The position numbers and the translations under genes are program-made. DNA of 64,000 bases from Ottowia sp. (GTDB taxonomy: Bacteria > Pseudomonadota > Gammaproteobacteria > Burkholderiales > Burkholderiaceae_C). Below are positions 1 through 64,000 of the stretch, one piece after another. Location of the stretch: contig NZ_JAXMEM010000012.1 in the NCBI RefSeq assembly GCF_046348305.1, forward strand, positions 35,618 through 99,617. The letters are read 5' to 3'. The notes under the pieces were generated by a model that did not search any database, was not told where the DNA came from, and was given only the letters and a program-made list of their open reading frames with translations. Every line of letters starts with the position of its first letter. Positions within the stretch are counted from its first letter, which is position 1.

Positions 1-1
1 C

Positions 2-1243
2 ACCACGCTGCAAGCCTGCATCGATGGCGCGAGCAGCGGCGACCGAATCGTGCTGGTCACCGACAGCCACATCGCCGAGGACGTGCTCATCCGCAAGAAC
101 CTCACCCTGGAGCCGGCACAGGCGCAGCCCAGCGTGCGCTCGGTCACCGCACTGGCCTCCACAGCCGACGTGGAGGTGACAGTCACCGGCCTCACTTCGC
201 GCGGTGGCGCCAGTCGCGTGCGCGGTTTTCTGGAGCCGGGCGGCGGAAACCTCAAACTCACGGTCACCGGCAGCACCCTGGTTGGCAAGGACTTCAACGC
301 CGCCCTCGAAATGACCATTTCGAACAAGACAGGACGCTATGGCCGCGCGCAGGCGCTGTTCGAGGGCAACACCGTCAGCCAGAGCGCCGCTGGCAGCAAC
401 TGCGCGCCAGCCATCGCCGTGCATGCGTTCAACCCGGGCCTGTCGGCCACCGTTGCGCGCAACACCGTCACGGCGACCAGCCTGGGCCAGTGCGCGGCCA
501 TCGGCATCTATGGCGCCGGCGCGCCGGCCCCCGGCGCGTGGTCGCTGGATGCGCAGTTGCGCAAGAACACCGTGCGGGGCAGCGGGGCCAATGCCGGCAT
601 TCAGGTGCGCAGCGGCCCGGGAGGCGCCCAGGTGCGCGCCGCCGTCACGGACAACCTAGTGGCGGGCAGCGGCTTCGCGGAAGGTTTGTCGGCTCTCGCC
701 GACAGCGCCAATGGCGGCTTGGATGTCCGGCTGCTGAACAACACCGTGGTGGATGCACAGGCAGGGCTGCACGCTACGGCACGCATCGACCTGGGCGCGC
801 ACGTCACCGGCGTGGTGGCCAACAACGTGTTTGCCCACCATGCCTTTGGCGGCATGGCGCTGGATGACGTGCCAGGCCTGCTCGACCACCACAACCTGGT
901 CTTCGCCAGCGTGCAGCCGCCGGGTGCTCGGCCGCTGGGCCACGGCACGCGCCGCGGCAATCCGTCGTTCGCCAGCGCGGCGGTTGGCGACTACCGCCTG
1001 CGCGCCGATTCCGACGCCATCGACCAGGGCGACGACGGCGCGGTGGACAGCCCCGACGGACGCGACCTGGACGGCCAGCCGCGCCGCGTGCGCACGGTGG
1101 ACATGGGTGCCTACGAGTTCCAGGGCGAGGCCATGCCGCCGTCCGTGGTGAATCCCGTCCCCGCTACGGAGCCGTGGGCGCTTGGCTGGAGTGTCGCCTT
1201 GCTGGCGCTGCTGGCTGGCTGGCATCTGCGCCGCCGGGGCTGA
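2..1243 (+). CDS. Secreted beta-helix (pectin-lyase-like / choice-of-anchor Q-like) surface protein with IPTL-CTERM-like sorting tail; 5' end lies outside the window
   Basis: Frame open from base 2 (TTLQACIDGASSGDRIVL); repeated NN(T/V)V/F beta-helix turns; GxPR...VDMGAYE ending; C-terminal VPATEPWAL + hydrophobic helix + RRR. Confidence 0.7.
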   Translation, partial: TTLQACIDGASSGDRIVLVTDSHIAEDVLIRKNLTLEPAQAQPSVRSVTALASTADVEVTVTGLTSRGGASRVRGFLEPGGGNLKLTVTGSTLVGKDFNAALEMTISNKTGRYGRAQALFEGNTVSQSAAGSNCAPAIAVHAFNPGLSATVARNTVTATSLGQCAAIGIYGAGAPAPGAWSLDAQLRKNTVRGSGANAGIQVRSGPGGAQVRAAVTDNLVAGSGFAEGLSALADSANGGLDVRLLNNTVVDAQAGLHATARIDLGAHVTGVVANNVFAHHAFGGMALDDVPGLLDHHNLVFASVQPPGARPLGHGTRRGNPSFASAAVGDYRLRADSDAIDQGDDGAVDSPDGRDLDGQPRRVRTVDMGAYEFQGEAMPPSVVNPVPATEPWALGWSVALLALLAGWHLRRRG

Positions 1244-1282
1244 GGCTGGCGCGTTCGTGGCACACCGTCCTACACTGCCAGC

Positions 1283-1894
1283 ATGACCGACGTCGCATCG
1301 ACCATCGTGATCGCCGACGACCACGTCTTGGTGCGCGACGGCTTCAAGCTCATGGTGGCGACCATTTGGCCCGGCACGCACATTCTCGAAGCCGCCGATG
1401 CCACCACGCTGCGCGAGCTGGCGCGACGCTTGCCGCAGCCGGCGCTGGCCCTCGTGGATCTGAACATGCCCGGCATGGACAAGGGCGCGGGCTTGGCGCT
1501 GCTGTCGCGCGAGTGCCCGCTGCTGCGCGTGGTGGTGGTGTCGGCGCTGACCTCGCCCGACGTGATCCGCCGCGCACTCGACCTGCCGAACGTCTACGCC
1601 TTCGTGCCCAAGAGCGCCGGCGGGCAGCGCATGCAGCAGGCGGTCGAAGCCGCGCTGGCGGGGCGCCGGTTGCCGCACGAACCGCCCGCCAGCGCCGCGC
1701 CGGCCGATGGCCGGCTCACGCCACGCATGGAGGCAGTGCGGGAACTGGTGCGCCAGGGCCTGTCCAACAAGCAGATCGCGCGGCAGCTGAACCTGTCGGA
1801 GGGCACGGTAAAGAACTACCTGACCGAAATCTTCCGCCTGCTCCAGGTCTCCAACCGCACCCAGGCGGCGCGCTCCGACATCGATTGCCCGTGA
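1283..1894 (+). CDS. NarL/LuxR-family response regulator
   Basis: IVIADDH receiver start, LVDLNMPG phospho-Asp, LTPR...GLSNKQIARQLNLSEGTVKNY HTH. Confidence 0.92.
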   Translation: MTDVASTIVIADDHVLVRDGFKLMVATIWPGTHILEAADATTLRELARRLPQPALALVDLNMPGMDKGAGLALLSRECPLLRVVVVSALTSPDVIRRALDLPNVYAFVPKSAGGQRMQQAVEAALAGRRLPHEPPASAAPADGRLTPRMEAVRELVRQGLSNKQIARQLNLSEGTVKNYLTEIFRLLQVSNRTQAARSDIDCP

Positions 1895-3615
1895 ACTGGC
1901 GGCGGCTGCTCCCCGGCAACACCGATGTCACCCAGCCGGTGCTGCTGATGCTGCTGACCCGACTGGGCGAACTGCTCGGCGCGCTGCTGTTTCTGGCCGC
2001 GCTGCCCTGGTGGCGGCCGGCGCTGTGGTTCGCGCTGGTGCTCGGCGCCAGCACCTGGGGCTTCGTGCGGGTACGCCGGCCGGACTTCAAGGCGCTGCCC
2101 CGGCAGCAGCGCCGGCGCATCTACCGCAGCTACATCTGGCTGTCCTCCGCCGCCATCGGCAGTGCCTGCTGGTTCTTGTACGCGCCGGGCGACCAGCGCC
2201 TGCACGCCATGCTGGGTCTGTACCTGGTGGCGTCGGCCGGCCTGGTGGCCATGTGGGGCGTGCGCGACATCCAGCGCACCGCGCTGGCCGTGGTCCTGAT
2301 CCTGGGGCCGACCGTGCTGCGCTTCATGGTCGAGGGGCTGTTCGAGCGGCGGCCCATGGTGTTCTTCCTGGGCGCGAGCGGGGTGGTGCTGGCGGCCATG
2401 ATCGTCTACACCGCGGCCCTGCATGCGCAACGCATCGCCCGCGAATCGGTGCTGCGCCGCCAGGCCGAGCGCGCGGTCGATGCCATGGCCGACCTGAGCC
2501 TGGCCAAGTCGCGCTTCTTTGCTGCGGTGAGCCACGACTTGCGCCAGCCGGTGCATGCCATCGGCCTGTACCTGGAGCCGCTGGCGCGCACGCTCGGCCC
2601 CCAGCCGGATCCGCTCGTGCGGCACGCGCTGCATGGCATCCACGAATCCTGGCGCGCACTCGACGATCTGCTGTCGCAGGTCCTGGACATCACCCGCATG
2701 GATGCCGGCGCCATGCTGGCCCGCCTGGAGCCGATCGCGCTGGCGCCGCTCGTCCGTGCCGTGGTGCAGCAGCACGGCGCCATGGCCGAACGCGTCGGGG
2801 TGCGCGTGGTGGCGCTGGTGCGCGAGACGGCCGGTTGCCACGTCCGTGCCGATGACATCATGCTGCGGCGGGTGTTGTCCAACCTGCTGGACAACGCCAT
2901 CAAGTTCTCGCCCGCCGGGCGCTGCGTGGCCGTCGCGGTGCGGCCGGGCGCGCGGGACTGCCGCATCCAGGTGCGCGACGCCGGGCCAGGCATTGCCGCA
3001 GACCGGCACGATGACGTGTTTCACGAGTTCGTGCAGCTCGACAATCAGGCGCGCAACCGCCAGCGCGGCTACGGCCTGGGCCTGGCCATTTCGCGCCGGT
3101 TTGCCGAGCTGATGCAAGGCTGCCTGACGCTGCGCTCGGCACCCGGCCAGGGCACCTGTTTCACGCTGACGCTGCCCGGCGCGACCGCCCCGCCGACGCT
3201 TGCGCCCGAGCCCGAGCCGGAGGCACCCGGGTCGGCGCCGACCGAGCCGGGACCGCTCGATGCGCCGCCGCTGCCGGCGCGCGACATTCTGCTGGTGGAA
3301 GACGACGCCCTGGTGGCCGATGCCATGTGCCAGTTGCTCGGCCTCTGGGGCCAGAACGTGCGCCACGTGGAAACGGTGGCCGAAGCGTGGCGCCTGCGCG
3401 ACTTCGGGCAGCTGGCCATCTGCGACGTGCGCCTGCCCGACGGCGGCAACGGGTTCGAGCTCGCCTTGCGGCTGCGCGCGCTGGGCAAACCCGTGTTCCT
3501 GCTCAGCGGCGAGATCGACGCCGACTTGAAGGCCCGCGCAGCAGCCGCGGACCTGCCCCTGCTCACCAAGCCCCTGTCGGCCGCACGCATGCGGGCGTTG
3601 CTGCGCGCCCTTTGA
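1891..3615 (+). CDS. Membrane hybrid sensor histidine kinase with C-terminal receiver
   Basis: GTG start overlaps regulator stop (GTGA); ~6 TM helices; SHDLRQP H-box, NLLDNAIKF, DAGPG, GYGLGL; ILLVEDD receiver. Confidence 0.9.
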   Translation: MNWRRLLPGNTDVTQPVLLMLLTRLGELLGALLFLAALPWWRPALWFALVLGASTWGFVRVRRPDFKALPRQQRRRIYRSYIWLSSAAIGSACWFLYAPGDQRLHAMLGLYLVASAGLVAMWGVRDIQRTALAVVLILGPTVLRFMVEGLFERRPMVFFLGASGVVLAAMIVYTAALHAQRIARESVLRRQAERAVDAMADLSLAKSRFFAAVSHDLRQPVHAIGLYLEPLARTLGPQPDPLVRHALHGIHESWRALDDLLSQVLDITRMDAGAMLARLEPIALAPLVRAVVQQHGAMAERVGVRVVALVRETAGCHVRADDIMLRRVLSNLLDNAIKFSPAGRCVAVAVRPGARDCRIQVRDAGPGIAADRHDDVFHEFVQLDNQARNRQRGYGLGLAISRRFAELMQGCLTLRSAPGQGTCFTLTLPGATAPPTLAPEPEPEAPGSAPTEPGPLDAPPLPARDILLVEDDALVADAMCQLLGLWGQNVRHVETVAEAWRLRDFGQLAICDVRLPDGGNGFELALRLRALGKPVFLLSGEIDADLKARAAAADLPLLTKPLSAARMRALLRAL

Positions 3616-3726
3616 TTTCACTGCCCGCGGGTGACCATCTTCACCTGTGCACGGCGCCGTGCGCTTTCTACAGTGATCGACATCGCCCGCACGCCGCGGT
3701 GCGAATTCACCCGAGGAGAACCCGCC

Positions 3727-4671
3727 GTGCCCCTGTCCGATTCCTGCGCCGTGATGACCCCGTCCCAGGGCCTTGTCCAGCCCGTGCCTCATGCGCGGCC
3801 CAAGGCCGGGCGCTTCGTCGAAACCTCCACCGTAAAGTGGCTGCGCCAGGCGTTCGCCGTGCTGCAGGCGACGTCCCCCGAAGCCGCCGCGCACCTGGCC
3901 TACGTGCTGCTCACGCGCCCGCCCCGCGTGGCCGAGCGCCCGTGGCAGGCGAGCCTGCGCGAACGCGCCGCGCAAGACACCCTGCCCTTTGGCCGCGGCC
4001 ACCTCGCGTTGTACGGCTGGGGCAGCGGCCCCACGGTGCTGTTGGTTCACGGCTGGGGCGCACGCGGCACGCACCTGGGCAAGATGGTGATGCCGCTGGT
4101 CGCGGCCGGCTACCGCGTGGTCGCATTCGACGCACCGGGCCACGGGCATTCCAGCGGGCGCTCGGCCACGCTGCCCCAGTTCGCCAGCGCCATCGCCACC
4201 GTTGCCGCGCACGTGGGGGAAATCCACGCCCTCGTCGCCCATTCGTTCGGTGTCGCGATGGCGCTGTGGGCGCAGCTCGACTGGGGCATGCAGGTGCGGC
4301 GCCAGGTGCTGTTCAGCTCGCTCGAGCATTGCAAGTGGGTGACGGAGGAGTTCGCCCGCCTGATGCGGCTGCCTGAATCGGTGCTGGCGCGCGGACGGCA
4401 ACTGATGGTGGAGCGCAGCCAGGGCGCCATGGACTGGGAGCGGCTCGCGGTGGGCGACATGCTGGCGCAGACCGTGTCGCCCACGCTGCTGGTGCATGAC
4501 GCCGAAGACCCCGAAGTCCCGATCGAGCACATGTTCCAGCTCATGACGGCCTGCGCGCAGCGCCCACTGGAGCTGCACGTCACCGAAGGGCTGGGACATC
4601 ACCGCCTGCTGGGCAACCGCGACGTGATCGACCGCCTGGTGGCCTTCATCGGCGCCCCGCAGGCTGCGTGA
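3727..4671 (+). CDS. Alpha/beta hydrolase
   Basis: LLVHGWG, AHSFG nucleophile elbow, HDAED, GLGHHR; GAGGAG RBS before GTG 3727. Confidence 0.85.
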   Translation: MPLSDSCAVMTPSQGLVQPVPHARPKAGRFVETSTVKWLRQAFAVLQATSPEAAAHLAYVLLTRPPRVAERPWQASLRERAAQDTLPFGRGHLALYGWGSGPTVLLVHGWGARGTHLGKMVMPLVAAGYRVVAFDAPGHGHSSGRSATLPQFASAIATVAAHVGEIHALVAHSFGVAMALWAQLDWGMQVRRQVLFSSLEHCKWVTEEFARLMRLPESVLARGRQLMVERSQGAMDWERLAVGDMLAQTVSPTLLVHDAEDPEVPIEHMFQLMTACAQRPLELHVTEGLGHHRLLGNRDVIDRLVAFIGAPQAA

Positions 4672-4675
4672 GCCC

Positions 4676-4849
4676 ATGTCAATCGCCCCCGCTCTCTGGA
4701 CCTGGCTGGCCGTCGTGCTGCCGCTGACTTGCCTGGGCGCGCTGGCCTGGTTGCGCGTGGGGATCCGGCGGCTGGCCCGCCGGCTGCCCGACCGCAACGA
4801 GGACATGGTGCTGACCGAGCAGCCGCCGTGCCGACCCGAAACCCGATGA
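4676..4849 (+). CDS. Small single-TM hypothetical protein (57 aa)
   Basis: Read manually: MSIAPALWTWLAVVLPLTCLGALAWLRVGIRRLARRLPDRNEDMVLTEQPPCRPETR; starts 5 nt after hydrolase stop. Confidence 0.45.
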   Translation: MSIAPALWTWLAVVLPLTCLGALAWLRVGIRRLARRLPDRNEDMVLTEQPPCRPETR

Positions 4850-4926
4850 AAACTGCGCTGCGCTCGCGCGCCAGTGCCAAGCCCGCGGCCCAACGCAAAC
4901 CCCGGGCCGGCAAGGGCCGCAGCCGC

Positions 4927-6210
4927 TCAGCTTGAGGCTGCGGCGCCGGGCGCTGCTTCCAGCGCGCGGGCGATCGCCTCGGCACGCGCCTGCTGCACGG
5001 CGGCGCCGATCTGCGGCCCGCGCGCGCCGCGCGCCTGGGCCGCGCGCGCAATGGGCTCGGTGGCCACCGCCAGCGCGGCGGCCAGCGCCTGCTGCAGGCG
5101 CGGGCGCTGCGGGTAGGCCGACTCTTCCAGGCCCAGCCGGCCGCGCGCATCGCACTCGCAGGCCAGCAGCACGTCGGCAAAGCGCTCGGGCTTGCGCAGC
5201 GCGTCGCAGCGCTCGAGCAGGCGCAGCAGCGCGGCGGCGTTCAGGCCGGCGCTGCGGTGGATGTTGCCGTGCTCACGCGCCACCACGTCGGCCAGTTCGG
5301 TGCACTCGGTGGGCACGCGCAGGCGCTGGCCGACGGCTTTCAGCAGGGTGCTGCTGCGCTGCTCGTGGCCCAGGTGCCTTGGCAGCACATCGGCCGGCGT
5401 CGTGCCCTTGCCCAGGTCGTGCATTAGGCAGGCCCAGCGCACCGCCAGCGGGGCGTGCAGGCGCGCGGCCGTCTGCAGCACCATCATCACGTGCACGCCG
5501 GTGTCGATCTCGGGGTGATGGCTGGCGGTTTGCGGCACGCCCCACAGGCGCTCCAGCTCCGGCAGCACCACGGCCAGCGCGCCGCATTCGCGCAGCACGT
5601 CGAACATGCGCGCCGGGTGCGCCTCCATCAGGCCGCGCGCCAGCTCCTGCCACACGCGCTCGGGCACCAGGTGGTCGGCCTCGCCCGCCTGTACCATCCG
5701 GCGCATCAGGGCCATGGTTTCGGGCGCGATGGAAAAGTCATGAAAGCGCGCGGCAAAACGCGCCACGCGCAGGATGCGCACCGGGTCTTCGGCGAAGGCG
5801 GCCGTCACGTGGCGCAGCACGCGCGCCTGCAGATCGCGCTGGCCACCGTAGGGGTCGATCAGGTCAGCATTTGAATCGAATAGGCCTTTAGCGCCCGTCC
5901 AATCGGCGCAAGCAGCTATTGAATTGATAGTCAAATCGCGCCGGGCCAGGTCTTCTTGCAGCGTCACGTCGGGGCTGGCGAGCACCGTGAAGCCGCGATA
6001 GCCGCGCCCGCTCTTGCGCTCGGTGCGCGCCAGCGCGTATTCCTCATGCGTCTGTGGATGCAGAAAAACCGGAAAGTCCTTGCCCACGGGCACGAAGCCG
6101 CGCGCCGCCATCTCCTCGGGCGTGGCACCCACCACCACCCAGTCGCGGTCCTGCACCGGCAGGCCCAGCAGCCCGTCGCGCACCGCACCGCCGACCATGT
6201 AGATTTGCAT
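4927..6210 (-). CDS. cca: CCA-adding tRNA nucleotidyltransferase with HD domain
   Basis: [43 protein letters not shown]. Confidence 0.96.
5871..5930. repeat. ~60-bp palindromic repeat family A, copy in frame inside cca
   Basis: TTGAATCGAATAGGCCTTTAGCGCCCGTCCAATCGGCGCAAGCAGCTATTGAATTGATAG; AT-rich; shares GCGCAAGCAGCTAT core with intergenic copies. Confidence 0.85.
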
Positions 6211-6249
6211 GGCCGCAGTGTATCGGCGGGGCTTGGCCCGAGGCCTCGG

Positions 6250-6891
6250 TCAGGCCGGCACCGCCGCGTCCCACGCCGCAACCCGAACCAGCCGCGGGTC
6301 GTCGGCGTGCTCCACCAGCATTTGCCGCACGCGGCCCTGCCACAACGTGCCGAAGCGCGCCAGTTCGTCGGCGCTGGCGCGACCGGCGGCGGCGCGCGGC
6401 AGCAGGGCGCGCATCTCGTCGGTCCAGGGCACGACCGAGGCGTCCAGCTCCACCTGCACGGCGCGACCGCTGTCCTGGCGGCGCAGGCCCAAGGTGCCCT
6501 GCACCGGTTGATCGAAGCGCAGCAGCTGGTGGCGCGAAAAGCGCCCGCCGATGCCGTGGAAGCCGGTCTCGGGCGCCGCGCCGGTGATGAGCTGCACCAC
6601 GGTGCCAACCACGCCGTTGGCGCCGTCCTCGCGGCCGCCCCGCATGAAGACCTCGACCTCGCCGCGCACCGGTGTTTCATCGCCATACAGCGCACGCAGG
6701 CCGCGCACCGTCATCAGCCAGGCGCCGGCCACCGTGGGGCACGAATGGCCGGCCAGGCGCACGGCATCGGCGTAGCGATAGGTCATCAGGCCGCCGCGTG
6801 CGGCGCCCAAAAATTCGGCCAGCGGGTCGCGCAGCGTGATCTGCGGGGCGTCGGCAAAAAAGTCGGGAAAGGTGGATTCGGTGCTTTGCAT
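6250..6891 (-). CDS. FmdE-like (GHSCP motif) protein
   Basis: AVRLAGHSCPTVAGAW motif; start MQSTESTFPDFF chosen at 6891. Confidence 0.65.
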   Translation of the reverse strand: MQSTESTFPDFFADAPQITLRDPLAEFLGAARGGLMTYRYADAVRLAGHSCPTVAGAWLMTVRGLRALYGDETPVRGEVEVFMRGGREDGANGVVGTVVQLITGAAPETGFHGIGGRFSRHQLLRFDQPVQGTLGLRRQDSGRAVQVELDASVVPWTDEMRALLPRAAAGRASADELARFGTLWQGRVRQMLVEHADDPRLVRVAAWDAAVPA

Positions 6892-7074
6892 GGCGGGTTC
6901 CGGAAACGATGGGGCGCGGGGCCTGATGCGCATTGGGCCGCATCGGCCCGCGGGCCGCAGACGTCGCCGGCCATGCCCGCACCCGCAGCGTGTGATTCGG
7001 GCCGGCGCCACGGCCCCGGCGGCAATCGGGGTTTGGGGTCATGATGCGCGTTTCGGATCGACTCCAACCCCCGC

Positions 7075-8208
7075 ATGAAATGCCTCGGACAACTCGCCCA
7101 CGGTGCGCGCCTGGAGCGCATGCACGCCTCACCGCTGTGGGCGGACAACGGCTTTCGCAACCGGCACCCCATCGCCGCCGGCCTGCGCGATGCGAGCGTG
7201 CCCATGCCTTCGCTGCGCGACATGCTGTGGCCGGGCGGGCGGCGTGTGCCGCGCTCGCCGCTGCCCGCCAACGACCCACGCGCCGCCTGGCTGCACACGC
7301 CGCAAAGCGGCCTGCGCGCCACCTGGCTGGGTCACTCCACCGTGCTGCTGGAGGTGGACGGCTGGCGCGTGCTGACCGACCCGGTATGGGGCCGGCGCGC
7401 ATCGCCGCTGATCGGCGTGGGGCCCAAGCGCTTTCAGCCGGTGCCGGTGGGCTTGCGCGATTTGCCCGCGGTGGATGTCATCGTGATCTCGCACGACCAC
7501 TACGACCACCTGGACTACCCCACCATCCGGGCGCTGGCGCGCTCGGACGTGCCCTTCGCCACCTCGCTGGGCGTGGGCGCGCACCTGCAAGCCTGGGGCA
7601 TCGCGCCCGAGCGCATCCACGAGCTGGACTGGTGGGACAGCTGGGCGGTGCCGAACACCGGCATCACGATCACCGCCGCTCCGTCGCAGCACTTCAGCGG
7701 CCGCACGCTCAAGACACGCAACAGCACGCTGTGGTCGTCACTGGTGGTGCGCGGGCCGCGCCACGCGGTGTTCTTCAGCGGCGACACGGGCCTGTCGGGC
7801 GAATACGCCGCCATCCGCCAGCGCCTGGGCCCGTTCGACCTGGCGCTGCTGGAAGTCGGCGCCTACTACCCCGCCTGGGGCGACATGCACCTGGGCCCCG
7901 ACCACGCGCTGGAGGCGCTGGCGCTGCTGGGAAATCCGCCCCTGTTGCCGGTGCACTGGGGCACTTTTGCCTTGGCCATGCATGACTGGGACCAGCCGCC
8001 CGAGCGCCTGCTGGAGCTGGCGCCGCGCACCAGCGCGCGCCTGGTGATGCCGCGCTTGGGCGAGGCCGTCGAGCCCGCACATGCCGAGCGCGTGCAGCCC
8101 TGGTGGCGCCAGGGTGCGGCGCCCGCGTCTGCCCTGCCCCCAGCCGCCGAAACCGCACCGCCGCTCACGCCCGAGCAGGTCGCCCGCCTGGACTGGCCGG
8201 GCGACTGA
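7075..8208 (+). CDS. MBL-fold metallo-hydrolase (NAPE-PLD/RomA-like)
   Basis: TWLGHST, LTDPVW, SHDHYDHLD, FFSGDTG, PVHWGTF. Confidence 0.9.
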   Translation: MKCLGQLAHGARLERMHASPLWADNGFRNRHPIAAGLRDASVPMPSLRDMLWPGGRRVPRSPLPANDPRAAWLHTPQSGLRATWLGHSTVLLEVDGWRVLTDPVWGRRASPLIGVGPKRFQPVPVGLRDLPAVDVIVISHDHYDHLDYPTIRALARSDVPFATSLGVGAHLQAWGIAPERIHELDWWDSWAVPNTGITITAAPSQHFSGRTLKTRNSTLWSSLVVRGPRHAVFFSGDTGLSGEYAAIRQRLGPFDLALLEVGAYYPAWGDMHLGPDHALEALALLGNPPLLPVHWGTFALAMHDWDQPPERLLELAPRTSARLVMPRLGEAVEPAHAERVQPWWRQGAAPASALPPAAETAPPLTPEQVARLDWPGD

Positions 8209-8217
8209 CGCGCGGCC

Positions 8218-8901
8218 TCACCGCGCCAGCCGGTACGGCTCCTCGAACTCAATGAAGTCGTGCTCGGCCAACGCGGCGTCGATCCAGGCCTTGACGCCCG
8301 GCAACGCGCACACGCGGTCCATCCACGCCGTGATGACCGCCGGCGCCGGCAGAACGTAGGTCTTGAACCGCATCACCACCGGCGCAAAGTACGCATCGGC
8401 AATGCCGAACTCGCCAAACAGCATGGGACCGCCGTGCTGCGCCAGCAACTCCTGCCACATGGTCACCAGGCGGCCGACGTCGGCGCGCACGCCGGCGTTG
8501 TCGCGCCAGACGATGGCGCCCACCTCGGGCAGGCGCGCCTCGATGTTCATGCCGCAGGCGCTGCGCAGCGCACCGAAGCCCGAGTGCATCTCGGCGCAGA
8601 TGCTGCGCGCGCGGGCACGGGCGCGCACGTCGCGCGGCCACAGGTGGAGGTCGGGAAATTTCTCGGCCAGGTACTCGGCAATGGCCAGCGAATCCCACAC
8701 GGCGAAGTCGCCGTCCACCAGCAGCGGCACCTTGCCCGCCGGCGCCAGCCCGCCCAGGCGCCGCTTGAAGTCCGAGTCGCCCGAGAACGAATCAAAGCGC
8801 AGCTGCACCTCCTCGAACTCGATGCCGGCCTGCCTGAGCAGCACCCAGGGCCGCATGGACCAGGACGAATAGTTCTTGTTGCCGATGTAGAGCTTGAGCA
8901 T
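8218..8901 (-). CDS. Glutathione S-transferase family protein
   Basis: IGNKNYSSWSMRPW, GKVP, WDSLAIAEYLAE. Confidence 0.92.
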   Translation of the reverse strand: MLKLYIGNKNYSSWSMRPWVLLRQAGIEFEEVQLRFDSFSGDSDFKRRLGGLAPAGKVPLLVDGDFAVWDSLAIAEYLAEKFPDLHLWPRDVRARARARSICAEMHSGFGALRSACGMNIEARLPEVGAIVWRDNAGVRADVGRLVTMWQELLAQHGGPMLFGEFGIADAYFAPVVMRFKTYVLPAPAVITAWMDRVCALPGVKAWIDAALAEHDFIEFEEPYRLAR

Positions 8902-8958
8902 GGAAGATCTCCGTATTGCGCGGCGCTCATGCTAACGCGCCGACGCGCGCCCCGGGGT

Positions 8959-9930
8959 TCAGCGGCCCGCGCTGCGCCGCCACACGTCCAGGCGCGACAC
9001 CGGCCCGTTGGTGCCCAGGATCATCGGGCCCACGGCCGACAGCGGCGCCGGCGTGATGCCCAGCGCCGCCAGGCCGGGCAACTGGCCGCTGGCGACATTG
9101 GGCACCTTCATCGAGTCCAGGTTGTCGCGGCTCATCAGCGTGCCCGGAAGACGCTCCATCACCAGCGCCTGCAGCCACGCCAGCGGGCCGGGCATGCCCA
9201 GCACCGGGCGGCCACGCCCTTCGGCCACGCCGGCCCACTGCGCCGCCGATTGCGCCAGCTCGCGCAGGGTGAACACGTCGGGGCCGCAGATTTCATAGGT
9301 CTGGCCGATGGTCGCCGCGTCCTGCAGGCAGCGCTCCAGGGCAGCGGCCACATCGCGCACCCACACCGGCTGAAAGCGCGCGCCAGCGCCCGCCAGCGGC
9401 AACACCGGCAGCATGCGCTGCAGCCGCACGAACAGGCGCAGGAAGCGGTCGTCGGGTCCATAGATCACGCTGGGGCGCAGCACCGTCAGGTCGATCATGC
9501 TGGCAGCGGCGGCCTCTTGCAGAACGGCCTCGCCGGCGGCCTTGCTGCGCTGGTAATGCGAGGGGGCGTCCGTGGCCGCACCCAGCGCGCTCACGTGCAC
9601 CACGCGGCGCACGCCATGCGCGCCGCAGGCGGCGGCGATCTGGCGCGGCAGCTCGACATGCATGCGCTCGAATTCCTTGGCGCTGCCATGCAGGATGGCC
9701 ACCAGGTTGACCACCGCGTCGTGCCCCGGCATCAGCCGGCCCAGCGTGCCGGGCTGGGTCACGTCGGCCTCGACCAGGTCCACGCAGGGCAGCGGCCACA
9801 GCTGGCGCGCACCCGGCCCGGCGCGCCGGCGCGTGGGCACCGTCACCTGCGCACCCGCGCGCTGCAAGCGCTCGATCAGATGGCGACCGACAAAGCCGGA
9901 GCCGCCCAGAACCAGAATTTTCGATGCCAT
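8959..9930 (-). CDS. NDUFA9-like NAD-dependent epimerase/dehydratase (atypical SDR)
   Basis: ILVLGGSGFVGR, HVSALGA, YQRSKAAGE, RPSVIYG, FQPVWV. Confidence 0.88.
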   Translation of the reverse strand: MASKILVLGGSGFVGRHLIERLQRAGAQVTVPTRRRAGPGARQLWPLPCVDLVEADVTQPGTLGRLMPGHDAVVNLVAILHGSAKEFERMHVELPRQIAAACGAHGVRRVVHVSALGAATDAPSHYQRSKAAGEAVLQEAAAASMIDLTVLRPSVIYGPDDRFLRLFVRLQRMLPVLPLAGAGARFQPVWVRDVAAALERCLQDAATIGQTYEICGPDVFTLRELAQSAAQWAGVAEGRGRPVLGMPGPLAWLQALVMERLPGTLMSRDNLDSMKVPNVASGQLPGLAALGITPAPLSAVGPMILGTNGPVSRLDVWRRSAGR

Positions 9931-9972
9931 GTCAAACCTCCAAAATCGTGATGGGTGCAAGCGCAGTCTGAT

Positions 9973-10098
9973 TCAAGCTCGCCCACCCTGCATCGACCTT
10001 GCGCAAAGTCCAAGCATTGTCATGGTGTCAGGGGATCCCGCCTGCGCCAGCTTGCCCGGGCGCAGATCGGACAACACGTTGCGGTCGATCAGGTACAC
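9973..10098 (-). pseudogene. Truncated VapC/PIN toxin (N-terminal fragment only)
   Basis: GTG 3 nt after antitoxin stop reads MYLIDRNVLSDLRPGK (PIN start consensus YLLDTNVLSEL), loses similarity and stops after 41 aa. Confidence 0.7.
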
Positions 10099-10100
10099 GC

Positions 10101-10364
10101 TCAGGCATCCAGACGCAGGACGACGCCGATCGGATCGATCTCGAAGTTGGCCACTTCGGACGAATTGGGTAGGCCGTCCATCCGCTCCAGCAAGGACACC
10201 GTGCGTTCGTTGCCGGCCAGGAACTGGTCGACATCCATGGTCAGCAACACGAAGGCGGGCTCACCGTGGTCGGTGATGAAAACGGGCCCTTGCCTGGCCA
10301 AGTGCTTGGCACGGCTGACGTTGTGACCGAACTCGCGGCTGGTGATGGTGTGGATGGCGCTCAC
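10101..10364 (-). CDS. Phd/YefM-family type II antitoxin
   Basis: TITSREFGHNVSRAKHLARQGPVFITDHGEPAFVLL; start overlaps slt stop (GTGA). Confidence 0.85.
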   Translation of the reverse strand: MSAIHTITSREFGHNVSRAKHLARQGPVFITDHGEPAFVLLTMDVDQFLAGNERTVSLLERMDGLPNSSEVANFEIDPIGVVLRLDA

Positions 10365-12382
10365 GGCAAATCCCGCGTGAGCACGCCCTCATCGGCCGCC
10401 GCCGGCCCGACGCGCCCCAGCCGGGCCTTGAGCGACTGCGGCTGGCCGGTGAGCAAGATGGCGTAGTCGGTGGTGTTGGCCAGCACCTTCTTGACGTAGT
10501 CGCGCGTTTCGGCAAAGGGGATGGTCTCGGCCCAGGCGGCGCCCTCCAGCACGGGGCCGTTGCGCCAGTTGCGCGGGCGGCCGGGCCCGGCGTTGTAGGC
10601 GGCGGCGGCCAGGGGCATGGAGCCGCGAAACTCATCCAGCGCCAGCTTGAGGTAGTTGGTGCCGATCAGGATGTTGGTGTCCAGCTCGCTGACCATGGCG
10701 GGCACGAAGCCGTCCAGGCCGATCTTGCGCGCGGTCCAGCGCGCGGTGGCGGGCATGATCTGCATCAGGCCCGAGGCGCCGACGTGCGAGCGCGCGTCCA
10801 TGACGAAGCGGCTCTCCTGCCGGATCAGGCCGTACACATAGGCCGGGTCGAGCCCGATGGCCTGCGCCTGGCGCACCACCAGGCCCTGGTGCGGCGTGGG
10901 GTAGCGCTGGGCGAAGTCCTCGAAGCCCTTGATGCGCTCGCTGGTGTTGATGCAGCGGTCCCACACCTGCAGCTCGCACGCCAGGTTGGCCGCGGCGTAG
11001 AGCTGGCGGTCGCCCATGCCGCCGGCGTCGTGCAGGTTGGTCCAGTAGTTCCACTCGCGCACGCCTTCGCTGCGCAGGCCCAGGCCGATGGCCAGCAGGG
11101 CGCGGTTCAGGCCGGGGTTGGCGCGCGCGGCGGCGCGCTCCTCGGCGGTGAGGGGTGCGGGCGCGGGCGGCGGCGTGATGGGGCGGCCCAGCTCCTCCAG
11201 CGCCAGCTTGCCGTAGAAGCTGCGGTCGCTGGCAATGGCCTCCAGCGGCTGGCGGGCGGCGGCGCGCGCCTCGTCGGTCCTGGCCAGGGCCGTCTCGGCA
11301 CGGGCGCGCCAATAAATCCACGTCGGGTCTTGCCGCAGCGGCTCGCTCATGGCGAGCACGGCGGCGCGCACGCCCGCCCACTGGCCGGCGCGCAAGGCGG
11401 CACGCGCCTGCCAGGCCAGCAAGTCGTCGCTCAGGTCCTGCGCGCGCGTGACCTTGGCGAAGTAGCCCCAGGCGTTGTCTTGCAGCTTGAGCGCGGCCTG
11501 CTTGCCGATGACGGCCCACAGCCAGTTGCGCTCCTCGGGCGAGAGCTGCACCGTCCACTTGCCATCCAGCAGGCCGGCGGCCTGGTCGGGGTCTTGCACG
11601 GCCACGCGGATCAGCGCGAGCACGATCAGCTCCTGCCCCTTGCGCGTGCCCACCGCGGCGCGGCTGGCCAAGTAGCGCGCGGCGCCGTTGCTGATCTGCG
11701 CCACGGTGGCCGCCGCATCGGGGGCGTCCAGCGCCACGGCGGAGCGGGCCATGCCGGGGCGGCCGGCCTCCATGGCCAGGCGCGCCTTCATCCACAGGTC
11801 GGCCGACGTGATCTGGCCGGCCTGGTGCAGCACGTCCGCGGCCAGCAGGCAGCCGTCGCCCTCGCTGCGCTGGGCCCACCAGTCGCGGCGCACGGCCTGC
11901 ACCGCCTCGCGCGAGACGCTGGCGCCCTGCAGCGCCTGCATGGCGGCGGCGTAGCAGCGCACCTCGGCGTCGTCGGCCATGCGAAAGCGCGGCAGCTCTT
12001 GCGCAAACGTGGCCCAGTCGCGGCGCTTGCCGGCCAGCAGCAGCCAGTCGTTGCGCAGGCGATCTTCCTGGTAGGTGCCGGCGTAGCGCGTCAGAAAGTC
12101 CTGCACGTCCTGCGCGCTGGCATCCTCCAGCCTCACCTTGAGGGCCCAATACGCCGCCCAGGGCTCCAGCGCATGGCCGCGCGCCAGCGGCAACAGGCTG
12201 GCCAGGCGCGCCTTGTCGCCCCGGCGAAACGCCTCGCGCATGTCCAGGATGACGCTGTCGGCGGCCGCGGCGGGGGCCGGCGCACTGGCCGCAGGCAGCT
12301 CGGCCGACTGCGCGCGCGCCGCCTCGGTGTGGGCCAAACCCGCGGCGGCGAAAGCCAATGTCAGAATCGAGAGCCTACGCAT
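10361..12382 (-). CDS. slt: Soluble lytic murein transglycosylase (Slt70-like)
   Basis: Signal peptide MRRLSILTLAFAAAG; LIRQESRF catalytic Glu, SGLMQIMP, AAYNAGPG, IPFAETRDYVKKV. Confidence 0.93.
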   Translation of the reverse strand: MRRLSILTLAFAAAGLAHTEAARAQSAELPAASAPAPAAAADSVILDMREAFRRGDKARLASLLPLARGHALEPWAAYWALKVRLEDASAQDVQDFLTRYAGTYQEDRLRNDWLLLAGKRRDWATFAQELPRFRMADDAEVRCYAAAMQALQGASVSREAVQAVRRDWWAQRSEGDGCLLAADVLHQAGQITSADLWMKARLAMEAGRPGMARSAVALDAPDAAATVAQISNGAARYLASRAAVGTRKGQELIVLALIRVAVQDPDQAAGLLDGKWTVQLSPEERNWLWAVIGKQAALKLQDNAWGYFAKVTRAQDLSDDLLAWQARAALRAGQWAGVRAAVLAMSEPLRQDPTWIYWRARAETALARTDEARAAARQPLEAIASDRSFYGKLALEELGRPITPPPAPAPLTAEERAAARANPGLNRALLAIGLGLRSEGVREWNYWTNLHDAGGMGDRQLYAAANLACELQVWDRCINTSERIKGFEDFAQRYPTPHQGLVVRQAQAIGLDPAYVYGLIRQESRFVMDARSHVGASGLMQIMPATARWTARKIGLDGFVPAMVSELDTNILIGTNYLKLALDEFRGSMPLAAAAYNAGPGRPRNWRNGPVLEGAAWAETIPFAETRDYVKKVLANTTDYAILLTGQPQSLKARLGRVGPAAADEGVLTRDLP

Positions 12383-12391
12383 GAACCCATT

Positions 12392-12976
12392 ATGACCACG
12401 CCGCCCGACAAAAAATCCCTGCGCGCCCGTCTGGTGCATGAGCGCCTGCACCTCGGCGACCGGCTCGCGCGCGCCGACGCGCTGCAAGACATCCTGCGCA
12501 TCTGGCTGATCGGGCGGCCCGACACGGTGATTGGCGCGTATTGGCCGATCAAGGGCGAGTTTGACCCCCTGCCCGCCCTGCACCGCTGGAAGGAGGACGG
12601 CGAGCTGATGGACGAGCCCCAGCGCCGGCGCATCGGCCTGCCGGTGGTCAACAAGCTGCATCGCACGCTGACCTTTCACGCCTGGTACCCCGGCTGCCCG
12701 ATGGAGGAGGACGCCTACGGCATCCCCAAGCCCAAGGACACCGAGCTGATCGTGCCCACCTTGTTGTTCGTGCCCTGCGTGGGCTACGGCCCCGGCGGCT
12801 TTCGCCTGGGCTACGGCGGCGGCTTTTACGACCGCACCCTGGCCGCCCTGCAGCCGCGCCCGCACACCGTGGGCCTGGGCTTTACCAACGGCTTTCTCGA
12901 AGACCTGGAGCCCGAGGCGCACGACGTGCCGCTGGATGCGATCCTGAATGACAACGGGGTGGTTTGGCCGGTGTGA
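12392..12976 (+). CDS. 5-formyltetrahydrofolate cyclo-ligase
   Basis: KKSLRARL, YWPIKGEFD, YGIPKP, FVPCVGY...RLGYGGGFYDRTL. Confidence 0.92.
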   Translation: MTTPPDKKSLRARLVHERLHLGDRLARADALQDILRIWLIGRPDTVIGAYWPIKGEFDPLPALHRWKEDGELMDEPQRRRIGLPVVNKLHRTLTFHAWYPGCPMEEDAYGIPKPKDTELIVPTLLFVPCVGYGPGGFRLGYGGGFYDRTLAALQPRPHTVGLGFTNGFLEDLEPEAHDVPLDAILNDNGVVWPV

Positions 12977-13028
12977 GGCTGTACGCAGGTTGACGCAGCA
13001 GAAACAGCGTCCGGGACTTCAACCGTTG

Positions 13029-14018
13029 TCAAGCGACGGCGTCCGTCGCGGCCCCCTCCCCCGTCACCGCCCGCGTGGCCACGGCCTGCGCGGCCAGCCA
13101 GTCGGCGAAGGCCTTGACTTCGGCGCGCTGCGCGCTGTGGGGCGACACCATCACCCAGTACGCCATGGGCGAGACCAGGCGCGCGTTGGGATAGGCGTCG
13201 GGCGCAAACACCTCCACCAGCTCGCCGCGCGCCAGGCTCTCGGCCACCAGAGGCGGGCGCGCCAACACCACGCCCTGACCCGACATCGCCGCCTGCACCA
13301 TCTGGTAGGCGTAGTTGAAGCTGAGCCAGCGCTTGGGCTGCGACTGCGCCAGGCCATTGGCGTCCAGCCAGCGGCGCCACGTGAGCCAGGCCAAGTGGGG
13401 CGTGTAGGCGTCGGCCGCCTCGATCAGGGTGTGGGCCAGCAGGTCGGCGGGGGTCTTCAGGCGCGGGCCGCTTCTCAAAAGCCAGGGGCTGGCCATGGGC
13501 GTGACCAGCTCGCCAAACAGGCGGCGCGCCGCAGGCGGCATGCGGTCCGCGGGGGCGTAGCGCACGGCCACGTCGATGTCGGTCACCTCCAGGTCCACCG
13601 CGCTGTCGCTGGCCTCGATGCGGATGTCGATGTCGGGGTGCTCGCGCTGAAACGCCTCCAGCTTGGGGATCAGCCACATCGACGCGAACGAGGCAAAGGT
13701 GGTGACCGACACGTGCCGGCGCCCCGCGTTCTGGCGGATGTGGCGCACCGCGGCGTCGATGCGCGGCAGGGCCTGCCCCACCGCGCTGATCAGCTGGATG
13801 CCGGCCTCGGTCAGCTCGACCGCGCGCGTGTGGCGCAGGAACAGGGGCACGCCCACGTCGTCCTCCAGCGCCTGGATCTGGCGGCTGACGGCCGACTGCG
13901 TGAGCGCCATTTCCTCGGCCGCCAGGCGAAAGTTGAGGTGGCGCGCCACCGCCTCGAAGGCGCGCAAATGGCCGGCCTGGATGGGGCGCGAGCGCAGGTG
14001 GGTCTGGGAGTGCAGCAC
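13029..14018 (-). CDS. LysR-family regulator (GcvA-like)
   Basis: LRAFEAVARHLNFRLAAEEMALTQSAVSRQIQALE HTH; FASMWLIPKL. Confidence 0.92.
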   Translation of the reverse strand: MLHSQTHLRSRPIQAGHLRAFEAVARHLNFRLAAEEMALTQSAVSRQIQALEDDVGVPLFLRHTRAVELTEAGIQLISAVGQALPRIDAAVRHIRQNAGRRHVSVTTFASFASMWLIPKLEAFQREHPDIDIRIEASDSAVDLEVTDIDVAVRYAPADRMPPAARRLFGELVTPMASPWLLRSGPRLKTPADLLAHTLIEAADAYTPHLAWLTWRRWLDANGLAQSQPKRWLSFNYAYQMVQAAMSGQGVVLARPPLVAESLARGELVEVFAPDAYPNARLVSPMAYWVMVSPHSAQRAEVKAFADWLAAQAVATRAVTGEGAATDAVA

Positions 14019-14141
14019 AGCGAGATTGATGCAAATCGGGAATCAATAGCGTGGCGGGATTTCATTGGACTGTCAATGGGGATCGGCGCAACATGCAGCC
14101 ATCGGATTCATTCCCGATTCAATGCTTTCCAGGAGCCCGCC

Positions 14142-14528
14142 ATGTCTGATGTCAAGCTGCATTCCTCGCCCAGCCTGTCCCTGTCCCGGGGCGTCGGCGT
14201 GACGCTGCAGCCGGGCCAGGCACGCACCCTGCGCGTGCCGGCCGCCGGCCTGCTGCGTGTGACGCGCGGCGCGTTGTGGGTGACCCGGCACGGCGCGCGC
14301 GCCCAGCCGGCGCCCGATGACGTGTATGTGGCGGCCGGCCAGCCGCTGGCGCTGCGCGCGGGCGAGTCGGTGGTGATCGAGCCGATTCACCGAGGCGGCG
14401 AGCCGGCTGGCCCGGTGGCCCCGGCCGCCTTTTGCTGGCAGCCGGCCACCGGGCGCTGCGCCGGCGCGCTGCGCGCGTTCGCGGATCGCTTGGGTGCCTG
14501 GGTGCACGGCGCGCACGTTCGCGCGTGA
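14142..14528 (+). CDS. DUF2917-like protein divergent from LysR
   Basis: AGGAG RBS; LRVTRGALWVT...DDVYVAAGQPL..GESVVIE. Confidence 0.7.
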   Translation: MSDVKLHSSPSLSLSRGVGVTLQPGQARTLRVPAAGLLRVTRGALWVTRHGARAQPAPDDVYVAAGQPLALRAGESVVIEPIHRGGEPAGPVAPAAFCWQPATGRCAGALRAFADRLGAWVHGAHVRA

Positions 14529-14529
14529 C

Positions 14530-14585
14530 GCTACTTGATTGATAGCTGGTTGCGCTTGATGAACAAGCGCAATCGCTTGTTTCAA
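14530..14585. repeat. Repeat family A, intergenic copy
   Basis: GATAGCTGGTTGCGCTTG-ATGAA-CAAGCGCAA hairpin. Confidence 0.75.
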
Positions 14586-14672
14586 CGAATATTTTCATGG
14601 ATCTCGCGGCAGCATGGGCGTGATTTGGAGTAGGCTTGCAGCCATCCAAAACAACCGGCTGCCGGAGACACC

Positions 14673-16985
14673 ATGAGCAAACCCCTGAGCCCCGCCGAGG
14701 CTGCGCTGCGCGATGCGGCGCGTGAATACCACCGCAGTCCCACGCGCGGCAAGATTTCCGTCACGCCGACCAAGCCGCTGGCCAACCAGCTCGATCTGTC
14801 GCTGGCCTATTCGCCCGGCGTGGCCTATCCGTGCCTGGACATCCAGGCCGATCCGAGCAAAGCCGCCGAATACACCTCGCGCGGCAACCTGGTGGGCGTC
14901 ATCACCAACGGCACGGCCGTGCTGGGCCTGGGCAACATCGGCGCGCTGGCGGGCAAGCCGGTGATGGAGGGCAAGGGGTGCCTCTTCAAGAAGTTCGCCG
15001 GCATCGACGTGTTCGACATCGAGCTGGACGAGCACGACCCCGACAAGCTGGTGGACATCATTGCCGCGCTGGAGCCCACGCTGGGCGGCGTCAATCTGGA
15101 GGACATCAAGGCGCCCGAGTGCTTCTATATCGAGAAGAAGCTGCGCGAGCGCATGAACATCCCCGTGTTCCACGACGACCAGCACGGCACGGCCATCATC
15201 TCGTCGGCGGCGCTGCTCAACGGCCTGGAGCTGGTGGGCAAGAAGATCGGCGACGTCAAGGTAGCCGTGAGCGGCGCGGGCGCCGCCGCCATCGCCTGTC
15301 TGGACGTGATGGTGGCCTTGGGCGTCAAGCCGGCCAACGTGCACGCCTGCGACTCCAAGGGCCTGATCTACGCCGGCCGCGCCAGCGTGGACGCCTCCAA
15401 GGCGCGCTACGCGCAGCCCGACACCGGCGCGCGCACCTTGGCCGACGTGGTCAAGGGGGCCGACGTGTTTCTGGGCTGCTCGGCCGCCGGCGTGCTGACG
15501 CAAGAGATGGTGAAAACCATGGCCGACAAGCCCATCATCCTGGCGCTGGCCAACCCCGAGCCCGAGATCCGCCCCGAGGACGCCAAGGCCGCGCGGCCCG
15601 ACTGCATCATCGCCACCGGGCGCAGCGACTACCCCAACCAGGTCAACAACGTCCTGTGCTTTCCCTACATCTTCCGCGGCGCGCTGGACTGCGGCGCCAG
15701 CAAGATCACCGAGGAGATGAAGCTGGCCTGCGTGCGCGAGATCGCCGCCCTGGCCAAGGCCGAGACCAGCGCCGAGGTGGCCACCGCCTACGCCGGCAAG
15801 GAGCTGCACTTCGGCCCCGACTACATCATCCCCACGCCGTTTGATCCGCGCCTGATCCTGCGCATCGCCCCGGCAGTGGCCGAGGCGGCGGCCAAGTCGG
15901 GCGTGGCCGAGCGCCCCATTGCCGACCTGGAGGCCTATCGCACGCAGCTGACGCGCTTCATCTACCAGACCGGCATGGTGATGCAGCCGGTGCTGACGGC
16001 GGCGCGCGCGGCCGATGCGGCGCACAAGCGCGTGGCCTACGCCGAGGGCGAGGACGAGCGCGTGCTGCACGCCGCGCAGGTGGTGGTGGACGACAAGCTG
16101 GCGCGCCCCATCCTGATCGGCCGCCCGGCCGTGATCGAGCAGCGCATCCACAAGGCCGGGCTGCGCATCCGCCTGGGCGTGGACGTGGACAACGTCAACC
16201 CCGAGGAGGATTCGCGCTTTCGCCAGTACTGGGAGACCTACCACCACCTGATGGGGCGCAACGGCGTCAGCGTCGAGGCCGCCAAGGCCACGGTGCGCCG
16301 CTCCAACACCGTCATTGCCGCGCTGATGGTGCACCTGGGCGATGCCGACGCCATGCTGTGCGGCACCGTGGGGCGCTACCACGCGCACCTGGACAACATC
16401 CGCGACATCATCGGCGTCGAGCCCGGCGCGCCCGACCTGGCCGCGCTCAACGCCATCATGCTGCACGAGCGCACGCTGTTCATCTGCGACACCTACGTGC
16501 ACGAAGACCCCAGCGCCGAGCTGCTGGCCGGCATCGCCAGGATGGCCGCCACCGAGGTGCACAACTTCGGCCTGCCGCCCAAGGTGGCGTTTTTGTCGCA
16601 CTCCAATTTCGGCTCGTCCAAGGACGCCTCGGCGCTCAAGGTGCGCCGCGCGCGCGACCTGTTCCGCGCGCTGGCCCCCGATGTCGAATGCGACGGCGAA
16701 ATGCACGGCGACAGCGCCCTGTCGGCCAAGCTGCGCGCTGCCACCATGCCCGACAGCACCCTGAGCGGCGAGGCCAACCTGCTGGTGTGCCCCAACCTGG
16801 ACGCGGCCAACATCCTGTTCAACGTGCTCAAGACCGTGGCCGGCAGCGGCGTCACCATTGGCCCCATGCTGCTGGGCGCGGCCGCGCCGGCGCACGTGCT
16901 CACGCCCTCGTCCACCGTGCGCCGGCTGGTCAACATGACCGCGCTGGCGGTCGATGAGGCACAGGTGCGCCGGCGCAACCGGTGA
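14673..16985 (+). CDS. maeB: NADP-dependent malic enzyme with phosphotransacetylase-like C-terminal domain
   Basis: [60 protein letters not shown]. Confidence 0.96.
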
Positions 16986-16995
16986 TCTGTCGGAT

Positions 16996-17058
16996 GCTCT
17001 GATATCAATAGCTGCGCGCGCCCATCACAAGGGCACAAGCAGCCATTTCGACGTTCAA
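16996..17058. repeat. Repeat family A, diverged intergenic copy
   Basis: TCAATAGCTGCGCGCGCCC...GGGCAC...TTCAA between converging maeB and yceI-like genes. Confidence 0.6.
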
Positions 17059-17062
17059 GCGC

Positions 17063-17638
17063 TCACTGTCTGAACGCCTCGATGGTGGCCGTGATGCGCA
17101 CGTTCTTGGGCATGCCCGCGTCCACCAGATAGTTCATGCCCCATTGGGTGCGGTCGATCACCGCCTCGAAGTCGCCGCCGCAGGCCTCGGTCCTGGCGCG
17201 CTTGTTGGGGTAGCACTTGAATTGATTGGCCTTGAGCGTGACCGGCAGCGTGCGTCCCAGCAGCGTGAGCTGGCCGGGCACCTCGACGAGGCGCTCGCCG
17301 TCGAACACCAGCCGGTCCGAGACGAAGCGCATGGTCGGGTATTGGCGCGCGTCGAACAGATCGGGCGAGAGCAGATGCTCGTCAAAGCCCCGGGAGCCGC
17401 TGTAGACGCTGGCCACCTGCACGAACAGGTCGATGGCGCCCGCCTTGGCCACGGGGTCGAAGCGCACCGAGCCCGCCACCTCGTCAAAGCGCGCGCGGTT
17501 GACCGAGGCGCCAAAGTGGTCGATGGCGAAGGTGGCGTAGGTGTGATCGGCGTCCAGGGCATAGCGCGCCGGCTCGGCATGGGCCGCGCCAAAAACCAGC
17601 CAGGCCAGGCCGAGAAAGGTGGACAAATGTTTGCGCAT
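17063..17638 (-). CDS. YceI-family periplasmic lipid/isoprenoid-binding protein
   Basis: Signal peptide; YALDADHT, HLLSPDLFDARQYPTMRF, IDRTQWG. Confidence 0.9.
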   Translation of the reverse strand: MRKHLSTFLGLAWLVFGAAHAEPARYALDADHTYATFAIDHFGASVNRARFDEVAGSVRFDPVAKAGAIDLFVQVASVYSGSRGFDEHLLSPDLFDARQYPTMRFVSDRLVFDGERLVEVPGQLTLLGRTLPVTLKANQFKCYPNKRARTEACGGDFEAVIDRTQWGMNYLVDAGMPKNVRITATIEAFRQ

Positions 17639-17780
17639 GGGTCATCCTCCAAAGACAATGCCAATCGGCTCAGTATGGCGGCGCAGCCGTCCGCAAGCCT
17701 TGACCTGAGGCAGCTTCCCCGCCTTTGCCGGCCAGCAGTCAAGGCCGCAACCGGATCACCATAGGACCCTCATCGACCCC

Positions 17781-20462
17781 ATGAGCATCCGCAACCTCGA
17801 CTCGCTGTTCCATCCGCAATCGGTGGCGATCATCGGCGCCTCCGAGCGGCCGTTTTCGGCCGGCGCCGCGCTGTGGCGCAACATGCACGCCAGCGGCTTC
17901 CAGGGCGCGCTCTGGCCGCTCAACCCCAAATACGAGCAGCTGGCCGGCCAGCGCTGCTATGCCCGCGTGCGCGATCTGCCCGGCGTGCCGGAGCTGGCCG
18001 TGATCTGCACCCCGCCCGCCACGGTGGACGATCTGATCCGGCAACTGGCCCAGGCCGGCACCAAGGCCGCCGTGGTCATCAGCGCCGGCCTCACGCCCGA
18101 GCAGAAGCAGGCCATGCTGGACGCCGCGCGCCCCCGGCTGCTGCGCATCCTGGGGCCCGACTGCGTGGGCCTGCTGGCGCCGCACGCGCACCTGAACGCC
18201 AGCATCGCGCCCGCCGCGGCCCAGCCGGGCCAACTGGCCCTGGTCTCGCAGTCCGACGCGCTGGTCACCGCCATGCTGGACTGGGCGCAGGCGCGCAGCA
18301 TCGGTTTTTCGCACTTTGTCGCACTGGGCGAGCACGCCGACGTGGACGCTGCCGACGTGCTGGACTACCTGGCCAGCGACGCGCACACGCGCGCCATCCT
18401 GCTGTGCATCGAATCGATCGAGCACGCGCGCAAGTTCATGTCGGCCGCGCGCGCGGCGGCGCGCAACAAGCCGGTCATCGTGCTCAAGGCCGGGCGCAGC
18501 GCGCCGGGACAACAGGCCGCCGCCTCGCACACCGGCGCGCTGGCCGGCGCCGATGCCGTGCATGAAGCGGCCATTGCCCGCGCCGGCATGCTGCGCGTGG
18601 ACAGCCTGGAGCAGCTCTTTCTGGCCGCCGAAATTCTCACCCGCTTCAAGGCGCCCGTCGGCGCGCACCTGAGCATCCTCACCAACGCCGGCGGCGCCGG
18701 CGTGCTGGCCGCCGACGCGGCGGCGGCGCATGGCCTGCGCCTGGCCGATCCGGGCGCTGCGCTGCGCGGCGAGCTGGCCGCGGTGCTGCCGCTCCGCAGC
18801 CCCCTCGGCAACCCGGTGACCCTCGCCGCCGACGCGCCCGCGCCGTGCTACGCGGACGCGCTGCGGGCGCTGGCACGCCACCCCGAGGACAGCGGCACGC
18901 TGCTGTTCATCCATGCGCCCACCGCCATCGTGCCGGCCGCCGACATCGCGCGCGCCATGATTCCCGTCGCCCACCCTGCGCAGCAGCACGCGCTGCCCCT
19001 GGTGGCGGCGTGGATGGGGGGCCCGGCCGTCGCCGAAGCGCGCCAGCTGTTCATGCAGGCCGGCACCGCCTGCTACGACATGCCCGAGCAGGCGGTGGCC
19101 GCCATCGGCATGCTGCACGACTACGCGCGCAACCAGGCCGAGCTGACCGAAGCGCCACCGGCCGCACCACCGGGCCAGCCCGCGCCCGACACCGCCGCCG
19201 TGCGCCGCCTGGTCGCCACCGCGCTGGCCGAGGGGCGATCGTGGTTGAGCGAGCCCGAGTCCAAGGCCGTGTGCGCGGCCTACGGCATCCCCGTGGTGGC
19301 CACCCACCGGGTCGCCCCCGAGCCCGAAGCCGCCGCCGACGAGGCGGCGCGCATCGGCTTTCCGGTGGTGCTCAAGATCGTGTCGGCCGACGTCACGCAC
19401 AAGTCGGACGTGGGTGGCGTGGCGCTCAACCTGCAGGACGCCCAGGACGTGCGCACCGCTGCGCAGACCATGCTCGCGCGCATCGCCAAGACCCACCCGC
19501 AGGCGCGGCTGGAGGGCTTTGCCGTGCAGGCCATGGTGCGCAAGCCGCAGGCGCAGGAGCTGATCGTCGGCGCCAGCATCGACCCCGGCTTCGGCCCCGT
19601 GATCCTGTTCGGCCAGGGCGGCACGGCCGTCGAGGTGCTCAGGGACAGCGCCATGGCGCTGCCGCCGCTGAACGCCCCGCTGGCGCGCGCACTGATCGAG
19701 CGCACCCGCGTGGCGCGCCTGCTGGCCGGCTGGCGCGACGTGCCCCCGGCCGACCTGGACGCCGTCATCGCGACGCTGATGGCCGTGTCCCAGCTGCTCG
19801 CCGACGTGCCCGAGCTGGCCGAGCTGGACATCAACCCGCTGCTGGTGGACCACGCCGGCGCCATTGCGCTGGACGCGCGCGTGGGCCTGAGCGCCGCGCA
19901 ACCCGCGGGCGCCCGCCACTTCGCCATCGCGCCCTATCCGGCCGATCTCATCGAGACGGTGCAGTGGCAAGGCCGCACGCTCACGCTGCGCCCGGTGCGC
20001 CCCGAGGACGAAGCGCAGCACCGCGCCTTTCTGGAAAGCCTGGATCCCGGCGACATCCGCCTGCGCCTGTTCTACACCCGCCGCTACATGGAGCGCAGCG
20101 AGCTGGCGCGCCTGGTGCAAATCGACTACACGCGCGAGATGGCCTTCATCGCCACCGCGCCCGACGAGAACGGCCGCGAGCAAACCCTGGGTGTGGCCCG
20201 CGCCAGCGCCGACCCGGACAACCAGGGCGCCGAGTTCGGCATCATCCTGCGCCACGGCTTGAAGGGCGCGGGCCTGGGCCGTCGGCTGATGGACAAGCTG
20301 ATCGGCCACTTCCGCGCCGCCGGCACGCGCGAGATGACCGCCGTGGTGCTCAAGGAAAACCGCGCCATGCGCGAGCTGGGCCACGCGCTGGGCTTTTCCG
20401 ACCAGCCCTCGCCGGACGACCCCGACATCCGGCTGCTGACGCTGGAGTTGCAGGCGCCCTGA
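17781..20462 (+). CDS. Acyl-CoA synthetase (NDP-forming)-like / ATP-grasp / GNAT fusion (Pat/PatZ-type protein lysine acetyltransferase)
   Basis: PQSVAIIGAS, ILGPDCVG, SHTGALAG, PVVLKIVSADVTHKSDVGG, ELDINPL, C-terminal GNAT (GAGLGRRL). Confidence 0.9.
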   Translation: MSIRNLDSLFHPQSVAIIGASERPFSAGAALWRNMHASGFQGALWPLNPKYEQLAGQRCYARVRDLPGVPELAVICTPPATVDDLIRQLAQAGTKAAVVISAGLTPEQKQAMLDAARPRLLRILGPDCVGLLAPHAHLNASIAPAAAQPGQLALVSQSDALVTAMLDWAQARSIGFSHFVALGEHADVDAADVLDYLASDAHTRAILLCIESIEHARKFMSAARAAARNKPVIVLKAGRSAPGQQAAASHTGALAGADAVHEAAIARAGMLRVDSLEQLFLAAEILTRFKAPVGAHLSILTNAGGAGVLAADAAAAHGLRLADPGAALRGELAAVLPLRSPLGNPVTLAADAPAPCYADALRALARHPEDSGTLLFIHAPTAIVPAADIARAMIPVAHPAQQHALPLVAAWMGGPAVAEARQLFMQAGTACYDMPEQAVAAIGMLHDYARNQAELTEAPPAAPPGQPAPDTAAVRRLVATALAEGRSWLSEPESKAVCAAYGIPVVATHRVAPEPEAAADEAARIGFPVVLKIVSADVTHKSDVGGVALNLQDAQDVRTAAQTMLARIAKTHPQARLEGFAVQAMVRKPQAQELIVGASIDPGFGPVILFGQGGTAVEVLRDSAMALPPLNAPLARALIERTRVARLLAGWRDVPPADLDAVIATLMAVSQLLADVPELAELDINPLLVDHAGAIALDARVGLSAAQPAGARHFAIAPYPADLIETVQWQGRTLTLRPVRPEDEAQHRAFLESLDPGDIRLRLFYTRRYMERSELARLVQIDYTREMAFIATAPDENGREQTLGVARASADPDNQGAEFGIILRHGLKGAGLGRRLMDKLIGHFRAAGTREMTAVVLKENRAMRELGHALGFSDQPSPDDPDIRLLTLELQAP

Positions 20463-20488
20463 CGCTGCGCGCGGGGAACCGAAACTCC

Positions 20489-20596
20489 AACAGCCGGACG
20501 CAGAGGACGCAAAAAATTCCATTCATGAGGACCGGATCCAGATTGAAGTTTTCTGCGCCTTTTGCGAAACCTTTGCGTCCTCTGCGTCCGGCTGTT
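20489..20596. repeat. 108-bp element with perfect 25-bp terminal inverted repeats (family B)
   Basis: AACAGCCGGACGCAGAGGACGCAAA (20489-20513) / TTTGCGTCCTCTGCGTCCGGCTGTT (20572-20596). Confidence 0.85.
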
Positions 20597-20623
20597 CATG
20601 GTTTTTATCGGCCCCCGGTAAAT

Positions 20624-20682
20624 TACAAGCGGTTTCAGTCGCTCGCGCCCATCCCGTGCGTGCAAGCAGCTATCATTTTTGA
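20624..20682. repeat. Repeat family A, intergenic copy abutting a start codon
   Basis: ...GTGCAAGCAGCTATCATTTTTGA immediately before ATG 20683. Confidence 0.7.
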
Positions 20683-21915
20683 ATGAACCCTTCCATGTTT
20701 CCGCGCGCCGCGCTGCTGGCCTTGTGCGCCGCCTGGGCGCTGCCCGGCGCGGCGCAGGACGCGCCCGCGCCCAGCCTCGACCCCGCCGAATTCAAGACCT
20801 GCCTGAGCCAGCTGCAGGGTACGCCGGCGTTTCGCGCCATCACGGCGCAGACCTTTGCCGAGCAGACCCGCACGCTCGCACCCGACCCCTCGGTGCTGGT
20901 GCTGCTCAATCGCCAGCCCGAGTTCACCATGCCGGTGTGGGACTACATGGCCGTGCTGGACGACGCCGAGCGCGTGCAGGACGGGCGGGCGGCCTTTGCC
21001 AAGTGGCAGGATGTGCTGCAAAAGATCGAGGCGCAGACGGGCGTGCCCGCCGCCATCATCACCGGCGTATGGGGCGTGGAGAGCAATTTCGGCCAGAACC
21101 TGGGCGGGCGCCCGCTGGTGCAGTCGCTGGCCACGCTGTCGTGCTTCGGGCGCCGGCAGGCCTACTTTCGCGGCGAGTTCGCGGCGGCGCTGCGCATCAT
21201 CCAGGAGGGCCACATCGCGCCCGACAAGCTGACCGGCTCCTGGGCCGGCGCGTTCGGGCAGACGCAGTTCATGCCCAGCACCTTTTTTGCCAACGCGGTG
21301 GACTTCGACGGTGACGGGCGGCGCGACATCGTGGACAGCGTGCCCGACGCGCTGGCCTCGACCGCCAAATTCCTGCAAAACGCCGGCTGGCGGCGCGGCG
21401 AGCCCTGGGGCTTTGAAGTGCGCCTGCCCAAGGGCTTCGACAGCTCGGGCGCAAGCCGCAAGGCCAAGCAGCCCATCGCCACCTGGCAGCGCGCCGGCCT
21501 GACGCTGGCGGATGGCCAGCCCCTGCCGGGCGATCTGCCCAGCGCCGGCCTGATGATTCCGGCCGCCGGCGGCCCGGCCTTTCTGGTAGGGCGCAACTTC
21601 GACGCGCTGTACCGCTACAACGCCAGCGAGAACTACGCCCTGGCCATCGCCCACCTGGCCGACCTGATCGCCGACCCGCAGGCGCCCCTGGCCTTTGCCA
21701 CGCCCTGGCCCACGGACGATCCGGGCCTGTCGCGCGCCGAGAACCGCGAGCTGCAAACCCTGCTGCTGGCGCGTGGCCACGACATCGGCACGGCCGACGG
21801 CATGATCGGCGCCAAGACGCGCGAGGCCATCAAGGCCGAGCAGCAAAGGCTGGGCGTCAAGGCCGACGGGCGCGCCGGCCAGAAGCTGCTGGCCGCGCTC
21901 AGAAAAGCGGATTGA
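20683..21915 (+). CDS. Lytic murein transglycosylase (MltB/SltB-like) with C-terminal PG-binding domain
   Basis: Signal peptide; WGVESNFG, GSWAGAFGQTQFMPS, YNASENYA, DGMIGAKTR. Confidence 0.92.
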   Translation: MNPSMFPRAALLALCAAWALPGAAQDAPAPSLDPAEFKTCLSQLQGTPAFRAITAQTFAEQTRTLAPDPSVLVLLNRQPEFTMPVWDYMAVLDDAERVQDGRAAFAKWQDVLQKIEAQTGVPAAIITGVWGVESNFGQNLGGRPLVQSLATLSCFGRRQAYFRGEFAAALRIIQEGHIAPDKLTGSWAGAFGQTQFMPSTFFANAVDFDGDGRRDIVDSVPDALASTAKFLQNAGWRRGEPWGFEVRLPKGFDSSGASRKAKQPIATWQRAGLTLADGQPLPGDLPSAGLMIPAAGGPAFLVGRNFDALYRYNASENYALAIAHLADLIADPQAPLAFATPWPTDDPGLSRAENRELQTLLLARGHDIGTADGMIGAKTREAIKAEQQRLGVKADGRAGQKLLAALRKAD

Positions 21916-23829
21916 TCACGAAGTCGATTCGGCGGCCGCCGCACGCGGCGCATTGAGCACGAAGGCATCGGAGAAACACGCGCCCTCTTCCAGCCCGTGC
22001 GACAAAAAGGCGGGCACCGCCGTCTGCACCATCATGGTGGAGCCGCAGGCGTACAGCTCCTGCCCGCGCATGTCGGGAAAGTCCTCCAGCACCGCCTGGT
22101 GCACCAGGCCGCGGCGGCCCTCCCAGCCGTCGCCCGGCGCGCCATCGGACAGCACCGGGATGAAGCGGAAGTTGGCGTGCTCGCACTGCCAGGTTTCGGC
22201 CAGATCGCGCATGTACAGGTCGGACACCTGGCGCACGCCCCAGTACAGGCGCATGGGCCGCGTGATGCCGCGCGCAAAGGCGTCCTCGATGATGCTCTTG
22301 ACGGGCGCAAAGCCCGTGGCCCCCGCCAGAAAGACGATGGGGCGCTCGCCTTCGCGCAGCGTGAAGCGCCCCAGCGGCCCCTCCAGGCGCAGCGTGTCGC
22401 CCACCTGCATGCCGTCGAACACATGGCCGGTGAAGCGCCCGCCCGGGATGCGCCGCACGTGCAGGTCGATCAGCGGGCGCTGCATCGGCGGGTTGGCAAA
22501 CGAGAAGGCGCGGCGCTCGCCGTCCTCCAGGATCACGTTCAGGTACTGGCCGGCGATGAAGTCCAGCTTCAGGTCGGCCGGGGGTTGCAGCAACAGGCGC
22601 ATCACCTCGGGCGCCAGGCGTTCCATGCTGACCACGGTGGCGCTGAACTCTTGCTTGATCAGGGGCTCCAGGGTTTCGACCTCGATCTCCAGGTCCTCCA
22701 GCGGCACGGCACAGCACATCAGCGCCTGGCCGCGCTCGCGCATGGCCTCGGTCAGCGTGGCGGGCTGATACGGGCCGTGGTCGAACTTGCCGTTGAGCAC
22801 CGTGCACACGCACAGCCCGCAGCCGCCGGCGCGGCAGTCGTATTGCAGCGGCAGCTCGGCGCGCAGGCCGGCCTCCAGGATGGTCTCGCCGCGGCGCGCC
22901 GACACGTGGCGCGCATCGGGATGCACGGTCACGTTCAGGGTGCGGGCCGCGCCGCCCGCGCGCCGCCACACCAGCCAGGGTTGCACCAGCAGCAGGCCGG
23001 TCACGCCCAGCACCAGCGCCCAGGTCCAGGCCGGCCCCCAGGCGTGCACCAGCGGGTACAGGCCCAGCAGCAGCCAGTCGAGCTTGAGCTGGCTGGGCAC
23101 CACGGCCATGTGCGCGGGGCCGCCCTGGCTGACGACGGGCAGCACCAGCGCCAGCACCAGCAGCATCACGCCGGCACTGACGGCGATCGGCTTGGGCGGC
23201 TGCATGGCCGCCTTGGGCACGCGCTGCACGTGCACCCACATCAGCAGCAGCGTGAGCAGCGGCACGCCGATGTGGATGAACACCAGCAGCGAAAACAGGC
23301 GATCGCTCACGGTGCTGTCGTAGATGAAGTTGCGGATCAGCGAGCCGCGGAACAGCGGAATCCAGTCCAGCCACTCGAAGCTGGTGGTGGTGACGAACTG
23401 GGCGAGCTGGTCCCAGGGCAGCATGTAGCCGTTGGCGCCGGCGGCATACACCAGCCAGATCAGCGCCACGCCCGTGACCCACGAGAACGCACGGAAGCCG
23501 CGCAGCCGGTCGAACGCGAAGTAGCGCAGCATGTGGATCACCATGGTCACCACCATGGCGTCCGAGGCGTAGCGATGCACGCTGCGCACGATGCCGCCGA
23601 TGAACCACTGCCGGTGCGTGAGCCCCTCCACCGACTGGTAGGCCCCCGTCACGCTGGTGTCGAAGAAGGCAAACAGGTACAGGCCGGTGCCGGCGACGAT
23701 CCAGAACAGGAAGAAGGTCAGCGGACCCAGGTGGTAGTAGGGGTTCAGGCGGTCGCCGAAGGCGCGGTTGAAGACCGCCTCCACCCGCATGAAGCCCCAG
23801 CGCATCAGCGCCTGCAGCCGACCGATCAT
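21916..23829 (-). CDS. Diheme cytochrome b fused to [2Fe-2S] ferredoxin and FAD/NAD(P)-binding reductase
   Basis: HRYASDAMVVTMVIH and HIGVPLLTLLLMWVH His pairs (14 apart), GYMLPWDQ; CRAGGCGLC...C; RRAFSFAN, AGATGFAP, YACG. Confidence 0.85.
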   Translation of the reverse strand: MIGRLQALMRWGFMRVEAVFNRAFGDRLNPYYHLGPLTFFLFWIVAGTGLYLFAFFDTSVTGAYQSVEGLTHRQWFIGGIVRSVHRYASDAMVVTMVIHMLRYFAFDRLRGFRAFSWVTGVALIWLVYAAGANGYMLPWDQLAQFVTTTSFEWLDWIPLFRGSLIRNFIYDSTVSDRLFSLLVFIHIGVPLLTLLLMWVHVQRVPKAAMQPPKPIAVSAGVMLLVLALVLPVVSQGGPAHMAVVPSQLKLDWLLLGLYPLVHAWGPAWTWALVLGVTGLLLVQPWLVWRRAGGAARTLNVTVHPDARHVSARRGETILEAGLRAELPLQYDCRAGGCGLCVCTVLNGKFDHGPYQPATLTEAMRERGQALMCCAVPLEDLEIEVETLEPLIKQEFSATVVSMERLAPEVMRLLLQPPADLKLDFIAGQYLNVILEDGERRAFSFANPPMQRPLIDLHVRRIPGGRFTGHVFDGMQVGDTLRLEGPLGRFTLREGERPIVFLAGATGFAPVKSIIEDAFARGITRPMRLYWGVRQVSDLYMRDLAETWQCEHANFRFIPVLSDGAPGDGWEGRRGLVHQAVLEDFPDMRGQELYACGSTMMVQTAVPAFLSHGLEEGACFSDAFVLNAPRAAAAESTS

Positions 23830-25253
23830 GCCGGCACCTCCATGGACCGGGCCCGCATGGCGCGCAGCACCACGACGACGAACAGCAGGCCGCCGATCAC
23901 GGCCAGCAGCCCGCCCAGGCCCATCAGGCCCATGCCGGCCACCTCGGCCGTGCTGCGCAGCACCTGCTCGCTGCCGGCCACCTTGCGCTGCACGCCATAG
24001 CCGCCCGACCAAACCAGGCCGATGATGTGCATCAGCTGCCCCGCGCCATACAGCCAGGGCTGCCACACCGCCATGCGCCCGCGCGGCGCGCTCCAGCCCA
24101 GCGTGGGCAGCAGGTGATAGACGATGCCCATCAGCGCCAGCGTGACGCCCACGATGCAGCCGTGGTAGTGCGCCGGAATCTTGACGTTGCTGCCGCTGAT
24201 CAGCATGCCGATCACGCCGCCGCAGGCGAACAGCAGCATGGAGCTGACCAGCGCGCCCCACAGCGGCCTTTGCTCATCGCGCAGCCGGCGCAGCGGCGCC
24301 AGTGCCAGCACCACGGCCAGCGCGATGGGAAAGATCGCCAGCCCGCCCCCAACGCGCATGGCCCAGGTGTGCAATTGGCGGTTTTCCACGCTGACGGCGT
24401 CATACGCCACATAGGCGTAGGGCGTGATGAACACGCTGACCAGCGCCAGCATGAGCAGCAGCAAGGCGATGCGCGGGCTCAGCAGCACCCGCCCGCCGCA
24501 GGCATGGGCCAGCCACAGCCACACCACCAGCATCAGCAGCGTCCAGGCAAACTGCAAGGCGTGGCCACCGCCCCAGAAGAGGATCTCGTAATAGGTGCGC
24601 AAATCCATGCGGGTGGGCACCGCGGCAAACGACCAGGCAAAGGCCAGCAGCGCCACGGCCACGCACACCACGCTGGCACTCAACCCGAAGCGCAGCGCGC
24701 GCTCGCCGTCGATCACGCCGCCCAGGCGCGGGGCGGCCAGCAGGCTGCGCAGCACCTGCACGCCCAGGCCCAGGCCAAAGACGACCAGCCCGGCCAGGAA
24801 CAGCGGCCCGTGCAACACCGGGATGTAGTTGGCCATGATGGCCTCGCCCGGGCGGATGAAGGCGCCCAGCGCCATCAGCACCGTGCCGCTGCCGCACAGG
24901 CCCAGGGCGGCCCAACTCCAGCCGAGGCCGCGCTCGGTGGTGTTCAGGCTCCACAACATGCCCGCCATGGCGGCAAACCACACCAACACCGACAAATCCA
25001 CGTGCACCACCAGTGCCACGCGAAAAAAGTCGGCAACCGGAAACCACTGGTTGACGCCCGGCGTGCGCGCCAGCACCAGCAGCACCGAATAGAGGCCCGA
25101 GCCAGCCAGCGCCGCCAGCCCCAGCGCCAACCAGGCCCGCGCCAGCGCGCGCTGGGCGGTGGTGGGCTGCGGCAAGGTGTAGGCGGCAGGCTCTGCCGTG
25201 CGCGGCGCGTACAGCGCGTGGGGATCGAAAATGGCTTGTGCAGGGTGATTCAT
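23826..25253 (-). CDS. Heme-copper oxidase subunit I-like paralog with degenerate binuclear site
   Basis: ~12 TM; LVVHVDL, ILFWGGGHALQF, IPAHYHG; only one His (QLHTW) where the HH pair is expected. Confidence 0.75.
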   Translation of the reverse strand: MNHPAQAIFDPHALYAPRTAEPAAYTLPQPTTAQRALARAWLALGLAALAGSGLYSVLLVLARTPGVNQWFPVADFFRVALVVHVDLSVLVWFAAMAGMLWSLNTTERGLGWSWAALGLCGSGTVLMALGAFIRPGEAIMANYIPVLHGPLFLAGLVVFGLGLGVQVLRSLLAAPRLGGVIDGERALRFGLSASVVCVAVALLAFAWSFAAVPTRMDLRTYYEILFWGGGHALQFAWTLLMLVVWLWLAHACGGRVLLSPRIALLLLMLALVSVFITPYAYVAYDAVSVENRQLHTWAMRVGGGLAIFPIALAVVLALAPLRRLRDEQRPLWGALVSSMLLFACGGVIGMLISGSNVKIPAHYHGCIVGVTLALMGIVYHLLPTLGWSAPRGRMAVWQPWLYGAGQLMHIIGLVWSGGYGVQRKVAGSEQVLRSTAEVAGMGLMGLGGLLAVIGGLLFVVVVLRAMRARSMEVPA

Positions 25254-25336
25254 ATCAATCTTCCAGGGTGCTGCCAAGCGCCGGGGGCGCCGCAAACCCA
25301 AAGCGCCCATTGGCCGCCGAGCGGGCCATGACAGCG

Positions 25337-25406
25337 AACGCCGTGGCCGGACCTGCGCCGGCCACAGGCGTTGCCCCTCCTCCAGGCGCAGCGCCAGAGA
25401 GGAGGG
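25337..25406. repeat. Two GC-rich intergenic hairpins inside the respiratory cluster
   Basis: AACGCCGTGGCCGG/CCGGCCACAGGCGTT (25337-25372); CCCTCCTC/GAGGAGGG (25375-25406). Confidence 0.65.
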
Positions 25407-25436
25407 AAGGCGCGCAGCGACGCAGGGAGGTGTTCA

Positions 25437-25970
25437 TTAGAACGTGATGCCGCCCTTCTCGGCGTTGTAGTCGATCACCAGGACTTGATTGGGTTTGAGC
25501 GTCACCGTGTCCTCGAGCTGCGCCGTGAAACCCGGAGCGCGTGCGTCGTCCTTCATGCGAACGGCAATTTTTTGTTCCCCGGCCGGCACCTGGACCCGCC
25601 GATATACCGCGGAGGCGCCATCGCGCTTCAGGCCACTGGGCTCGGCCGTCTCTTGCAGCACGCGCCGGCCGTTGATGTCCACCTCGATGCTGACGGGCGA
25701 GCGCTCGCGCGGGCAAATCTGCTTGGGACGCATCTGCGGGGGCAGCTTGGCCTTTTCTTCCTCGGTCAGGGGGCGGCAGTCGCCCACCGGCTTGCCGGTG
25801 TGCGTGAAGCTGATCTTGATCAGCGCATCGCCCGGCGGCAGCGGGTGGTAGACGGGCCAGTGCGAGAACACGCCGATGAACACGGCAAACAAGACGTACA
25901 GCAGCGCCTGGCCCAGCCATGCCCCCACGGAAACGCGATGGCGCGAAGGATCGACGGTGGAGGCATTCAT
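25437..25970 (-). CDS. Membrane-anchored hypothetical protein, coupled to the cytochrome b-MvhD gene
   Basis: One N-terminal TM, two Cys (DCRP, QICPRERSP); ATG overlaps upstream stop. Confidence 0.7.
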   Translation of the reverse strand: MNASTVDPSRHRVSVGAWLGQALLYVLFAVFIGVFSHWPVYHPLPPGDALIKISFTHTGKPVGDCRPLTEEEKAKLPPQMRPKQICPRERSPVSIEVDINGRRVLQETAEPSGLKRDGASAVYRRVQVPAGEQKIAVRMKDDARAPGFTAQLEDTVTLKPNQVLVIDYNAEKGGITF

Positions 25971-27562
25971 GTGGACAACTCGAGGGCGGATGGGGTGCGC
26001 TCGCGCGCCGACTGCGGGCCGCGCCAACGATCGAGGATGGGTGCGATGGCATCGGCATCCCGCGCACCGGACCAGACCATGGCCCAGCGTTCGCGCGGCA
26101 CGGTGGGCCGCAGGCGGGGCTCGCGCACGCCGTGCAGGCGCTCGTGCAACAGCGTGGCGCCGTCGCGGAACGCGCAGTGGCCGGGCGCGCACGCCTGCAC
26201 GAGCACGCCGGCGGCGCCGTCGCGCAGCGCGTATTCGACGAAGGCGGGCGGCAACTGGCCGACGCACAGCAATTCGATGGCCACCACGTCGGGCGCCAGC
26301 AGGCAGGCCGGCGGCGGCACGTGGGCGCAGCGAAAGGCCACGATGGATCGGGCCGCGGGCGCAGCCTGCAGCCGCTGGCGCAACTGCTCGCGCAGTGTGT
26401 TGACCGGCAACTGCGGCATGTCGATGCCGCTTTGCAAATCGGCCACGCTGCGAAATGGCGTCGCCGATGGGCAGGCGCCGGCGCAGATGCCGCAGCGCGC
26501 GCAGCGCTCGGCATCGACCACGGCCAGCTCATGACCGGGCTTGCCGCTGGGGTGCGCGACCATGCCGATGGCGGCGTAGGGGCAGTCATCGACGCAGCGC
26601 CGGCAGCCGCTGCAATAGTCGGGATCGACCCGGGCCGCGGGCGCGTCCTCGCGGCGGTGCGGCATGAAGGGCAGCCACAGCAGACCGGCCAGGGCGCCAC
26701 CCAGCACAACCCAGGCGAGCCCGCCCGACAGCGCGTCGGCCATGGGGTGGACAAACAGCAGCAACCAGTCCAGCCGCAGCGCGGCGGGCACCCGGGTCAT
26801 GTCGGCCGCCGGACCGCTGACCACGGGCGTCACGGTGGCCAGCCCCACGAACATGGCCAGCAGACCCAGGGCCAGCGGCTGCGGCGGCACGACGCGCGCG
26901 CGCGGCAGGCGCTGGATGTGAAACCACAGTCCGAACGTCATCAGCAGCGCCACGCCCAGATGCACGAAGACGAACAGCGAGAACAGGCGGTCGCCCACCG
27001 TGTCCAGCGACAGGAAGTTGCGCGCCAGCGGCGTGGTCAGCCCCGGCAGGGCGTCCAGCCATTCGGCGGTGGCCAGGGCCGAGTACTGGCCCAGCTCGTC
27101 CCAATTGAGCCAGAAGCCGCCGATGCCGCAGACAAAGGCAAACACGATGAGCGGCACGCCGGTGAGCCAGCTGAAGCGGTGATGGGCGCGAAAGCGCCCA
27201 TGCAGCCATTCGCGCAACGCGTGCAGGCCCATCAGCAGCACGAAGGCATCGGCCGCGTAGCGATGCACGCTGCGCAGCCAGCCACCGTAGAACCAGGGCC
27301 ACGCGGCCAGGCGCTCGATCGAGGCGTGGGCGCCGGCGGCCGAGGTGTCGATGACGGCGTACAGGTAAATGCCGCTGGCCGCCAGCGTCCAGAAGCACAG
27401 AAAGGCCATGCTGCCCAGGTGATGCAGCGGATTGAGCGCCGGCCACGTCCAGCGGTCGATGCCGCGCTCGAGCGCTTGCCAGGCAGCCAGGGCGCGCCCT
27501 GGCGCTGCCGGAGCCCCGGCGCGGCGCGGCACCGGCGCGGGCAGGACAGCGGCGGCATTCAA
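25967..27562 (-). CDS. Diheme cytochrome b fused to 2x[4Fe-4S] ferredoxin and MvhD/FlpD-like domain
   Basis: TTG start overlapping SCO stop; HRYAADAFVLLMGLH, HLGVALLMTFGLWFH; CSGCRRCVDDCP, CARCGICAGACP; IVAFRC..LLCVGQ..GVLVQACAPGHCAF. Confidence 0.82.
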   Translation of the reverse strand: MNAAAVLPAPVPRRAGAPAAPGRALAAWQALERGIDRWTWPALNPLHHLGSMAFLCFWTLAASGIYLYAVIDTSAAGAHASIERLAAWPWFYGGWLRSVHRYAADAFVLLMGLHALREWLHGRFRAHHRFSWLTGVPLIVFAFVCGIGGFWLNWDELGQYSALATAEWLDALPGLTTPLARNFLSLDTVGDRLFSLFVFVHLGVALLMTFGLWFHIQRLPRARVVPPQPLALGLLAMFVGLATVTPVVSGPAADMTRVPAALRLDWLLLFVHPMADALSGGLAWVVLGGALAGLLWLPFMPHRREDAPAARVDPDYCSGCRRCVDDCPYAAIGMVAHPSGKPGHELAVVDAERCARCGICAGACPSATPFRSVADLQSGIDMPQLPVNTLREQLRQRLQAAPAARSIVAFRCAHVPPPACLLAPDVVAIELLCVGQLPPAFVEYALRDGAAGVLVQACAPGHCAFRDGATLLHERLHGVREPRLRPTVPRERWAMVWSGARDADAIAPILDRWRGPQSARERTPSALELST

Positions 27563-28455
27563 TGCAGGGCCTCCGCAGGCACCGGTGCGCTCCGGCGCAC
27601 TTGCCGGCGGGCGCGCCGATGGCGCCGCCATTCGAGCACGAAGTACCCGATCATCCACACGAAGAACACCATGCCGCCAACGATCTCCATCACCAGCGCG
27701 TACTTGAAGCGGTAGGTGCCGGTCTCCGGGTCGTATACGGTGCACAGGATGCGCACGCGTTCGAGCAGGCCGGCCAGCGTCTCGCGCTGGGTGACGGGCG
27801 CGCGGCCCAGCAGCTGGCGCAGTGGCTCGCCGAGCTGCTGCGCCGTCAGTTGGTCGCCCCAGACCTGGGTGGCGATCTTGCCCTCGGCATCCAGCACGGT
27901 GACGCCCAGGATGTGATCGAAGCCCGCCGGCGTGGCCAGGTAGCTGAAGCCGAAGCTGCGCGTGAGCGGCTCCACGATCTTGGCGTGCGGGCTGAGGAAC
28001 TCCCAGTTGGGGTACTTGATGCCGTACTGCGCGGCAAACGAGCGCAGCGCCACCGGCGAGTCGGCCGGCTGGTTGAAGCCGATGCTGACGACGTTGAACT
28101 GGCCCGGGCTGAGCAGCTGGTCCAGCCCCTTGACGGCTTCGTGCAGGTTGCGCGTGCTGGTGGGACAGATCTCGAAGCAGCCGGTGTAGATGAAGCTCAC
28201 CAGCAACGGCTTGCCCCGGTATTGGGACAGCCGCACCGGCTTGCCCTGGCGGTCGAGCAAGGTGAAGTCGGGCGGCGTCGTGCCGATCACGGCCTGGCCG
28301 GCGGCCAGCGCGGCGGTGGCGTCCAGGCGGGGCACGGTGCTGGCCACGGCGTCGTCCGCCTGCGCCCATCCGGCGGCGCCCAGCAGGGGGAGCACGCCTG
28401 CCAGCGTCCACAGCATGCGTTGCACACGCTGGGCCAGCCCGGTCACCGCTTTCAT
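27559..28455 (-). CDS. SCO-family copper chaperone with C-terminal TM extension
   Basis: YTGCFEICP CxxxC, conserved His in GFDHIL, thioredoxin fold. Confidence 0.88.
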   Translation of the reverse strand: MKAVTGLAQRVQRMLWTLAGVLPLLGAAGWAQADDAVASTVPRLDATAALAAGQAVIGTTPPDFTLLDRQGKPVRLSQYRGKPLLVSFIYTGCFEICPTSTRNLHEAVKGLDQLLSPGQFNVVSIGFNQPADSPVALRSFAAQYGIKYPNWEFLSPHAKIVEPLTRSFGFSYLATPAGFDHILGVTVLDAEGKIATQVWGDQLTAQQLGEPLRQLLGRAPVTQRETLAGLLERVRILCTVYDPETGTYRFKYALVMEIVGGMVFFVWMIGYFVLEWRRHRRARRQVRRSAPVPAEALH

Positions 28456-28513
28456 CCGCACGTTCAAGCTCCGAACCGCCACGGCCAGCGCCGCGGCGAT
28501 CAACGGGCCACGC

Positions 28514-30214
28514 TCAACTGAGGCCCCACAGGGTGGACAGGTACTTCCAGTTGATGAAGTAGTACAGCACGAAGGCCACCAGGAACACCATGGCCAGCAC
28601 GAAGGTGCCGGGGGCCGCAAAACCGGCCGAACCGGCGGTTTGCGCCACCACGGTGGGGGCGGTGCGCGGGATCGGCGTGAAGGTGGCGCGCTCGGCGCCG
28701 CGTTCGAGCTTCTTGCCCCACAACAGCGAACCGACGGTGACGTAAATGTAGATCGCGCCACCGGCAATTGCCGCCACGCCGCCGATGCCCACCAGGCCCA
28801 TCATCAGGTAGGCGGCGCCCGGCCATTCGTAGGCCAGCGGGTTGCCGCTGAAGGCCATGTCCCAGTGGCGACGCGACACGCCCAGGGTGCCGGCGCCCAT
28901 CATCACCAGGCAGAAGAAGTACATCGAGAAGCCGAAGATGTACGGTTGCCACTTGGCCAGCTTGGGCGCGATCATCTCGCGCTTGAACAGCACCGGGATC
29001 AGGTAATACGTCAGCGCCATGAAAGTCAGCGTGGTGCCCACGACGACGGTGGCGTGAAAGTGGCCCGGCACATAGATCGTGTTGTGGATAATCATGTTGA
29101 GCTGCTCGGTGCCCATCATCACGCCCGAGATGCCGCCCAGGAAGCCAAAGCCGATGATCGAGATGAACACGCCCGAGAACGTGGGGTTGCCCCAGGGCGC
29201 CTTGCGCAGCCACTCGAACAGGCCCTTGGTGAAGCCCTTTTGCCGCTGCGCCACTTCCATCGCGCCGGGCACCGTCAGGCCGTGCAGCATCGAGGCCAGC
29301 ACCGCGAAGTACATGAAGTAACTGGTGTTGACGATCTTCCAGGGCGTGGACAGGCCCGGGTCGGCCAGCAGGTGGTGTGCGCTGGCCAGCTGGAGGAACA
29401 AGATGTAGAGCAAAAACGCCGTGCGGCTGACGCGCTCGCTCATCGGCTTGGCGCCGAAGACGACCGCTGCCACCAGATACCACACCGAGATGTGCGCGGC
29501 CACGTTGATCTGCTGCGAGGAGTGTCCCAGCGCCCACCAGATGGTGCGGTAGGCCAGCGGATCGACCTGCTTGATCAGGCCGATGGACATCAGCCAGGTC
29601 GGGATCAGGATGATGGCGCCCGACAGCAGGGTGAACACCGCAATGATGGCCGCCGTGATGGCGCCCATGGTGACCAGCGGCACCGAGCCCTGATAGGTGC
29701 GGTCGCGCTTGGCGACGACCAGGGTGCCGAAGAACACGCCGCATCCGATCAGCGCGCCGACGGCGAACAGGATGATGGTCAGATAGAACCAGGACGAGGC
29801 CATCATGGGCACGTAGCTGGTCATCATGACGCTGGAGCTGCCCTGGAACACGACGATGTTGTTGCCCACCGAGCCGATCACCATCAGCGCAAAGGCCAGC
29901 CAGGCGAGCTTGGGTGTGGCAATGCGGCAGCGCAGCAAGGTGGAGGCGCAGAAGTACAGGATGGCGATCTCAAAGAAGATCAGCCAGAAGATCAGCATGT
30001 CCAGGCCATGGGCCGTGAGCACCATGTAGAAGGTGTCGGCCTCCAGCCAGTGCACCGCCGGCCAGCGCGTGAGCACCACGCCGATGGCCAGCAGGCCGCC
30101 GAAGGCCAAGAACAGCACGCCGGCGACGGCGTTCCACATGATGAGTTTTTCGGCCTGCGCTTCAAATTGCAGGCCCGATCGCGGGCAGGTGCGATAGGTG
30201 GTGGCTTGTCCCAT
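28514..30214 (-). CDS. Heme-copper oxidase superfamily subunit I, B-family-derived, eNOR-like (Gln at cross-link Tyr position)
   Basis: TAHG, WWALGHSSQQ, SAHHL, PGHFHAT: all six His present; H+4 residue is Q, not Y. Confidence 0.85.
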   Translation of the reverse strand: MGQATTYRTCPRSGLQFEAQAEKLIMWNAVAGVLFLAFGGLLAIGVVLTRWPAVHWLEADTFYMVLTAHGLDMLIFWLIFFEIAILYFCASTLLRCRIATPKLAWLAFALMVIGSVGNNIVVFQGSSSVMMTSYVPMMASSWFYLTIILFAVGALIGCGVFFGTLVVAKRDRTYQGSVPLVTMGAITAAIIAVFTLLSGAIILIPTWLMSIGLIKQVDPLAYRTIWWALGHSSQQINVAAHISVWYLVAAVVFGAKPMSERVSRTAFLLYILFLQLASAHHLLADPGLSTPWKIVNTSYFMYFAVLASMLHGLTVPGAMEVAQRQKGFTKGLFEWLRKAPWGNPTFSGVFISIIGFGFLGGISGVMMGTEQLNMIIHNTIYVPGHFHATVVVGTTLTFMALTYYLIPVLFKREMIAPKLAKWQPYIFGFSMYFFCLVMMGAGTLGVSRRHWDMAFSGNPLAYEWPGAAYLMMGLVGIGGVAAIAGGAIYIYVTVGSLLWGKKLERGAERATFTPIPRTAPTVVAQTAGSAGFAAPGTFVLAMVFLVAFVLYYFINWKYLSTLWGLS

Positions 30215-30224
30215 GGTGCGTCCC

Positions 30225-30767
30225 TCAGTCCTTGATGTACATGCGGCCCACCATGGTGTGGTGGCCAATTCCACAGAACTCGTTGCACACGATCGAGATC
30301 TGGCCCGACTGGTTGGGCGTGATGGTCAGCACGTGCTCGAAGCCCGGCACCAGCTGGATGTTGATGTTCTGCGGCTGCAGCGAGAAGCCGTGGTTGTAGT
30401 CCATGGCCGTCAGATGCAGGCGGTATTTCTCGCCCTTCTTCAGCTCCAGGATGGGCCAGAAGTTCCACAGCCGGCCCAGCATGTAGACGTCGCTGCCCGG
30501 CGGCGGGGCCACCACGGGCGTGTTTTGCTCGCCTTCGGTGCGCACCGTGTACTTGTCGACCACGGCCTGCGCCTTGGCCGTGAACTTCTCGGGCGTGGTG
30601 CGGTAGGTCTCGGTCGACAGGTTCTGGTTGCCCCAGACGTGCCAGCCGACCATCATGACGAACATGATCAGGCACCAGGTCAGCGACAGCACGATCCACG
30701 TGCCTTCGACCCGGTCGATGGGATGCTTGTACCAAAGCCGCTCGGGCGGCGGAAGAATGGCGCTCAT
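30225..30767 (-). CDS. Heme-copper oxidase subunit II with CuA site
   Basis: Single TM; DYNHGF and CNEFCGIGHHTM CuA motif; no CxxCH. Confidence 0.92.
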   Translation of the reverse strand: MSAILPPPERLWYKHPIDRVEGTWIVLSLTWCLIMFVMMVGWHVWGNQNLSTETYRTTPEKFTAKAQAVVDKYTVRTEGEQNTPVVAPPPGSDVYMLGRLWNFWPILELKKGEKYRLHLTAMDYNHGFSLQPQNINIQLVPGFEHVLTITPNQSGQISIVCNEFCGIGHHTMVGRMYIKD

Positions 30768-30807
30768 GGTGTGGAACCTCGGGGTGGAAAGGCGATCGGA
30801 CCGGGGC

Positions 30808-30972
30808 TTACTTGCCCAGGGGCAGCATCATGATTTCGACCACGCCCCACAGGTTGTAGACCAGCATGGGAATCAGCACGCCCAGGAACAGCAGGATGAA
30901 GGGGCTGTCCAGCAACTGCTGCATCCAGGGAATGGGTTCGTTGGGGTCGTTCAGGTCGTCTTTCTGGCTCAT
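30808..30972 (-). CDS. Small single-TM oxidase subunit (IIa-like, 54 aa)
   Basis: MSQKDDLNDPNEPIPWMQQLLDSPFILLFLGVLIPMLVYNLWG; first gene of operon; GGAGGG RBS. Confidence 0.7.
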   Translation of the reverse strand: MSQKDDLNDPNEPIPWMQQLLDSPFILLFLGVLIPMLVYNLWGVVEIMMLPLGK

Positions 30973-31052
30973 GGATCCCTCCGGTGGAAAACCCGCGCCC
31001 AAGCGGACGCGGGGAGGCTCGCCCATTCTCGAGTAACCCACTCGGGATTGAT

Positions 31053-31066
31053 TTGACTTAGTTCAA
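31053..31066. promoter_or_regulatory. FNR/DNR/NnrR-type binding site
   Basis: TTGACTTAGTTCAA matches TTGA-N6-TCAA; lies between the oxidase operon and divergent ctaA-like gene. Confidence 0.7.
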
Positions 31067-31121
31067 TGTTTGGCGCCGCGGCCCGGCGGGCCGGCCGGAC
31101 GTCGCGCTACGATCGCGCGCC

Positions 31122-32066
31122 ATGACGCCCACCGCCCCCAGCGCCAGCAGCCCCCCGTCCGACCCCGACGCGCGCGATCCGGCACGCCGACTGCGCCGCA
31201 TGGCCCGGCTGTGCGCCGCGCTGGTGCTGGCGATCATCACGCTCAGCGCGTGGCTGCGCCTGGCCCGATCCGGCATTGGCTGCGCGGACTGGCCGGCCTG
31301 CTACGGAGCGGTGTGGCAAGCGGCCGCCCCCGCGCTGCCGGCCGGCGCCGAGACGTCCGCCACGGTTCTCGCCGTGCGGCTGGCGCACCGCGTGCTGGCG
31401 GTGGCCGCGCTGGTCTTGATCGTCGTCATGCTGGCCAGCGCGTGGCCGCCGCGCCGGCACGGGTGGCGACCGGCGCTGGAAGCCGGCGCGCTGCTGGCCG
31501 TCACCCTGGGCCTGGCCGTGCTGGGGGCCCTGGGCGCGCAGTCGCTGCTGCCGGCGGTGGCGCTGGGCAACCTGCTGGGCGGCTTTGCCATGCTGGCCCT
31601 CAGCCTGCGCCTGGCCAGTGGCCGGCCCATCGACGCCGGAACCGGCGCTCGCGTCTGGCTATGGGCCGCGTTCGGGCTGGTGCTGCTGGAAACCGCACTG
31701 GGCGGCCTGGCCAGCGCCAGCGGTTCCCTGCTGGCCTGCGACGGCCTGAGCGATTGCTGGGCAGAGGCACAGGACGGGCCCGCATGGAGCGCGCTGAACC
31801 CCTGGCACGCCCCAGCGCTTGGCGGCGGCGCCGGCGTGCAATGGGCGCACCGGCTGGGCAGCTGGCTCGTGCTCTTGCTGGCTGCGCCGCTGGCCTGGCG
31901 CCTGCGCCCGCACGATCGGCGCGGCGCCGCGGCTGTGCTGGCCTGCCTGCTGCTGCAAGCCGCACTGGGGCCGCTGATGGCGAGCGCCGGCTATCCGATG
32001 GCGCTGGTGCTGGCGCACAACGTGCTGGCGGCCTTCACGCTGGCCTTGCTGGCACGCTGGCTCTGA
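31122..32066 (+). CDS. COX15/CtaA-family heme A synthase-like protein
   Basis: GCADWPAC, LAHRV, ACDGLSDC, WAHRLG, LAHNV; 8 TM pattern. Confidence 0.8.
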   Translation: MTPTAPSASSPPSDPDARDPARRLRRMARLCAALVLAIITLSAWLRLARSGIGCADWPACYGAVWQAAAPALPAGAETSATVLAVRLAHRVLAVAALVLIVVMLASAWPPRRHGWRPALEAGALLAVTLGLAVLGALGAQSLLPAVALGNLLGGFAMLALSLRLASGRPIDAGTGARVWLWAAFGLVLLETALGGLASASGSLLACDGLSDCWAEAQDGPAWSALNPWHAPALGGGAGVQWAHRLGSWLVLLLAAPLAWRLRPHDRRGAAAVLACLLLQAALGPLMASAGYPMALVLAHNVLAAFTLALLARWL

Positions 32067-32080
32067 GATTGACCCGCCGG

Positions 32081-32521
32081 CTACTTCTTGCCCTTCATCA
32101 GCGCCTGCAAGCTGGCCATGTTCTCCTGCATGCGCTGCTGCACCACCTTCCAGGCGTCGGTGCGGGTCTTGGTCTCCAGCGCGGCCAGTTCCTGGAAGTC
32201 CTTCATGGCCTTCTTCATGCCGCGTTGCAACACCTCGCCCTGCTTGGCCATCGCGTCCTTGTCCAGCGCGCCTTTCATCGACTCCTGCAGGGCGGCCAGG
32301 TTCTCGCGCAGGATGGCGCTGCGCCGCTCGGCCAGCGCCTTCATGCCCTCATAGGCCTGGCGATTGGCCTCGGCCAGGGCCTCGAAGTCCTTGCGCTGCC
32401 ATTCGACCAGCGCGCTCGCGTCCACGCCGGGCAGCTTGAACTGCTTGAGCGTCTTGGTGAGTTCGCCCAAATCGGGCATGCCGGGCGCGGCGGCAGATGA
32501 CTTCTTGGTGCTTGTGGCCAT
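32081..32521 (-). CDS. Phasin-family protein
   Basis: FKLPGVDASALVEWQRKDFEALAEANRQAYEG; helical, Lys/Ala-rich. Confidence 0.8.
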   Translation of the reverse strand: MATSTKKSSAAAPGMPDLGELTKTLKQFKLPGVDASALVEWQRKDFEALAEANRQAYEGMKALAERRSAILRENLAALQESMKGALDKDAMAKQGEVLQRGMKKAMKDFQELAALETKTRTDAWKVVQQRMQENMASLQALMKGKK

Positions 32522-32567
32522 GACGATCCTCCAGGGGCGGGTTGAAAAACGGTGGGAATGACAGACG

Positions 32568-34151
32568 CTACGAGGCCGCCGCACGCGAACGCACGCGCTT
32601 TGCGGCAGCCGGTTTGTCGCCGGCTGATTTGCGGGCGGGCGCGCGGCGCGGCGCGGACTTCTTGCGCGCCGGGGGCGGGGCGGCGGCGGCCACCGGCGCC
32701 ATCGTGTCGGCCGGTGTGCCAGCGCCCTCCGCGCCATCCACGGCCGGCAGGCGCTTGATTTCGGCCAGCGCGTCTTGCAGGTAGCCCAGCAGTTCGGTGG
32801 ACTCGTCCTGCGACAACGCGCGGCGGCAGGCGGTGATGCCGAACTCGAGCGTCCCGGCATAGCTCTGGACGGTGATGTTGACGGCCATGCCGTGGTAGGG
32901 AATGGAGACGGGATAAAACGCCACCATCCTGGCGCCTGCCACGTACAGCTGGATGGCGGGCCCGGGCACGTTGGAGACGGTGACGTTGGCCAGCGGCGGC
33001 AGCCGGCGCGCCAGGTTGGAGCGCCCGTACAGCGAGGCCAGGCTGGTCATGACCCAGGGCGAGCCGGTGAAGGGCAAGTCCACGCCCAGCACGGGCTTGA
33101 GTTCGCGCACCACGGCCTTGGCCGCCTCGGACGAAGCGTGGATGGCCGCAAAGCGCGCGGCGGGGTCTGCCAGGTCGGTGGCCAGATCGACCCGCACCAT
33201 CGACACCTGGTTGTTCATGTCGTCGTTGCCCTCCACGCGCAGGCTGACCGGCACCGCGGCGATCAGGGGCTGGGCGGGCAGCAGGTTGCGCTCGGCCAGA
33301 AAGCGCCGCAACCCGCCGGCGCACATCGCCATGACGATGGTGTTGACCGTGCCGCCGACGCGCTTGCCCAGCGCCTTGAGCTCATCCATGGGCACCGACA
33401 GGGTGGTGAACGAGCGCTGGTTGGTGATGGCGTCGTTGAAGATGGTCTTGGGCGCCAGGCCCAGGTTGAGCGCGCGCTCGCCCGGTGTGCTCTGCTGGCC
33501 GGCCAGCACCCGCGCGGCGGTGGTGAGCGCGCGCGCCGCGGTGGGCAGCAGCTCGGCCAGCTTGCGGTATTGCTGGGCGGTGTTGGTGACGGCCGCCTGC
33601 AAGAGCTCGGTCACGCCCAACTGATAGGCCGTGGCGCGGCGCGCGCGGTGCGGCGGGCGCACGCGGCGGATTTCGGCGGAGGTGTCATACAGCACCTTGG
33701 CCAGCTCGGTGCCGGCCTTGCCGTCCACCCCGCTGTGGTGGGCCTTGGTGTAGAAGGCCACCTGGCCGTTTTGCAGGCCCTCGATGACGTACATCTCCCA
33801 CAGCGGGCGGCTGCGGTCGAGCAGGCTGGAATGCAGTCGCCCCACCAGTTGCTGCAGCTGCGCCATGGAGCCCGGCCGGCGCAAGACGAGGCTGCGCACG
33901 TGGTAGTCCAGGTCGATGTCGTCATCATGGATCCACACCGGCTCGGCCAGCTCGAACGGCATGGTGGCCAGCTTGCGCGTGAGCACCGTGGCCAGGTGCA
34001 GGCGCTCGCCGATCATGGCCTTGACGTCTTCGTAGAAGTCGCCCTGGTAGTCCCTGGGCAGCTCCAGCAGCATGAGGCTGCCCACGTGCATGGGCGTCTC
34101 GGGCGTTTCAAGATGCAGAAAGGATGCGTCGAGGCTGCTGAGGTGGTGCAT
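32568..34151 (-). CDS. Wax ester synthase/diacylglycerol acyltransferase (WS/DGAT)
   Basis: LSSLDASFLHLETPETPMHVG, HHSGVDG catalytic motif, LDRSRPLWE, NVTVSNVPGP. Confidence 0.93.
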   Translation of the reverse strand: MHHLSSLDASFLHLETPETPMHVGSLMLLELPRDYQGDFYEDVKAMIGERLHLATVLTRKLATMPFELAEPVWIHDDDIDLDYHVRSLVLRRPGSMAQLQQLVGRLHSSLLDRSRPLWEMYVIEGLQNGQVAFYTKAHHSGVDGKAGTELAKVLYDTSAEIRRVRPPHRARRATAYQLGVTELLQAAVTNTAQQYRKLAELLPTAARALTTAARVLAGQQSTPGERALNLGLAPKTIFNDAITNQRSFTTLSVPMDELKALGKRVGGTVNTIVMAMCAGGLRRFLAERNLLPAQPLIAAVPVSLRVEGNDDMNNQVSMVRVDLATDLADPAARFAAIHASSEAAKAVVRELKPVLGVDLPFTGSPWVMTSLASLYGRSNLARRLPPLANVTVSNVPGPAIQLYVAGARMVAFYPVSIPYHGMAVNITVQSYAGTLEFGITACRRALSQDESTELLGYLQDALAEIKRLPAVDGAEGAGTPADTMAPVAAAAPPPARKKSAPRRAPARKSAGDKPAAAKRVRSRAAAS

Positions 34152-34175
34152 GGCTTGGTGTCCAGGGACTGGGGA

Positions 34176-34763
34176 TCAGGCGCCGGCCACGCCGTAGGCG
34201 GCGTGGCGCCCGGCCACCGCCGCGACGTCGTGGCTGAGCAGCACCAGGTCGTGCAGGTCGCCGTCGCGATCGGCCACGTGCTGGCGCAGCAGGGCTTCGG
34301 GGTGAAACCCGAGGTCCTCGAACACGGCGATGGCGCCGGTCTGGTTGGTGGTCATTTGTGCCACCAGTTTTTTCAACCCCAGTTCGAGCGCCTGGATGAA
34401 GCACTCCTGGATCAGGCAGCGGCCCAGCCCGCGGCCGCGCTCGGACGAAGCCACCAGCACGCGCAGCTCGCCCACGTGGCGCGACCAGCTCAGCGGATCG
34501 GTGTAGATGGAGCTGCAACCCACCAGTTGGCCGCCCCGACGCGCCGCCAGGCCGGCCATGCGCCCGTCTTGCAGCGCGGCCATCCAGGCGTCGATCACCT
34601 TGGGATGGTTGATGTCGCGCGGCACGAACAGCAGGTCGGTGGTGGGCAGCCGGGCGACGAACTCGACCAGTGCCGCGCGGTCGCTGGCCTGCAGGCGGTT
34701 GAGTTCGACGGCGTCGCCGCCGCACTCGAGCGTGCGCGGGTAGCTGCGTGAAGCTTCGGTCAT
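34176..34763 (-). CDS. GNAT N-acetyltransferase
   Basis: ERGRGLGR acetyl-CoA motif; start overlaps phaC stop (ATGA). Confidence 0.85.
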   Translation of the reverse strand: MTEASRSYPRTLECGGDAVELNRLQASDRAALVEFVARLPTTDLLFVPRDINHPKVIDAWMAALQDGRMAGLAARRGGQLVGCSSIYTDPLSWSRHVGELRVLVASSERGRGLGRCLIQECFIQALELGLKKLVAQMTTNQTGAIAVFEDLGFHPEALLRQHVADRDGDLHDLVLLSHDVAAVAGRHAAYGVAGA

Positions 34764-35848
34764 ACGGAACGTCCCTCCAGCCAGGCGTCCAGCCTGGGCC
34801 ACATGCGTTTGACAGCGTTGGCGCCGGCGGCAATGCTGACATGGCCGCCGGGCAACGTGACTTCTTCCTTGTCGGTGGAGCCGATCATGCCCAGCAAGGG
34901 TTGCGAGCAGGCGGCGGGCACGATGTGGTCGTACTGCGCGGCGATGTGCAGCAGCGGAATGGTGATCTGCTTGAGATCCACCGGGCGCCCGCGGATCGTC
35001 AGCGTGCCCTTGTACAGCGCGTTCTCGCGCAGCAACTCCTTGGTCATCTCGCGAAAATAGCCGCCCGGCACCGGCAGGGTCTCGTTGCCCCAGCGCTCCA
35101 TCATGCGAAAGCCCACCACGTACTGATCGTTCCACATGTTGTCCCACAGCTTGATCTGCCCGGCCACGCGGCTGGCGGGGCGCAGCGCGTCGAAGCCGTT
35201 CCTGATGAAATCGGCGGGGATCACGCCGTTGCGATTGACGAAGGCATCCAGATCGAACGCCTTCTCGTCGGACATGGCGCGAAACAGCTCCATCTGCGAG
35301 AAGTCGATGGGCGTGGTGAAGCAGGCAATGTTGCGCACCGGCCCGCCCGGGTGCAGCGCCAGGTAGATCAGCGAGAGCATGCCGCCGGCGCAATACGACA
35401 CCAGGTTGACGTCCTCCTCGCCCGAGTCCTGCTGCACGCGCCGGATGCAGTCGGGGATGAAGTCCAGCACGTAGTCGGCCAGGCCCAGGTCGCGCTCGGC
35501 GGCGGTGGGCGCGTTCCAGTCGATCATGTAGACGTCGTAGCCGCGCTTGAGCAAAAACTCGACCAGGCTTTGGCCGGGCGCCAGGTCGAGCACGTAACCC
35601 TTGTTGGTGGGCGCCATGACGATCAGCAGCGGAATGCGGTAGACCTCGTCGGCCAACGCGTGGTAGTGCACCAGCTCGACCGTGCCGCGCCGGTGCAGCA
35701 CGGTCTTGGGCGTGCGGCCCACCGTGGGCGGCTCCGCGCCCATCAGCTCGATGCCCTTCAGGCCGCGCTGCACGGCGCGCTCCACTTCCAGGCGCAGGCG
35801 CTCGGTCAGGGCCAGGTCGGCGTCGCTGGTGCGGGCTTGGGTGGCCAT
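34760..35848 (-). CDS. phaC: Class III-type PHA synthase catalytic subunit
   Basis: TPKTVL, VLDLAPGQSLVEFL, SYCAGG catalytic Cys, YDHIVP, PGGHVS. Confidence 0.85.
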   Translation of the reverse strand: MATQARTSDADLALTERLRLEVERAVQRGLKGIELMGAEPPTVGRTPKTVLHRRGTVELVHYHALADEVYRIPLLIVMAPTNKGYVLDLAPGQSLVEFLLKRGYDVYMIDWNAPTAAERDLGLADYVLDFIPDCIRRVQQDSGEEDVNLVSYCAGGMLSLIYLALHPGGPVRNIACFTTPIDFSQMELFRAMSDEKAFDLDAFVNRNGVIPADFIRNGFDALRPASRVAGQIKLWDNMWNDQYVVGFRMMERWGNETLPVPGGYFREMTKELLRENALYKGTLTIRGRPVDLKQITIPLLHIAAQYDHIVPAACSQPLLGMIGSTDKEEVTLPGGHVSIAAGANAVKRMWPRLDAWLEGRSV

Positions 35849-35852
35849 GATG

Positions 35853-36341
35853 TCAAGCCTTGGCGGGGCGACGGGACCGGGAGGCGGTCTTGGCGGTCTT
35901 GGCGGGCTTGGCCTTGGTCTTGGCCGATGCGTCCTGGTTGGCCTTGGGCGCGGGCGCCACGGCTTCGGGCGCAGCCTGGGCCGGGGCAGCGGGCGCGCTG
36001 GGCGCGACGACGGGTGTGGCCGCAGGCTTGCGTGTGCGCGCCGGGCGGGGCACCTCATCGGGGGGCAGCAGGCGATCGAGTTTCTGCTCGATGCGCTCCA
36101 GCGTTTGCACCAACTCGGCCAGTTGCTTGCGGCTGGGCAGGTTGGCGCGGCGCAGGTAGCCATCGACCATCTTGTCGAAGCCCTGTTGCATGCCGGCGGA
36201 CACCGCCGTGGCCTGTTGCAGCGAGCGCACCAGCTCGGGCGACTTCAGGCTGCCGGTGGCCATGGTATTGGCCTCACCCTCCAGGCGGTTGATGGCGTCG
36301 CGCCACATCTGCAACGGGTCGAGAAACAGCGAGGGGATCAT
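35853..36341 (-). CDS. PhaE-like PHA synthase subunit with Ala/Lys/Pro-rich tail
   Basis: YLRRANLPSRKQLAELVQTLERIEQKLDRL; directly upstream of phaC. Confidence 0.72.
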   Translation of the reverse strand: MIPSLFLDPLQMWRDAINRLEGEANTMATGSLKSPELVRSLQQATAVSAGMQQGFDKMVDGYLRRANLPSRKQLAELVQTLERIEQKLDRLLPPDEVPRPARTRKPAATPVVAPSAPAAPAQAAPEAVAPAPKANQDASAKTKAKPAKTAKTASRSRRPAKA

Positions 36342-36413
36342 GGGGGCTCCGGGCCGAGGGGGGAGAGAGAAATGGCTGAATCTGCCTGCAATGTAGCAGC
36401 GCCATGCCCCGCG

Positions 36414-37589
36414 TCAACACCCCAGCGCGCGATAGGCGTGGTGGCGCCACTCGAAGGTGTAGGGGTTGCCAAAGCCGTAGTAGCGCTGGGTCATCAGCAC
36501 GCCGGCGATGTTCAGGCGCGGGTTGATCCACCACACGGTGCCGGCCAGGCCGCCCCAGCTCACTTCGTCGGCCGCGCCGGGCGGATCGAACGCACCGGGC
36601 TGGGCCAGCACCGACGAGCCCAGGCCAAACACCCGCCCGGGGTTGGCCGGCATGTTGGGAAACTGCACGTACAGCCCCGGCGCGACCTGGTTGCGCATCA
36701 TCTGCGCGCGGGTGTCGGGCTTCAGCAGGCCGCCCTCGCCGGGCATCAGCGCCTGCACCAGGCGCACCGTGTCGTCCAGCGTGGACAGCAGCCCGCCGCC
36801 GCCGGTTTGCCGCAGCTTGGGGCTCATGTAGGCACCGGGGAAAGGCGCGGCGTCCATGCGCACCAGGCCCGGTTTGAGCGGGTCCATGAAGTCCACCCCG
36901 CCATACAGCGCGGCCAGGCGGGCTCGCTTGGCCTCGGGCGCCCAGAAGGCGGTATCAAGCATGCCCAGCGGGCCGCAGATGCGCGCCTGGAAGAACTCGC
37001 CCAGGCTTTGGCCCGACACCACCTCGATCACGCGGCCCAGCACGTCGGTGGCCAGCGAATACTCCCAGCGCTCGCCCGGCTGAAACGCCAGCGGCAGCGT
37101 GGCCAGCACGTCGATGAACTGCGCCTGGCTGAGCAGCGGGTTGTGCACCCCCGCTTCGCCATAGGCCTTGAACAGCAGGCTGCCGGGGTCAAACAGGCCG
37201 TAGGACAGGCCCGAGGTGTGCGTCATCAGGTGACGCAGCGTGATCGGCTGGCGCGCGGGCTCGACCTGGTCAATGGCGGTGGCGCCAGCGCGCAAGACGT
37301 GGCGATTGGCCAGCTGCGGCAGGTAGCGCTCCACCGGATCGTCCAGGCTCAGGCGGCCGTCCTCCAGCAGCAGCAGCACGGCGCAGGACGTCAGCAGCTT
37401 GGTGTTGGAGAACACGCGAAAGATGTGCTCCTCGCGCAGCGGCACGCCGGCCTCGACGTCGGCCTGGCCGCAGGCGAAGCGATCGACCACCTCGCGCCCG
37501 CGCAGCAGCACGCTGGAGGCGCCGGGCAAAAACTGGCGATCAACCTGCGACTGCAGGGCCGCGTGCAGGGCTTGAAAGGGGCTGCTCAT
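36414..37589 (-). CDS. Serine hydrolase (class C beta-lactamase/esterase fold)
   Basis: FSNTK SxxK, HLMTHTSG, PGERWEYS, WGGLAGT. Confidence 0.9.
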   Translation of the reverse strand: MSSPFQALHAALQSQVDRQFLPGASSVLLRGREVVDRFACGQADVEAGVPLREEHIFRVFSNTKLLTSCAVLLLLEDGRLSLDDPVERYLPQLANRHVLRAGATAIDQVEPARQPITLRHLMTHTSGLSYGLFDPGSLLFKAYGEAGVHNPLLSQAQFIDVLATLPLAFQPGERWEYSLATDVLGRVIEVVSGQSLGEFFQARICGPLGMLDTAFWAPEAKRARLAALYGGVDFMDPLKPGLVRMDAAPFPGAYMSPKLRQTGGGGLLSTLDDTVRLVQALMPGEGGLLKPDTRAQMMRNQVAPGLYVQFPNMPANPGRVFGLGSSVLAQPGAFDPPGAADEVSWGGLAGTVWWINPRLNIAGVLMTQRYYGFGNPYTFEWRHHAYRALGC

Positions 37590-37688
37590 GGGCGATGTCT
37601 CCGAAGGGGTTGCCTCGGCCGCATCGTAGCGGCGCGCGCCGACGCCCAGGCCGCGCCAGTCGCCTGCGCGACGCGCCCTACCGGCGCC

Positions 37689-38072
37689 CTACCAGCGCCC
37701 GGCCTGCATGCGGATGGCCACCGCGCAGTCATCGAAGATCTCCAGCTTGGTGATCTTCACGCGCACGCCCAGCACGCCGTGCAGGCCCAGCAGGCGCTCG
37801 CACAGCTTGCCGATCAGGCTCTCCAGCAGGTTCACGTGCTCGGCCGTGCATTCGTCGATGATGATCTGGCGCACCTTGCGGTAGTCCAGCACGTGGGTGA
37901 TGTCGTCGTCAGCGGGCTTGAGCGGCTGCGCGCCCAGGTTGAGCTCGGCATCCACCTGGATGGGCTGCGGGCGGCCTTTTTCATGGTCGAGGATGCCCAG
38001 GCTGGCGGCAAAGCGCAGGCCGCTGAGGTGCAGGCGTTGCTCGCCCAGCTCGGTTTGGGGGTTGACGCTCAT
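37689..38072 (-). CDS. Dihydroneopterin aldolase family protein
   Basis: LGILDHE..PQPIQVD, VLDYRKVR, HVNLLE, KLEIFDDC. Confidence 0.85.
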   Translation of the reverse strand: MSVNPQTELGEQRLHLSGLRFAASLGILDHEKGRPQPIQVDAELNLGAQPLKPADDDITHVLDYRKVRQIIIDECTAEHVNLLESLIGKLCERLLGLHGVLGVRVKITKLEIFDDCAVAIRMQAGRW

Positions 38073-38076
38073 CGAG

Positions 38077-38490
38077 TCACCAGGGTTTGACGGCCACGCG
38101 CTCGACACCCACCGAGGCGCTGTCGGCATACACGTCGGGCTTGCGCGTGGCCACGCGCGCGGCCTGCACCTCGGGGCGGCGCAGCACGGCGGCCAGCACG
38201 GCGTCGCACAGGGTTTCCTGCAACTCGTGGTGCTGCTGGCCGACGGCCTGGGCAATCACCTCGCGCACGAAGTCGTAGTCCAGCGTGTCGCGGATGTCGT
38301 CGCGCGCGGCCTCGGCGTGCACAAGACGCACGCACAGATCGACATCGAACCACAGGCGCTGCGGCGCACCGCGCTCGAAGTCGTGCACGCCGATGCGCAC
38401 CGCGCGCTCGTGTCGGCGCAGGCTGAGCAGGCGGCACTCCAGCGCCAGGCGCGCATCCAGCGCCGCGAAAGCCAGCAGCATGGAGTTCAT
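38077..38490 (-). CDS. folB: Dihydroneopterin aldolase family protein
   Basis: IGVHDFERGAPQRL, DTLDYDFVR, HHELQETLC, KPDVY. Confidence 0.82.
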   Translation of the reverse strand: MNSMLLAFAALDARLALECRLLSLRRHERAVRIGVHDFERGAPQRLWFDVDLCVRLVHAEAARDDIRDTLDYDFVREVIAQAVGQQHHELQETLCDAVLAAVLRRPEVQAARVATRKPDVYADSASVGVERVAVKPW

Positions 38491-39314
38491 GCGGCCGCCC
38501 CCTTCGCGCCGTCAATGGAGTACATGACATCGCGATCGAGCGCCACCAGATGCTGGCCGTTGTCGGCCTGCAGTGTGGTGCCGTTCAGGCTCACGTTCTC
38601 CGCGATGAACACGGCGCAGCGCGCCACATCCGCCGGGTCGATCGGCTGGTGCAGCAGGTTGACGCGGCTGGCGCGCTCGAAGTTGCTCTGCGTCTGCGGC
38701 CCGCTCAGGTACATCAGCCCGGGCGACAGGCCGCACACCCGAACCCAGGGTGCCAGCGCCTGCGCCTGCAGGGCCACGCTTTGGGCCAGCGCCAGCTTGC
38801 TCACGGTGTAGGAAAAATAGTCCGGATTGAGGTTGTGCACCTTCTGGTCCAGCACGTGCACCACGCTGTGCAGCCCCGCCGTCGGCTGGCCACCTTCGGC
38901 CAGCGCCCGCGCCAGCCCGTTGGCCAGCAGCAGGGGTGCGATGGTGTTGGTGGAAAAATGATCCAACAGGCCGTTGGCACTCGCCGACAGGGCGTCATCC
39001 GCTTCAAAAACAGAAGCATTGTTGACGATGCAGTGCGGCAGCGCGCCCGCCAGTGCGCGGCCCAGGTGCAGCACGGTCAAGCCCGCATCGGGCGCGCGCA
39101 AATCGGCCTGCAACAGGTGGCAGCGGCGGCCCATGCGCTCGATGTCGGCCTGCAGGGCGTGCGCCTCATCCTCCGAATGGCGATGGTGGGCCAGCACGTC
39201 CCAGCCGGCGCGCGCAAAGGCCAGGCTGATCTCGCGCCCCAGCCGGCGCGCCGCGCCGGTGACCAGCACGGTGCGCGTTGGGGATGGGCGAAGAGCAGCG
39301 GACACGGGCCGCAT
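38487..39314 (-). CDS. SDR oxidoreductase (pteridine reductase/FolM-like)
   Basis: LVTGAARRLGR, VNNASVF, YTVSK. Confidence 0.88.
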   Translation of the reverse strand: MRPVSAALRPSPTRTVLVTGAARRLGREISLAFARAGWDVLAHHRHSEDEAHALQADIERMGRRCHLLQADLRAPDAGLTVLHLGRALAGALPHCIVNNASVFEADDALSASANGLLDHFSTNTIAPLLLANGLARALAEGGQPTAGLHSVVHVLDQKVHNLNPDYFSYTVSKLALAQSVALQAQALAPWVRVCGLSPGLMYLSGPQTQSNFERASRVNLLHQPIDPADVARCAVFIAENVSLNGTTLQADNGQHLVALDRDVMYSIDGAKGAAA

Positions 39315-39347
39315 TGTGGCAAATCGGCGCCGCGGGCGGCTGCGCGC

Positions 39348-40532
39348 ATGGCGGACAATTCGCCCGTGTCTTCCACCGCCGCCTCACACGCCCCATCCGC
39401 CGAACTGGCCGCGCACATCGTCCACGCCATCCAGGCCGCCGGCGGCTGGCTGCCCTTTGACCGCTTCATGCAGCTGGCGCTGTACGCGCCGGGCCTGGGC
39501 TACTACGCCCATGGCTCGCGCAAGTTCGGCCAGCTGGCGCGCGACGGCAGCGACTTCGTGACCGCGCCCGAGCTTTCGCCGCTGTTTGGCCAGACGCTGG
39601 CCGGCGCCGTGGCCGAGGCCTTGCAGCACACCGGCACGGATGAGGTGTGGGAATTTGGCGCGGGCTCCGGCGCGCTGGCCGAGCAGGTGCTGGGCGAGCT
39701 GGCGCGGCGCGGCCAGTCGCTGCGCCGCTACACCATCGTCGATGTGTCGGGCGCTCTGCGCACGCGTCAGCAGCAGCGCCTGGCCGCGCACGGCGCCATC
39801 GTGCAATGGGCCGACTCCCTGCCCGAGACCATGACCGGCGTGGTGCTGGGCAACGAGGTGCTGGACGCCATGCCGGTCAAGCTGCTGGCGCGGGTGGACG
39901 GGACGTGGCACGAGCGGGGCGTGGTCTGCAAGCCAAATCGGCCGCTGACGCCCAATGGACGAGCGCAAGCAGCTATCAATTCAGAAGCATTCGCATGGCA
40001 TGACCAGCCCACCGCGCTGCGCCCGCCGGTGGAGATCGACGGCGAGCACGACTGCGTGACCGAGATCCATCCCCAGGCCGAGGCCTTCGTGCGCACCCTG
40101 GCCGAGCGCCTGCTGCGCGGCGGCCGCGGCGCGGCGTTTTTCATCGACTACGGCTTTCCGGAGGCCGAGTACTACCACCCGCAGCGCCACATGGGCACCC
40201 TGGCCTGCCACCGCGCGCACCGCATGGACGACGAGCCGCTGGCGGACGTGGGCGAGAAGGACATCACCGCCCACGTCAACTTCACCGGCATCGCCCTGGC
40301 CGCGCAGGACGCGGGCCTGTCGGTGCTGGGCTACACCAGCCAGGGGCGCTTTCTGTTCAACGGCGGCCTGGCCGAGCGCATGGCCGCGCTGCCGCTCATC
40401 GAGCGCGCGCCCGCGATGAAGCTGCTGGCCGAGCACGAAATGGGCGAGCTGTTCAAGGTCATCGGCCTGGCCGTGGGCGAAGGCTGGGCCGCGCAAGGGT
40501 TTGCGACGGGCGACCGCACGCACCGGCTGTGA
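39348..40532 (+). CDS. SAM-dependent methyltransferase (NDUFAF7/MidA family)
   Basis: FDRFMQLALYAPGLGYY, DFVTAPE, EFGAGSG, NEVLDAMP, IDYGF, DITAHVNF. Confidence 0.92.
   Translation: MADNSPVSSTAASHAPSAELAAHIVHAIQAAGGWLPFDRFMQLALYAPGLGYYAHGSRKFGQLARDGSDFVTAPELSPLFGQTLAGAVAEALQHTGTDEVWEFGAGSGALAEQVLGELARRGQSLRRYTIVDVSGALRTRQQQRLAAHGAIVQWADSLPETMTGVVLGNEVLDAMPVKLLARVDGTWHERGVVCKPNRPLTPNGRAQAAINSEAFAWHDQPTALRPPVEIDGEHDCVTEIHPQAEAFVRTLAERLLRGGRGAAFFIDYGFPEAEYYHPQRHMGTLACHRAHRMDDEPLADVGEKDITAHVNFTGIALAAQDAGLSVLGYTSQGRFLFNGGLAERMAALPLIERAPAMKLLAEHEMGELFKVIGLAVGEGWAAQGFATGDRTHRL
39928..39988. repeat. Repeat family A, copy in frame inside the methyltransferase
   Basis: GCAAGCCAAATCGGCCGCTGACGCCCAATGGACGAGCGCAAGCAGCTATCAATTCAGAAGC. 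Confidence 0.85.
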
Positions 40533-40626
40533 GCGCCGCAAACGCCCGCGCGCGCCCGGCTTGGTTCCCTCGCCCATTGGGGCAGCGGGTTGGGGTGAAG
40601 GGTTGGGGGGAATGTGCGGTCTTGCT

Positions 40627-41447
40627 CCCTCGCCCCTCTGGGGAGAGGGTTGGGGTGAGGGGCCGCTGGCGTTGGAGTTGTTGGCCGTTGATTGCTTGCT
40701 CTGTTGTTCTGCGTGCTCCTGTTGGCCGGGATATGCGCCCGGCAGCGCACCTCCTTTTCTTGTACGCACAAGAAAAGGAGGCAAAAGAAAGCGCCCCCAC
40801 GTCTGCGACCCCTGCGCTTCGCTACGGGGCAAACCTGCGCCGCAACGCTTGCGGGGTGCGCCGCAGAACTCGCTGCGTTCACTTCGTTCACTGCGCTCAA
40901 ACAACCGCGGCGAGTCAGTCCACGAAGCGCGTGCATGCTGCGCTGCACGCGCCACCCCGCAAGCGCCGCGCCGCAGGCGCAGCCTCAAGGGGGAGGGAAA
41001 ACCATTCGGGCCATCGCTGCGCTCGGCCCCAGGTTTGGCTGTTGGCGGGGCCGAGCGCAGCGATGGCCCGGGTTGGAGTTGAACTCCCCTCTGGCCGTGC
41101 CGAGAAGCGCAGGGCGTGGGGCGGGCATGGGCAACGCAGTATGCCCATGCATCGTGATCTGACTTGCTGCGGTTGTTTGAGCGGCGTGAGCGCAGCGAAC
41201 AAAGCGAGTTCCGCAGCACCGCCCCGCGCGCGAGCATCGCAGGCTGCCCGCAGCGAAGCGAAGGGACACGGCCAGTGGGGTCGCCTTTCTTTGGTTCCTT
41301 TCTTTGGCGAAGCAAAGAAAGGGACTGCGCCGCCGGGCGCACATCCCGGCCAGCGAGCGCATGCAGCACCGACTCAAAATCAAACTTCAGCAAACTACTC
41401 CAACGCTGCAGCCCCTCACCCCAGCCCTCTCCCCAAAGGGGCGAGGG
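40627..41447. repeat. ~820-bp imperfect giant palindrome (two diverged ~410-bp units head-to-head)
   Basis: Arms align end to centre; perfect 24-bp central stem 41007-41030/41047-41070; terminal CCCTCGCCCCT..GGGGAGAGGG.TGGGGTGAGGGG motifs. Confidence 0.85.
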
Positions 41448-41480
41448 GCAAGACCGCACTGAAGTGCTGAGGAACCTTCC

Positions 41481-41675
41481 ATGATCCGCTGGCTGATCGT
41501 CGTCTTCCTGGCCCTGGTGCTGATCAATGGCCTGGCGCCCTTCCTGCGCAAGTTCGGCCTGGGACGGCTGCCGGGCGACTTTCACTTTCGGCTGTTCGGA
41601 CGTGAGTGGTTCATCCCGCTGGCCAGCACCGTGCTGCTGAGCCTGCTGGCCAGCCTGATCGCCCGCTGGTTGTAG
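41481..41675 (+). CDS. DUF2905-like small membrane protein
   Basis: LGRLPGDF...FIPLASTVLLSLL. Confidence 0.85.
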   Translation: MIRWLIVVFLALVLINGLAPFLRKFGLGRLPGDFHFRLFGREWFIPLASTVLLSLLASLIARWL

Positions 41676-43274
41676 CTACAGCATTTCGTCGGGCGCCAGC
41701 GGGCTCAGCAGATCGGCCAGCAGGCGCAGCCACACGCTGGTGTCGGGCTCGTGGTCGGAGTCGCTGAAATCCGCGCCGGGCGGGGCCAGCCAGCGCAGCC
41801 GACCTTCGGGCGTCAGCACCACGCGCCAGGCGCCGACGGCGAGACCGGCCCGCAAGCGCTCCGCCGCCTGGCGCGCCAGCTCGGGGCTGTGGATCACCAA
41901 TGCGACCTCGGAGTTCTGCAGCAGCGAGCGCTGGTCCAGGTTCATCGAGCCGACGCTGATCACGCGCTCGTCGACGATGACCAGCTTGGCATGCAGGCTG
42001 GCGCGCGAGCCGCGGCCGCTCGAGCCCCCCGCGGCCGAGCCGAGCACCGCCCGGGTCAGCCGCGCGGGTTCCAGCGCGCGCATCTCGTACAGCTCGACGC
42101 CCAGGTGCAGCATCTGCTTGCGGTGGCGCGCGTAGCCGACCTGGGCCAGCAGTGCGTCGGTGGAGGCCAGCGAGTTGGTAAACACCAGCACCCGAACGCC
42201 GCGCTGAAGCATGCGGGCAAATTGCTCGATCATGTCGGCGCCGGGCACGAAATACGGCGAGACGATCAGCACCTCGTTGAGCGCGCGCTGCATCAGGCCG
42301 AGCATGTCGCCCACCACGCTGGGGTCGCTCTGCTCGTCGTGCCCTGGCACCAGCTTGAAGGGGCTGTCGGCGCGCAAAACGGCAGGTGCCCACACCAGCC
42401 GCAGCGCGACCAGATCCATCGGCGGGGGCGGCGGGGGCGTGTTGCCCGGGGCCGGCAGATCGCTGGCGTCCGGCTGGGTGGTCGCGCCCAAGCGGGCCAG
42501 CTCTTCGGGCGTGATGAGCGTCTCGACCGGATAGGCCAGAGGGTTGTTCCAGTAGCGGTCGAAGCTGGCCGACATGTCCTGCACCACGGGGCCGGCGGCC
42601 AGCACGTCCAGGTCGACGAAATTGCTGCCGCTGGCGATGCCGAAATATGCATCGCCCAAATTGCGCCCGCCAGTGACGCCCCAGGCGTTGTCGGCGATGA
42701 ACAGCTTGTTGTGCATGCGATGCTGGATGCGCTGGAAGTCGTGCAACGAGCCCAGCGCGCGCAGCATGCCCAGACCGCGATCGCCGGGCAGCGGGTTGAA
42801 CATGCGCATCTGCACGCCGGGCACGCTGGCCATGCGCATCACCAGCGCGTTGTGGCCCGCGCTGTTGAAGTCATCCAGCAGGATGCGCACGCGCACGCCG
42901 CGCCGTGCGGCCGTGCGCACGGCGCGCAGCAGCTCGGCCGCGCTGGGGTCGGCGTGGATGGCGTAATACTGGATGTCGAGCGTGCGCGTCGCCTGTTGCG
43001 TCAGCGCCAGGCGGGTCGCAAAGGCGTCCCTGGACGAGGCGATCAGCGCGAAGCCCGACACGTCCGGCCGCACGGCCTCGGGTCGCCGCTGGCTGACGAG
43101 TTGCCCCAGCGGCGTCGCCCCGGGTTGGGCCAGCGCGTGCGACACCGGGCGCTGCACGTCGGTGGGCAGGCTGGCGCAGCCGGATAGCAGCCCGATGAGC
43201 ACGCCAAGCCCCGCCAGCCGACCGCGCCACAGCGCCGCAGCGCCTGGCGCGAGACCGGCGCCCGATCGATGCAT
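41676..43274 (-). CDS. Phospholipase D family lipoprotein (ClsC-like)
   Basis: Lipobox LLSGC; two HKD motifs RMHNKLFIADN and SLHAKLVIVDE. Confidence 0.92.
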   Translation of the reverse strand: MHRSGAGLAPGAAALWRGRLAGLGVLIGLLSGCASLPTDVQRPVSHALAQPGATPLGQLVSQRRPEAVRPDVSGFALIASSRDAFATRLALTQQATRTLDIQYYAIHADPSAAELLRAVRTAARRGVRVRILLDDFNSAGHNALVMRMASVPGVQMRMFNPLPGDRGLGMLRALGSLHDFQRIQHRMHNKLFIADNAWGVTGGRNLGDAYFGIASGSNFVDLDVLAAGPVVQDMSASFDRYWNNPLAYPVETLITPEELARLGATTQPDASDLPAPGNTPPPPPPMDLVALRLVWAPAVLRADSPFKLVPGHDEQSDPSVVGDMLGLMQRALNEVLIVSPYFVPGADMIEQFARMLQRGVRVLVFTNSLASTDALLAQVGYARHRKQMLHLGVELYEMRALEPARLTRAVLGSAAGGSSGRGSRASLHAKLVIVDERVISVGSMNLDQRSLLQNSEVALVIHSPELARQAAERLRAGLAVGAWRVVLTPEGRLRWLAPPGADFSDSDHEPDTSVWLRLLADLLSPLAPDEML

Positions 43275-43350
43275 GAATGCCCACACGCTCTGGATTGGCC
43301 GGATCATCGGCCATGATAAACACGCGGCCCGTTCGGCAGGCAGCGGCCCT

Positions 43351-44505
43351 TCAGCTTTGCATCAGGCGCCGCGCCTTGGCGATCGACATCAGCATGCCCA
43401 GCGCCAGCCCCAGCGTCACCATGGCCGTGCCGCCATAGCTGATGAAGGGCAGCGGCACGCCGACCACGGGCAGGATGCCGCTGACCATGCCCATGTTGAC
43501 GAAGGCATAGGCAAAAAAGATGGTGGCCAGGCTGGCCGCCAGCAGGCGCGCGAACAGGGTCGGGCCGTCGGCGGCGATCATCAGGCTGCGCGCGATCAGG
43601 AAGATGAAGCCGGCAATCACCGCCAGGTTGCCCACCAGGCCGAATTCCTCGGAATAGGCAGCAAAGATGAAGTCGGTGGTGCGCTCGGGGATGAACTCCA
43701 GGTGCGTCTGCGTGCCCTGCATGAAACCCTTGCCCCACAGCCCGCCCGAGCCGATGGCGATCATGCCCTGCAGGATGTGAAAGCCCTTGCCCAGCGGGTC
43801 GCGCGTGGGGTCCAGCAGGGTGCACACGCGCTGGCGCTGGTATTCGTGCAGCACCACCCAGTCCATGCCGTCGGCGCACAGCTCGGGCTCGAAGGCCAGG
43901 ATCAGCGCCACGCCGACGGCGGCGATCAGCACCGGCGGCAGCACCAGCTTCCAGGGCAGGCCGGCAAAGAAGATCACGGCCAGGCCGGCGGCCAGCACCA
44001 GCATGGCCGTGCCCAGGTCCGGCTGCTTGACGATCAGCCCCACCGGCACCGCCAGCAGCGCAAAGGCCACGGCAAAGTCCAGCGGGCGGGTTTGCCCTTC
44101 TCGGCGGTGAAACCACCAGGCCAGCATCAGCGGCGTGGCGATCTTCAGGAGCTCGCTGGGCTGGATCACCACGCCCAGGTTGATCCAGCGCTGCGCCCCC
44201 TTCTTGCTGATGCCGAACAGGGCGACGGCCACCAACAGCGCCACGCCCAGCGCGTAAACCGGCACGGCCAGTTGCATCAGCTGGCGCGGCGGCACCTGGG
44301 CCACCACGAACATGATGCCGGCGGCAATCAGCATGTTGCGCCCGTGGTCCACAAAACGCGTGCCGTGGTCGAACCCCGACGAGTACATGGCCAGCAGGCC
44401 CAGCCCGGCCAGCACCACGACAGCGGCCAGCAGCAACCAGTCGAAACCGCGCAACATCGGCGCCACCCGCTGCCACAGCGAGGGCTTGTCAAATACAACC
44501 GCCAT
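43351..44505 (-). CDS. rodA: Rod shape-determining SEDS protein RodA
   Basis: GAQRWI, QPSE, KQPDLGT, GYHI/GFHILQGMIAIGSGG, PERTTDFIFAAYSEEFG, LPFISYGG. Confidence 0.95.
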   Translation of the reverse strand: MAVVFDKPSLWQRVAPMLRGFDWLLLAAVVVLAGLGLLAMYSSGFDHGTRFVDHGRNMLIAAGIMFVVAQVPPRQLMQLAVPVYALGVALLVAVALFGISKKGAQRWINLGVVIQPSELLKIATPLMLAWWFHRREGQTRPLDFAVAFALLAVPVGLIVKQPDLGTAMLVLAAGLAVIFFAGLPWKLVLPPVLIAAVGVALILAFEPELCADGMDWVVLHEYQRQRVCTLLDPTRDPLGKGFHILQGMIAIGSGGLWGKGFMQGTQTHLEFIPERTTDFIFAAYSEEFGLVGNLAVIAGFIFLIARSLMIAADGPTLFARLLAASLATIFFAYAFVNMGMVSGILPVVGVPLPFISYGGTAMVTLGLALGMLMSIAKARRLMQS

Positions 44506-44544
44506 GGGCCGAATTATCCCGCGCGATCACCGTAGCATCGCGCC

Positions 44545-45144
44545 ATGACCACCACCCACCTGCTCTACCTGCACGGCTTTCGCTCCTCGCCCCAGTCCAA
44601 CAAGGCGCGACAGATGGCGGCGCGCGTGCAGGCCGAGCACCCCACCGTGCACTGGTGGTGTCCGCAACTGCCGCCCTCGCCCCGCGCCGCCGCGGCGCTG
44701 ATCGATGAGGGCACTGCCGACTGGCCGGCTGAGTACATGGCCGTCGTCGGCTCTTCGCTGGGCGGCTACTACGCCAGCTGGCTGGCCGAGCGGCGCGGCT
44801 GCCGCGCGGTGCTGCTCAACCCCGCCGTCGATCCGGCGCGCGACCTGGCCGCGCACGTCGGCGAGCAGAGCGCCTGGCACGACCCGGCGGCGAATTTCTT
44901 CTTTCGCGCCGAATACATCGAGGAGCTGCGCGCCCTGCGCGCCGGGCCGCTCGCCGACCCGAGCCGCATCCTGGCCGTCATCGCCAAGGGCGACGAAGTG
45001 CTCGCCTGGCGCGAAATGGTCGTGCGCTACGCCGGTGCGCATATCCGGCTGCTGGAGGGGGGCGATCATGCGCTGTCGGACTTTCCGGCGCTGATCGACG
45101 AGGTGATTGAATTCCTGCATCTCGCCCGGGATCAACAGTCCTGA
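44545..45144 (+). CDS. YqiA/YcfP-family esterase
   Basis: LYLHGFRSSPQS, VGSSLGGYYA, LLNPAV, GGDH. Confidence 0.92.
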   Translation: MTTTHLLYLHGFRSSPQSNKARQMAARVQAEHPTVHWWCPQLPPSPRAAAALIDEGTADWPAEYMAVVGSSLGGYYASWLAERRGCRAVLLNPAVDPARDLAAHVGEQSAWHDPAANFFFRAEYIEELRALRAGPLADPSRILAVIAKGDEVLAWREMVVRYAGAHIRLLEGGDHALSDFPALIDEVIEFLHLARDQQS

Positions 45145-45197
45145 TTTGATAGCTGTTTGCGCTTGCTGAGCCTGCGCAAACACCTGATTTCATTCAT
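45141..45197. repeat. Repeat family A, intergenic copy
   Basis: TTGATAGCTGTTTGCGC...GCGCAAA hairpin overlapping the yqiA-like stop. Confidence 0.75.
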
Positions 45198-45320
45198 AAA
45201 CCGCCGCCGGACGGCCGCAGCGCCGCGCCGCGTGCCCGCTCACCGGCCCGCTCACCGGCCTGTTTTGTGCTCCCCCAGACAGCGCACCCACCGCCGTTGA
45301 TGGGACAATCCATCCCCTCC

Positions 45321-47381
45321 ATGTACATGCTTTTCGACGAAGCCGGCAAATTTTTGGCCGGCCGCATCCTCTCCGAGGCCGAAGCCTCCGCCCAGGTCGA
45401 GCTCGACTCGGGCAAGCGCGTCAAGGTCAAGGCCGCCAACCAGCTGCTGCGCTTTGACAAACCGGCGCCCGCCGAGCTGCTGGCGCAGGCCGAATCACAG
45501 GCCACCGACATCGACCCGGCGCTGGCCTGGGAATTCGCCCCCGAGGGCGAGTTCGGCTTTGCCGAACTGGCGGCCGACTACTTCGGCGCGGCGCCCGACA
45601 CCGTGCAGCAGGCCGCCGCCCTGATGGCCCTGCAGCAGGCGCCGCACTACTTTCGCCGCGCCGGCAAGGGCCGCTTCAAGAAGGCGCCGGCCGACATCGT
45701 GGCGCAGGCGCTGGCGGCCATCGAGAAGAAAAAGCAGCTCGCCGCGCAGATCGCCGGCTGGGCGGGCGAGCTGGCGGCCGGCCGCTGCCCGGCGCCCATC
45801 GGCGAGCAGCTCTACAAGATCCTGTTCCGGCCGGACAAGAACGCCCCCGAATACAAGGCCGTGGTCGAGGCCGCGCGCGCCACGCAGCTGGCGCCGCTGA
45901 CACTGCTGCAGCGGGCGGGCGCGATCACCTCGGCCTACCAGTTTCACTGGCAGCGCTTTTTGTTCGAGAACTTCCCCAAGGGCACCGACTTTCCGCCGCT
46001 GCCGCCCCTGGCCCTGCCGCAGGATTTGCCGCTGGCGCCGGTGCAGGCCTTCTCCATCGACGACTCGCAGACCACCGAGATCGACGACGCGCTGTCGCTG
46101 CAAGGCCTGGGCACGGGTACCGTGGAGCTGGGCATTCACATCGCGGCGCCGGGCCTGGCGATCGCGCCCGGCGATGCGCTGGACGACGTGGGCCGCAACC
46201 GCCTGTCCACCGTCTACATGCCGGGCTACAAGATCACCATGCTGCCCGACGACGTGGTGCAGGCCTGCACCCTGGCCGAAGGGCAGGATGTGCCGGCGGT
46301 GTCGCTGTACGTCACGCTCGATGAAGCCAGCCTGGCCATCCAGGCCAGCGAGACGCGCATCGAGCGCGTGCCCATCGTCGCCAACCTGCGCCACGACCAG
46401 CTCGATGCGCTCATCACGCCCGAATGGCTGGCGGGCACCCATGACGCAAGCCAAACCGGGGCTTTGCCCGCCCCCATCCAGCGCGAGCAGCTATCGTTTT
46501 TATATCGTCTGGCCCAGCACCTGAAGGCCAAGCGCGAGCAGGTGCGCGGCAAGCCCGAAACCTTCAACCGGCCGGACTACAGCTTCAAGCTGGTCGGCGT
46601 GGCCGATGGCCAGGCGCCCACGGGCGACGAGCAGGTGCAGATCACCCCGCGTCAGCGCGGCGCGCCGCTGGACCTGATGGTGGCCGAGCTGATGATCCTG
46701 GCCAACAGCAGCTGGGGCGAATGGCTCAAGGGCCTGGGCGTGCCTGCCATCTACCGCAGCCAGGCCAGCCTGCTGCCGGGCATCAAGGTGCGCATGGGGG
46801 CCAAGGCGCTGCCGCACGCGGGCATCGGCGTGCCCAGCTATTGCTGGAGCACCTCGCCGCTGCGCCGCTATGTCGATCTGGTCAACCAGTGGCAGATCAT
46901 CGCCGCCGCACGCCACGGCACGGCCGCCGCGCTGGCCGCGCCCTTCAAGCCCAAGGACGCCCAGCTGTTCGCCATCATCAGCGCGTTCGACGCGGCCTAC
47001 ACGGCCTACAACGGCCACCAGGCCGCCATGGAGCGCTTCTGGACGCTGCAATGGCTGTGCCAGCACGGCGCCACCGAGCTGACGGCCAGCCTGCTGCGCG
47101 AGCAGGCCGGTGGCGCCTGGCTGGTGCGCGCCGACGAGCTGCCCCTGGTCTTCACCGTCATGGGCGCGCAAGCCCTGACCCGCGGCGCGCGCGTGCGCGT
47201 CAGGCTGGGCAACACCGACCCGATCGCGCTGGACGTGCACGGCACCGTGCTCGAGGTGCTGGCCGACACGCTGCCCGTCGCCGCCAGCGACACGCCCGAC
47301 GACGAGGACGCCGACGCCGGCCCGCTGGCCATCGCGGTGGACATGAACGAAGCCGAGCCCGCCGGCGATACCCCCGCATGA
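45321..47381 (+). CDS. RNB-domain exoribonuclease (RNase II/R family)
   Basis: SIDDSQTTEIDDALS, TVYMPG, AELMILAN, YCWSTSPLRRYVDL. Confidence 0.92.
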   Translation: MYMLFDEAGKFLAGRILSEAEASAQVELDSGKRVKVKAANQLLRFDKPAPAELLAQAESQATDIDPALAWEFAPEGEFGFAELAADYFGAAPDTVQQAAALMALQQAPHYFRRAGKGRFKKAPADIVAQALAAIEKKKQLAAQIAGWAGELAAGRCPAPIGEQLYKILFRPDKNAPEYKAVVEAARATQLAPLTLLQRAGAITSAYQFHWQRFLFENFPKGTDFPPLPPLALPQDLPLAPVQAFSIDDSQTTEIDDALSLQGLGTGTVELGIHIAAPGLAIAPGDALDDVGRNRLSTVYMPGYKITMLPDDVVQACTLAEGQDVPAVSLYVTLDEASLAIQASETRIERVPIVANLRHDQLDALITPEWLAGTHDASQTGALPAPIQREQLSFLYRLAQHLKAKREQVRGKPETFNRPDYSFKLVGVADGQAPTGDEQVQITPRQRGAPLDLMVAELMILANSSWGEWLKGLGVPAIYRSQASLLPGIKVRMGAKALPHAGIGVPSYCWSTSPLRRYVDLVNQWQIIAAARHGTAAALAAPFKPKDAQLFAIISAFDAAYTAYNGHQAAMERFWTLQWLCQHGATELTASLLREQAGGAWLVRADELPLVFTVMGAQALTRGARVRVRLGNTDPIALDVHGTVLEVLADTLPVAASDTPDDEDADAGPLAIAVDMNEAEPAGDTPA
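46446..46506. repeat. Repeat family A, copy in frame inside the RNB nuclease
   Basis: GCAAGCCAAACCGGGGCTTTGCCCGCCCCCATCCAGCGCGAGCAGCTATCGTTTTTATATC. Confidence 0.78.
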
Positions 47382-48295
47382 CACTGGCGCTGCGCCCCAC
47401 CCTGCCCTCGCTGCGCCGCTTCAGCACCCTGCAGTGGGCGCTGGGCCTGTCGATCTTGTTGCACGCGGTGGTGCTGACGGTGCGCTTCGTCGACCCGCAA
47501 GGGCTCCGGCGCGTGTTCGAGAACAACACGCTCGACGTGGTGCTGGTCAACGCCAAGAGCGATGAAAAACCCGTCAAGGCCCAGGCCATTGCCCAGCACA
47601 ACCTGGCCGGCGGCGGCGAGGCCAGCGACGCGCGCATCGCCAGCACGCCCCTGCCCCCCAGCGCGCGCGAGGCCGAGGGCGACGCCGCGCTCGACCAAAG
47701 CCAGCGCGAAATCCAGCGCATGCTGCAACAGCAGGAGCAACTGCTGGCCCAGGTGCGCCAGCAACTGGCCGCCCTGCCCGCGCCCGATCCGGCCCGCATC
47801 CAGAACGATCCGCAGGCCCGGGCCGACCAGGACCGCCGCCAGCAACTGCAAAAGCTGCTGGCCGCCATCGAGCGGCGCGTGCAAGAGGAAAACAGCCGCC
47901 CGCGCAAGCGCTTTCTCAGCCCCGCCACCCTGGGCGCCACCTACGCGACCTATTACGACGAGATGCGCCGCAAGATCGAGCAGGTGGGCACCGCCAACTT
48001 TCCGCACGTGGCCGGGCGCAAGCTGTATGGCGAGCTGCTGATGGCGCTGCTCATCAACCACGACGGGCGCATCCTGGACGCGCGCGTGGTGCGCGGCTCG
48101 GGCGACCGCATGCTCGACCGCCTGGCCGAGGCGATCGCGCAAAAGGCCGCGCCCTTCGGCCCTTTCACGCCGGCCATGCGCAAGGACACCGATCAGTTCG
48201 ACGTCACCGCGCGCTTTCGCTTCACGCACGAACAGACGCTGGAGACCACGCTGCAGGCCGACGAGATCGGCGCCACCCGCAGTGGGGTGCGCTGA
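47378..48295 (+). CDS. TonB-family energy transducer-like protein
   Basis: N-terminal TM with SILLH; TonB-C-like C-terminus (INHDGRI...AAPFGPF). Confidence 0.8.
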   Translation: MTLALRPTLPSLRRFSTLQWALGLSILLHAVVLTVRFVDPQGLRRVFENNTLDVVLVNAKSDEKPVKAQAIAQHNLAGGGEASDARIASTPLPPSAREAEGDAALDQSQREIQRMLQQQEQLLAQVRQQLAALPAPDPARIQNDPQARADQDRRQQLQKLLAAIERRVQEENSRPRKRFLSPATLGATYATYYDEMRRKIEQVGTANFPHVAGRKLYGELLMALLINHDGRILDARVVRGSGDRMLDRLAEAIAQKAAPFGPFTPAMRKDTDQFDVTARFRFTHEQTLETTLQADEIGATRSGVR

Positions 48296-49020
48296 TGCGC
48301 CACGTGGGGCGCTGGCTGCTGCTGGCCGCCGCGGCCGCGCTGGTGCTGCAACTGTTTTTCATCAGCCGCATCGCGCTGATGGCCGTGATCGACCCACAGT
48401 CCACCACCTTCGAGCGCTCCGAGGCCTGGCGCCTGGCCCAAGACGGCCCCCTGCGCTGGAGCCAGCACTGGCGCGACTATGACCAGATCGCCGACACCTT
48501 GAAGCGCGCGGTGATCGCGTCCGAGGACGACAGCTTCACCAACCACGACGGCGTGGACTGGGAAGCCATGGAGCGCGCCTGGGAGCGCAACGCCAAGGCC
48601 GAGCAGGCAGCAGCCACCCGCGCCGAGCAAAACCTGCCGGCGCGCCCCATCAAGATCCGCGGCGGCTCCACCATCACCCAGCAACTGGCCAAAAACCTGC
48701 TGCTGTCGGGCGAGCGCACCCTGCTGCGCAAGGGCCAGGAGCTGGTGCTGACCTTTGCGCTCGAGCGCCTGCTGTCCAAGCGCCGCATCCTGGAGATCTA
48801 CCTCAACCACGTCGAGTGGGGCACCGGCGTGTTCGGCGCCGAAGCCGCCGCGCAGCACTACTTCAAGAAGAGCGCCGCGCAACTGAGCGCGTGGGAGGCC
48901 GCCCGCCTGGCCGTCATGCTGCCGCGCCCGCGCTACTTCGAGCAGCGCCCGCGCTCGGCCTACCTCAACCAGCGCGCCGCCACGATCGTCGCGCGCATGA
49001 AGCGCGCCGAGCTGCCATGA
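48295..49020 (+). CDS. mtgA: Monofunctional peptidoglycan transglycosylase
   Basis: [46 protein letters not shown]. Confidence 0.93.
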
Positions 49021-49553
49021 GGATTCTGGGCATCGACCCCGGCCTGCGCACCACCGGCTTTGGCGTGCTCGACGTGGACGGCCCGCGCCTGGCCTATGTC
49101 GCCAGCGGCGTCATCCGCACGCACGACGCCGCCCAGGGCGATTTGCCCGCGCGGCTGAAGCTGCTGTTCGACGGCATCCGCGAGGTGCACGCCCGTTTTC
49201 AACCGCAGGCCGCCGCGGTCGAGATCGTCTTCGTCAACGTCAACCCCCAAGCCACGCTGCTGCTGGGCCAGGCGCGCGGGGCCTGCGTCACGGCGCTGGT
49301 GCATTGCGGCCTGCCGGTGGCCGAATACACCGCGCTGCAAATGAAAAAAGCCGTGGCCGGCCACGGCAAGGCCGCCAAGGCGCAGGTGCAGGCCATGGTG
49401 CAGCGCCTGCTGGGCCTGCCCCAAGCCCCCGGCCCCGACGCCGCCGACGCGCTGGGCCTGGCCATCACCCACGCCCACGCCGGCGGCACGCTGGCGCGCC
49501 TGCACGCCGCCGGGCTGGGCCGCACCACCAGCAGCATGTACCGCCGCAGCTGA
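49017..49553 (+). CDS. ruvC: Holliday junction resolvase RuvC
   Basis: [38 protein letters not shown]. Confidence 0.95.
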
Positions 49554-49573
49554 TCCGGTGCGCGCCCCCCGGA

Positions 49574-49699
49574 TCACTGGACTACCCTCCGCGCTGCGCG
49601 CTGCGGGGTTTCGCGCTTGGGAGCGGCCCGGCGCGCTCACTGGACTACCCTCCGCGCTTGCGCGCTGCGGGATTCGCGCTTGGGAGCGGCCCGGCGCGC
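49574..49699. repeat. Two tandem 63-bp copies of a GC-rich repeat (family C)
   Basis: Unit TCACTGGACTACCCTCCGCGC(T)TGCGCGCTGCGGG(GT/A)TTCGCGCTTGGGAGCGGCCCGGCGCGC; period 63. Confidence 0.9.
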
Positions 49700-50152
49700 T
49701 CACGCCGGCTTGTCGGGCGTGCGCCGCAATTCGCGCCGCCGCGCGGCGATCGGGTCGATGGCGGCCTTGCGCCCCGCACGCGCCGGCTTGCCCGCGCGCG
49801 CCAGCGGCACGGCCGCCACCGCCTCACCCAGCTCCGGCGGGGCCGCGCCCGCGTCCTGCCAGACAAAACCAGGGCGCGCGCCGCGCAGCCCCAGCTGTAC
49901 GCGCCCGGCGCACACCTGCACGCTGACGGCCGCGCCCACCAGCGATGCCGGCAGGCCCTGCGCCCAGGCCAGCAGGCGCTGGCGCTGCACCTGCTGGCGG
50001 TGGGCCAGCAGCTCCCGCTGCGCCTGCTTGACCTGCGCCTCGCGCTGCGCGCGCGTCAGGCGCGGGTGCTCCAGCACGGCGGCGACGCGCCGGGCCAGCG
50101 CCCGCTCGACGGGGTCGGGGGATTGGGATTCGAGAAACTGAAACGTCGACAT
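49700..50152 (-). CDS. Hypothetical Arg/Ala/Gln-rich protein
   Basis: AAGGAG RBS before ATG; upstream TTGACA-17-TGGCAT; no family recognised. Confidence 0.55.
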   Translation of the reverse strand: MSTFQFLESQSPDPVERALARRVAAVLEHPRLTRAQREAQVKQAQRELLAHRQQVQRQRLLAWAQGLPASLVGAAVSVQVCAGRVQLGLRGARPGFVWQDAGAAPPELGEAVAAVPLARAGKPARAGRKAAIDPIAARRRELRRTPDKPA

Positions 50153-50235
50153 GAACACTCCTTGGCATGGTGAAAACCAGCGCGACGCAGGCGGTGCAAA
50201 CAGGCGCACCTGTCCCCGCGCAACGCTTCCAGCTC

Positions 50236-50264
50236 ATGCCATCGGGGTGTTCAGTTCATGTCAA
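50236..50264 (-). promoter_or_regulatory. Possible sigma70 promoter for 49700-50152
   Basis: TTGACA (50264-50259), 17 nt spacer, weak -10 TGGCAT. Confidence 0.35.
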
Positions 50265-50315
50265 CATCCAAAAAAATCAGGGGTGAATTCTCGCTCAATT
50301 TCCGCCTTGCGGCGC

Positions 50316-50690
50316 TCACTGCGAGCGCTTGCGCTGGCCCGGTGCGCCCTTCTCCCGCCGCCTTTGCCGGTACCACTTCGGGTCGCGGTTGATTCTGACT
50401 TCTTCCACGAAGTGCTCTGGCGCGCACGCCATCATGGCCATGGGGCTGCGGCGGATCAGCTCGCAGGACTCCTCGAACGTGCGGCACAGCGTCACCTCGC
50501 AGCCGCAGCTGCCGCACACCCGCACCCGCGCGTCGTCGGTGGCCAGCATGCGCGCCCAGCGTTTGGGGCACAGCATGCCCCAGCGGGGTGTGCAGTACTG
50601 CACCTCCACCCGCATGAGGAAAGCGTAGGAATCGGTGGGGTCGGGCAGCGGTGCTTGATTGCGTTGCAAGGTCATCAACCAAAATAGCAT
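50316..50690 (-). CDS. Hypothetical Cys-rich (possible Zn-binding) protein
   Basis: CPKRW...VRVCGSCGCEVTLC cluster; no family recognised. Confidence 0.5.
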   Translation of the reverse strand: MLFWLMTLQRNQAPLPDPTDSYAFLMRVEVQYCTPRWGMLCPKRWARMLATDDARVRVCGSCGCEVTLCRTFEESCELIRRSPMAMMACAPEHFVEEVRINRDPKWYRQRRREKGAPGQRKRSQ

Positions 50691-50715
50691 GAATGCCCTT
50701 CGGGACTTTCCCTAG

Positions 50716-50876
50716 GAGGCTGTCGGACTCGGAACGTCGATAGCGAAAATCGGCCCCAGCGAGCACAGTTTTTGCCGGATTTGCAGCCCACTAGCCGAGC
50801 TAATGGGCAAAAAGACGGTGGAAAATGGGCCGCTGCAGTCGATTTGCAGCCAACGATTTCCAAGTCCGACAGCCTC
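50716..50876. mobile_element. 161-bp MITE with 14-bp TIRs and CTAG target duplication (IS5-like)
   Basis: CTAG|GAGGCTGTCGGACT ... AGTCCGACAGCCTC|CTAG; no transposase. Confidence 0.85.
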
Positions 50877-50935
50877 CTAGGCGTATCGCCAAGGTGTCCC
50901 AGACAAGCCCCCCCGCCTTGGCTACAGTGCCGGGC

Positions 50936-52090
50936 ATGAATCCCACACCCCGCCCCCTTTTCAGCACCGAGCACGACGCCTTTCGCGCGCTGGTGCGCCG
51001 CTTTTGCGAAAAGGAAATCGCGCCGCACCACGCCGCCTGGGAAGAAGCTCACGGCGTGCCGCGCGCCGTGTGGCGGCGCGCCGGCGAGCTGGGCCTGCTG
51101 GGCTGCTGGCTGCCCGAGGCGCAGGGCGGCCACGGGGCCGATTTGCTGTTCGACATGATTGTGGCCGAGGAGCTGGGCCGCATCGGCGCCACCGGCCCCG
51201 GCTTTGCCCTGCACTCCGTCATCGTCATGCCCTACCTCACGGCGCATGCCGCGCCCGCCTTGCAGCGCGCCCTGCTGCCCGCGATGGTGCGCGGCGAGTC
51301 GATCAGCGCCATCGCCATGACCGAGCCCGGCGCCGGCAGCGACCTGGCCGGCATGCGCACGCAGGCGCGCCGCGATGGCGATCACTACGTGCTGAGCGGC
51401 CAGAAGACCTTCATCACCAACGGCCACAACGCCGACGTGATCGTGGTGGCCTGCAAGACCGACGCCAGCCAGGGCGCGCACGGCGTGTCGCTGCTGGTGG
51501 TGCAGGATGGCATGGCCGGCTTCACGCGCGGGCGCAACCTGCGCAAGATCGGCCAGCACGCGCAGGACACGGCCGAGCTGTTCTTCGACAACGTTCGCGT
51601 TCCGGCCGACCACCTGCTGGGCGAGGAGGGCAAGGGCTTCAAGTACCTGATGCAGAAGCTGCCGCAAGAGCGCCTGCTCATCAGCGTGCAGTGCCAGGCC
51701 CGCGCCGAAGCCGCCTTCGACTGGACCGTGCAGTACGTGCAGGAGCGCCAGGCCTTCCGGCAGCGCCTGGCCGATTTTCAGAACACCCGCTTCAAGCTGG
51801 GCGCGCTGGCCGCCGACCTGGCCGCCGGCCGGGCCTATTGCGACCAGTTGCTAGCCCGCCACCTCGCCGGCGAACTGGACGCCGTGGGCGCCGCCGCCGG
51901 CAAGCTGTGGCACAGCGAGCTGCTGGGCCGCGTGACCGACGAGTGCCTGCAGCTCTTCGGCGGCTACGGCTACATGCACGAATACCCCATCGCCCGCGCC
52001 TGGAGCGACGCGCGCATCGAGCGCATCTACGGCGGCACGTCCGAGATCATGAAGGAGATCATCGCCCGCGATCTGCTGGATGGGCGTTGA
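50936..52090 (+). CDS. Acyl-CoA dehydrogenase (LCAD-like)
   Basis: AIAMTEPGAGSDL, GQKTFITNG, DTAELFFD, LPQERL, GGYGYMHEY, IYGGTSEIMK. Confidence 0.95.
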   Translation: MNPTPRPLFSTEHDAFRALVRRFCEKEIAPHHAAWEEAHGVPRAVWRRAGELGLLGCWLPEAQGGHGADLLFDMIVAEELGRIGATGPGFALHSVIVMPYLTAHAAPALQRALLPAMVRGESISAIAMTEPGAGSDLAGMRTQARRDGDHYVLSGQKTFITNGHNADVIVVACKTDASQGAHGVSLLVVQDGMAGFTRGRNLRKIGQHAQDTAELFFDNVRVPADHLLGEEGKGFKYLMQKLPQERLLISVQCQARAEAAFDWTVQYVQERQAFRQRLADFQNTRFKLGALAADLAAGRAYCDQLLARHLAGELDAVGAAAGKLWHSELLGRVTDECLQLFGGYGYMHEYPIARAWSDARIERIYGGTSEIMKEIIARDLLDGR

Positions 52091-52093
52091 AGG

Positions 52094-52280
52094 CAGCCGA
52101 GCGCAAAGGCAACGCAAAGAACGCCAAAACACCGTCAACTGAGCTTGATTGGCCGAAAGGCCTTTTTTTGCAAGCGCAGGCAGCTATCAAATCGGCAGCG
52201 GCGAATTTGGATTCTTCTGCGCCCTTTGCGAATTCTTTGCGTCCTCTGCGTCCGGCCGTTCGGCTTTGCGTCCGGCTGTC
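52094..52280. repeat. Family B element with a family A copy nested inside (52146-52198)
   Basis: TTCTGCGCCCTTTGCGAATTCTTTGCGTCCTCTGCGTCCGGC matches 20551-20592; CAAGCGCAGGCAGCTATCAAAT inside. Confidence 0.78.
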
Positions 52281-52290
52281 CCTTTGTGCT

Positions 52291-53373
52291 TCAGCCCAGC
52301 ACCAGCCGGTTGAGCAGCGCCCCGCCCACCATCAGCCAGCCAAACAGCATCAGGGCCAGCAGCAGCGGACGCACGCCCGCCCTGCGGATGGCGCTGACGT
52401 GGGTGGTCAAGCCCAGGGCCGCCATGGCCATGGCCAGCAGGTGGTTGTCCAGCTCGGTCGCCGCCCGCGTCACCGGCGCCGGCAGCCATTGCAGGGAGTT
52501 GAACAGCACCACCGCGACAAAACCCACGGCAAACCAGGGCACCGTCACGCGCGGTGCGCTCGGGCGGGCCGCCCCGGTCGCGCGTCGATCCGCGCCGGGG
52601 TGTCGCGCCAGCCAGGCCGACAGGCCGATCAGAAACGGCGCCAGCATCATCACGCGCACCATCTTGGCGATCACGGCCGTGTCGGCCGCGGCGGCGCTCA
52701 CGGCATTGCCTGCCGCCACCACCTGCGCCACCTCGTGCACGGTGGAGCCGATGTAGACGCCAAACGCATGCTCGCCGCCGGCCATGAACCCCCAGTGCCG
52801 GTTGAGCTCGAAGAGCGCGGGATACAGAAACGTCGCCACGGTGCCGAACACCACCACCGTGGCCACCGCCACCGTCACCTGCTCGGCACGGCCCTTGACC
52901 ACCGGCTCGGCCGCCAGCACGGCCGCCGCGCCGCAGATCGAGCTGCCGGCGCCGATCAGCATGGCGGCCTGCCGATCCAGCCCCAGCCAGCGCGTGCCCA
53001 GCCATACCGCCAGCACAAAGGTGCCACACACCACCGCCGCGTCGATCAGCACGCCGGCCGCGCCCACTTGCGCGACGTCCTGCACCGTCAGGCGCAGGCC
53101 GTACAGCACGATGCCCAGGCGCAGCAGGTTCTGCTTGGAGAACACCACGCCTGGCTCTGCGTGGACGGCGATGCGCGCATACCCCAGGTTGCCCACCACC
53201 ATGCCCAGCACGATGGCCAGGCTGAGCCCGCTCAAGCCCGCAGCCTGCACCCAGGCGTGCTCGGCCAGGCGCAGCGCCAGCCAGCCCAGGCCGGCGCTCA
53301 GCACCAGCCCCGGCAGCAGGCGGCTTCCCGCATCCCATCCGGCCAACCCGGCCGTTCTCGACAAGACAGACAT
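52291..53373 (-). CDS. YeiH-family putative sulfate/anion exporter
   Basis: [45 protein letters not shown]. Confidence 0.92.
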
Positions 53374-53495
53374 TTCCACTCCGTTGCGATCACGTGCATC
53401 ACCATGCACAGCCCGCACTGTAGAAATCGGCCATCAATCTGTCCAACGAATGATTTTTGTATGATCAAACTGTTTTGCCGATTGATAATGCAGTC

Positions 53496-54416
53496 ATGGA
53501 TCCTTTGCACCTGACGCTGCGGCAACTGCAAATCTTTGCCGCCGTGGCGCACGCCGGCAGCACCGCCGCAGCCGGCGACGCGATCGGCCTGTCGCAGTCG
53601 GCCACCAGCGCCGCCCTGAAGGAGCTGGAGCGCGTGCTGGACGCCCCCCTGTTCGACCGCGTGGGCAAGCGCCTGCAGCTCAACAGCAACGGACGCTCGC
53701 TGCTGCCGCGCGCCCGGTCGCTGCTGGACGGCGCCGCCAGCCTGCAACGCACCGCCCGCGGCGAGCTGGACACGCCCGACGCCCTGCGCATCGGCGCCAG
53801 CACCACCATCGGCAATTACGTGCTGCCGCGTTGGCTCAGCCTGCACTGGGCGCCCTGGTACGCCGCGCAACCGCCCGAGTGGCATGCCGAAGTGAAGATC
53901 GGCAACACGGCCGAAATCTGCCGCGCGGTGGCCGATTTCACGCTGGACATCGGCCTGATCGAAGGCCCTTGTCAAGACCCGTTGCTGCACACGCGTCCCT
54001 GGCTGCGCGACGAGTTGATCATCGTGGCCTCGCCCCGGCTGGCGCGCCAGCTGCAGCCCCAGGCGACCGCCGTGCCCGTCAGCGTGCTGCGCCAGCAGGT
54101 CTGGCTGCTGCGCGAGGCCGGCTCGGGCACCCGCGTGGCCACCGACCTCGAGCTGCTGCCGCACCTGCGCGCCTACCGCCGCAGCATCGAGCTGGGCAAC
54201 TCCGAAGCCATCAAGCACGCCGCCGCCGAGGGCCTGGGGCTGGCCTGCCTGTCCGAATGGGTGGTGGCCGACCTGGTCAAATCCGGGCGGCTCGCGCGCG
54301 TGCCCACCACGCTGCCGCGCATGCGGCGCCCCTGCTACGTGGTGCTGCACCGCCACAAGCAGATGACGGGCGGGCTCGAGCGCTTGACGGCGTCGCTGAT
54401 GCAAAACGAAAGCTGA
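53496..54416 (+). CDS. LysR-family regulator (YeiE/CysL-like) divergent from yeiH-like gene
   Basis: LTLRQLQIF..LSQSATS, IGASTTIGNYVLP, DIGLIEG, REAGSGTR, ELGNSEAIK. Confidence 0.92.
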   Translation: MDPLHLTLRQLQIFAAVAHAGSTAAAGDAIGLSQSATSAALKELERVLDAPLFDRVGKRLQLNSNGRSLLPRARSLLDGAASLQRTARGELDTPDALRIGASTTIGNYVLPRWLSLHWAPWYAAQPPEWHAEVKIGNTAEICRAVADFTLDIGLIEGPCQDPLLHTRPWLRDELIIVASPRLARQLQPQATAVPVSVLRQQVWLLREAGSGTRVATDLELLPHLRAYRRSIELGNSEAIKHAAAEGLGLACLSEWVVADLVKSGRLARVPTTLPRMRRPCYVVLHRHKQMTGGLERLTASLMQNES

Positions 54417-54493
54417 AACCGCGCCGCGCCATGCACCGTTGATCCCCTGCGGCAGAACGCCCGAAAAAGCACGCGCCCACCGGACCACGAAGC

Positions 54494-54959
54494 CGCGTTG
54501 TCCTCCTGACGCCCTGCGTGCGCGGCCTGATTGCCGGCCTGCCCCACCGTGGCGCTCTCGTGTTTGCTGGCACCCGTGGCGACAAGCCCACAAGCACCCA
54601 CGCGCGCGAACCCCGCCGCTTGCGCCGTGACTGGTGTTGACGTGACCTTGCACGGCCTGCGCCGCAGTTTCGGCAGTCTGGCCGAGCGGCTGGAATTGCC
54701 TGCCGGCGTGGTGGCGCAGATTCAGGGCCACAAGCCCAGCGCCACCGCCGAAAAGCATTGCCGCGTGCGCCCGCTGGACTTGCTGCGCCTGCACCACGAA
54801 CGGTTCGACGTGTGGATTTTGGAGCGGGTCGCCGTGAAGTTCATCGCCAGCAAGAAGCCCGGCAAGCTGCTGACAGTGGGCAGTGGGCAGCGCCGCCAAA
54901 TAACGCAACGACAAAAAATCCCTGAAAAACGAATAAACGCAACTACAATAAAGCCATGA
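54494..54959 (+). pseudogene. Decayed tyrosine-recombinase (phage integrase) C-terminal fragment
   Basis: RVVLLTPCVRGLIAGLPHRGALVF in frame 2, then TLHGLRRSF..QGHKPSATAEKHC in frame 3; catalytic Tyr position is Cys; no N-terminus. Confidence 0.8.
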
Positions 54960-55234
54960 ACATCACGTTCGACCCGGACAAGGACGAAGCCAACCGGGCC
55001 AGACATGGTGTATCGCTTGCTGATGCTGCGGGCTTCGAGTGGGAAACCGCTTTGGTATGGCCTGACCACCGCCACGACTATGGCGAACCGCGCATGGCGA
55101 CACTGGGATACATCGGCCCGCGCATCATGGCCGTGGTGTTCACCGACCGCCCCGAGGGCAAGCCCACGGAGCGCCGCATCATCAGTCTGAGGAAAGCCAA
55201 CCGCCGCGAGGTGACACGCTATGCCGAAACTTAA
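54956..55234 (+). CDS. brnT: BrnT-family toxin
   Basis: FDPDKDEANRARHGVSL, DYGEPR, RIISLRKANRRE. Confidence 0.92.
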   Translation: MNITFDPDKDEANRARHGVSLADAAGFEWETALVWPDHRHDYGEPRMATLGYIGPRIMAVVFTDRPEGKPTERRIISLRKANRREVTRYAET

Positions 55235-55502
55235 ACCCGGAACCATCCTGCCGACGCCTGCGGAAGATGCAGCCATTTCCGCCGCCGCCCAAGCCGACCC
55301 GGACGCACGCCCGTTTACCGATGCCGAATGGGAGGCGGTAAAGCCACAGGCACGCCGGGGCCGCCCGCTGGGCAGTGGCACCAAAATTCAGGTGACCATG
55401 CGCCTGGACGTCGACACGGTGCAGCGCCTGCGCGCGACCGGGGCAGGCTGGCAAACCCGCGTCAATGACGTGTTGCGCAACTGGGTCAAACGCCACGCCT
55501 GA
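55221..55502 (+). CDS. brnA: BrnA-family antitoxin
   Basis: RRGRP..KIQVTMRLDVD..RATGAGWQTRVNDVLR; overlaps brnT. Confidence 0.92.
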   Translation: MPKLKPGTILPTPAEDAAISAAAQADPDARPFTDAEWEAVKPQARRGRPLGSGTKIQVTMRLDVDTVQRLRATGAGWQTRVNDVLRNWVKRHA

Positions 55503-55658
55503 TGAGATCTTGCCCGCGATCCCCCGGCGCGGCCTATCCGCTACTTGACGCCCTGCGGGTTCCAACTGACGGTCACCACGCAAGCCGGTCGCACCGGAGC
55601 GTTTTGCCTCGGAGTTCATCAGGATCGCCCCCGGTCTTGAAGAGACTGGCTTTTTCAT

Positions 55659-55681
55659 GCCCGCCGCGTGCGGGCTTTTTT
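55659..55681 (+). terminator. Rho-independent terminator-like hairpin
   Basis: GCCCGC-CGCGT-GCGGGC-TTTTTT; second hairpin + T run at 55631-55655. Confidence 0.65.
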
Positions 55682-55756
55682 GCGAACGCGCCGCGATGGC
55701 CCACCGACGGGTGCAAAACCTCGCCCCGGTGCCTACACAGCGGTTACACGGGCTGG

Positions 55757-55797
55757 AAAAAGAAAACCCCGCTGCGAAATTGCTAGCGGGGTTTTCA
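55757..55797 (-). terminator. Terminator downstream of tRNA-Phe
   Basis: GAAAACCCCGCT/AGCGGGGTTTTC 12-bp stem followed by U-run on minus strand. Confidence 0.75.
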
Positions 55798-55816
55798 GTG
55801 CCCATGCGGGCTTGTA

Positions 55817-55892
<76 letters not shown>

Positions 55893-55927
55893 GTAAAACG
55901 CGAGATTATATCGGGTTTCTGGCGCGC

Positions 55928-56641
55928 TCAAGCCGTCGCCTGGCTGCTTTTTCGCCCGCGCGCCAAGTCGACGCCCAGTTGCTTGAGCTTGCGGTAGAGG
56001 TGGGTGCGCTCCAGGCCGGTTTTTTCGGCCACGCGGGTCATGGAGCCGCCCTCCTTGGCCAGGTGAAACTCGAAATAGGCCTTCTCGAACGCGTCGCGCG
56101 CCTCGCGCAGAGGCTGGTCCAGCTCGAACGAGCGCTGGGGCTGGGGCGACAGGTCGAGCGCCTGGGGCAACGTCTGCCCGCCGGTCATCGCCGCTTCGAC
56201 CGTGAGCTCGGCGTCGGTGGCAACGGCCGGCGCACGGGGCTCGACCTCGCGCACCGGTGCCTCGGGCGGTGGCGGCGTCGAACGCGCCAGCGCGTGCTCG
56301 ACGCTCTTGAGCAGCTTTTGCAGCGTGATGGGCTTTTCGAGAAACGCGTGCGCGCCGATGCGCGTGGCCTCCACCGCGGTCTCGATGGTGGCGTGGCCGC
56401 TCATCATGATGACGGGCATGGTCAGCAGACCGGTGCCGCGCCACTCCTTGAGCAGGGTCACGCCGTCGGTGTCGGGCATCCAGATGTCGAGCAGCACCAG
56501 GTCGGGACGTGCGCGCTGGCGCGCGGCGCGGGCCTGCGCGGCGTTTTCGGCGAGTTCGACGGTGTGACCCTCGTCATTGAGGATCTCCGACAGGAGATCC
56601 CGAATGCCCAGCTCATCGTCAACCACCAGAATATTGGCCAT
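55928..56641 (-). CDS. NtrX-like response regulator (receiver + Fis HTH, no AAA+ domain)
   Basis: ILVVDDE, LLDIWMP, MSGH, EKP; GLERTHLYRKLKQLG. Confidence 0.9.
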   Translation of the reverse strand: MANILVVDDELGIRDLLSEILNDEGHTVELAENAAQARAARQRARPDLVLLDIWMPDTDGVTLLKEWRGTGLLTMPVIMMSGHATIETAVEATRIGAHAFLEKPITLQKLLKSVEHALARSTPPPPEAPVREVEPRAPAVATDAELTVEAAMTGGQTLPQALDLSPQPQRSFELDQPLREARDAFEKAYFEFHLAKEGGSMTRVAEKTGLERTHLYRKLKQLGVDLARGRKSSQATA

Positions 56642-56666
56642 GGGTAAGCATGTTTCCTTCGTGATG

Positions 56667-58991
56667 TCAGCCGCTTGCAGCGTGTGCCCGATGGGCGGCC
56701 TGCGCCGCCGGCTCAAATGTCAATGATACTTGCGCGCCGGTGACCTGCCCATCGTGGATGCGATTGGACACATCCACGCGCGCGCCGTGCTCCTCGGCAA
56801 TTTTCTTGACCACCGCCAAGCCCAGTCCGGTGCCCTTGGCCTTGGTGGTGACGTAGGGCTCGAAGGCACGCTTGAGGATGGCCTCGGGAAAGCCATGGCC
56901 GTGATCGATGACGGACAGGCGCACGCGCTGCGTGGCCTCGACCCACTGCGTGCGGATGAGCACCCCAGCACCGTCGCCGCCGGCCGGTGGTCTGTCGACC
57001 CCGCTGGAGGCGTCCAGCGCATTTTGCACCAGGTTGTGGATGACCTGGCGCAGTTGCTGAGCATCGCCCAGGATGGGCGGGCAGGCGTCGTCGCGCTCGA
57101 AGCGCAGCGGCACGGCGTTCTCGTGCGCCGTGCCGTCGGCGGCCGTCCCGTACAGATGCAGCACGTCGGCCACCAGGGCATTCAAGTCCATGCGCGCCAG
57201 TTGCGCGGCCGGCAAACGGGCGTAGTCCCGAAATTCGTTGACCAGGCGCTTCATGGCGTCGACCTGCTCGACGATGGTGCGCACCGACTTGACCAGCAGC
57301 GCGCGGTCGGCCTCGGGCAGCTTGTCGGCCAGCCGGCGCTCCAGCCGCTCGGCCGACAGCTGGATGGGCGTAAGCGGGTTCTTGATCTCGTGCGCCAGGC
57401 GCCGTGCCACCTCGCCCCAGGCCTGGGTGCGCTGCGCGGAGACGATCTCGGAAATGTCGTCGAACACCAGCAGGTGCAACCCCCCCGGCAGGCTCGCGCC
57501 GCGGGCCACCAGCGAGACGGCGTCGGCATTGGCGCCCTCGGTGGCGCCGTGCAGCTCGAACGCCTGCTGCCAGTGGTCGGGCCCGTGCTCGGCCAGGGCC
57601 TGCTCGAAGGCGCTGAACTGCTGTTGCACGTCGCGCGCGAAGCCTTCGAGCTTGGGCTGCGACGCCAGTGGCTGGCCGACCACCGCCGCCAGCGGCGCAC
57701 GCAGGATGCGGGTGGCGCCGGGGTTGGCCGATTGCACCACGCCGGCGTGGTCGAGCACGATGACGCCGGCCGTCAGGTTGTCCAGGATGGTTTGCAGGTT
57801 GGCGCGCGCGGTGTCGACCGCGCGCATGCTGGTGTCCACCGCCGCGCGGGCGTCGGCCAATTGCCGGGTCATGTCGGCAAACGAGCGCGTAAGGCCGACC
57901 AGCTCATCGCGCCCGGGCAGGATAACCTTGGGCCGCAAGTCGCCGGCCGCCACCTGGCGCACGCCGTCGGCCAGCATGAGCAGGGGCGCGGCCAGTTGCT
58001 GGCCCAGCAGGACCGCCAGCAGCACGGCGCCAAAGACGGCCAGAAACAGCGCCAGCGTGAGCGTGCCGATGTACATGCGCCGCAGGCCCTGGCGGCCCAA
58101 GGCGCGCTCCTGGTATTCGCGGTTGGCCTCCTGCACGGCCAGCGCGTTTTCAACCAGGGTGGTGGGCAGCGGCTGCACGGCCTCGAGCAGGCGCGTCTCG
58201 TCGGCCAGGCCCAGCGAGCGACCGCCGACCACCGCCAGGGCACGAATGCGCGCCGTCGGCGGCGCGGCGCCGGGCACGGGCGAGGCCAGGTCGTCGATGC
58301 CTTCGATCTGCGTGGCCACGCCCAGCGCGCGGGCGTTGCGCAGCAGTTGCGCCGAGGGGCGCACCGGCGAAAACTCGAAGCGCGACACGCCGGCACTGGC
58401 CAGCAGGCGCCCCGAGCTGTTCCACAGGTTGGCGTCGGTGGCGCCAATTTGCGTGCGCAGCCGCTCCAGCGGCAAGGCCGCGGCGCCGTCGGGCACGTCG
58501 GCCAGTTGGGCGGTGGCACTGCGCAACTGGTTGCCGAACTCGCGCGCCTGCGTCTCCAGCGAGGTGCGCGCCAGCGTCAGGCCCGACTCCAGCGCACCCT
58601 CGACCCGCACGTCGAACCAGGTTTCGATGGAGCGTGAGACGAACTGGTAGGACACCACGTAGATCAGCAGGCCCGGCAGCACGCCCACCAGGCCGAAGAT
58701 GGCCGCCAGCTTGATCAACAGCCGGCTGCCGAACTTGCCGCGCCGCAGGCGCGACAGCAGCCGATAGACGCCCCACAGAATGACCAGCGCCAGCACGGCG
58801 GCGGCCGCGATATTGACCCACAGCAGGCGGGTGTAGTAGCGCTCGTAGAGCAGGCGGTTGTTGGTGGCCTGCACCAGCAGGAAGATCAGCACCACGCCGC
58901 CCAGCAGCATCACGGCGGCGGCCACGCGCAGCGACCAGCGGGTGACGGCGCTGCGCCCGGGCAGCGCCAGGTCGTCGGCCGGCGCCGTCAC
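56667..58991 (-). CDS. NtrY-like HAMP/PAS sensor histidine kinase
   Basis: AWGEVARRLAHEIKNPLTPIQLSAERL, NLVQNA, DHGHGF, GTGLGL. Confidence 0.93.
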   Translation of the reverse strand: MTAPADDLALPGRSAVTRWSLRVAAAVMLLGGVVLIFLLVQATNNRLLYERYYTRLLWVNIAAAAVLALVILWGVYRLLSRLRRGKFGSRLLIKLAAIFGLVGVLPGLLIYVVSYQFVSRSIETWFDVRVEGALESGLTLARTSLETQAREFGNQLRSATAQLADVPDGAAALPLERLRTQIGATDANLWNSSGRLLASAGVSRFEFSPVRPSAQLLRNARALGVATQIEGIDDLASPVPGAAPPTARIRALAVVGGRSLGLADETRLLEAVQPLPTTLVENALAVQEANREYQERALGRQGLRRMYIGTLTLALFLAVFGAVLLAVLLGQQLAAPLLMLADGVRQVAAGDLRPKVILPGRDELVGLTRSFADMTRQLADARAAVDTSMRAVDTARANLQTILDNLTAGVIVLDHAGVVQSANPGATRILRAPLAAVVGQPLASQPKLEGFARDVQQQFSAFEQALAEHGPDHWQQAFELHGATEGANADAVSLVARGASLPGGLHLLVFDDISEIVSAQRTQAWGEVARRLAHEIKNPLTPIQLSAERLERRLADKLPEADRALLVKSVRTIVEQVDAMKRLVNEFRDYARLPAAQLARMDLNALVADVLHLYGTAADGTAHENAVPLRFERDDACPPILGDAQQLRQVIHNLVQNALDASSGVDRPPAGGDGAGVLIRTQWVEATQRVRLSVIDHGHGFPEAILKRAFEPYVTTKAKGTGLGLAVVKKIAEEHGARVDVSNRIHDGQVTGAQVSLTFEPAAQAAHRAHAASG

Positions 58992-59635
58992 GAGCCGCGC
59001 TCCGCGCTGAGCACCTGGCGCCGCTCGAGCTGCAGGTGCCAGTCGGACTGGCGCACCGTCCCGAGCTGAAAGGTGCGCGGCAACTGGCTGGCGTCCAGCC
59101 GGAACTGGAATTGCAGGACCTGAACACCGCCGCCGGACAGCTCCGCGGCATTGGCGATCTTCCAGCCGGCAATGCGTTGCACCGCACCCATGACCTCGTC
59201 CAGCGAGTCGTACTGCTGCGTCAGGCCCAGGCCGTATTCCGCGCCCACCAGCGGCTCGCTGGAGGTGCTGATGCGCCAGTGGCGCGTGAGCGGCTGATAG
59301 GCAATGCGCGTGAAGCGCTGGGCCGACGCCACGGGCTGGTCGAACCAGTACCAGCGCTCGCGCAGCACGCGGGCTTCGGCCACGAAGTAGATCGGAATGC
59401 CCTTGAGCAACGCGTCCTGCACCGAGGGCGCCAGCTCGAAACTCAGTTGTGCGTAGAGAAAAAGCCCTTCATCACCGCGTTCGACCCGCAACTCGTCCAC
59501 GCCAGGCGCGGCAGCCTGCGCCAGGCCCGCCAGGCCCAGCGCGGCGCTCGACAACAGCCCGCCCAGCATTCGGCGCCGGATGGCGCTGTCAGGCGGGCGA
59601 CTTTTGCAGCAGGGCATAGAAGAAGCCATCGTCAT
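58988..59635 (-). CDS. DUF4390-family protein
   Basis: ALLKGIPIYF, RERWYWFD, YQPLTRHW, SQLPRTFQ; conserved position between rsmB and ntrY. Confidence 0.85.
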   Translation of the reverse strand: MTMASSMPCCKSRPPDSAIRRRMLGGLLSSAALGLAGLAQAAAPGVDELRVERGDEGLFLYAQLSFELAPSVQDALLKGIPIYFVAEARVLRERWYWFDQPVASAQRFTRIAYQPLTRHWRISTSSEPLVGAEYGLGLTQQYDSLDEVMGAVQRIAGWKIANAAELSGGGVQVLQFQFRLDASQLPRTFQLGTVRQSDWHLQLERRQVLSAERGS

Positions 59636-60947
59636 CACAGGCCCCATTGTCACCAACGCGGCCGCCCAGACCGTCGCGCCCGGGCAACAAATGCCCCGGT
59701 GCGGGGCAGCGCAGCACGTCGCTGTTGCGTGCGGCAAACGCCTCGATGCGTTCGGCGCCCTCCTGGCGAAACACCGAGCAGGTGCAATACAGCAGGCGCC
59801 CGCCCGGGGCCAGCAGCGGCCACAGCGCGTGCAGCAGGCGGTCCTGCTCGGCAGCCAGCTGGGCGATGTCGCTCGCACGGCGCAGCCAGCGCACGTCGGG
59901 GTGGCGGCGCACGATGCCCGACGCGCTGCACGGCGCGTCCAGCAGGATGGCGTCGTAGTGCGCGCCGTCCCACCAGGCGCCCACGTCACCGGCATCGGCC
60001 ACGCGCACCTCGGCGCTCAGGTCCAGACGGGCGAGGTTGTCGGAGATGCGCTGGCTGCGCTCGGCATTGAGCTCGAGTGCCGTGACACGGGCTTGCGGCG
60101 CGCATTCGAGCAGGTGCGCGGTCTTGCCGCCCGGCGCGGCGCAGGCGTCGAGCACGCGCAGGGGCGTCGCCGGCAGGCCTTCCAGCAGCAGGGGGGCGGC
60201 GCGCTGCGCCGTCGCCGACTGCACCGACACCAGCCCCTGCGCAAGGCCCGGCAGCTCGCGCACGGGTCGCGGGCGCGCCAGGCGCACGGCGGCCGCGCCC
60301 AGCGGCGTGGCGGCGATCTGGTGCCGGGCCAGCAACTCGCAGTACGCCGCCACCGAGCCACGCCGGAGGTTGACGCGCAAATCCATCGGCGCGGGCAACT
60401 GGTCGGCGTCCAGGATGGCGGCCCAGTCATCCGGATAGTCGCCCTGCAGGCGGCTGATCCACCACGCGGGGTGATTCCAGCGGGCCACCGCGTCGCCCGC
60501 CACCGCCGCCAGGCAGGAATCGGCCTCGCGCCGAAACCGGCGCAGGCAGGCATTGACAAAGGCGGCCTGGCGCCGCGTATCGGCCTGGCGCTTGGCGGCC
60601 TCGACGGCCTGGTCGACCACGGTGAAGGCGTTGTAGGACACCTCGCCCTCGGCCAGCAACAGCGCCAGCGCGGTGCACAGCAGCGCATCGACGGCGGGCG
60701 CGGGCCGGCGCGATGCCAACTGGCGGCGCACAGCCTGCGCCGTGCCCAGCCGCCGCAACACCGCAAAGCCCAGCGCTTGCGCGCCGCCGCGCAGCGCCGG
60801 GGGTACGGCCTCAAGCAGGCGGGTCAGCGACTGGCCGGCCTGCACGGCCTCGACCAGGCGCGCCACGGCCTGAATCAGCTGCCACAGCGGCGGTGCGCGC
60901 GCGGGCTCGTCGGCCAGCGCACGCCCTTGCGGCGCGCTCAATGACAC
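59589..60947 (-). CDS. rsmB: 16S rRNA m5C967 methyltransferase
   Basis: NusB-like N-terminus, SVQS, LDACAAPGGKT, DAPCSASG..RRHPD, YCTCS; start uncertain (60947/60941). Confidence 0.92.
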   Translation of the reverse strand: MSLSAPQGRALADEPARAPPLWQLIQAVARLVEAVQAGQSLTRLLEAVPPALRGGAQALGFAVLRRLGTAQAVRRQLASRRPAPAVDALLCTALALLLAEGEVSYNAFTVVDQAVEAAKRQADTRRQAAFVNACLRRFRREADSCLAAVAGDAVARWNHPAWWISRLQGDYPDDWAAILDADQLPAPMDLRVNLRRGSVAAYCELLARHQIAATPLGAAAVRLARPRPVRELPGLAQGLVSVQSATAQRAAPLLLEGLPATPLRVLDACAAPGGKTAHLLECAPQARVTALELNAERSQRISDNLARLDLSAEVRVADAGDVGAWWDGAHYDAILLDAPCSASGIVRRHPDVRWLRRASDIAQLAAEQDRLLHALWPLLAPGGRLLYCTCSVFRQEGAERIEAFAARNSDVLRCPAPGHLLPGRDGLGGRVGDNGACDDDGFFYALLQKSPA

Positions 60948-60948
60948 G

Positions 60949-60999
60949 CCCTCCGCGCTGCGCGCTGCGGGATTCGCGCCTGGGAGCGGCCCGGCGCGC
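60949..60999. repeat. Repeat family C, single copy upstream of rsmB
   Basis: CCCTCCGCGCTGCGCGCTGCGGGATTCGCGCCTGGGAGCGGCCCGGCGCGC matches the 49574-49699 unit. Confidence 0.88.
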
Positions 61000-61086
61000 C
61001 TGGATCGACCGCCAACCCGGCGACCGGGCTCGCCACCGCGGCGCTCAGCTCGTGCTTCAAACAACAGGGGGTTGACACAGGGGGTC

Positions 61087-61650
61087 TCATGGCCGGTCAT
61101 CCTCGGCCGGTATCAGCACCTGCCCGGGACGAAAGCCGCACAAGCGCGCCATCACCATGGCCGGAAACTGCGTGGCCGCGGCGTTGTAGGCGCGCACGGC
61201 TTCATTGAAGGCCGCCGTCAAGGGCAGTTCCTGGTGGCGCAAGCGGTCCCACTGAGCCTGCAAGGCAGGCCCGGCCTCGGCGGGCGCCACGGCGACCCAT
61301 GCCGCCTGCAGGGCCGCCTGGGCTTGCGCCAGGCTGCGCACCGCGCGGGCACTCACGGGCTGGCTGCGCACGGGCGCCAGGGCCAGGGCCAGCTGGTCGC
61401 CGGCGGCACCCAGGCGCGCCCAGGCTTGCGTCTGGGACTCGTCCAGGGTGCTTGCGGGGGCATCGGGCGATGGATCGGCCGGTGGCAGCACGCTCTTGAC
61501 CCACGCCAGGCGCTCGCGCAGCAGCGGCTCCAGCGCGGCAAAGGCCGTGCCCACGGCAGCACGCAGGCGCACCAGCCGGTTGTAGGCGCCAATGGCCCAG
61601 AAAAACACCAGGGCCAGCACCAGCACAAGGGACCAAAGACTTTGGGACAT
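61087..61650 (-). CDS. LemA-family protein
   Basis: N-terminal TM + YNRLVRLR; FNEAVRAYN....QFPA. Confidence 0.82.
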   Translation of the reverse strand: MSQSLWSLVLVLALVFFWAIGAYNRLVRLRAAVGTAFAALEPLLRERLAWVKSVLPPADPSPDAPASTLDESQTQAWARLGAAGDQLALALAPVRSQPVSARAVRSLAQAQAALQAAWVAVAPAEAGPALQAQWDRLRHQELPLTAAFNEAVRAYNAAATQFPAMVMARLCGFRPGQVLIPAEDDRP

Positions 61651-61723
61651 CCGCAAAATCAAAGAAAAAACGCCCTGGCACGCCCGTGGGGCGCGCGCAG
61701 GGCGCTATGGTTTCAAGAGTGTC

Positions 61724-64000
<2,277 letters not shown>

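Follow-up and report, generated by a model that had tools for sequence, protein, structure and literature searches.

What role can be assigned to a protein that joins a membrane cytochrome b, a [2Fe-2S] ferredoxin and an FNR-type FAD/NAD(P)H reductase in one chain, and to which acceptor would it pass its electrons? Such a protein, of 637 amino acids, is encoded on the minus strand at 21916..23829 of the window, by which we mean the whole stretch of 64,000 nucleotides of an Ottowia sp. contig that was analysed. An earlier note on this DNA had read it as a single-chain conduit from NAD(P)H to the membrane, and this reading agrees with how the domains are arranged, with the invariance of the cofactor ligands and with the topology predicted for the protein.

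Architecture of the fusion protein

The domain series put forward in the earlier note was recovered completely by Pfam, with all matches exceeding the gathering score: Cytochrome_B (PF00033, residues 26-202, 2.9e-19, 70.1 bits against a cut-off of 27.2), Fer2 (PF00111, residues 301-376, 4e-13, 49.6 bits against 21), FAD_binding_6 (PF00970, residues 397-489, 1e-13) and NAD_binding_1 (PF00175, residues 500-604, 7e-19). The ATG of the open reading frame overlaps the stop codon of an upstream gene for an oxidase-like protein (ATGA) and is preceded by GGAGG 8 nt upstream. Relatives occur in at least 546 species-level genomes, and in the best 80 of these matching loci, mostly from Burkholderiales with some from Gammaproteobacteria, the alignment spans essentially the full length of the protein; more than 120 protein clusters (90% identity level) with at least 60% identity to it have the identical five Pfam domains. 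Two contigs of independent activated-sludge metagenomes agree with this, since one (X1) covers 21700-23936 and hence the whole gene, and the other (X2) covers 21905-23292, across the cytochrome b/Fer2 junction. The fusion is therefore real, and an assembly error, a concern raised in the earlier note, or a frameshift fusion is ruled out by the full-length matches and the spanning contigs.

The cytochrome b module occupies aa 1-295 (22945..23829, minus strand), with six predicted transmembrane helices. In each of its heme ligand pairs, H85/H99 and H186/H200, the partners lie 14 residues apart, and all four are invariant in alignments of 11 and of 48 homologues; H85/H186 are assigned to heme bL on the outer side and H99/H200 to heme bH on the cytoplasmic side. 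The earlier classification as a bc1-type diheme cytochrome b stands for the two hemes, the spacing of the histidine pairs and a bc1-like histidine spacing in helix D, but in sequence the module is nearer to cytochrome b6, its best PDB sequence match (E = 3e-21), than to bc1 cytochrome b. With cytochromes of the bc1 and b6f complexes (PF00033) it shares the homologous four-helix, two-heme core and the four histidine ligands; its cd loops are b6-like (GY-LPWDQ), its two further helices correspond to helices E and F of b6f subunit IV, and an acidic-Trp motif lies at the PEWY position. It differs from these complexes in having only six helices with a cytoplasmic reductase fused at the C-terminus, and in the P[E/D]W[Y/F] motif of the Qo site, which is absent from the protein. 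The equivalent reads L250-D251-W252-L253, exactly the LDWL noticed earlier (L/F-D-W-L/F/V across the aligned homologues), and of PEWY only the acidic residue (as Asp) and Trp are kept, D251 and W252 both being invariant. The CxGG cysteine for heme cn of three-heme cytochrome b6 is likewise absent, the aligned position being an invariant His33 in YHLG, and, again in contrast to bc1/b6f, neither a Rieske subunit nor a cytochrome c1/f is encoded in the cluster, whether in the window or in loci L001 and L082.

Lys/Arg residues number 13-14 in the cytoplasmic segments versus 4 in the periplasmic loops, so by the positive-inside rule the Fer2-FNR module would lie in the cytoplasm, as the topology check suggested in the earlier note had anticipated. 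The most conserved parts in the homologue alignment include the periplasmic cd and ef loops and the cytoplasmic N-terminal and post-helix-D segments, and such conservation on both membrane faces fits conduction through the membrane. The protein is a natural example of a bc-type cytochrome b that anchors a cytoplasmic dehydrogenase, a state that has been proposed as ancestral for bc complexes.

Behind the cytochrome b lies a plant-type [2Fe-2S] ferredoxin domain (aa 300-386; 22672..22932, minus strand; Pfam and alignments), the CRAGGCGLC...C motif of which supplies C332/C337/C340/C372 as a Cx4Cx2C...C set, all four invariant in homologues. It is followed by an FAD-binding domain with the motif R440-A-F-S443 (aa 394-490; 22360..22650, minus strand) and by an NAD(P)H-binding domain with the C-terminal tail (aa 497-637; 21919..22341, minus strand), both delimited by Pfam, alignments and Foldseek; the motifs R440-x-x-S443, G503-A-T-G-F-A-P509, C595-G596 and the C-terminal F623 are all invariant in the homologue alignments. 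The best structural matches of this C-terminal half are GcoB (5ogx, 35% identity), NqrF and Fre (1qfj), with a Foldseek TM-score of 0.91 between Fre and the FNR part. Thus the Fer2 match and the invariant cysteines bear out the plant-type [2Fe-2S] motif seen in the earlier note, and Pfam, the motifs and the likeness to GcoB, T4moF and BenC do the same for an FNR-type FAD/NAD domain like that of oxygenase reductases. The half resembles the NADH-oxidising three-domain reductases (NqrF of Na+-NQR, BenC, GcoB, T4moF; also Fre) in its identical domain order and motifs, and NqrF, too, is anchored in the membrane, where it passes electrons from NADH to a membrane complex. However, the anchor here is a two-heme cytochrome b, whereas theirs is a single helix or none, and the protein missed the NCBIfam equivalog cut-offs for BenC (181 versus 430), Fre (176 versus 230), MmoC (166 versus 500) and NqrF (108 versus 295). 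An AlphaFold2 model built from 48 homologues (65-92% identical) had a mean pLDDT of 68, a pTM of 0.49 and a pLDDT below 50 in the Fer2 domain, and because of this low confidence its inter-domain geometry was set aside.

The eNOR cluster and its variants

The conserved order of the surrounding cluster is CuA subunit, eNOR subunit I, heme O synthase, SCO1, a paralogous cytochrome b fusion, a 177-aa protein (p177), the oxidase-like protein and, last, the cytochrome b-FNR protein; heme O synthase is absent from the cluster of the window, though a member of the conserved cluster elsewhere. In the window, eNOR subunit II (30225..30767, minus strand) is recognised by motif and profile as a cupredoxin with the CuA motif CNEFCGIGHHTM. 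Subunit I (28514..30214, minus strand; size range 566-586 aa) is related to B-family heme-copper oxidoreductases by alignment and motifs; its GHSSQQ aligns to GHPVVY of 7deg_A, with Gln taking the place of the cross-link Tyr, and its three active-site histidines are retained in the HH and HxH motifs. Replacement of the cross-link Tyr by Gln, three active-site histidines, a CuA-type subunit II and relation to the B family are the features by which eNOR has been defined (PMC8756737), and as all of them were found, this oxidase-family neighbour is, on sequence grounds, eNOR subunit I.

Next come SCO1/SenC (27559..28455, minus strand), a copper chaperone by profile and motif with CxxxCP plus His and a C-terminal transmembrane extension, and the paralogous cytochrome b fused to 2x[4Fe-4S] and a FlpD/MvhD-like domain (25967..27564, minus strand; profile matches). 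The latter gene, with a likely TTG start overlapping the SCO1 stop, encodes HdrA/MvhD-like Fe-S modules and a cytochrome b 45% identical to that of the cytochrome b-FNR protein. p177 (25437..25970, minus strand) has one N-terminal transmembrane helix, no family match in the profile search and an ATG overlapping the upstream stop (ATGA). The oxidase-like protein (475 aa; 23826..25253, minus strand), a heme-copper-oxidase homologue by profile and alignment, retains both heme ligand sets (H103, H381, H383) and one CuB histidine (H250); two of the three CuB histidines are missing, the helix-VII His-His pair having become Y298/A299 (residue numbers counted from the 494-aa maximal reading frame starting at 25310). 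A PDB sequence search with it gave no match, and the relatives listed by a homologue search were all at least 67% identical. A divergent heme A synthase of the CtaA/COX15 type (31122..32066, plus strand; profile) is transcribed in the direction away from the cluster, and the ten other large reading frames scanned in the window are all housekeeping genes, with no further denitrification gene among them.

This context is nearly fixed. In the 62 loci for which 8.5 kb or more of upstream sequence was available, p177 and the oxidase-like gene were each present in 61, eNOR I, eNOR II and SCO1 each in 60, the paralogous cytochrome b in 58, heme O synthase in 54 and CtaA in 38, and the oxidase-like stop overlaps the start codon of the cytochrome b-FNR gene in 60 of 75 loci. 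Within the conserved eNOR cluster the cytochrome b-FNR gene comes last, with predicted translational coupling to the oxidase-like protein. NO reductases of the eNOR type are common in wastewater denitrifiers, polyphosphate accumulators and iron oxidisers and bear on N2O emission, and in at least the 60 eNOR-linked loci examined eNOR is accompanied by the same four membrane redox proteins, all uncharacterised, of which the cytochrome b-FNR protein is one.

Two variant loci are instructive. In the eNOR-type cluster of L082, which also holds PCuAC and CtaG, the same kind of cytochrome b is fused instead to a CysJ-like flavodoxin-FAD-NADPH module, and by its predicted domains this is one NAD(P)H-oxidising module swapped for another. 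The case is a single one, and for about 870 nt its cytochrome b DNA matches that of the gene next to it at 100% identity. In Accumulibacter, the genes for the cytochrome b, p177 and the cytochrome b-FNR protein adjoin an oxidase-like gene that carries a fused Sco/TlpA-like redoxin domain, and eNOR I and II are missing from the vicinity, so that the cytochrome b, p177, cytochrome b-FNR and oxidase-like genes form a unit of their own.

The closest described counterpart is the 'Cytbc1CCC-like protein 1' of Ferrigenium straubiae (IMG 2878407319), which likewise has cytochrome b, Fe-S, FAD and NADH domains and belongs to an operon with eNOR II and I, heme O synthase, Sco1, an 'eNOR scaffold protein', the preprint's name for the oxidase-like protein, and a further cytochrome b that carries Fe-S clusters, in a gene order different from that of the window (bioRxiv 10.64898/2026.01.22.701106). 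While these genes were called unusual and possible Ferrigenium markers in that 2026 preprint, relatives of the protein are encoded in the at least 546 species genomes counted here, the best 80 of them full-length.

Proposed electron path and acceptor

It has been suggested in the earlier note that the protein could serve respiration or supply reductant for heme or metal-site maturation. The eNOR context, which the note did not consider, makes general respiration less likely, because the gene is a fixed member of the cluster and coupled to a two-heme oxidase-like protein, and raises the likelihood of maturation or of a dedicated partner. In our best explanation, to which as a whole we would give an even chance, the cytochrome b-FNR protein is a membrane-integral electron-input protein dedicated to the eNOR cluster and its oxidase-like partner. 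The cytoplasmic FNR-type domain would take hydride from NAD(P)H onto FAD, from which single electrons would pass to the plant-type [2Fe-2S] cluster, tethered about 10 residues past the last transmembrane helix. The next carriers would be the hemes of the Rieske-less six-helix cytochrome b, first bH, close to the cytoplasmic side of the membrane, and after it bL, close to the periplasmic side. Judged from typical potential values, electrons probably do run in this direction, from NAD(P)H to heme. From bL, the most probable acceptor would be the two-heme, CuB-less oxidase-like protein, because oxidase hemes sit close to the periplasmic side, where bL could reach them; taken by itself, this choice of acceptor is tentative, with clearly less than an even chance. 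The reducing power might be used in building eNOR, with its heme A-type cofactor and copper or iron centres, or in an NAD(P)H-dependent reaction at the high-spin heme of the oxidase-like partner, and a role in maturation is conceivable, with roughly one chance in three. Catalysis by eNOR does not need the protein, as eNOR has its own CuA electron entry. The scaffold gene has been described as common in eNOR operons and the cytochrome b genes as unusual (bioRxiv 10.64898/2026.01.22.701106), thus the oxidase-like scaffold may also work without the cytochrome b proteins.

A similar path, from cytoplasmic NAD(P)H through flavin and stacked b-type heme(s) to an acceptor on the outer side, is taken by NOX/FRE enzymes and the MsrQ-Fre pair (PMC5676040, PMC12525009), and is predicted here. 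However, the heme-domain fold of NOX/FRE is unrelated, the present protein has an extra [2Fe-2S] step, and it gave no match to the Ferric_reduct domain of that family in Pfam, its heme domain being of the cytochrome b/b6 type. If NAD(P)H electrons do enter the oxidase-like protein or cofactor assembly, this would be a new way to power or build an enzyme of the heme-copper family, and might answer where the electrons for bacterial heme A synthesis or for the metal centres of eNOR come from.

Other possible destinations for the electrons

The first alternative, which was the main idea of the earlier note and which we regard as unlikely, is an NAD(P)H:quinone oxidoreductase, in which electrons would run from NAD(P)H through FAD, [2Fe-2S], bH and bL to ubiquinone in a periplasmic Qo-like pocket, or would leave to quinone at a Qi-like site near His33, and the quinone pool would then supply eNOR through bc1 and cytochrome c. 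The cd- and ef-loop architecture of b6/subunit IV is present at the right spacing, with PWD, EWLD and LDW invariant, and the periplasmic motifs WD-L-Q, EWLD and LDW, which resemble a Qo (quinol) pocket, occur in both cytochrome b paralogues, which makes quinone an equally natural acceptor and is more in line with a small ligand common to both than with a particular partner protein. Established redox potentials also indicate that the reaction would be strongly exergonic. On the other hand, cytoplasmic electrons that reduce quinone on the periplasmic side would dissipate proton-motive force with no obvious benefit, the Pro and Tyr of PEWY are gone, and ordinary NADH dehydrogenases should already be present in these bacteria. 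Moreover, a quinone reductase would not explain why the gene is almost invariably linked to the oxidase-like gene, p177 and the assembly genes, nor its translational coupling to the first of these.

Quite unlikely, in our view, is a reductase for cofactor maturation that bypasses the oxidase-like protein. It would give electrons to the periplasm-facing heme b of CtaA, much as Cox15 is served by ferredoxin and ferredoxin reductase, or, in the style of NOX/FRE metalloreductases, would convert Cu(II) or Fe(III) to the reduced form for SCO1/CuA and the active-site metal of eNOR. Genes of unknown function alternate in the cluster with many assembly genes (SCO1, CtaA and heme O synthase, joined in L082 by PCuAC and CtaG), which speaks for such a role, as do the fusion of the Accumulibacter oxidase-like gene to a Sco/TlpA-like domain and a CtaA match that starts no more than about 200 nt from where the cytochrome b-FNR match ends, on the same strand, in seven loci. 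The heme A-type cofactor of eNOR requires O2 and electrons for its synthesis (PMC11214002), and there is a precedent in yeast, where heme A synthase (Cox15) requires the [2Fe-2S] ferredoxin Yah1 and the ferredoxin reductase Arh1 (PMC7140478). These resemble the present case as an NAD(P)H-dependent reductase and a [2Fe-2S] ferredoxin linked to heme A synthesis, with CtaA and heme O synthase in the cluster, but both are soluble proteins of the matrix, the ferredoxin is of the adrenodoxin type and the reductase has another fold. Against this role, CtaA is far less constant near these loci than the oxidase-like gene and p177, and the periplasmic loops have no evident metal-binding site.

Electron flow in reverse, by bifurcation, appears improbable. 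Quinol would be oxidised at the Qo-like site, one electron passing to the oxidase-like protein or eNOR as high-potential acceptor, and in the end to NO, and the other through bL and bH to [2Fe-2S]/FAD and NAD(P)H, the Fe-S chain of the paralogue perhaps leading to ferredoxin. The membrane module is indeed a bc-type cytochrome b with a Qo-like pocket, NO/N2O is a couple of very high potential, and the HdrA/MvhD-like modules of the paralogue are typical of low-potential electron transfer. Still more doubtful is the fullest form of this idea, in which the two Rieske-less cytochrome b proteins and the oxidase-like protein would make up a bc-like dimeric, quinol-based bifurcating machine, pulled by NO reduction and making NAD(P)H and possibly reduced ferredoxin. 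Denitrification directly yielding low-potential reductant would, if true, be a new mechanism of energy conservation. Known anammox Rieske/cytochrome b complexes likewise have a bc-type cytochrome b that anchors a cytoplasmic NAD(P)-linked oxidoreductase module with Fe-S (PMC5600118), but there the module is a separate NAD(P) subunit of another family, multiheme cytochromes and a Rieske protein are part of the complex, and the function is also unsettled. In the cluster described here neither a Rieske protein nor any other evident candidate for a high-potential one-electron acceptor docking at the Qo site is encoded, the Fer2-FNR module is of an NADH-oxidising class, and the module that replaces it in L082 is a CysJ-like, NADPH-oxidising diflavin reductase. 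Most carriers belong to taxa generally regarded as heterotrophic sludge and soil bacteria, which would have no need of reverse electron flow. For the Ferrigenium orthologue the same fusion had been noticed and the opposite direction, quinol to NAD+, proposed (bioRxiv 10.64898/2026.01.22.701106); as a plain quinol:NAD+ oxidoreductase this is rejected on energetics, being uphill by about 400 mV according to standard potentials and also opposed by the membrane potential, and bifurcation is the only energetically workable form of the proposal when coupled to NO reduction.

The gene is covered by metatranscriptome contigs. By contig depth, which is a poor measure, eNOR I and II appear to exceed the accessory genes 5-10 times in abundance. 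The Ferrigenium orthologue has been found in the proteome (bioRxiv 10.64898/2026.01.22.701106).

Domains, topology and spread of the fusion

The target gene (window 21916-23829, reverse strand), whose limits are exactly those of the earlier note, encodes a 637-aa protein, and its ATG, preceded by GGAGG, overlaps the upstream gene's stop codon in the sequence ATGA. Cytochrome_B (residues 26-202), Fer2 (301-376), FAD_binding_6 (397-489) and NAD_binding_1 (500-604) were all identified above Pfam gathering scores. Two alignments, of 11 and 48 homologues, showed that the two His pairs (H85/H99 and H186/H200, each spaced 14 residues), the plant-type [2Fe-2S] ligands (C332-x4-C337-x2-C340...C372), the FNR-type motifs RAFS, GATGFAP and CG with the C-terminal Phe, and the Asp and Trp of the LDWL at the PEWY position are invariant, in agreement with the features that the earlier note had read from the sequence. 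The heme domain, described there as bc1-type, is indeed a diheme cytochrome b, but its sequence resembles cytochrome b6 (E = 3e-21) more than the cytochrome b of bc1. While a cysteine binds heme cn in b6, the target has the invariant His33 (codon 23731-23733) at this position, as does the paralogous cytochrome b of the cluster, and this residue might be part of a Qi-like site or make contact with the [2Fe-2S] domain. The C-terminal half resembles the NADH-oxidising three-domain reductases GcoB, NqrF, T4moF, BenC and Fre, and scores below all NCBIfam equivalog cut-offs.

The AlphaFold model of the target, which is of moderate quality only (mean pLDDT 68; Fer2 domain below 50), predicts six transmembrane helices (30-54, 75-105, 114-136, 176-202, 213-229 and 266-286), with 13-14 Lys/Arg in the predicted cytoplasmic segments versus 4 in the three predicted periplasmic loops. 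The helices and this charge bias would place the N-terminus and the Fer2-FNR module in the cytoplasm, as anticipated, with H99/H200 as the putative bH near the cytoplasm and H85/H186 as the putative bL near the periplasm. The [2Fe-2S] domain starts about 10 residues past helix F, which would hold it near bH at the membrane surface. Strong conservation was found at the cytoplasmic and the periplasmic face of the cytochrome b, as expected if electrons cross the whole membrane. For anammox bacteria, published work points to a cytochrome b that anchors cytoplasmic subunits linked to NAD(P) (PMC5600118).

The fusion is genuine, well beyond chance, and its architecture is widespread and expressed. 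More than 120 protein clusters (at least 60% identity) share the same five Pfam domains, and at least 546 genomes, scanned at one per species, encode a relative. An assembly error, which had been considered as a source of the fusion, is contradicted by the best 80 of these relatives, which match over essentially the full length (57-94% identity), and by single contigs from independent activated-sludge assemblies that cover the whole gene or the cytochrome b/Fer2 junction; the gene was also found in metatranscriptome assemblies. The best 80 are mostly Burkholderiales (Rubrivivax, Ottowia, Giesbergeria, Polaromonas, Accumulibacter and the isolates Simplicispira lacusdiani and Castellaniella sp. 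S9), together with some Steroidobacteraceae, Woeseiaceae and Lysobacterales. At 50% identity the full-length architecture falls into about 2 clusters, thus the family is compact. It is a novel combination of known modules, previously noticed in one preprint of 2026, in which the same operon was described from Ferrigenium straubiae and its two cytochrome b fusions were detected in a proteome (bioRxiv 10.64898/2026.01.22.701106).

The gene cluster around the fusion

The target is the last gene of a co-directional cluster on the reverse strand, which begins with a CuA cupredoxin subunit bearing the CuA motif (30225-30767) and a B-family-related heme-copper protein (28514-30214) with GHSSQQ in helix VI in place of the GHPxVY of oxidases, followed by SCO1 (27559-28455), a paralogous cytochrome b (25967-27564; 45% identical) with two [4Fe-4S] motifs and an FlpD/MvhD-like domain, the single-helix 177-aa protein p177, and a 475-aa oxidase-like protein (23826-25253). 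A CtaA-like heme A synthase gene is transcribed divergently. The paralogous cytochrome b has no Rieske partner, and resembles the C-terminal part of HdrA2. The SCO1 homologue carries a conserved C-terminal extension (C-x-x-YD...G-x-YR) and then a transmembrane helix; to our knowledge, canonical Sco proteins have no such extension.

Genes of eNOR, an unusual nitric-oxide reductase, commonly carry an oxygen-reductase annotation. As judged from sequence, the two 'cytochrome c oxidase' genes (28514-30767) are of this type, since subunit II has the CuA motif and the cross-link Tyr of subunit I is replaced by Gln, a substitution published as diagnostic of the enzyme (PMC8756737). Characterised as an NO reductase, eNOR works with a heme A-type cofactor, and many of its operons contain a CtaA homologue (PMC11214002). 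Among 62 related loci with sufficient upstream sequence, p177 and the oxidase-like gene were each found in 61, eNOR I, eNOR II and SCO1 each in 60, the paralogous cytochrome b in 58 (four loci lack it), a UbiA-type heme O synthase in 54 and CtaA in 38. One related locus (L001, 1-1835) has three short CtaA/COX15-matching ORFs upstream of the eNOR genes (at least 162 aa, ending at the locus edge, 186 aa and 255 aa), which may represent heme A synthases that are split or of half size. Across window 21500-31200, contig depth, a poor measure of expression, was roughly 5-10 times higher for eNOR I and II than for the downstream accessory genes in three of four metatranscriptome assemblies, and this gap may reflect internal attenuation or a second promoter.

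The oxidase-like protein, named 'cbb3-type cytochrome c oxidase subunit I' in sources and 'eNOR scaffold protein of unknown function' in the preprint (bioRxiv 10.64898/2026.01.22.701106), is homologous to eNOR subunit I (hhalign probability 99.7%); a sequence search of solved structures gave no match. Ligands for both hemes (H103, H381 and H383) are retained, as is one active-site His (H250), but two of its three CuB histidines are gone, the helix VII His-His pair being Tyr/Ala across 74 orthologues. With the heme ligands kept and this pair lost, it probably binds two hemes without a canonical CuB or FeB site. Q253, Y300, E309 and R311 are conserved.

Electron path, acceptor and role

The earlier note's idea of an NAD(P)H-to-membrane conduit is reasonable but incomplete, because the eNOR context was missed. 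Within that context, the preprint suggests that a quinol:NAD+ oxidoreductase is coupled to NO reduction (bioRxiv 10.64898/2026.01.22.701106). We favour a path that would run from NAD(P)H through FAD, [2Fe-2S] and bH to bL, because the class of the reductase module works that way, and because, judged from standard values, the reverse path to NAD+ would be uphill by several hundred mV at ordinary b-heme potentials and would oppose the membrane potential. A further argument is a related eNOR-type cluster (L082) with two cytochrome b genes (3695-5506 and 10001-12484), a Fer4-FlpD fusion and a fusion of the same kind of cytochrome b to a CysJ-like flavodoxin-FAD-NADPH diflavin reductase module, which looks as though two NAD(P)H-oxidising modules had been exchanged. 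It is a single case, and the two neighbouring genes have about 870 nt of cytochrome b DNA in common at 100% identity, with divergence setting in precisely at the domain junction; this could stem from gene conversion, a recent duplication or an assembly path that is ambiguous. The CysJ-like fusion adjoins NnrS and a Crp/Fnr-type regulator.

As the acceptor, the context favours the oxidase-like protein, whose hemes would lie near the periplasmic side and whose translational coupling with the target is conserved (its stop codon overlaps the target start codon in 60 of 75 loci). A quinone is also in play, given the Qo-like loops retained in both cytochrome b paralogues.

The company of the target favours a role in maturation: the cluster's assembly genes include CtaA, heme O synthase and SCO1, to which L082 adds PCuAC and CtaG, and Yah1/Arh1-Cox15 offers a precedent. 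In a Candidatus Accumulibacter locus (L075, 12082-14214, reverse strand), moreover, the oxidase-like protein carries an AhpC/TSA-Redoxin (Sco/TlpA-like) domain as a C-terminal fusion; its gene is convergent to those for cytochrome b-Fer4-FlpD, p177 and the cytochrome b-FNR fusion, and eNOR I and II are absent within 10 kb of it. For turnover, eNOR itself does not need the target and has an entry site of its own at CuA.

Elsewhere in the window, a storage-lipid group (32081-36341, reverse strand) comprises a phasin, a WS/DGAT wax-ester/triacylglycerol synthase, a class III PhaC-like PHA synthase and a second phasin-like ORF, and an 893-aa ADP-forming acyl-CoA synthetase with a C-terminal GNAT domain (17781-20462, forward strand) resembles Pat-type protein acetyltransferases.

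Follow-up and report, generated by a model that had tools for sequence, protein, structure and literature searches.

Nitric oxide reductases of the eNOR type are marked by a Gln in place of the cross-linked Tyr (PMC8756737). A study on the Rhodothermus marinus enzyme reports haem As, a modified haem a, in both haem sites and ctaA in many eNOR operons (PMC11214002), and the route of haem A to subunit I is not known according to a 2022 review (PMC9145763). In 2024 specialists on haem-copper oxidoreductases (HCOs) described the active-site His as completely conserved in all families but gNOR, where one His is swapped for Asp, and presented gNOR as the first family with such an exchange. A literature search on CuB-less HCO homologues returned two descriptions and none beyond these. 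The first concerns OccS from 'Ca. Dechloromonas occultata' (bioRxiv 10.1101/695007), described as similar to HCO subunit I: the three haem His and one of the CuB His are present, the Tyr is missing, and so, for the most part, are the HH pair and the D and K channels. OccS is encoded in a 19-gene multihaem cytochrome c cluster tied to Mn(III) reduction, not next to eNOR or ctaA. The second, from Ferrigenium straubiae, concerns the 'eNOR scaffold protein' (IMG 2878407321), which carries the annotation COX subunit I (K02274) or hypothetical protein and is of unknown function according to its authors; its operon runs eNOR II, eNOR I, haem o synthase, Sco1, cyt b-FeS-FAD-NADH, hypothetical, scaffold gene, cyt b-FeS, and in the proteome it scores 28.0 vs 31.6 for eNOR I and II (bioRxiv 10.64898/2026.01.22.701106). 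Here we describe a CuB-less subunit-I paralog from an Ottowia sp. and consider that it may act in the supply or insertion of haem a.

Genomic context

The window (the whole 64,000-nucleotide stretch of DNA analysed) contains a seven-gene eNOR-type NO-reductase operon on the minus strand, divergent from the haem A synthase gene ctaA/COX15 (31122-32066, plus strand; Pfam COX15-CtaA, 92.9 bits). Subunit II (30225-30767) carries a CuA motif (CNEFCGIGHHTM) in its translation, a partial match to TIGR02866 (CoxB) and matches to NosZ CuA domains, and is followed by the main HCO subunit I (28514-30214; Pfam COX1, 208 bits), in which the motifs GHSSQQ (with Gln at the Tyr position), HH, HFH and RR are invariant in 65 orthologues. 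Next come a SCO1/SenC copper chaperone (27559-28455, start approximate; Pfam SCO1-SenC, E 1.2e-13) and a fusion of cytochrome b with 2x[4Fe-4S] and an MvhD/FlpD-like domain (25967-27631, start uncertain within 27547-27631; Pfam Cytochrome_B, Fer4 families and FlpD). The last three genes encode p177 (25437-25970), the CuB-less paralog (23826-25253) and a fusion of cytochrome b, [2Fe-2S] ferredoxin and FAD/NAD(P)H reductase (cyt b-FNR, 21916-23829; Pfam Cytochrome_B, Fer2, FAD_binding_6 and NAD_binding_1), the translation of which shows two H-x13-H pairs, with partial BenC-like and NqrF-like matches. The senC gene had suggested an sNOR label for the main enzyme, which we dropped for eNOR because of the Gln at the Tyr position, the retained S309-equivalent and the matching operon of F. 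straubiae. The latter differs by an extra PerM gene and by having ctaA elsewhere, and its scaffold gene is an apparent counterpart of the paralog gene as judged from annotation and operon position.

The paralog gene starts with ATG preceded by GGAAG and encodes 475 aa, the length given in the initial annotation and approximately that of close homologues. Its stop codon and the start codon of the following gene share the sequence ATGA (23829-23826), in agreement with the translational coupling to cyt b-FNR noted there. A spacer of 183 nt (25254-25436, minus strand) separates it from the p177 stop; in the closest relatives this spacer is missing and the two genes overlap (CAATGA). The p177 protein, which spans the membrane once and has an Ig-like beta-sandwich and two conserved Cys, is a member of an orphan family of 956 homologues, all unnamed and usually encoded directly upstream of the paralog. 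Its AF2 model (pLDDT 89) is a generic Ig-like sandwich with no PDB fold match at E <= 1e-3. We rejected p177 both as a decayed subunit II and as a Cox11-like chaperone: hhalign compared it with subunit II at a probability of 0.7%, no cupredoxin was found among the PDB matches of the model, and there was no Pfam or NCBIfam match. The paralog itself thus has no partner subunit II, cupredoxin or cytochrome c, beside it, and alphaproteobacterial-type members are found without any such neighbour.

Scanning the operon for promoters and terminators yielded nothing decisive. On wastewater metatranscriptome contigs the depth of subII/subI is 5-100x that of the downstream genes, a weak measure to which related-strain or DNA reads may contribute. 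The possibility that the paralog is a permanent structural subunit of eNOR, a pseudo-catalytic partner of the active subunit I, appears very unlikely to us. In most of the loci sampled, eNOR I and II are encoded in the same operon, and the apparent F. straubiae counterpart was found as a protein alongside eNOR, yet this counterpart scores 3.6 units under eNOR I/II (about 12-fold if the scale is log2), the RNA depth lies far below that of subI/subII, many family members have no eNOR within 8-10 kb, and a search by terms in the text on purified R. marinus eNOR met no mention of such a subunit (PMC11214002).

Fold and active site

The only Pfam family matching the paralog at E <= 0.01 is COX1 (51.5 bits, E 9.4e-14, residues 57-453; curated cut-off 34.8), the SURF1 family being absent at this threshold. 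Its AF2 model (pLDDT 93.3, pTM 0.92) has 12 TM helices and retrieves 41 HCO chains at E <= 1e-3 with Foldseek, the top match being subunit I of Thermus thermophilus ba3 (PDB 1EHK, 3S8F; TM 0.73-0.75). The same protein is the top solved-structure match of the family profile (E about 1e-19), which was needed for this hit, as a PDB search with the single sequence gave no match. With a 12-TM subunit I fold and a match to the PF00115 model, the paralog belongs to the HCO superfamily. Public annotation calls close homologues cbb3-type oxidase subunit I (CcoN), an identity that we reject: no NCBIfam model, TIGR00780 included, matches the paralog or two distant members, and the nearest relatives in structure and sequence are of the B-family, not the C-family.

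Profile alignments equate H84 (codon 25004-25002) with ba3 H72 and the helix II His of the neighbouring subunit I, H231 in FWGGGH (24563-24561) with the helix VI CuB His, with F235 occupying the Tyr position, and H362-Y-H364 (24170-24162) with the helix X HxH, all as first read from the sequence. These four His are retained in 120-123 of 123 family representatives and the propionate-holding Arg/Lys pair R423-K424 in 118-119. The low-spin bis-His site (H84, H364) and the proximal His (H362) that the superfamily requires are thus present by alignment, and haem binding is predicted. The proposal that the protein could hold two haems without a normal CuB/FeB finds support here, given that the three axial His and the Arg/Lys pair are kept and that a three-His site would be impossible with the residues present.

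One detail of the initial annotation, a single His where the helix VII pair is expected, has to be revised. Both the alignment of the family profile with ba3 and an independent hhalign comparison with the operon's own subunit I (probability 99.9%, E 4e-32) place the HH on A280/Y281 (24416-24411). The candidate remnant ligand, H295 (24371-24369), lies 14-15 residues later, aligned to an Asn 15 residues past the HH and within a predicted helix (289-302) that is helix VIII; its site is occupied by Phe or Tyr in 118/123 representatives, and even among close orthologues only 32/76 have His. As the HH falls on A280/Y281 and H295 is variable and located in helix VIII, both helix VII His have been lost, not one. 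Across the family the HH positions hold a hydrophobic residue and then Tyr in 66, Phe in 17 or His in 11 of the 123 representatives, and a canonical-position HH was seen in a single representative (P0247); 'HH' strings in some others belong to a T-H-H-M in helix VIII and are not the canonical pair. What remains of the three-His CuB/FeB site (the helix VI His plus two in helix VII) is H231.

The redox Tyr is likewise gone, as are its substitutes in other families (Gln in eNOR, Glu in cNOR/qNOR): position H+4 is F in 97 and Y in 11 of the 123 representatives, with a Gln at H+3 instead. The K-path sites of ba3 (Y244, Y248, S309 and T312) read Leu, Leu, Ile and Ala in both alignments. H231, Q234, E223, T296 and M299 (T296 and M299 within 24368-24357) are near-invariant in the family, and by homology H231, Q234, T296 and M299 probably sit near the former CuB pocket.

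Compared with the neighbouring eNOR subunit I, to which it is 22% identical, a type whose characterised example is the R. marinus enzyme (PMC11214002), the paralog shares the 12-TM HCO fold, the helix II and helix VI His, the helix X HxH, the Arg/Lys pair, SYxP/NYxP, the Gln at H+3, a Thr 15-16 residues past the HH position and the WQP motif, and neither protein has the redox Tyr. Only the eNOR subunit has the HH in helix VII, Gln at H+4, K-path-like residues and a CuA subunit II, i.e., a three-His site together with Gln at the Tyr position, whereas the paralog has Ala/Tyr and Phe at these places, no K-path residues and no cupredoxin partner. The ba3 oxidase, in turn, reduces O2 and possesses H282/H283, the cross-linked Y237 and the K-path, none of which occurs in the paralog. 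Having lost the metal ligands, the Tyr/Gln position and the proton path, the paralog would not reduce O2 or NO at a binuclear centre. Its ligand pattern matches the published description of OccS. A changed active-site His is also found in gNOR; gNOR, though, alters one, while the paralog family alters two, replaced according to the alignments by non-ligand or Tyr residues.

Conservation and extent of the family

The paralog has thousands of homologues, in 632 clusters at 50% identity (E <= 1e-30) and at least 590 GTDB species, ranging from sludge Burkholderiales to alphaproteobacterial MAGs labelled Rickettsiales by their sources. Isolates with the operon include Castellaniella, Ramlibacter, Simplicispira and Curvibacter sp. 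PAE-UM. The loss of the helix VII pair holds across this family and, on the alignments, is not strain decay, and dN/dS of the gene (0.18-0.23 against the two closest orthologues) gives no sign of relaxed selection; neither of the two observations that could have overturned the initial annotation was thus made. Consequently, there is practically no chance that the gene is a decaying, functionless duplicate of subunit I. The lost helix VII ligands would suit such a duplicate, but the conservation data already refute it, with dN/dS of about 0.2 and the same residues invariant across representatives only 32-46% identical to the window's protein; the AF2 model is confident as well, and the apparent F. 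straubiae counterpart was detected as a protein.

Neighbourhoods and possible functions

Genes for haem a synthesis recur around the paralog gene in distant lineages. In alphaproteobacterial-type loci ctaA stands head-to-head with it (L087-L090, L093, L094, L097, L098, L170), in others it lies directly downstream (L049, L079, L082, L119, L120, L133, L164), and in one representative (P0224) the paralog is joined to a genuine haem O synthase (match to TIGR01473 at 250 bits, cut-off 210). Most operons include ctaB or sco, and eNOR-operon or ctaA/ctaB/sco genes were present in 53 of the 59 metagenome loci whose flanks reach 3 kb or more. Six representatives bear C-terminal TPR domains, a feature typical for assembly factors; in one of the six a CcmH/CycH-type match was seen.

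Of the three functions offered in the initial annotation, maturation or haem delivery fits best with the ctaA adjacency in distant lineages, the haem O synthase fusion and the TPR fusions. We postulate, with a probability of roughly 0.4, that the paralog is a factor with two haems and no CuB that serves to supply or insert haem a. It would derive from a B-family/eNOR-like HCO subunit I. Both metal ligands of helix VII have been lost in it, together with the Tyr/Gln of the redox position and the proton path of the K type, and it may still bind two haems, a low-spin one through H84 and H364 and a high-spin one through H362. As a biogenesis factor for haem-a-containing HCOs partnered with haem O synthase (CtaB) and haem A synthase (CtaA), it would take newly made haem o/a into its subunit-I-like pockets and pass it on to nascent subunit I, its client in this window would be the eNOR encoded five genes upstream. 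Binding of haem o/a, contact with CtaA/CtaB and the hand-over step are what we infer from the evidence above. It would be a paralogous scaffold in the sense that NifEN, a catalytically dead nitrogenase paralog, is a cofactor scaffold for nitrogenase, and would act like Surf1/CbaX, which serve the path of haem a from CtaA to subunit I; the likeness would be one of action, as Surf1 (with two TM helices), CbaX and NifEN have no sequence or fold relationship to the paralog. We favour such a role because the ligand pattern is conserved, the HH lost and the gene under purifying selection, because the ctaA/ctaB links, including the P0224 fusion, span distant lineages, because of the TPR fusions and sub-stoichiometric expression, and because there is a need for it, with haem As in both eNOR sites and the route to subunit I an open question.

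Several observations stand against this. The near-invariant polar or ligand-type residues (H231, Q234, E223, T296, M299) suggest catalysis or metal binding more than passive carriage, release of haem from a site buried among 12 helices is mechanistically awkward, some members lie in unrelated surroundings (dnaN/folE, pntAB, thrS/M16 peptidase), and adjacency to ctaA would equally fit a protein that merely needs haem a. Moreover, in about 120 beta- and gammaproteobacterial loci the paralog gene is accompanied by cyt b redox fusions, and in one case (P0121) cyt b is fused directly to the paralog, which indicates electron transfer.

The main rival, unlikely in our estimation, is that there is a second redox module, driven by NAD(P)H, in which the paralog is the acceptor or the catalytic subunit. 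Electrons would pass from the cytoplasmic FNR/[2Fe-2S] and Fer4/MvhD domains to the two-haem cyt b domains and across the membrane to the low-spin haem of the paralog, whose remodelled pocket (H231, Q234, M299, Y281), haem-only or with another metal, would reduce NO/O2 or hand the electrons to eNOR. The ATGA coupling, the near-invariant residues and the P0121 fusion agree with this, as does the fact that essentially every eNOR-type operon with sufficient flank (80 species, 44 metagenome loci) contains one or more cyt b fusions. In the proteome of F. straubiae the apparent counterpart exceeds Sco1 and both cyt b fusions in abundance; a supercomplex is suspected in that preprint too, and cyt b-FNR is read there as a quinol:NAD+ oxidoreductase (bioRxiv 10.64898/2026.01.22.701106). 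However, no cyt b partner lies within 8-10 kb of the gene in alphaproteobacterial-type loci, operon variants occur without cyt b-FNR or cyt b-Fer4 and with shuffled gene order, the paralog gene is on the strand opposite to the operon in some loci, the proton-path residues are all lost, and the P0121 fusion is one observation that begins at a contig end. The earlier suggestion that the adjacent NAD(P)H module feeds the paralog is weakened, as the arrangement is local: cyt b-FNR is absent from some operons and displaced in others, and alphaproteobacterial members have no cyt b partner nearby.

We know of no electron donor for bacterial CtaA, while in yeast Cox15 requires the ferredoxin and ferredoxin reductase Yah1/Arh1, and in S. 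pombe Cox15 is fused to ferredoxin. By analogy, the paralog might be not a haem carrier but a redox partner of haem A synthase, relaying electrons to CtaA with quinol or the cyt b-[2Fe-2S]-FNR fusion as their source, a distinctly improbable alternative in our view. The same ctaA adjacency and the [2Fe-2S]-FNR module within the operon would fit it, and haem A synthesis under near-anoxic denitrification was raised as a problem in the F. straubiae preprint (bioRxiv 10.64898/2026.01.22.701106). Yet an electron relay needs neither a His-ligated high-spin haem pocket nor conserved distal residues, the FNR module is not near alphaproteobacterial-type members, and the paralog shows no sign of a quinol site.

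Significance

As this large family under purifying selection is annotated as a cbb3 subunit, counts of COX1-like genes in metagenome surveys would miscount such paralogs as oxidases or NO reductases. It is possible, if doubtful, that this unrecognised HCO branch without a catalytic metal site is the missing partner of bacterial haem A synthase, receiving haem o/a or feeding electrons to CtaA and loading real oxidases and NO reductases, which, if true, would address how haem a gets to subunit I. Returning to a role in haem a supply, the paralog family would be a testable candidate for the entry of haem a into subunit I if the CtaA/CtaB link is functional, and may bear on the maturation of the haem-a-dependent eNOR under near-anoxic denitrifying conditions, a process that matters for N2O production in wastewater and soils, the habitat of this organism and its relatives.

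A divergent haem-copper subunit I paralog

The paralog of haem-copper oxidoreductase (HCO) subunit I is encoded at 23826-25253 on the minus strand and not on the plus strand (ORF reading), its 475-aa reading starting at an ATG at 25253 that is preceded by GGAAG. As the G+C content of the window is about 70%, long opposite-strand shadow ORFs are expected; homology together with codon-level selection designates the minus-strand frame as the gene. The length given in the initial annotation agrees with that of close database homologues (also about 475 aa), and the proposed coupling to the cyt b-FNR gene was likewise recovered, i.e., the TGA of the paralog overlaps the next ATG as ATGA (23829-23826). 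Compared with the two closest orthologues, dN/dS values were 0.18-0.23 for the paralog, 0.02-0.08 for the main subunit I and 0.03-0.37 for the other five operon genes. Relaxed selection, which had been named as a sign that would speak against the initial proposal, was not seen, and a mere relic is hardly credible.

The paralog matches Pfam COX1 over almost its full length (51.5 bits, E 9.4e-14, above the curated cut-off); no match was found to NCBIfam models or, as a single sequence, to the PDB. A profile of 149 members of the family of CuB-less homologues matched subunit I of the Thermus ba3 oxidase end to end (E about 1e-19), and the AlphaFold2 model based on the same 149-member alignment (pLDDT 93.3, pTM 0.92) has twelve transmembrane helices and retrieved 41 HCO subunit I chains by Foldseek, with ba3 as the best (TM 0.73-0.75). 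The HCO subunit I identity of the protein is far beyond chance.

Ligands retained and lost

Ligands were mapped by two independent, agreeing alignments, HMMER against ba3 and hhalign against the operon's own subunit I (probability 99.9%, E 4e-32). H84 corresponds to the helix II haem ligand, H231 (in FWGGGH) to the helix VI CuB ligand, F235 to the position of the cross-linked Tyr, H362 and H364 to the helix X HxH, and R423-K424 to the haem-propionate-binding Arg pair. A single His had initially been placed where the helix VII HH pair is expected; this did not hold, as the canonical positions are occupied by A280 and Y281, neither of them a His, and the His in question is H295, which falls in a predicted helix (289-302) equivalent to helix VIII and aligns with an Asn that lies 15 residues past the HH in the neighbouring subunit I.

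Across 123 family representatives, only 32-46% identical to the window's protein, position 280 is hydrophobic, position 281 is Tyr (66), Phe (17) or His (11), and position 295 is Phe (98) or Tyr (20), with His there in only 32 of 76 close orthologues. Strain-specific decay, the other sign named against the initial proposal, is likewise not borne out: the loss of the HH pair is conserved, a single representative out of 123 (P0247) having HH at the canonical position. This lone keeper could represent either an intermediate in evolution or a reversal. Near-invariant in the family are H84, N142-Y143-x-P145, E223, F226, W227, G230, H231, Q234, T296, M299, H362-Y363-H364 and R423-K424, and the ba3 K-path positions Y244, Y248, S309 and T312 read in our alignment as Leu, Leu, Ile and Ala in the paralog. 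Based on this pattern of retained and lost residues, the family is predicted to keep two haem pockets and to have lost the Tyr and the proton path together with the binuclear metal site. According to the main survey of NOR diversity, gNOR is the only HCO family in which the active-site His are not completely conserved, and term searches of that survey found no mention of this family. OccS (2020 preprint), an HCO-like protein set in a multihaem cytochrome cluster, has the same ligand pattern, a likeness by description and not by sequence.

An eNOR operon with two cytochrome b fusions

The paralog is the sixth of seven minus-strand genes in an operon that spans 30767 to 21916: subunit II with a CuA motif, the main subunit I (28514-30214), SCO1, a cyt b fusion with 2x[4Fe-4S] and an MvhD-like (MvhD/FlpD) domain (25967-27631), the single-pass membrane protein p177 (25437-25970), the paralog itself, and a cyt b fusion with [2Fe-2S] and FNR (FAD-NAD(P)H) modules (21916-23829). 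A divergent ctaA (haem A synthase; 31122-32066, Pfam COX15-CtaA 92.9 bits) lies upstream. The motifs GHSSQQ...HH...HFH...RR of the main subunit I are invariant in 65 orthologues, as is GH-S-S-Q-Q-I-N-V, which reads GHPSQQINV in a distant, lower-GC operon. An assignment of the main enzyme as an sNOR, prompted by senC, was dropped, as the enzyme has Gln in place of the Tyr, which has been published as the hallmark of eNOR (PMC8756737). The main subunit I also has a Gln at H+3, which the paralog shares (Q234); this suggests from sequence an eNOR-like ancestor for the CuB-less family. The Rhodothermus eNOR has a modified haem a at each of its two haem sites, and ctaA is present in many eNOR operons (PMC11214002).

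Two distinct two-haem cytochrome b fusions thus occur in one operon, [2Fe-2S]-FAD-NAD(P)H and 2x[4Fe-4S]-MvhD/FlpD, and both look like trans-membrane electron carriers; the former was proposed in a preprint to be a quinol:NAD+ oxidoreductase. In the strongest rival to a role in haem hand-over, the paralog would be the redox acceptor or catalytic subunit for both fusions. Two H-x13-H pairs and, by our reading, six hydrophobic segments are present in the cyt b-FNR protein, which would put its FNR module in the cytoplasm and permit NOX-like export of electrons to the periplasmic side, the location of HCO haems. On a pocket geometry derived from homology, the near-invariant H231, Q234, E223, T296 and M299 would suit a remodelled site. 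We regard such a role as somewhat doubtful.

The p177 family is an orphan of about 950 proteins with an N-terminal TM helix and an Ig-like sandwich, invariant C-P-R-E-R-S-P and G-L-x-x-D-G motifs, no model in Pfam or NCBIfam, and a distribution much narrower than that of the paralog family. In this genome only, the p177 stop and the paralog's start are set apart by a 183-nt spacer (25254-25436), whereas the two closest relatives show an overlap of both genes (CAATGA). The p177 stop still carries the ancestral ATGAAC, from which a 61-codon ORF runs to within 1 nt of the present ATG; the paralog therefore seems to have had its start codon and RBS re-created secondarily. The operon is flanked by genes of ordinary metabolism, i.e., a malic enzyme-PTA fusion, YceI, an ADP-forming acyl-CoA synthetase-GNAT (Pat-like) and an SLT transglycosylase (14673-21915), and a phasin, WS/DGAT, a PhaC-like hydrolase and a beta-lactamase-fold protein (32081-37589). 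Unlike in three sampled loci (L001-L003), nirS is absent beside the operon in the window.

Distribution and neighbourhoods of the family

An exhaustive representative search yielded 1,502 clusters at 50% identity with E <= 1e-3 (632 with E <= 1e-30), and at least 590 species carry the family in a scan of one genome per species. The best matches among those listed come from Burkholderiales, Dokdonella and MAGs labelled Steroidobacteraceae, Nevskiaceae and Lysobacterales, and a second clade occurs in alphaproteobacterial MAGs, some with a Rickettsiales label. Conservation of the operon extends to the 80 closest species, where subunit I and sco usually have haem O synthase between them, and operon variants carry cyt b-FNR ahead of p177, lack cyt b-Fer4 or cyt b-FNR, or have ctaA directly after the paralog's counterpart. 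A published counterpart is the eNOR operon of Ferrigenium straubiae (2026 preprint), comprising eNOR II, eNOR I, haem o synthase, Sco1, cyt b-FeS-FAD-NADH, a hypothetical gene, an "eNOR scaffold protein of unknown function" annotated as COX subunit I (K02274), PerM and a cyt b-FeS protein, a make-up that its authors consider common. Matched by annotation and operon description and not by sequence, this scaffold protein is very likely the same gene.

A metagenome scan seeded with distant members of the family yielded 59 loci flanked by at least 3 kb, 44 of the eNOR-operon type, nine with only ctaA, ctaB (haem O synthase) or sco nearby and six with none; in some, the family gene is convergent with the operon. 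At alphaproteobacterial-type loci it stands head-to-head with ctaA, about 90-190 bp apart, an arrangement found in several distinct lineages (L087-L090, L093, L094, L097, L098, L170). An electron relay to CtaA, a third conceivable function, appears unlikely. Other members have neighbourhoods unrelated to these, lying after pntAB, between dnaN/recF and folE or adjoining thrS/infC, and one is divergent from COX3. In one alphaproteobacterial lineage (L091/L092), the member begins on the final base of pntB (proton-translocating transhydrogenase), which ties the family to NADPH supply a second time and independently. Fusions include a C-terminal haem O synthase (P0224, TIGR01473 above cut-off, encoded within the eNOR-type operon of an organism with lower GC), TPR domains at the C-terminus of six representatives and a lone N-terminal cyt b (P0121, starting at a contig end).

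Transcript and protein abundance

In wastewater and bioreactor metatranscriptome contigs, depth over subunits II and I (28359-30885) was about 5-100x that over 21500-28358 (sco, cyt b fusions, p177 and the paralog), a ratio derived from assembled contigs only, in which related-strain and DNA reads may overstate the depth of the conserved subunit I. The stretch between the two parts showed no convincing terminator, and a 3-nt insertion (GCG) at 27548, near the sco/cyt b-Fer4 junction, seen in contigs of two runs, is probably strain variation. In the proteome of the Ferrigenium straubiae preprint, eNOR I and II scored 31.6 and the scaffold protein 28.0; the cyt b fusions reached 26.2 and 23.9, and Sco1 24.7. 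That the paralog is a stoichiometric eNOR subunit is very unlikely.

A possible role in haem delivery

A 2022 review of oxidase assembly factors describes the route of haem A into subunit I as unknown and lists no COX1-like protein among these factors. The common denominator of the family across lineages is haem a rather than the cyt b modules, p177 or, indeed, eNOR, given the ctaA adjacency in distant clades, the ctaB and TPR fusions, an operon that combines structural with assembly genes (sco, ctaB, ctaA) and the sub-stoichiometric abundance. A scaffold is for this reason the reading we favour, tentatively and with a rough probability of 0.4: the paralog may accept haem o/a, or hand it over, during HCO biogenesis.

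Follow-up and report, generated by a model that had tools for sequence, protein, structure and literature searches.

sNOR-type enzymes have been proposed as sources of N2O in nitrifiers, denitrifiers and wastewater communities, and both their electron supply and their substrate (NO or O2) are debated (PMC11214002, PMC6967387). Loss of the active-site tyrosine has been described for nitric oxide reductase (NOR) families derived from B-type oxidases (PMC11214002). In ammonia oxidizers the genes are arranged in the order norS-norY-senC-orf1 (PMC4940428, PMC3764937). In N. europaea the gene after senC, NE0681, was co-induced 2.2-fold under O2 limitation, with a TPM approximately 1/5 to 1/7 of that of norY/norS (supplement of PMC6967387). 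Literature searches for NE0681 and NE0686 returned unrelated papers only, and the N. europaea supplement does not give a product for NE0681.

The cluster described here resembles norS-norY-senC-orf1 in having a CuA subunit II, a tyrosine-less B-type subunit I, SenC/SCO and one more gene, and a minimal core found elsewhere (locus L086) has the same order. It differs in that p177, a second heme-copper oxidase (HCO)-like protein and a cytochrome b-FNR fusion are added. The position directly after CuA subunit II, tyrosine-less subunit I and SenC was found for the target gene in the window and in the order shared by 80 loci. From position alone, we infer that the target family corresponds to the nitrifier orf1; no nitrifier names were present among the family matches listed.

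Gene organization of the operon

The window is a stretch of 64,000 nt from an Ottowia sp. contig (NZ_JAXMEM010000012.1). It contains a translationally coupled minus-strand operon encoding, in order, a small transmembrane (TM) protein, CuA subunit II, a tyrosine-less B-type HCO, SCO/SenC, the target protein, p177, a degenerate second HCO-like protein and a cytochrome b-[2Fe-2S]-FNR fusion. A scan for terminators and promoters within the operon gave nothing convincing. The first gene (30808..30972) encodes a 54-aa single-TM protein and was present in 56 of 57 loci. HCO subunit II (30225..30767) matched TIGR02866 partially, as well as the NosZ CuA domain, and its CuA site (motif C-N-E-F-C-G-I-G-H-H-T-M) is intact. 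HCO subunit I (28514..30214; PF00115, E = 2.3e-61) is of the B-family lineage and sNOR-like. When aligned to the Aquifex and ba3 oxidases, it was found to have all six canonical His, and the cross-linked Tyr was replaced (Tyr-to-Gln, in an invariant GHSSQQ). The label 'sNOR-like' is based on this Tyr loss, the six His and the CuA partner.

The SCO1/SenC copper chaperone (27559..28455; PF02630, E = 2.1e-13) has a CxxxC motif, an N-terminal signal sequence and a C-terminal TM anchor (aa 255-273). On the other side of the target gene, p177 (25437..25970) is a 177-aa protein modelled as an N-in TM helix followed by a periplasmic beta-sandwich (AF2 pLDDT 92.5). The fold is that of a generic beta-sandwich, with no Pfam match and no PDB fold match at E <= 1e-3 (CBM20 was best, at E = 6.8e-3). 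A redox-active Cys pair in p177 was considered and rejected, as the two Cys were kept in only 20/42 and 24/42 sequences.

A divergent 12-TM protein resembling HCO subunit I is encoded next (23826..25253; PF00115, 51.6 bits). The alignment indicated that its heme ligands are present and that both helix-VII CuB His are lost. No PDB sequence match was obtained for it, and its comparison with the sNOR-like subunit I gave an hhalign probability of 99.6. The last gene (21916..23829) encodes a second cytochrome b, to which a [2Fe-2S] ferredoxin and a reductase of the FNR type (FAD/NAD(P)H) are fused (PF00033, Fer2, FAD_binding_6, NAD_binding_1), the reductase module being BenC/MmoC-like. Heme A synthase (COX15/CtaA; 31122..32066, plus strand; PF02628, E = 3e-26) is divergently transcribed. 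Across 38 of the approximately 41 window ORFs, Pfam searches identified no hydrogenase, Hdr or formate dehydrogenase domains, and neither the operon nor the other ORFs scanned yielded a Rieske or cytochrome c domain. Within this scope, the original prediction of a Rieske-less arrangement with no hydrogenase or HdrA in view holds.

Domain architecture of the target protein

The target gene (25967..27562, minus strand) encodes 531 aa, in which a cytochrome b (helices A-F), a 2x[4Fe-4S] ferredoxin and an MvhD/FlpD-like domain were identified using Pfam, PDB profile searches and an AF2 model (pLDDT 88, pTM 0.87). The original prediction had placed the gene at exactly these coordinates. The gene is real, and its product is a membrane cytochrome b with a predicted cytoplasmic FeS-cluster chain. 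The start codon, a TTG at 27562, shares bases with the TGA that ends the SCO gene (TTGA), and a GGAGG lies 7 nt upstream of it. At the other end, the stop (25967-25969) and the ATG of the following gene overlap as ATGA. The minus-strand frame is backed by third-position GC. A plus-strand ORF at 25919-27715 was discarded as a non-coding, high-GC artefact by codon-position GC.

The cytochrome b domain (aa 40-300; 26663..27445) comprises six TM helices. It was recovered by Pfam (PF00033, aa 40-212, E = 2e-14), by PDB profile search with cytochrome b6 as the top match (E = 2.4e-32), and by Foldseek, in which approximately 285 columns of the model aligned to bc1 cytochrome b with an rmsd of 4.4-5 Å. 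The heme ligands are assigned to H100/H114 and H201/H215, both pairs being H-x13-H, and two bis-His b hemes are predicted on helices B and D. The four His and the eight ferredoxin Cys were invariant in 38 family members of 23-61% identity, and this conservation of putative ligands far exceeds chance. Judged by ligands and profile matches, the N-terminal six helices are a diheme cytochrome b of the bc1/b6f type. They are indeed paralogous to the cytochrome b of the FNR fusion, as had been suggested (48% identity over 190 aa, E = 7e-58). Helices E-F and the ef loop are kept. The PEWY position reads L-D265-W266-L, with the Pro absent; D265 and W266 were kept in at least 90% of the family (consensus x-D-W-F-Y), and the Pro and Tyr of PEWY were not conserved. 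The ExtP b-type cytochrome model (NF040969) gave a partial match of 76.7 bits, below the cut-off of 290.

The ferredoxin domain (aa 310-367; 26462..26635) was assigned by Pfam Fer4 and PDB profile search. It carries C317-x2-C-x2-C-x3-C-P and C354-x2-C-x2-C-x3-C-P (C317/320/323/327 and C354/357/360/364), the two CxxCxxCxxxCP motifs already noticed in the original prediction, and Fer4 was detected twice within aa 311-366 (E = 2.7e-10). In the PDB profile search, the domain matched the C-terminal ferredoxin domain of HdrA (5odc_A, residues 558-631).

The MvhD/FlpD-like domain (aa 405-515; 26018..26350) has putative [2Fe-2S] ligands at C412, C433, C458 and C463. An HMM check, which the original prediction had proposed, was positive: PF02662 (FlpD/MvhD) matched aa 423-510 at E = 1.5e-12 (48.0 bits vs. 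a cut-off of 22.3). The MvhD chain 9sw2_D was matched by PDB profile search at E = 2.2e-13 (residues 22-129 of 141), and the MvhD chains 5odc_D and 7bkb_F were also matched. Three of the four target Cys (C433, C458 and C463) align with Cys of these three chains. The four Cys, previously described as spaced as in MvhD/FlpD, are conserved across 38 family sequences (C412, C433 and C458 invariant, C463 in at least 90%) and constitute a putative site for one [2Fe-2S] cluster. The AF2 model of aa 401-510 is a block with pLDDT 86-96, made of four strand-helix units in which strand and helix alternate; Foldseek with the whole model returned cytochrome b chains only, which filled the match list. Its profile matches identify the C-terminal domain as a genuine homologue of MvhD/FlpD. 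An FlpD domain was found in 8 of 9 distant homologues examined with the ferredoxin domain. In P0131 and P0200 there was no FlpD match at E <= 1e-5, and P0200 ends approximately 70 residues into that region. The loops after helices B, D and F are basic, and the positive-inside rule together with the helix A-F topology of the model places the ferredoxin and MvhD-like domains in the cytoplasm.

Distribution, synteny and fusions of the family

Relatives of the target are encoded in at least 486 species genomes. The family is widespread and uncharacterised, and almost always adjoins a tyrosine-less HCO of the nitric-oxide-reductase type. Its members are automatically annotated as 'hydrogenase iron-sulfur subunit', a misleading name which spreads through MAG annotations. 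Literature searches found no functional study of, or experiment on, any family member, nothing on an architecture of cytochrome b with MvhD and heme-copper proteins, and, for sNOR with a cytochrome b-ferredoxin or an electron donor, nothing on the target architecture. The hosts of the family here are activated-sludge heterotrophs. Culturable carriers include Piscinibacter caeni MQ-18, Simplicispira lacusdiani and Curvibacter sp. PAE-UM.

The operon order was repeated in nearly all of 80 proteobacterial loci. Partner genes were p177 (78/78), SCO (76/79), HCO subunit I (67/69), subunit II (58/59), the second HCO-like protein (70/75) and cytochrome b-FNR (60/65). A ctaB gene was present in 66/80 loci, and ctaA in the window and L082. 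Nitrite reductase genes and Crp/Fnr regulators are often found close to the module: the regulators in 22 loci, and NirS-like genes, no more than 10 kb away, in 9 loci (identity of at least 38%), with 8 further, weaker matches.

Architecture and cofactor ligands were kept down to 23% identity. Many distant homologues of approximately 700 aa are target-p177 fusions, and p177 is 35% identical to the C-terminal extension of P0128 (E = 3e-36). In P0196, which is known from one 3.9-kb contig, a target-type cytochrome b is fused to the second HCO-like protein; the window HCO-like protein is 60% identical to its C-terminal half. P0195 is a fusion of cytochrome b with a flavodoxin/FAD/NAD reductase. 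An apparent fusion of SCO to cytochrome b (P0200) was not counted as evidence, as no TM helix separates the periplasmic SCO domain from the cytoplasmic N-terminus of the cytochrome b, and it may be a gene-calling artefact.

Among the distant clusters, L081 holds a NuoF-like gene (Complex1_51K, SLBB, NADH_4Fe-4S) which overlaps both flanking cytochrome b-ferredoxin-MvhD-p177 genes. Its neighbours are COX2/COX1, a second COX1, UbiA, SCO and a NirK-like gene, and an anammox-like Rieske/cytochrome b/GltD-like set adjoins the module. In L082, NirS, a Crp regulator and CtaA accompany the module, with a cupredoxin and c-type cytochromes beside it. The minimal core, L086, consists of small-COX2-COX1-SCO-target, and the minimal clusters have one cytochrome b only. 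No hydrogenase, formate dehydrogenase or HdrA was present in the gene tables of L081-L086. The two HCO-type partners, SCO, p177 with its fusions to the target in distant relatives, and the wide spread of the family had no place in the original prediction.

Proposed function and alternative explanations

We tentatively propose, with a confidence that stops a little short of even, that the target is a Rieske-less TM electron-input subunit of an sNOR-type module, through which NAD(P)H electrons would reach the HCO via [2Fe-2S], 2[4Fe-4S] and two b hemes. Low-potential cytoplasmic electrons would enter at the MvhD-type [2Fe-2S] cluster. In this genome they would be drawn from NAD(P)H through the Fer2-FNR module of the paralogous cytochrome b, and elsewhere from a NuoF-like FMN subunit. 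The two [4Fe-4S] clusters would then relay them to the n-side heme, from which they would cross the membrane to the p-side heme. Electrons run downhill when ferredoxin-type clusters reduce b hemes, but not in the opposite direction. The p-side heme would hand electrons to the HCO (CuA/low-spin heme), with the periplasmic domain of p177 as a possible docking piece. Reduction of NO (or O2) would in this way draw on cytoplasmic reductant directly, with no Rieske protein, cytochrome c1 or soluble cytochrome c taking part. In favor of this reading are the conserved architecture and ligands, the HdrA2-like tandem, the topology, the synteny and fusions, the NuoF-like gene of L081, the NirS-like and Crp/Fnr neighbours, the tyrosine-less HCO and the norS-norY-senC-orf1 order of the minimal core. 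Metatranscriptome contigs, which contained exact matches to the target gene and crossed the SCO/target junction, also favor it.

The notion of an MvhD domain repurposed as a cytoplasmic entry port, also put forward in the original prediction, was supported in part. Its detachment from hydrogenase and Hdr was confirmed, and a cytoplasmic entry port is reasonable given the positive-inside rule and the model topology; it is strengthened by L081, where the NuoF-like NADH module lies between two target-type proteins. Cytochromes b of this superfamily are dimers, and the target may form a heterodimer with its FNR-bearing paralogue, or a homodimer in minimal clusters. Such a heterodimer is plausible but putative, and as minimal clusters have one cytochrome b, it cannot be obligatory for the family.

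A larger assembly is possible but rather doubtful, namely an unrecognised supercomplex in which two Rieske-less cytochromes b (hetero- or homodimer), one flavin-wired and the other wired by MvhD/2x[4Fe-4S], would feed both the sNOR and a second HCO with a rebuilt CuB site. If this were true, the supercomplex would act as an NAD(P)H:NO (or O2) oxidoreductase whose electrons bypass quinone, bc1 and cytochrome c. It would then account for the 'orf1' of nitrifier and denitrifier sNOR clusters, which has long had no assignment.

The strongest alternative to direct electron input, itself unlikely, is coupling to quinone: the cytochrome b fusions would be Rieske-less NAD(P)H (or ferredoxin):quinone oxidoreductases or Qo-pocket quinol oxidases, and the HCO would be fed by ordinary periplasmic carriers. 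The conserved D265/W266 at the PEWY position, with helices E-F and the ef loop, hints at a quinone site which would be superfluous in a direct donor, but the Pro and Tyr of that motif are not conserved. In known enzymes CuA is fed by periplasmic cytochrome c or cupredoxin, so the HCO, with its intact CuA site, has no obvious need of a cytochrome b as donor; the cupredoxin and c-type cytochromes of L082 would suit such a supply. The partial ExtP match is also consistent with quinone coupling, and four-helix diheme cytochromes commonly anchor the FeS 'wires' of dehydrogenases to quinone (PMC5600118). However, the near-obligate synteny with HCO, SCO and p177 and the cytochrome b-HCO-like fusion in P0196 are left unexplained, and organisms with complex I would gain little from a non-pumping NADH:quinone route bound to one oxidase operon.

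A role in biogenesis or repair, in which sub-stoichiometric target protein would move reducing equivalents across the membrane for HCO maturation (SCO/CuA cysteines, copper, CtaA electrons), is improbable. Transcript levels are in its favor: RNA contig depth was 50-100x higher for the HCO genes than for the target, as a crude measure in which cross-mapping is possible. This difference, together with the level of NE0681 below norY/norS, argues against a 1:1 catalytic subunit and counts against direct electron input. The adjacent SCO, the frequent ctaB and the ctaA genes of the window and L082 would fit a maturation role. The [2Fe-2S] ferredoxin and FNR-type reductase used in eukaryotic heme A synthesis resemble the Fer2-FNR module of the paralogue. 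Against this, p177 has no conserved thiol pair, ordinary CuA oxidases mature without such proteins, the topology of the SCO fusion P0200 is doubtful, and the three independent NAD(P)H modules (FNR, NuoF-like and CPR-like) that are fused or coupled to cytochromes of this kind look like devices for catalytic flux.

Reverse or bifurcating electron flow, with quinol oxidized at a Qo-like site and one electron passed to the HCO and the other via b hemes and FeS clusters to NAD(P)+ or ferredoxin, is very improbable: bc-type cytochromes b with attached NAD(P)-binding modules, the proposed precedent of anammox Rieske/cytochrome b complexes with NAD(P)H-forming subunits (PMC5600118, PMC12954380) and the anammox-like set in L081 favor it, but the cluster has no Rieske or other obvious high-potential acceptor at the Qo site, the activated-sludge heterotrophs that host it have no evident need of reverse electron flow, and transfer from b heme to a ferredoxin-type cluster would be strongly uphill.

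Should the target be an electron-input subunit, a dedicated cytochrome b with an MvhD-type port in this many genomes would offer a concrete, testable handle on sNOR electron supply. It would also show that an 'anaerobic' electron-bifurcation connector domain is reused in aerobic or denitrifying Proteobacteria, and would illustrate, in living organisms, a stage that has been proposed for the origin of bc complexes, at which cytochrome b served to anchor a dehydrogenase in the membrane (PMC5600118).

Comparison with known systems

With cytochrome b6 and the cytochromes b of bc1 and b6f, the target shares the four His, the H-x13-H spacing and superposable helices A-F; at the PEWY position it has D-W, with the Pro absent. 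Unlike the bc1/b6f complexes, it has no Rieske protein, cytochrome c1/f, helices G-H or heme cn Cys, and its cytochrome b bears added cytoplasmic FeS domains.

The C-terminal domain is homologous to MvhD/FlpD, the [2Fe-2S] connector of Mvh hydrogenase-HdrABC (5ODC chain D, 9SW2 chain D), with aligned Cys. MvhD is a free subunit, whereas in the target the domain forms the C-terminus of a membrane cytochrome b, with no hydrogenase, formate dehydrogenase or HdrA nearby and an NAD(P)H module as the likely partner. The tandem order of 2x[4Fe-4S] ferredoxin then MvhD is the same as in HdrA2 of Methanosarcina, in which HdrA is fused to MvhD. Target aa 306-511 matched positions 568-762 of 777 in the HdrA2 model NF040770 (E = 1.6e-21), but the target does not have the flavin-containing HdrA core (76 bits vs. 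a cut-off of 1100), and its tandem is joined to cytochrome b.

In FlxABCD-HdrABC and other NAD(P)H modules with an MvhD-like docking subunit, as would be the case here, an MvhD-type [2Fe-2S] protein joins an NAD(P)H flavoprotein to an FeS chain, and the NuoF-like gene of L081 and the FNR module of the window suggest a similar linking logic. The acceptor of the target would be a TM diheme cytochrome rather than a heterodisulfide reductase, and there are no Flx/Hdr subunits. Finally, NOX/ferric-reductase and MsrQ-type proteins are functional analogues, in that cytoplasmic NAD(P)H electrons pass through two stacked b hemes to an outside acceptor; their fold is unrelated to the bc-type fold of the target, in which the entry wire would consist of FeS clusters and not of flavin alone.

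Gene calling and domain architecture

Because the G+C content of the window is ~70%, long ORFs occur in all six frames, and genes were told from spurious ORFs by codon-position GC. The target gene (25967-27562, minus strand, 531 codons), encoding a fusion of cytochrome b, ferredoxin (Fd) and MvhD domains, starts with a TTG 7 nt 3' of a GGAGG, shares bases with the TGA of the upstream gene, and ends in a TGA overlapping the ATG of the next. Two ORFs overlapping it in alternative frames (25919-27715, plus strand, 598 aa; 25255-26754, minus strand, 499 aa) were non-coding by codon-position GC and were rejected as high-G+C products.

Pfam assigned Cytochrome_B to residues 40-212 (E = 2e-14), two Fer4 motifs within residues 311-366, and FlpD/MvhD to residues 423-510 (E = 1.5e-12, 48 bits, cut-off 22.3). 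NCBIfam matches were partial and far under the family cut-offs: residues 306-511 match the final 200 positions of HdrA2, the ferredoxin-plus-MvhD end of that fusion, and the cytochrome portion is similar to ExtP and cytochrome b6. On these results, the original prediction (diheme cytochrome b, two [4Fe-4S] motifs, MvhD-like cysteines) had read the sequence correctly in all particulars. In a PDB sequence profile search the three modules were matched separately, the N-terminal part best to cytochrome b6 (E = 2.4e-32), the middle to the C-terminal ferredoxin domain of HdrA, and the end to MvhD (9sw2_D, E = 2.2e-13; 5odc_D, E = 2e-10). Three of the four MvhD-domain cysteines align with MvhD cysteines in a single-sequence search.

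Conservation, structure and topology

NCBI lists an identical protein under the name ‘hydrogenase iron-sulfur subunit [Ottowia sp.]’, and the DNA was found again in metagenomes from activated sludge and bioreactors. Database matches at E ≤ 1e-5 number over 2000 proteins, the architecture being common to all of the top 120; when 1.84 billion representatives were searched exhaustively, 411 clusters were obtained at E ≤ 1e-30, many spanning cytochrome to MvhD domain at 26-50% identity. Conservation was judged on 38 sequences (identity down to 23%): heme ligands H100, H114, H201 and H215, all eight ferredoxin cysteines, and C412, C433 and C458 do not vary, and C463 is kept in at least 90%.

The AF2 model was confident (pLDDT 88, pTM 0.87), and ~285 residues superposed on helices A-F of bc1 cytochrome b (Foldseek). 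Arg-rich loops follow helices B, D and F, which, together with the known bc1 topology, suggests that the N-terminus and the Fd-MvhD tail are cytoplasmic. The protein is a bc-type diheme cytochrome b with a tail predicted from sequence to be cytoplasmic and to bind [2Fe-2S]/2x[4Fe-4S] clusters. L-D-W stands at the PEWY position in the ef loop. In the cytochrome b6 alignment, His48 (27425-27427; N-P-L-H-H-L-G motif) aligns at the heme cn-binding Cys position of b6f; it is His in close relatives and is not conserved across the family.

Operon structure

The target is gene 5 of 8 in a minus-strand run in which stop and start codons overlap at several junctions. The run opens with a 54-aa single-TM protein (30808-30972), probably a small subunit of the heme-copper oxidase-type enzyme (HCO), followed by HCO subunit II, whose CuA motif is complete, subunit I, and the copper chaperone SCO/SenC (27559-28455). 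After the target come a 177-aa protein (p177, 25437-25970), a divergent HCO-subunit-I-like protein (23826-25253), and a paralogous cytochrome b fused to Fer2-FAD-NAD (21916-23829), 48% identical to the target in the cytochrome parts. A heme A synthase gene (ctaA, 31122-32066) is divergent from the operon. Among 38 window ORFs run against Pfam, none had a domain of hydrogenase, Hdr, formate dehydrogenase, Rieske or cytochrome c type. SCO/SenC has a signal-like N-terminal segment plus a conserved C-terminal TM helix (residues 255-273) with a basic cytoplasmic tail, likewise in related locus L020, a combination that is unusual among SCO proteins. An NtrY-like sensor kinase and NtrX-like response regulator (55931-59468, minus strand) lie 26 kb away.

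HCO subunit I retains all six canonical histidines, and an invariant GHSSQQ has another residue in place of the cross-linked Tyr; loss of this Tyr is the hallmark of those NOR families that descend from B-type oxidases (PMC11214002). By hhalign the HCO-like protein is a homologue of subunit I (probability 99.6); it has 12 TM helices and no PDB sequence relative, and lacks a subunit II of its own. It retains the low-spin/high-spin heme histidines (H84, H362/H364) and one CuB histidine (H231 in FWGGGHALQF); the helix-VII His-His position is Tyr/Ala, without His, and E290-H291 is invariant. It may represent an HCO family that has not been described before and whose active site was rebuilt. p177, without Pfam or NCBIfam match, has a single TM helix and a beta-sandwich that is predicted with confidence (pLDDT 92.5) and matches no PDB fold significantly; G113-x3-D117 and G131 are conserved.

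Related loci and fusions

With one genome per species, relatives were found in at least 486 genomes. The best 80 of these belong to Burkholderiales (including three isolates), Rhodocyclales (including Accumulibacter), Lysobacterales, other Gammaproteobacteria and two Alphaproteobacteria, and tblastn with eight window proteins showed the gene order repeated almost everywhere in these 80. Counting only loci whose contig reached far enough, p177 was present in 78/78, SCO in 76/79, HCO subunit I in 67/69, subunit II in 58/59, the 54-aa protein in 56/57, the second HCO-like protein in 70/75 and cytochrome b-FNR in 60/65. Genetically, the target is tied to a tyrosine-less HCO with CuA, to SCO and to a TM beta-sandwich protein. 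A heme O synthase gene (ctaB/UbiA) lies between COX1 (subunit I) and SCO in 66/80 loci, all within L004-L080; it is absent there in the window (28456-28513) and the closest relatives L001-L003, and tblastn found none within the 64-kb window. NirS-like genes and Crp/Fnr regulators often neighbour related loci; no Crp/Fnr-type regulator adjoins the window cluster, in contrast to 22 related loci with one.

Many distant homologues are ~700 aa, the extra C-terminal part being a p177 homologue (35% identity, E = 3e-36); because of these fusions, the target and p177 genes would form one functional unit. In homologue P0196, known from a single short contig, a target-type cytochrome b runs straight into the second HCO-like protein (60% identical to the window copy), and a NirS-like gene follows. 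P0195 joins cytochrome b to a flavodoxin-FAD-NAD reductase. Distant locus L081 runs NirK-like gene, small protein, COX2, COX1, small protein, cytochrome b-Fd-MvhD-p177, NuoF-like NADH/FMN/[4Fe-4S] protein, second cytochrome b-Fd-MvhD-p177, rhodanese, second COX1, UbiA, SCO. In L082 the fusion protein is accompanied by a Crp regulator, CtaA, cupredoxin, c-type cytochromes, NirS, SCO, UbiA, COX1 and COX2. NAD(P)H-oxidising modules (FNR-type, NuoF-like, CPR-like) repeatedly accompany the family.

On the low-GC L081 contig, the NuoF-like gene (8724-10019) overlaps the fusion genes on either side, and beside the module (16003-21349) is a Rieske/cytochrome b set accompanied by a multiheme cytochrome c and by an NAD(P) oxidoreductase of GltD-like type, an arrangement discussed for anammox-type bc complexes. 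Small ORFs (44-53 aa) fill the place of the 54-aa protein in L081, L082 and L086.

Expression

Wastewater/sludge metatranscriptome contigs matched the target gene with zero mismatches and covered the SCO/target junction, consistent with co-transcription. Across three runs, and as a crude measure, the two HCO genes (28419-30822) had 50-100x the contig depth of SCO, target and downstream genes (25400-27800). No convincing terminator was found between the two stretches; the step may reflect attenuation, unequal mRNA stability, or cross-mapped reads from relatives, which the highly conserved subunit I may attract. In N. europaea under O2 limitation, NE0681 (unnamed, after senC) rose 2.2-fold, senC 2.7-fold, norY 5.5-fold and norS 10.8-fold, NE0681 TPM being about one-fifth to one-seventh of norY/norS TPM (PMC6967387 supplement).

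Proposed mechanism

The MvhD site would be the docking and electron entry point, from which electrons would pass downhill via two [4Fe-4S] clusters and then two hemes to the periplasmic side, where the HCO would receive them. The cytoplasmic ‘entry port’ of the original prediction agrees with this proposed route. Against a simple stoichiometric donor, CuA is intact and ordinary periplasmic carriers could serve, the apparent target transcript level is below that of the HCO genes, and the conserved D-W motif may mark a quinone site; direct donation to the HCO is therefore held at somewhat less than an even chance. A quinone-coupled role is rather unlikely, a maturation role improbable, and a reverse or bifurcating role very improbable.

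Heterodimerisation with the FNR-bearing paralogue, also proposed originally, is compatible with the two paralogous cytochromes per cluster of the window and L081 types, and is not obligatory, since single-cytochrome clusters exist.

Comparison with known systems

None of the modules is new, and databases already carry the family under automatically assigned names; a literature search found no paper describing or testing the protein. The protein is best classed as a dehydrogenase-type cytochrome b that is anchored in the membrane and uses MvhD as its connector. For the cluster as a whole, a new type of heme-copper reductase system driven by NAD(P)H is a real possibility. The model for its entry site is the Mvh-Hdr complex, in which MvhD sits between MvhG and the HdrA ferredoxin domain. 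A norS-norY-senC-orf1 cluster was published for ammonia oxidisers (PMC4940428, PMC3764937); the L086 cluster (small protein, COX2-like, COX1, SCO, fusion protein, nothing more) has the same arrangement, and by gene position the target family may correspond to orf1.

Follow-up and report, generated by a model that had tools for sequence, protein, structure and literature searches.

The eNOR family of nitric oxide reductases is derived from the B-type oxidases and carries a CuA subunit II (PMC11214002), and the replacement of the cross-linking tyrosine by glutamine is diagnostic of it (PMC8756737, section 2.7.1 and Table A4). The R. marinus enzyme, the sole family member to have been assayed, reduces NO but not O2 (PMC11214002), at a low turnover of 0.68 NO per second. 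Its published channel residues are Q245, Y256, S318 and H321, together with E(II)21 (bioRxiv 10.1101/2021.10.15.464467, Supplementary Table 1), and H-321, at the position of T312, is described in the same preprint as an eNOR signature. As a further trait of the family, the two heme sites each contain a modified heme A, His/Lys ligation of the low-spin heme has been described for some eNORs, and many eNOR operons have a CtaA homologue beside them. In Ferrigenium straubiae, the transcripts of eNOR subunits I and II are the most abundant of the oxidase family under denitrifying conditions (10.64898/2026.01.22.701106).

The window analyzed here is a stretch of 64,000 nucleotides from Ottowia sp., an organism whose source is wastewater or activated sludge, where N2O emission is of practical concern. 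On the minus strand, the range 28514 to 30972 holds three genes that, read from 30972 down to 28514, very probably encode a three-subunit nitric oxide reductase of the eNOR type. A single-helix protein of 54 amino acids (aa) (30808 to 30972) is encoded just 5' of subunit II (30225 to 30767; 180 aa, with one N-terminal helix and a cupredoxin domain), which is followed by subunit I (28514 to 30214; 566 aa), a protein with the heme-copper oxidoreductase fold. The start of subunit I is the ATG that stands behind GGGA; the mechanically called open reading frame opens at a GTG at 30274.

Subunit I matches the Pfam COX1 model (208 bits, E value of 2.6e-61) and is called cytochrome c oxidase by the existing annotation, as the sequence-only reading had anticipated of automatic pipelines; it passes no NCBIfam model, the best being CtaD, for which it scores 58 bits where 671 are required. 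Helix VI reads YRTIWWALGHSSQQINVAAHISVWY and contains the motif WWALGHSSQQ. In the phmmer alignment to the Thermus thermophilus ba3 oxidase, GHSSQQ falls on GHPIVY, so that His231 corresponds to H233 and Gln235 to Y237; the claims of that reading that all six His ligands are present (H69, H231, H280, H281, H385, and H387) and that glutamine occupies the H+4 position are borne out. The same alignment upholds its by-eye comparison of the channel residues, in that the equivalents of Y248, S309, and T315 are kept (as Y246, S308, and T314) and T312 is replaced by His (H311), these four residues forming the K-channel analogue of the subunit. By its ligand columns, the low-spin heme has bis-His ligation, not the His/Met pair of the nNOR type.

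These residues agree with the published description of the R. marinus enzyme: Q235, Y246, S308, and H311, together with Glu21 of subunit II, match the residue table, with identical spacings of +11, +73, and +76. Among the relatives collected, 161 carry H-x-x-Q-Q, including every readable (that is, non-frameshifted) sequence at 46% identity or more, and Tyr-bearing sequences occur only at 43% identity to subunit I or less. Q234, N237, and H311 are kept in all 161, and Y246 and S308 in all but a few; because so many relatives have matching residues, Gln235 is not a sequencing accident.

A phylogeny, a kind of check that the sequence-only reading had proposed, groups subunit I within the Gln-bearing clade and apart from the Tyr-bearing oxidases. 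In this neighbor-joining tree (mafft --auto alignment, Kimura distances, 300 bootstraps), the Gln-bearing split is recovered in 276 of 300 bootstraps (92%), and the 161 readable Gln-bearing relatives form a single clade that neighbors a Tyr-bearing group and is well separated from ba3 (27% identity); the method is distance-based, and the tree is built without sNOR, bNOR, gNOR, nNOR, cNOR, qNOR, or R. marinus references. The R. marinus enzyme was compared through its published residue table rather than its full sequence, and the placement is anchored on that table, on the genome table of the eNOR authors, and on the named copies from Thermus, Thermomicrobium, and the Defluviimonas plasmid. Members of the clade, apart from the query, include Steroidobacter denitrificans, a Defluviimonas plasmid, Thermomicrobium roseum, a haloarchaeon, and a Thermus thermophilus plasmid copy. 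In a genome scan, the best 80 of at least 584 matches are proteobacterial copies with 80 to 91% identity. A homologue with 85% identity, in an operon of the same kind, is carried by the S. denitrificans assembly, an assembly scored ENOR=1 in the genome table of Murali et al. The proposal that glutamine together with a CuA subunit II marks an eNOR accords with the literature (PMC8756737 and PMC11214002) as well as with the position of subunit I inside the Gln-bearing clade, and residues and placement alike point to an eNOR-type enzyme rather than an O2 reductase.

The CuA site of subunit II is complete (H126, C161, E163, C165, H169, and M172, in the pattern H...CxExCx3Hx2M), and its ligands align with those of ba3 subunit II, which is its best solved relative (E value of 7e-16). 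Glu21 corresponds to the residue at the channel entrance, which is E(II)15 in ba3 and E(II)21 in R. marinus. All six CuA ligands and Glu21 are invariant across 79 related loci, and each of the 79 also has a gene for the 54-aa protein 5' of subunit II; small open reading frames occupy the same place in the Steroidobacter, Thermus, Thermomicrobium, and Defluviimonas loci. By its position, which is like that of subunit IIa of ba3, the 54-aa protein is probably a small third subunit.

Upstream of the operon, a divergent gene on the plus strand (31122 to 32066) encodes a 314-aa homologue of heme A synthase COX15/CtaA (Pfam PF02628, 92.9 bits); ctaA lies divergently upstream in 31 of 67 related loci. 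Between the two stands an FNR/CRP-type box (31053 to 31066; on the strand of the operon, TTGAACTAAGTCAA), which is 94 nt 5' of the first ATG of the operon and is the only copy of TTGA-N6-TCAA in the 64 kb. This motif occurs within 250 bp upstream in 37 of 79 related loci, a strong enrichment over the approximately 1.2 that would be expected (from a background of one per 16 kb). FNR boxes also stand before high-affinity oxidase operons, and the box therefore does not separate a nitric oxide reductase from an oxidase. A scan of the DNA for promoters gave no signal above chance, and a terminator scan yielded nothing useful on the operon boundaries. In four metatranscriptomes from wastewater or sludge, contigs over subunits I and II have 10 to 100 times the depth of their flanks, a signal that represents contig word depth over a highly conserved gene, in which related organisms may be mixed and some DNA may be counted. 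Transcripts of eNORs of this clade are abundant in wastewater or activated sludge.

For catalysis, heme type, proton uptake, and regulation, the R. marinus enzyme and the family-level literature suggest the following scheme. A periplasmic carrier would deliver electrons to CuA of subunit II, from which they would pass to the bis-His low-spin heme (H69 and H387) and finally reach the high-spin heme (H385) and the metal site with its three His (H231, H280, and H281). At this site, two NO would be reduced to N2O, a two-electron reaction that, unlike O2 reduction, would proceed without a tyrosine radical. Protons would be drawn from the cytoplasm through the K-channel analogue (Glu21 of subunit II, T314, Y246, H311, and S308), and such uptake would make NO reduction electrogenic. 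The hemes are probably A-type and made by the neighboring CtaA, CuA would be loaded by the SCO1 protein of the operon, and low oxygen probably activates the operon by way of the FNR-family box. If cytoplasmic protons are indeed used, as the conserved channel suggests, this would be an energy-conserving denitrification step, unlike that of cNOR.

Behind subunit I, five further genes follow on the minus strand, with overlapping start and stop codons among them, and the whole module is present in at least 54 of the 57 related loci with sufficient downstream sequence, the set over which all counts of downstream genes are given. The first (27559 to 28455) encodes a 298-aa copper chaperone of the SCO1/SenC type (Pfam PF02630; 56 of 57 loci). 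The second (25967 to 27562; 55 of 57) encodes a 531-aa protein in which Pfam and NCBIfam recognize a di-heme cytochrome b, two [4Fe-4S] motifs, and a FlpD/MvhD-like domain; its start is a TTG behind GGAGG, it has been called independently elsewhere as a 531-aa gene, and two helices of its translation contain His pairs with a spacing of 14 residues. The third gene (25437 to 25970), present in all 57 loci, encodes an orphan protein of 177 aa with one transmembrane helix and a beta-sandwich domain with two invariant Cys. This protein has no Pfam or NCBIfam match, and among the 120 of its 956 homologues that were listed, the source-supplied names are all "hypothetical protein"; a fold search with its AlphaFold model (pLDDT of 89.6) returned no significant match, only generic beta-sandwiches at E values of 0.016 or higher.

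The fourth gene of the module (23826 to 25253; 54 of 57 loci) encodes a second and divergent oxidase-like paralogue of subunit I (475 aa), which matches Pfam COX1 at only 51.5 bits. It keeps the heme ligands H84, H362, and H364 and one metal-site His (H231) and is without the His-His pair of helix VII. No solved sequence relative was found at an E value of 1 or less; its model (pTM of 0.83) resembles subunit I of A- and C-type oxidases, cNOR, and qNOR at TM scores of 0.6 to 0.7. The last gene (21916 to 23829; 56 of 57), which has an ATGA overlap with the gene before it, encodes a 637-aa protein in which Pfam recognizes a di-heme cytochrome b joined to [2Fe-2S] ferredoxin, FAD-binding, and NAD(P)H-binding domains, and an NCBIfam match to a BenC-like reductase falls under the cut-off.

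This module is less understood than the eNOR core. We tentatively raise the possibility, in which we place limited confidence, that the proteobacterial eNOR is the front end of a conserved machine of eight to nine genes, with the two cytochrome b fusions, the membrane-anchored orphan protein, and the oxidase-like paralogue among its other parts. These would together make up a new respiratory complex in which the cytoplasmic NAD(P)H or ferredoxin pool, or quinol, is coupled across the membrane to the reduction of NO. A related alternative, which we consider unlikely, holds that the enzyme is an eNOR by descent but works mainly in a larger complex with the module, fed by cytoplasmic NAD(P)H or quinol through the cytochrome b fusions, and that its task lies more in NO detoxification or redox balancing than in respiratory denitrification. 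Such a role would suit the retention of the downstream genes in 54 to 57 of 57 loci with overlapping start and stop codons, the one module gene in which a di-heme cytochrome b is followed by FAD and NAD(P)H domains, the frequent presence of a cNOR in the listed relatives, and the Ferrigenium preprint, which reports detection of the module proteins under denitrifying conditions and puts forward a supercomplex. However, the Thermus and Thermomicrobium eNOR loci lack the entire module, the Defluviimonas locus is missing both the oxidase-like paralogue and the cytochrome b linked to NAD(P)H, the complete CuA site speaks for an ordinary periplasmic donor, and the module has far less metatranscriptome depth than subunits I and II.

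It is more improbable still that subunit I is a divergent B-type O2 reductase with a tyrosine supplied from another helix. In cbb3 oxidases, the cross-linking tyrosine comes from a position six residues before the His-His pair; direct reading of subunit I finds Leu274 at that position and so no tyrosine there, and Gln235 stands at His+4 in place of the tyrosine of the His-Tyr cofactor of B-family O2 reductases. Two tyrosines of helix VIII, Y299 and Y302, are conserved in the Gln-bearing clade and missing in the Tyr-bearing relatives, which would be compatible with a relocated residue, and the FNR-type box and neighboring heme A synthase would also suit a low-oxygen oxidase; but the models of these families by Murali et al. 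show no migrated tyrosine, the R. marinus enzyme reduced no O2 with any donor tried, and the M. magnetotacticum member has been published as having no cytochrome c oxidase activity. That the enzyme belongs instead to the sNOR, bNOR, gNOR, nNOR, or cNOR/qNOR families, all of which are without the cross-linking tyrosine and several of which have cupredoxin second subunits, is scarcely credible, as the published residues are Asn at the tyrosine position in sNOR and bNOR, Glu as a fourth ligand to non-heme iron in nNOR, cNOR, and qNOR, and Asp for one metal-site His in gNOR, whereas subunit I has Gln and all three metal-site His, as well as the S309 equivalent that sNOR lacks, and its partner is a CuA-type subunit II with the full set of ligands absent from gNOR rather than the cytochrome c or fused second subunit of cNOR and qNOR.

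The eNOR assignment of subunit I is a correct reannotation that adds a further member to a known family. Nothing in it is biologically new: the family was proposed in 2008 and characterized from 2021 to 2024, and the authors' tables already list close relatives from this bacterial group. The claim of the sequence-only reading that the oxidase label hides a denitrification step may be overstated, because Pfam scans of the predicted genes find no nir or nos genes (nor nar or nap) among the approximately 45 in the window and because three relatives listed with an eNOR by Murali et al. also have a cNOR in the genome table. The main reason for interest is annotation practice, as genome inventories of N2O production in activated sludge miss one NO reductase and count two oxidases too many.

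Several known systems can be set beside this locus. No eNOR is among the solved structures in the PDB copy searched, where the best matches are B-type oxidases; the closest to subunit I are ba3 and the Aquifex structure 7DEG (E values of 1e-39 to 1e-43). With ba3 (PDB 1EHK and 1XME), the enzyme shares the fold, the six His ligands, a CuA subunit II, a small additional subunit, and a channel of the K type in which S309, T315, and Y248 are retained, but at 27% identity it differs in Tyr237 to Gln, Val236 to Gln, Trp239 to Asn, Thr312 to His, and the loss of Tyr244. The eNORs are descended from such B-type (ba3-like) oxygen reductases with loss of the His-Tyr cofactor. Nearest outside the Gln clade, at 34 to 43% identity, is a Tyr-bearing GHxxQY group from Hodarchaeales, Thermoproteota, and unnamed metagenome sequences, which has Q234, N237, E82, Y270, and H311 in common with eNOR but keeps the cross-linking tyrosine and is without N296 and Y299. 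Its members presumably reduce O2 and have the look of the ancestral type that gave rise to eNOR.

Within the Gln clade, the Thermus thermophilus megaplasmid copy (e.g., on pTF24b, annotated as a b(o/a)3-type oxidase) is 46% identical and has the same gene order of small open reading frame, subunit II, and subunit I; it differs in having Lys for His as a low-spin heme ligand (HFK) and in having nirS, cytochrome c552, and an Rrf2 regulator as neighbors and no downstream module. The eNOR of R. marinus DSM 4252 (Murali et al. 2024, PMC11214002) is alike in Gln for Tyr, the CuA subunit II, the association with CtaA, and the channel set of Q, Y+11, S+73, H+76, and subunit II Glu21, but belongs to another phylum and is not known to have the downstream cytochrome b and oxidase-like module. 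An operon built on the same plan as that of the window comes from Ferrigenium straubiae, with eNOR subunits II and I, SCO1, a protein of unknown function, and two cytochrome b-FeS(-FAD-NAD) proteins; it includes a heme O synthase but not CtaA, the reverse of the window, where CtaA stands upstream and a heme O synthase is missing. The two cytochrome b genes were regarded in the preprint as unusual and as possible Ferrigenium markers (10.64898/2026.01.22.701106), but both are present in at least 55 of 57 eNOR loci from genomes of the Burkholderiales, Steroidobacterales, and Xanthomonadales type.

The interval 28514-30972 carries three genes on the minus strand, namely, a 54-aa open reading frame with a single helix (30808-30972), a 180-aa subunit II with a full CuA motif (30225-30767), and a 566-aa subunit I (28514-30214; Pfam COX1, 208 bits). 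The start of subunit I is most likely the ATG at 30214, which is preceded by GGGA, and nearly all of its close homologues are likewise 566 aa long. A sequence-only reading had described subunit I as having all six His ligands, a Gln at H+4 of WWALGHSSQQ, and equivalents of residues Y248, S309, and T315 of the Thermus thermophilus B-type oxidase ba3, with T312 replaced by His; each of these details is borne out. The six canonical ligands are H69, H231, H280, H281, H385, and H387, and phmmer places GHSSQQ of helix VI (WWALGHSSQQ) on GHPIVY of ba3, so that His231 falls at H233 and Gln235 at Y237, the cross-linking residue. Among the channel residues, Y246, S308, and T314 match Y248, S309, and T315, and H311 occupies the position of T312. 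The best solved relative of the window subunit II is that of ba3, with the CuA ligands aligned, and these ligands, together with E21, are invariant across 79 related loci.

Searched against 1.8 billion cluster representatives, subunit I gave 191 matches below 1e-30. When the representatives listed are pooled with the closest homologues and cluster members, the motif H-x-x-Q-Q is present in 161 sequences, which include every readable (non-frameshifted) relative of at least 46% identity and a haloarchaeal sequence at 40%, whereas H-x-x-Q-Y occurs in 21 sequences, all at or below 43% identity, and the classic B-type H-P-x-V-Y occurs in 12. The phylogenetic check proposed earlier, run as a distance-based neighbor-joining analysis of 518 columns (with R. 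marinus eNOR and other NOR families outside its sampling), places the query within a Gln-bearing split recovered in 276 of 300 bootstraps and not with the Tyr-bearing oxidases. Its companions are Steroidobacter denitrificans (85% identity), a Defluviimonas plasmid copy (60%), a metagenome cluster (52%), a T. thermophilus megaplasmid copy (46%), Thermomicrobium roseum (45%), and Natrarchaeobius (38%). The subunit I of ba3 is 27% identical to that of the window; ba3 enters the tree as a fragment, which is consistent with the phmmer alignment.

The residue at the cross-linking site is Gln in eNOR, Tyr in oxygen reductases, Asn in sNOR, and Glu in cNOR and qNOR (PMC8756737, Table A4), and Murali et al. 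trace eNOR to the B-type oxidases and note that its subunit II is of the CuA type and that its K-type channel is conserved (PMC11214002). The tabulated residues of R. marinus eNOR are Q-245, Y-256, S-318, H-321, and E-(II)21 (bioRxiv 10.1101/2021.10.15.464467, Supplementary Table 1); their spacings of +11, +73, and +76 are identical to those of Q235, Y246, S308, and H311, and the window subunit II likewise has Glu at position 21. Since that table contains H-321, the T312-to-His change is a signature of the eNOR family. Gln235, the residue spacing, and the placement in the Gln-bearing clade thus support the proposal of an eNOR-type enzyme rather than an O2 reductase, and, judged by its sequence, the window enzyme is a further member of a family already known and catalogued. 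In the genome table of Murali et al., ENOR=1 is entered for the S. denitrificans assembly GCF_001579945, the source of the 85% identical homologue, whose operon is the same, and likewise for Piscinibacter caeni, whose strain MQ-18 contributes a contig to the related loci (85% identity).

Two helix VIII tyrosines, Y299 and Y302 (about 29309-29320), are conserved in essentially all Gln-bearing sequences, whereas neither the Tyr-bearing sister group nor the B-type oxidases have them; the models of Murali et al. contain no migrated tyrosine (PMC11214002). The nearest group outside the Gln-bearing split keeps the cross-linking Tyr and has Q234, N237, E82, Y270, and H311 in common with eNOR. With Q234, N237, and the T312-to-His change already present, this "GHxxQY" group (P0128, P0132, P0134, and P0145, from Hodarchaeales, Thermoproteota, and others) looks like the oxidase lineage that gave rise to eNOR through a Tyr-to-Gln change. 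In a further oxidase-like group (P0183, P0194, and P0217, with one sequence from Dehalococcoidia), Tyr replaces both a helix VII His and the His that ligates the high-spin heme (motifs FHxxHY, YH, and YxH), an odd ligand set that matched no family named in the literature examined.

The R. marinus eNOR turns over NO at 0.68 per second but not O2, has a modified heme A at each of its two heme sites, and is produced under micro-oxic conditions (PMC11214002). By homology, the window enzyme would be a CuA-fed reductase converting NO to N2O, with protons probably drawn from the cytoplasm via E21(II), T314, Y246, H311, and S308 and with hemes that are presumably A-type, supplied by the divergently encoded CtaA (31122-32066). 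The earlier suggestion of a hidden denitrification step stands as to the eNOR identity, but the window, with its roughly 45 genes, contains no nir, nos, nar, or nap gene, and three relatives in the table of Murali et al. (S. denitrificans, P. caeni, and an Ottowia) have cNOR alongside eNOR; instead of being the sole, hidden NOR, the enzyme may thus be a second one. The value of the assignment lies in corrected annotation and in N2O-related gene inventories of activated-sludge bacteria.

Two more findings agree with the proposed function. The sequence TTGAACTAAGTCAA (31053-31066), an FNR/Dnr/NnrR-type box and the sole match to TTGA-N6-TCAA in the 64 kb, lies 94 nt 5' of the first ATG, where the promoters of ctaA and the eNOR operon diverge. 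The same pattern lies within 250 bp upstream in 37 of the 79 related loci, against about 1.2 expected (about 30-fold), and box and enrichment together point to a regulator of the FNR family. FNR-type boxes precede high-affinity oxidase operons as well. In four wastewater or sludge metatranscriptome assemblies (20500-33000), word depth on contigs covering subunits I and II exceeds that of the flanking genes, the downstream genes included, by a factor of 10 to 100, although depth per contig is a crude measure and, given how conserved the eNOR gene is, may combine related organisms. A storage-lipid cluster (phasin, WS/DGAT wax-ester synthase, PhaC-like synthase, and acetyltransferase; 32081-36341) adjoins the operon, and an NtrY/NtrX-type two-component system lies farther away (55928-58991).

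A conserved downstream module of five further genes lies 3' of subunit I on the same minus strand, with mostly overlapping start and stop codons and with lengths that match independent gene calls on identical metagenome contigs. Directly after subunit I comes SCO1 (27559-28455). Two of the genes encode di-heme cytochromes b fused to cytoplasmic redox domains, the first (25967-27562) to a pair of [4Fe-4S] motifs plus an FlpD/MvhD-like domain and the second (21916-23829) to [2Fe-2S], FAD, and NAD(P)H domains; between them lie the genes of an orphan protein of 177 aa (25437-25970) and of a second oxidase-like protein (23826-25253). Each gene is found in 54 to 57 of the 57 related loci with enough downstream sequence, the 177-aa gene in all 57. 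That protein is modeled as a membrane-anchored beta-sandwich with a transmembrane anchor and two invariant Cys; the model yielded no informative fold match, and the family (956 homologues) has no Pfam match and no functional name among the 120 homologues listed. The oxidase-like paralogue, labeled cbb3-type oxidase subunit I by pipelines, retains the histidines that ligate heme and a single metal-site His but lacks the helix VII His-His pair, so that a normal binuclear center cannot form; the model shows all twelve helices of the subunit I fold and scores TM 0.6-0.7 against A- and C-type oxidases, cNOR, and qNOR, and no solved sequence relative was found.

Other eNOR loci differ in their surroundings. 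When 28455-28514 is compared with the related operons L003-L081, most of these are seen to have an additional gene of ~0.9 kb separating subunit I from SCO1, which in Steroidobacter and Defluviimonas encodes a UbiA-type heme O synthase; the window and its two closest relatives lack this gene. The eNOR of Thermus plasmid pTF24b (L085, 6796-14140), annotated as a b(o/a)3-type oxidase, has the His/Lys low-spin heme ligation reported for some eNORs by Murali et al. (PMC11214002) and adjoins nirS, a radical SAM gene, cytochrome c552, and an Rrf2-family regulator. The whole module is absent from the Thermus and Thermomicrobium loci, whereas the Defluviimonas locus has an SCO gene and, at corresponding positions, genes annotated as a cytochrome b and as a small hypothetical protein, without the oxidase-like paralogue and the NAD(P)H-linked cytochrome b. 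Ferrigenium straubiae carries the same operon type, according to a 2026 preprint, whose authors envisage a quinol:NAD+ oxidoreductase or a supercomplex and suggest that the cytochrome b genes could mark Ferrigenium (10.64898/2026.01.22.701106). The presence of both cytochrome b fusions in at least 55 of 57 related loci contradicts the latter suggestion and shows that these genes are general in the proteobacterial eNOR clade.
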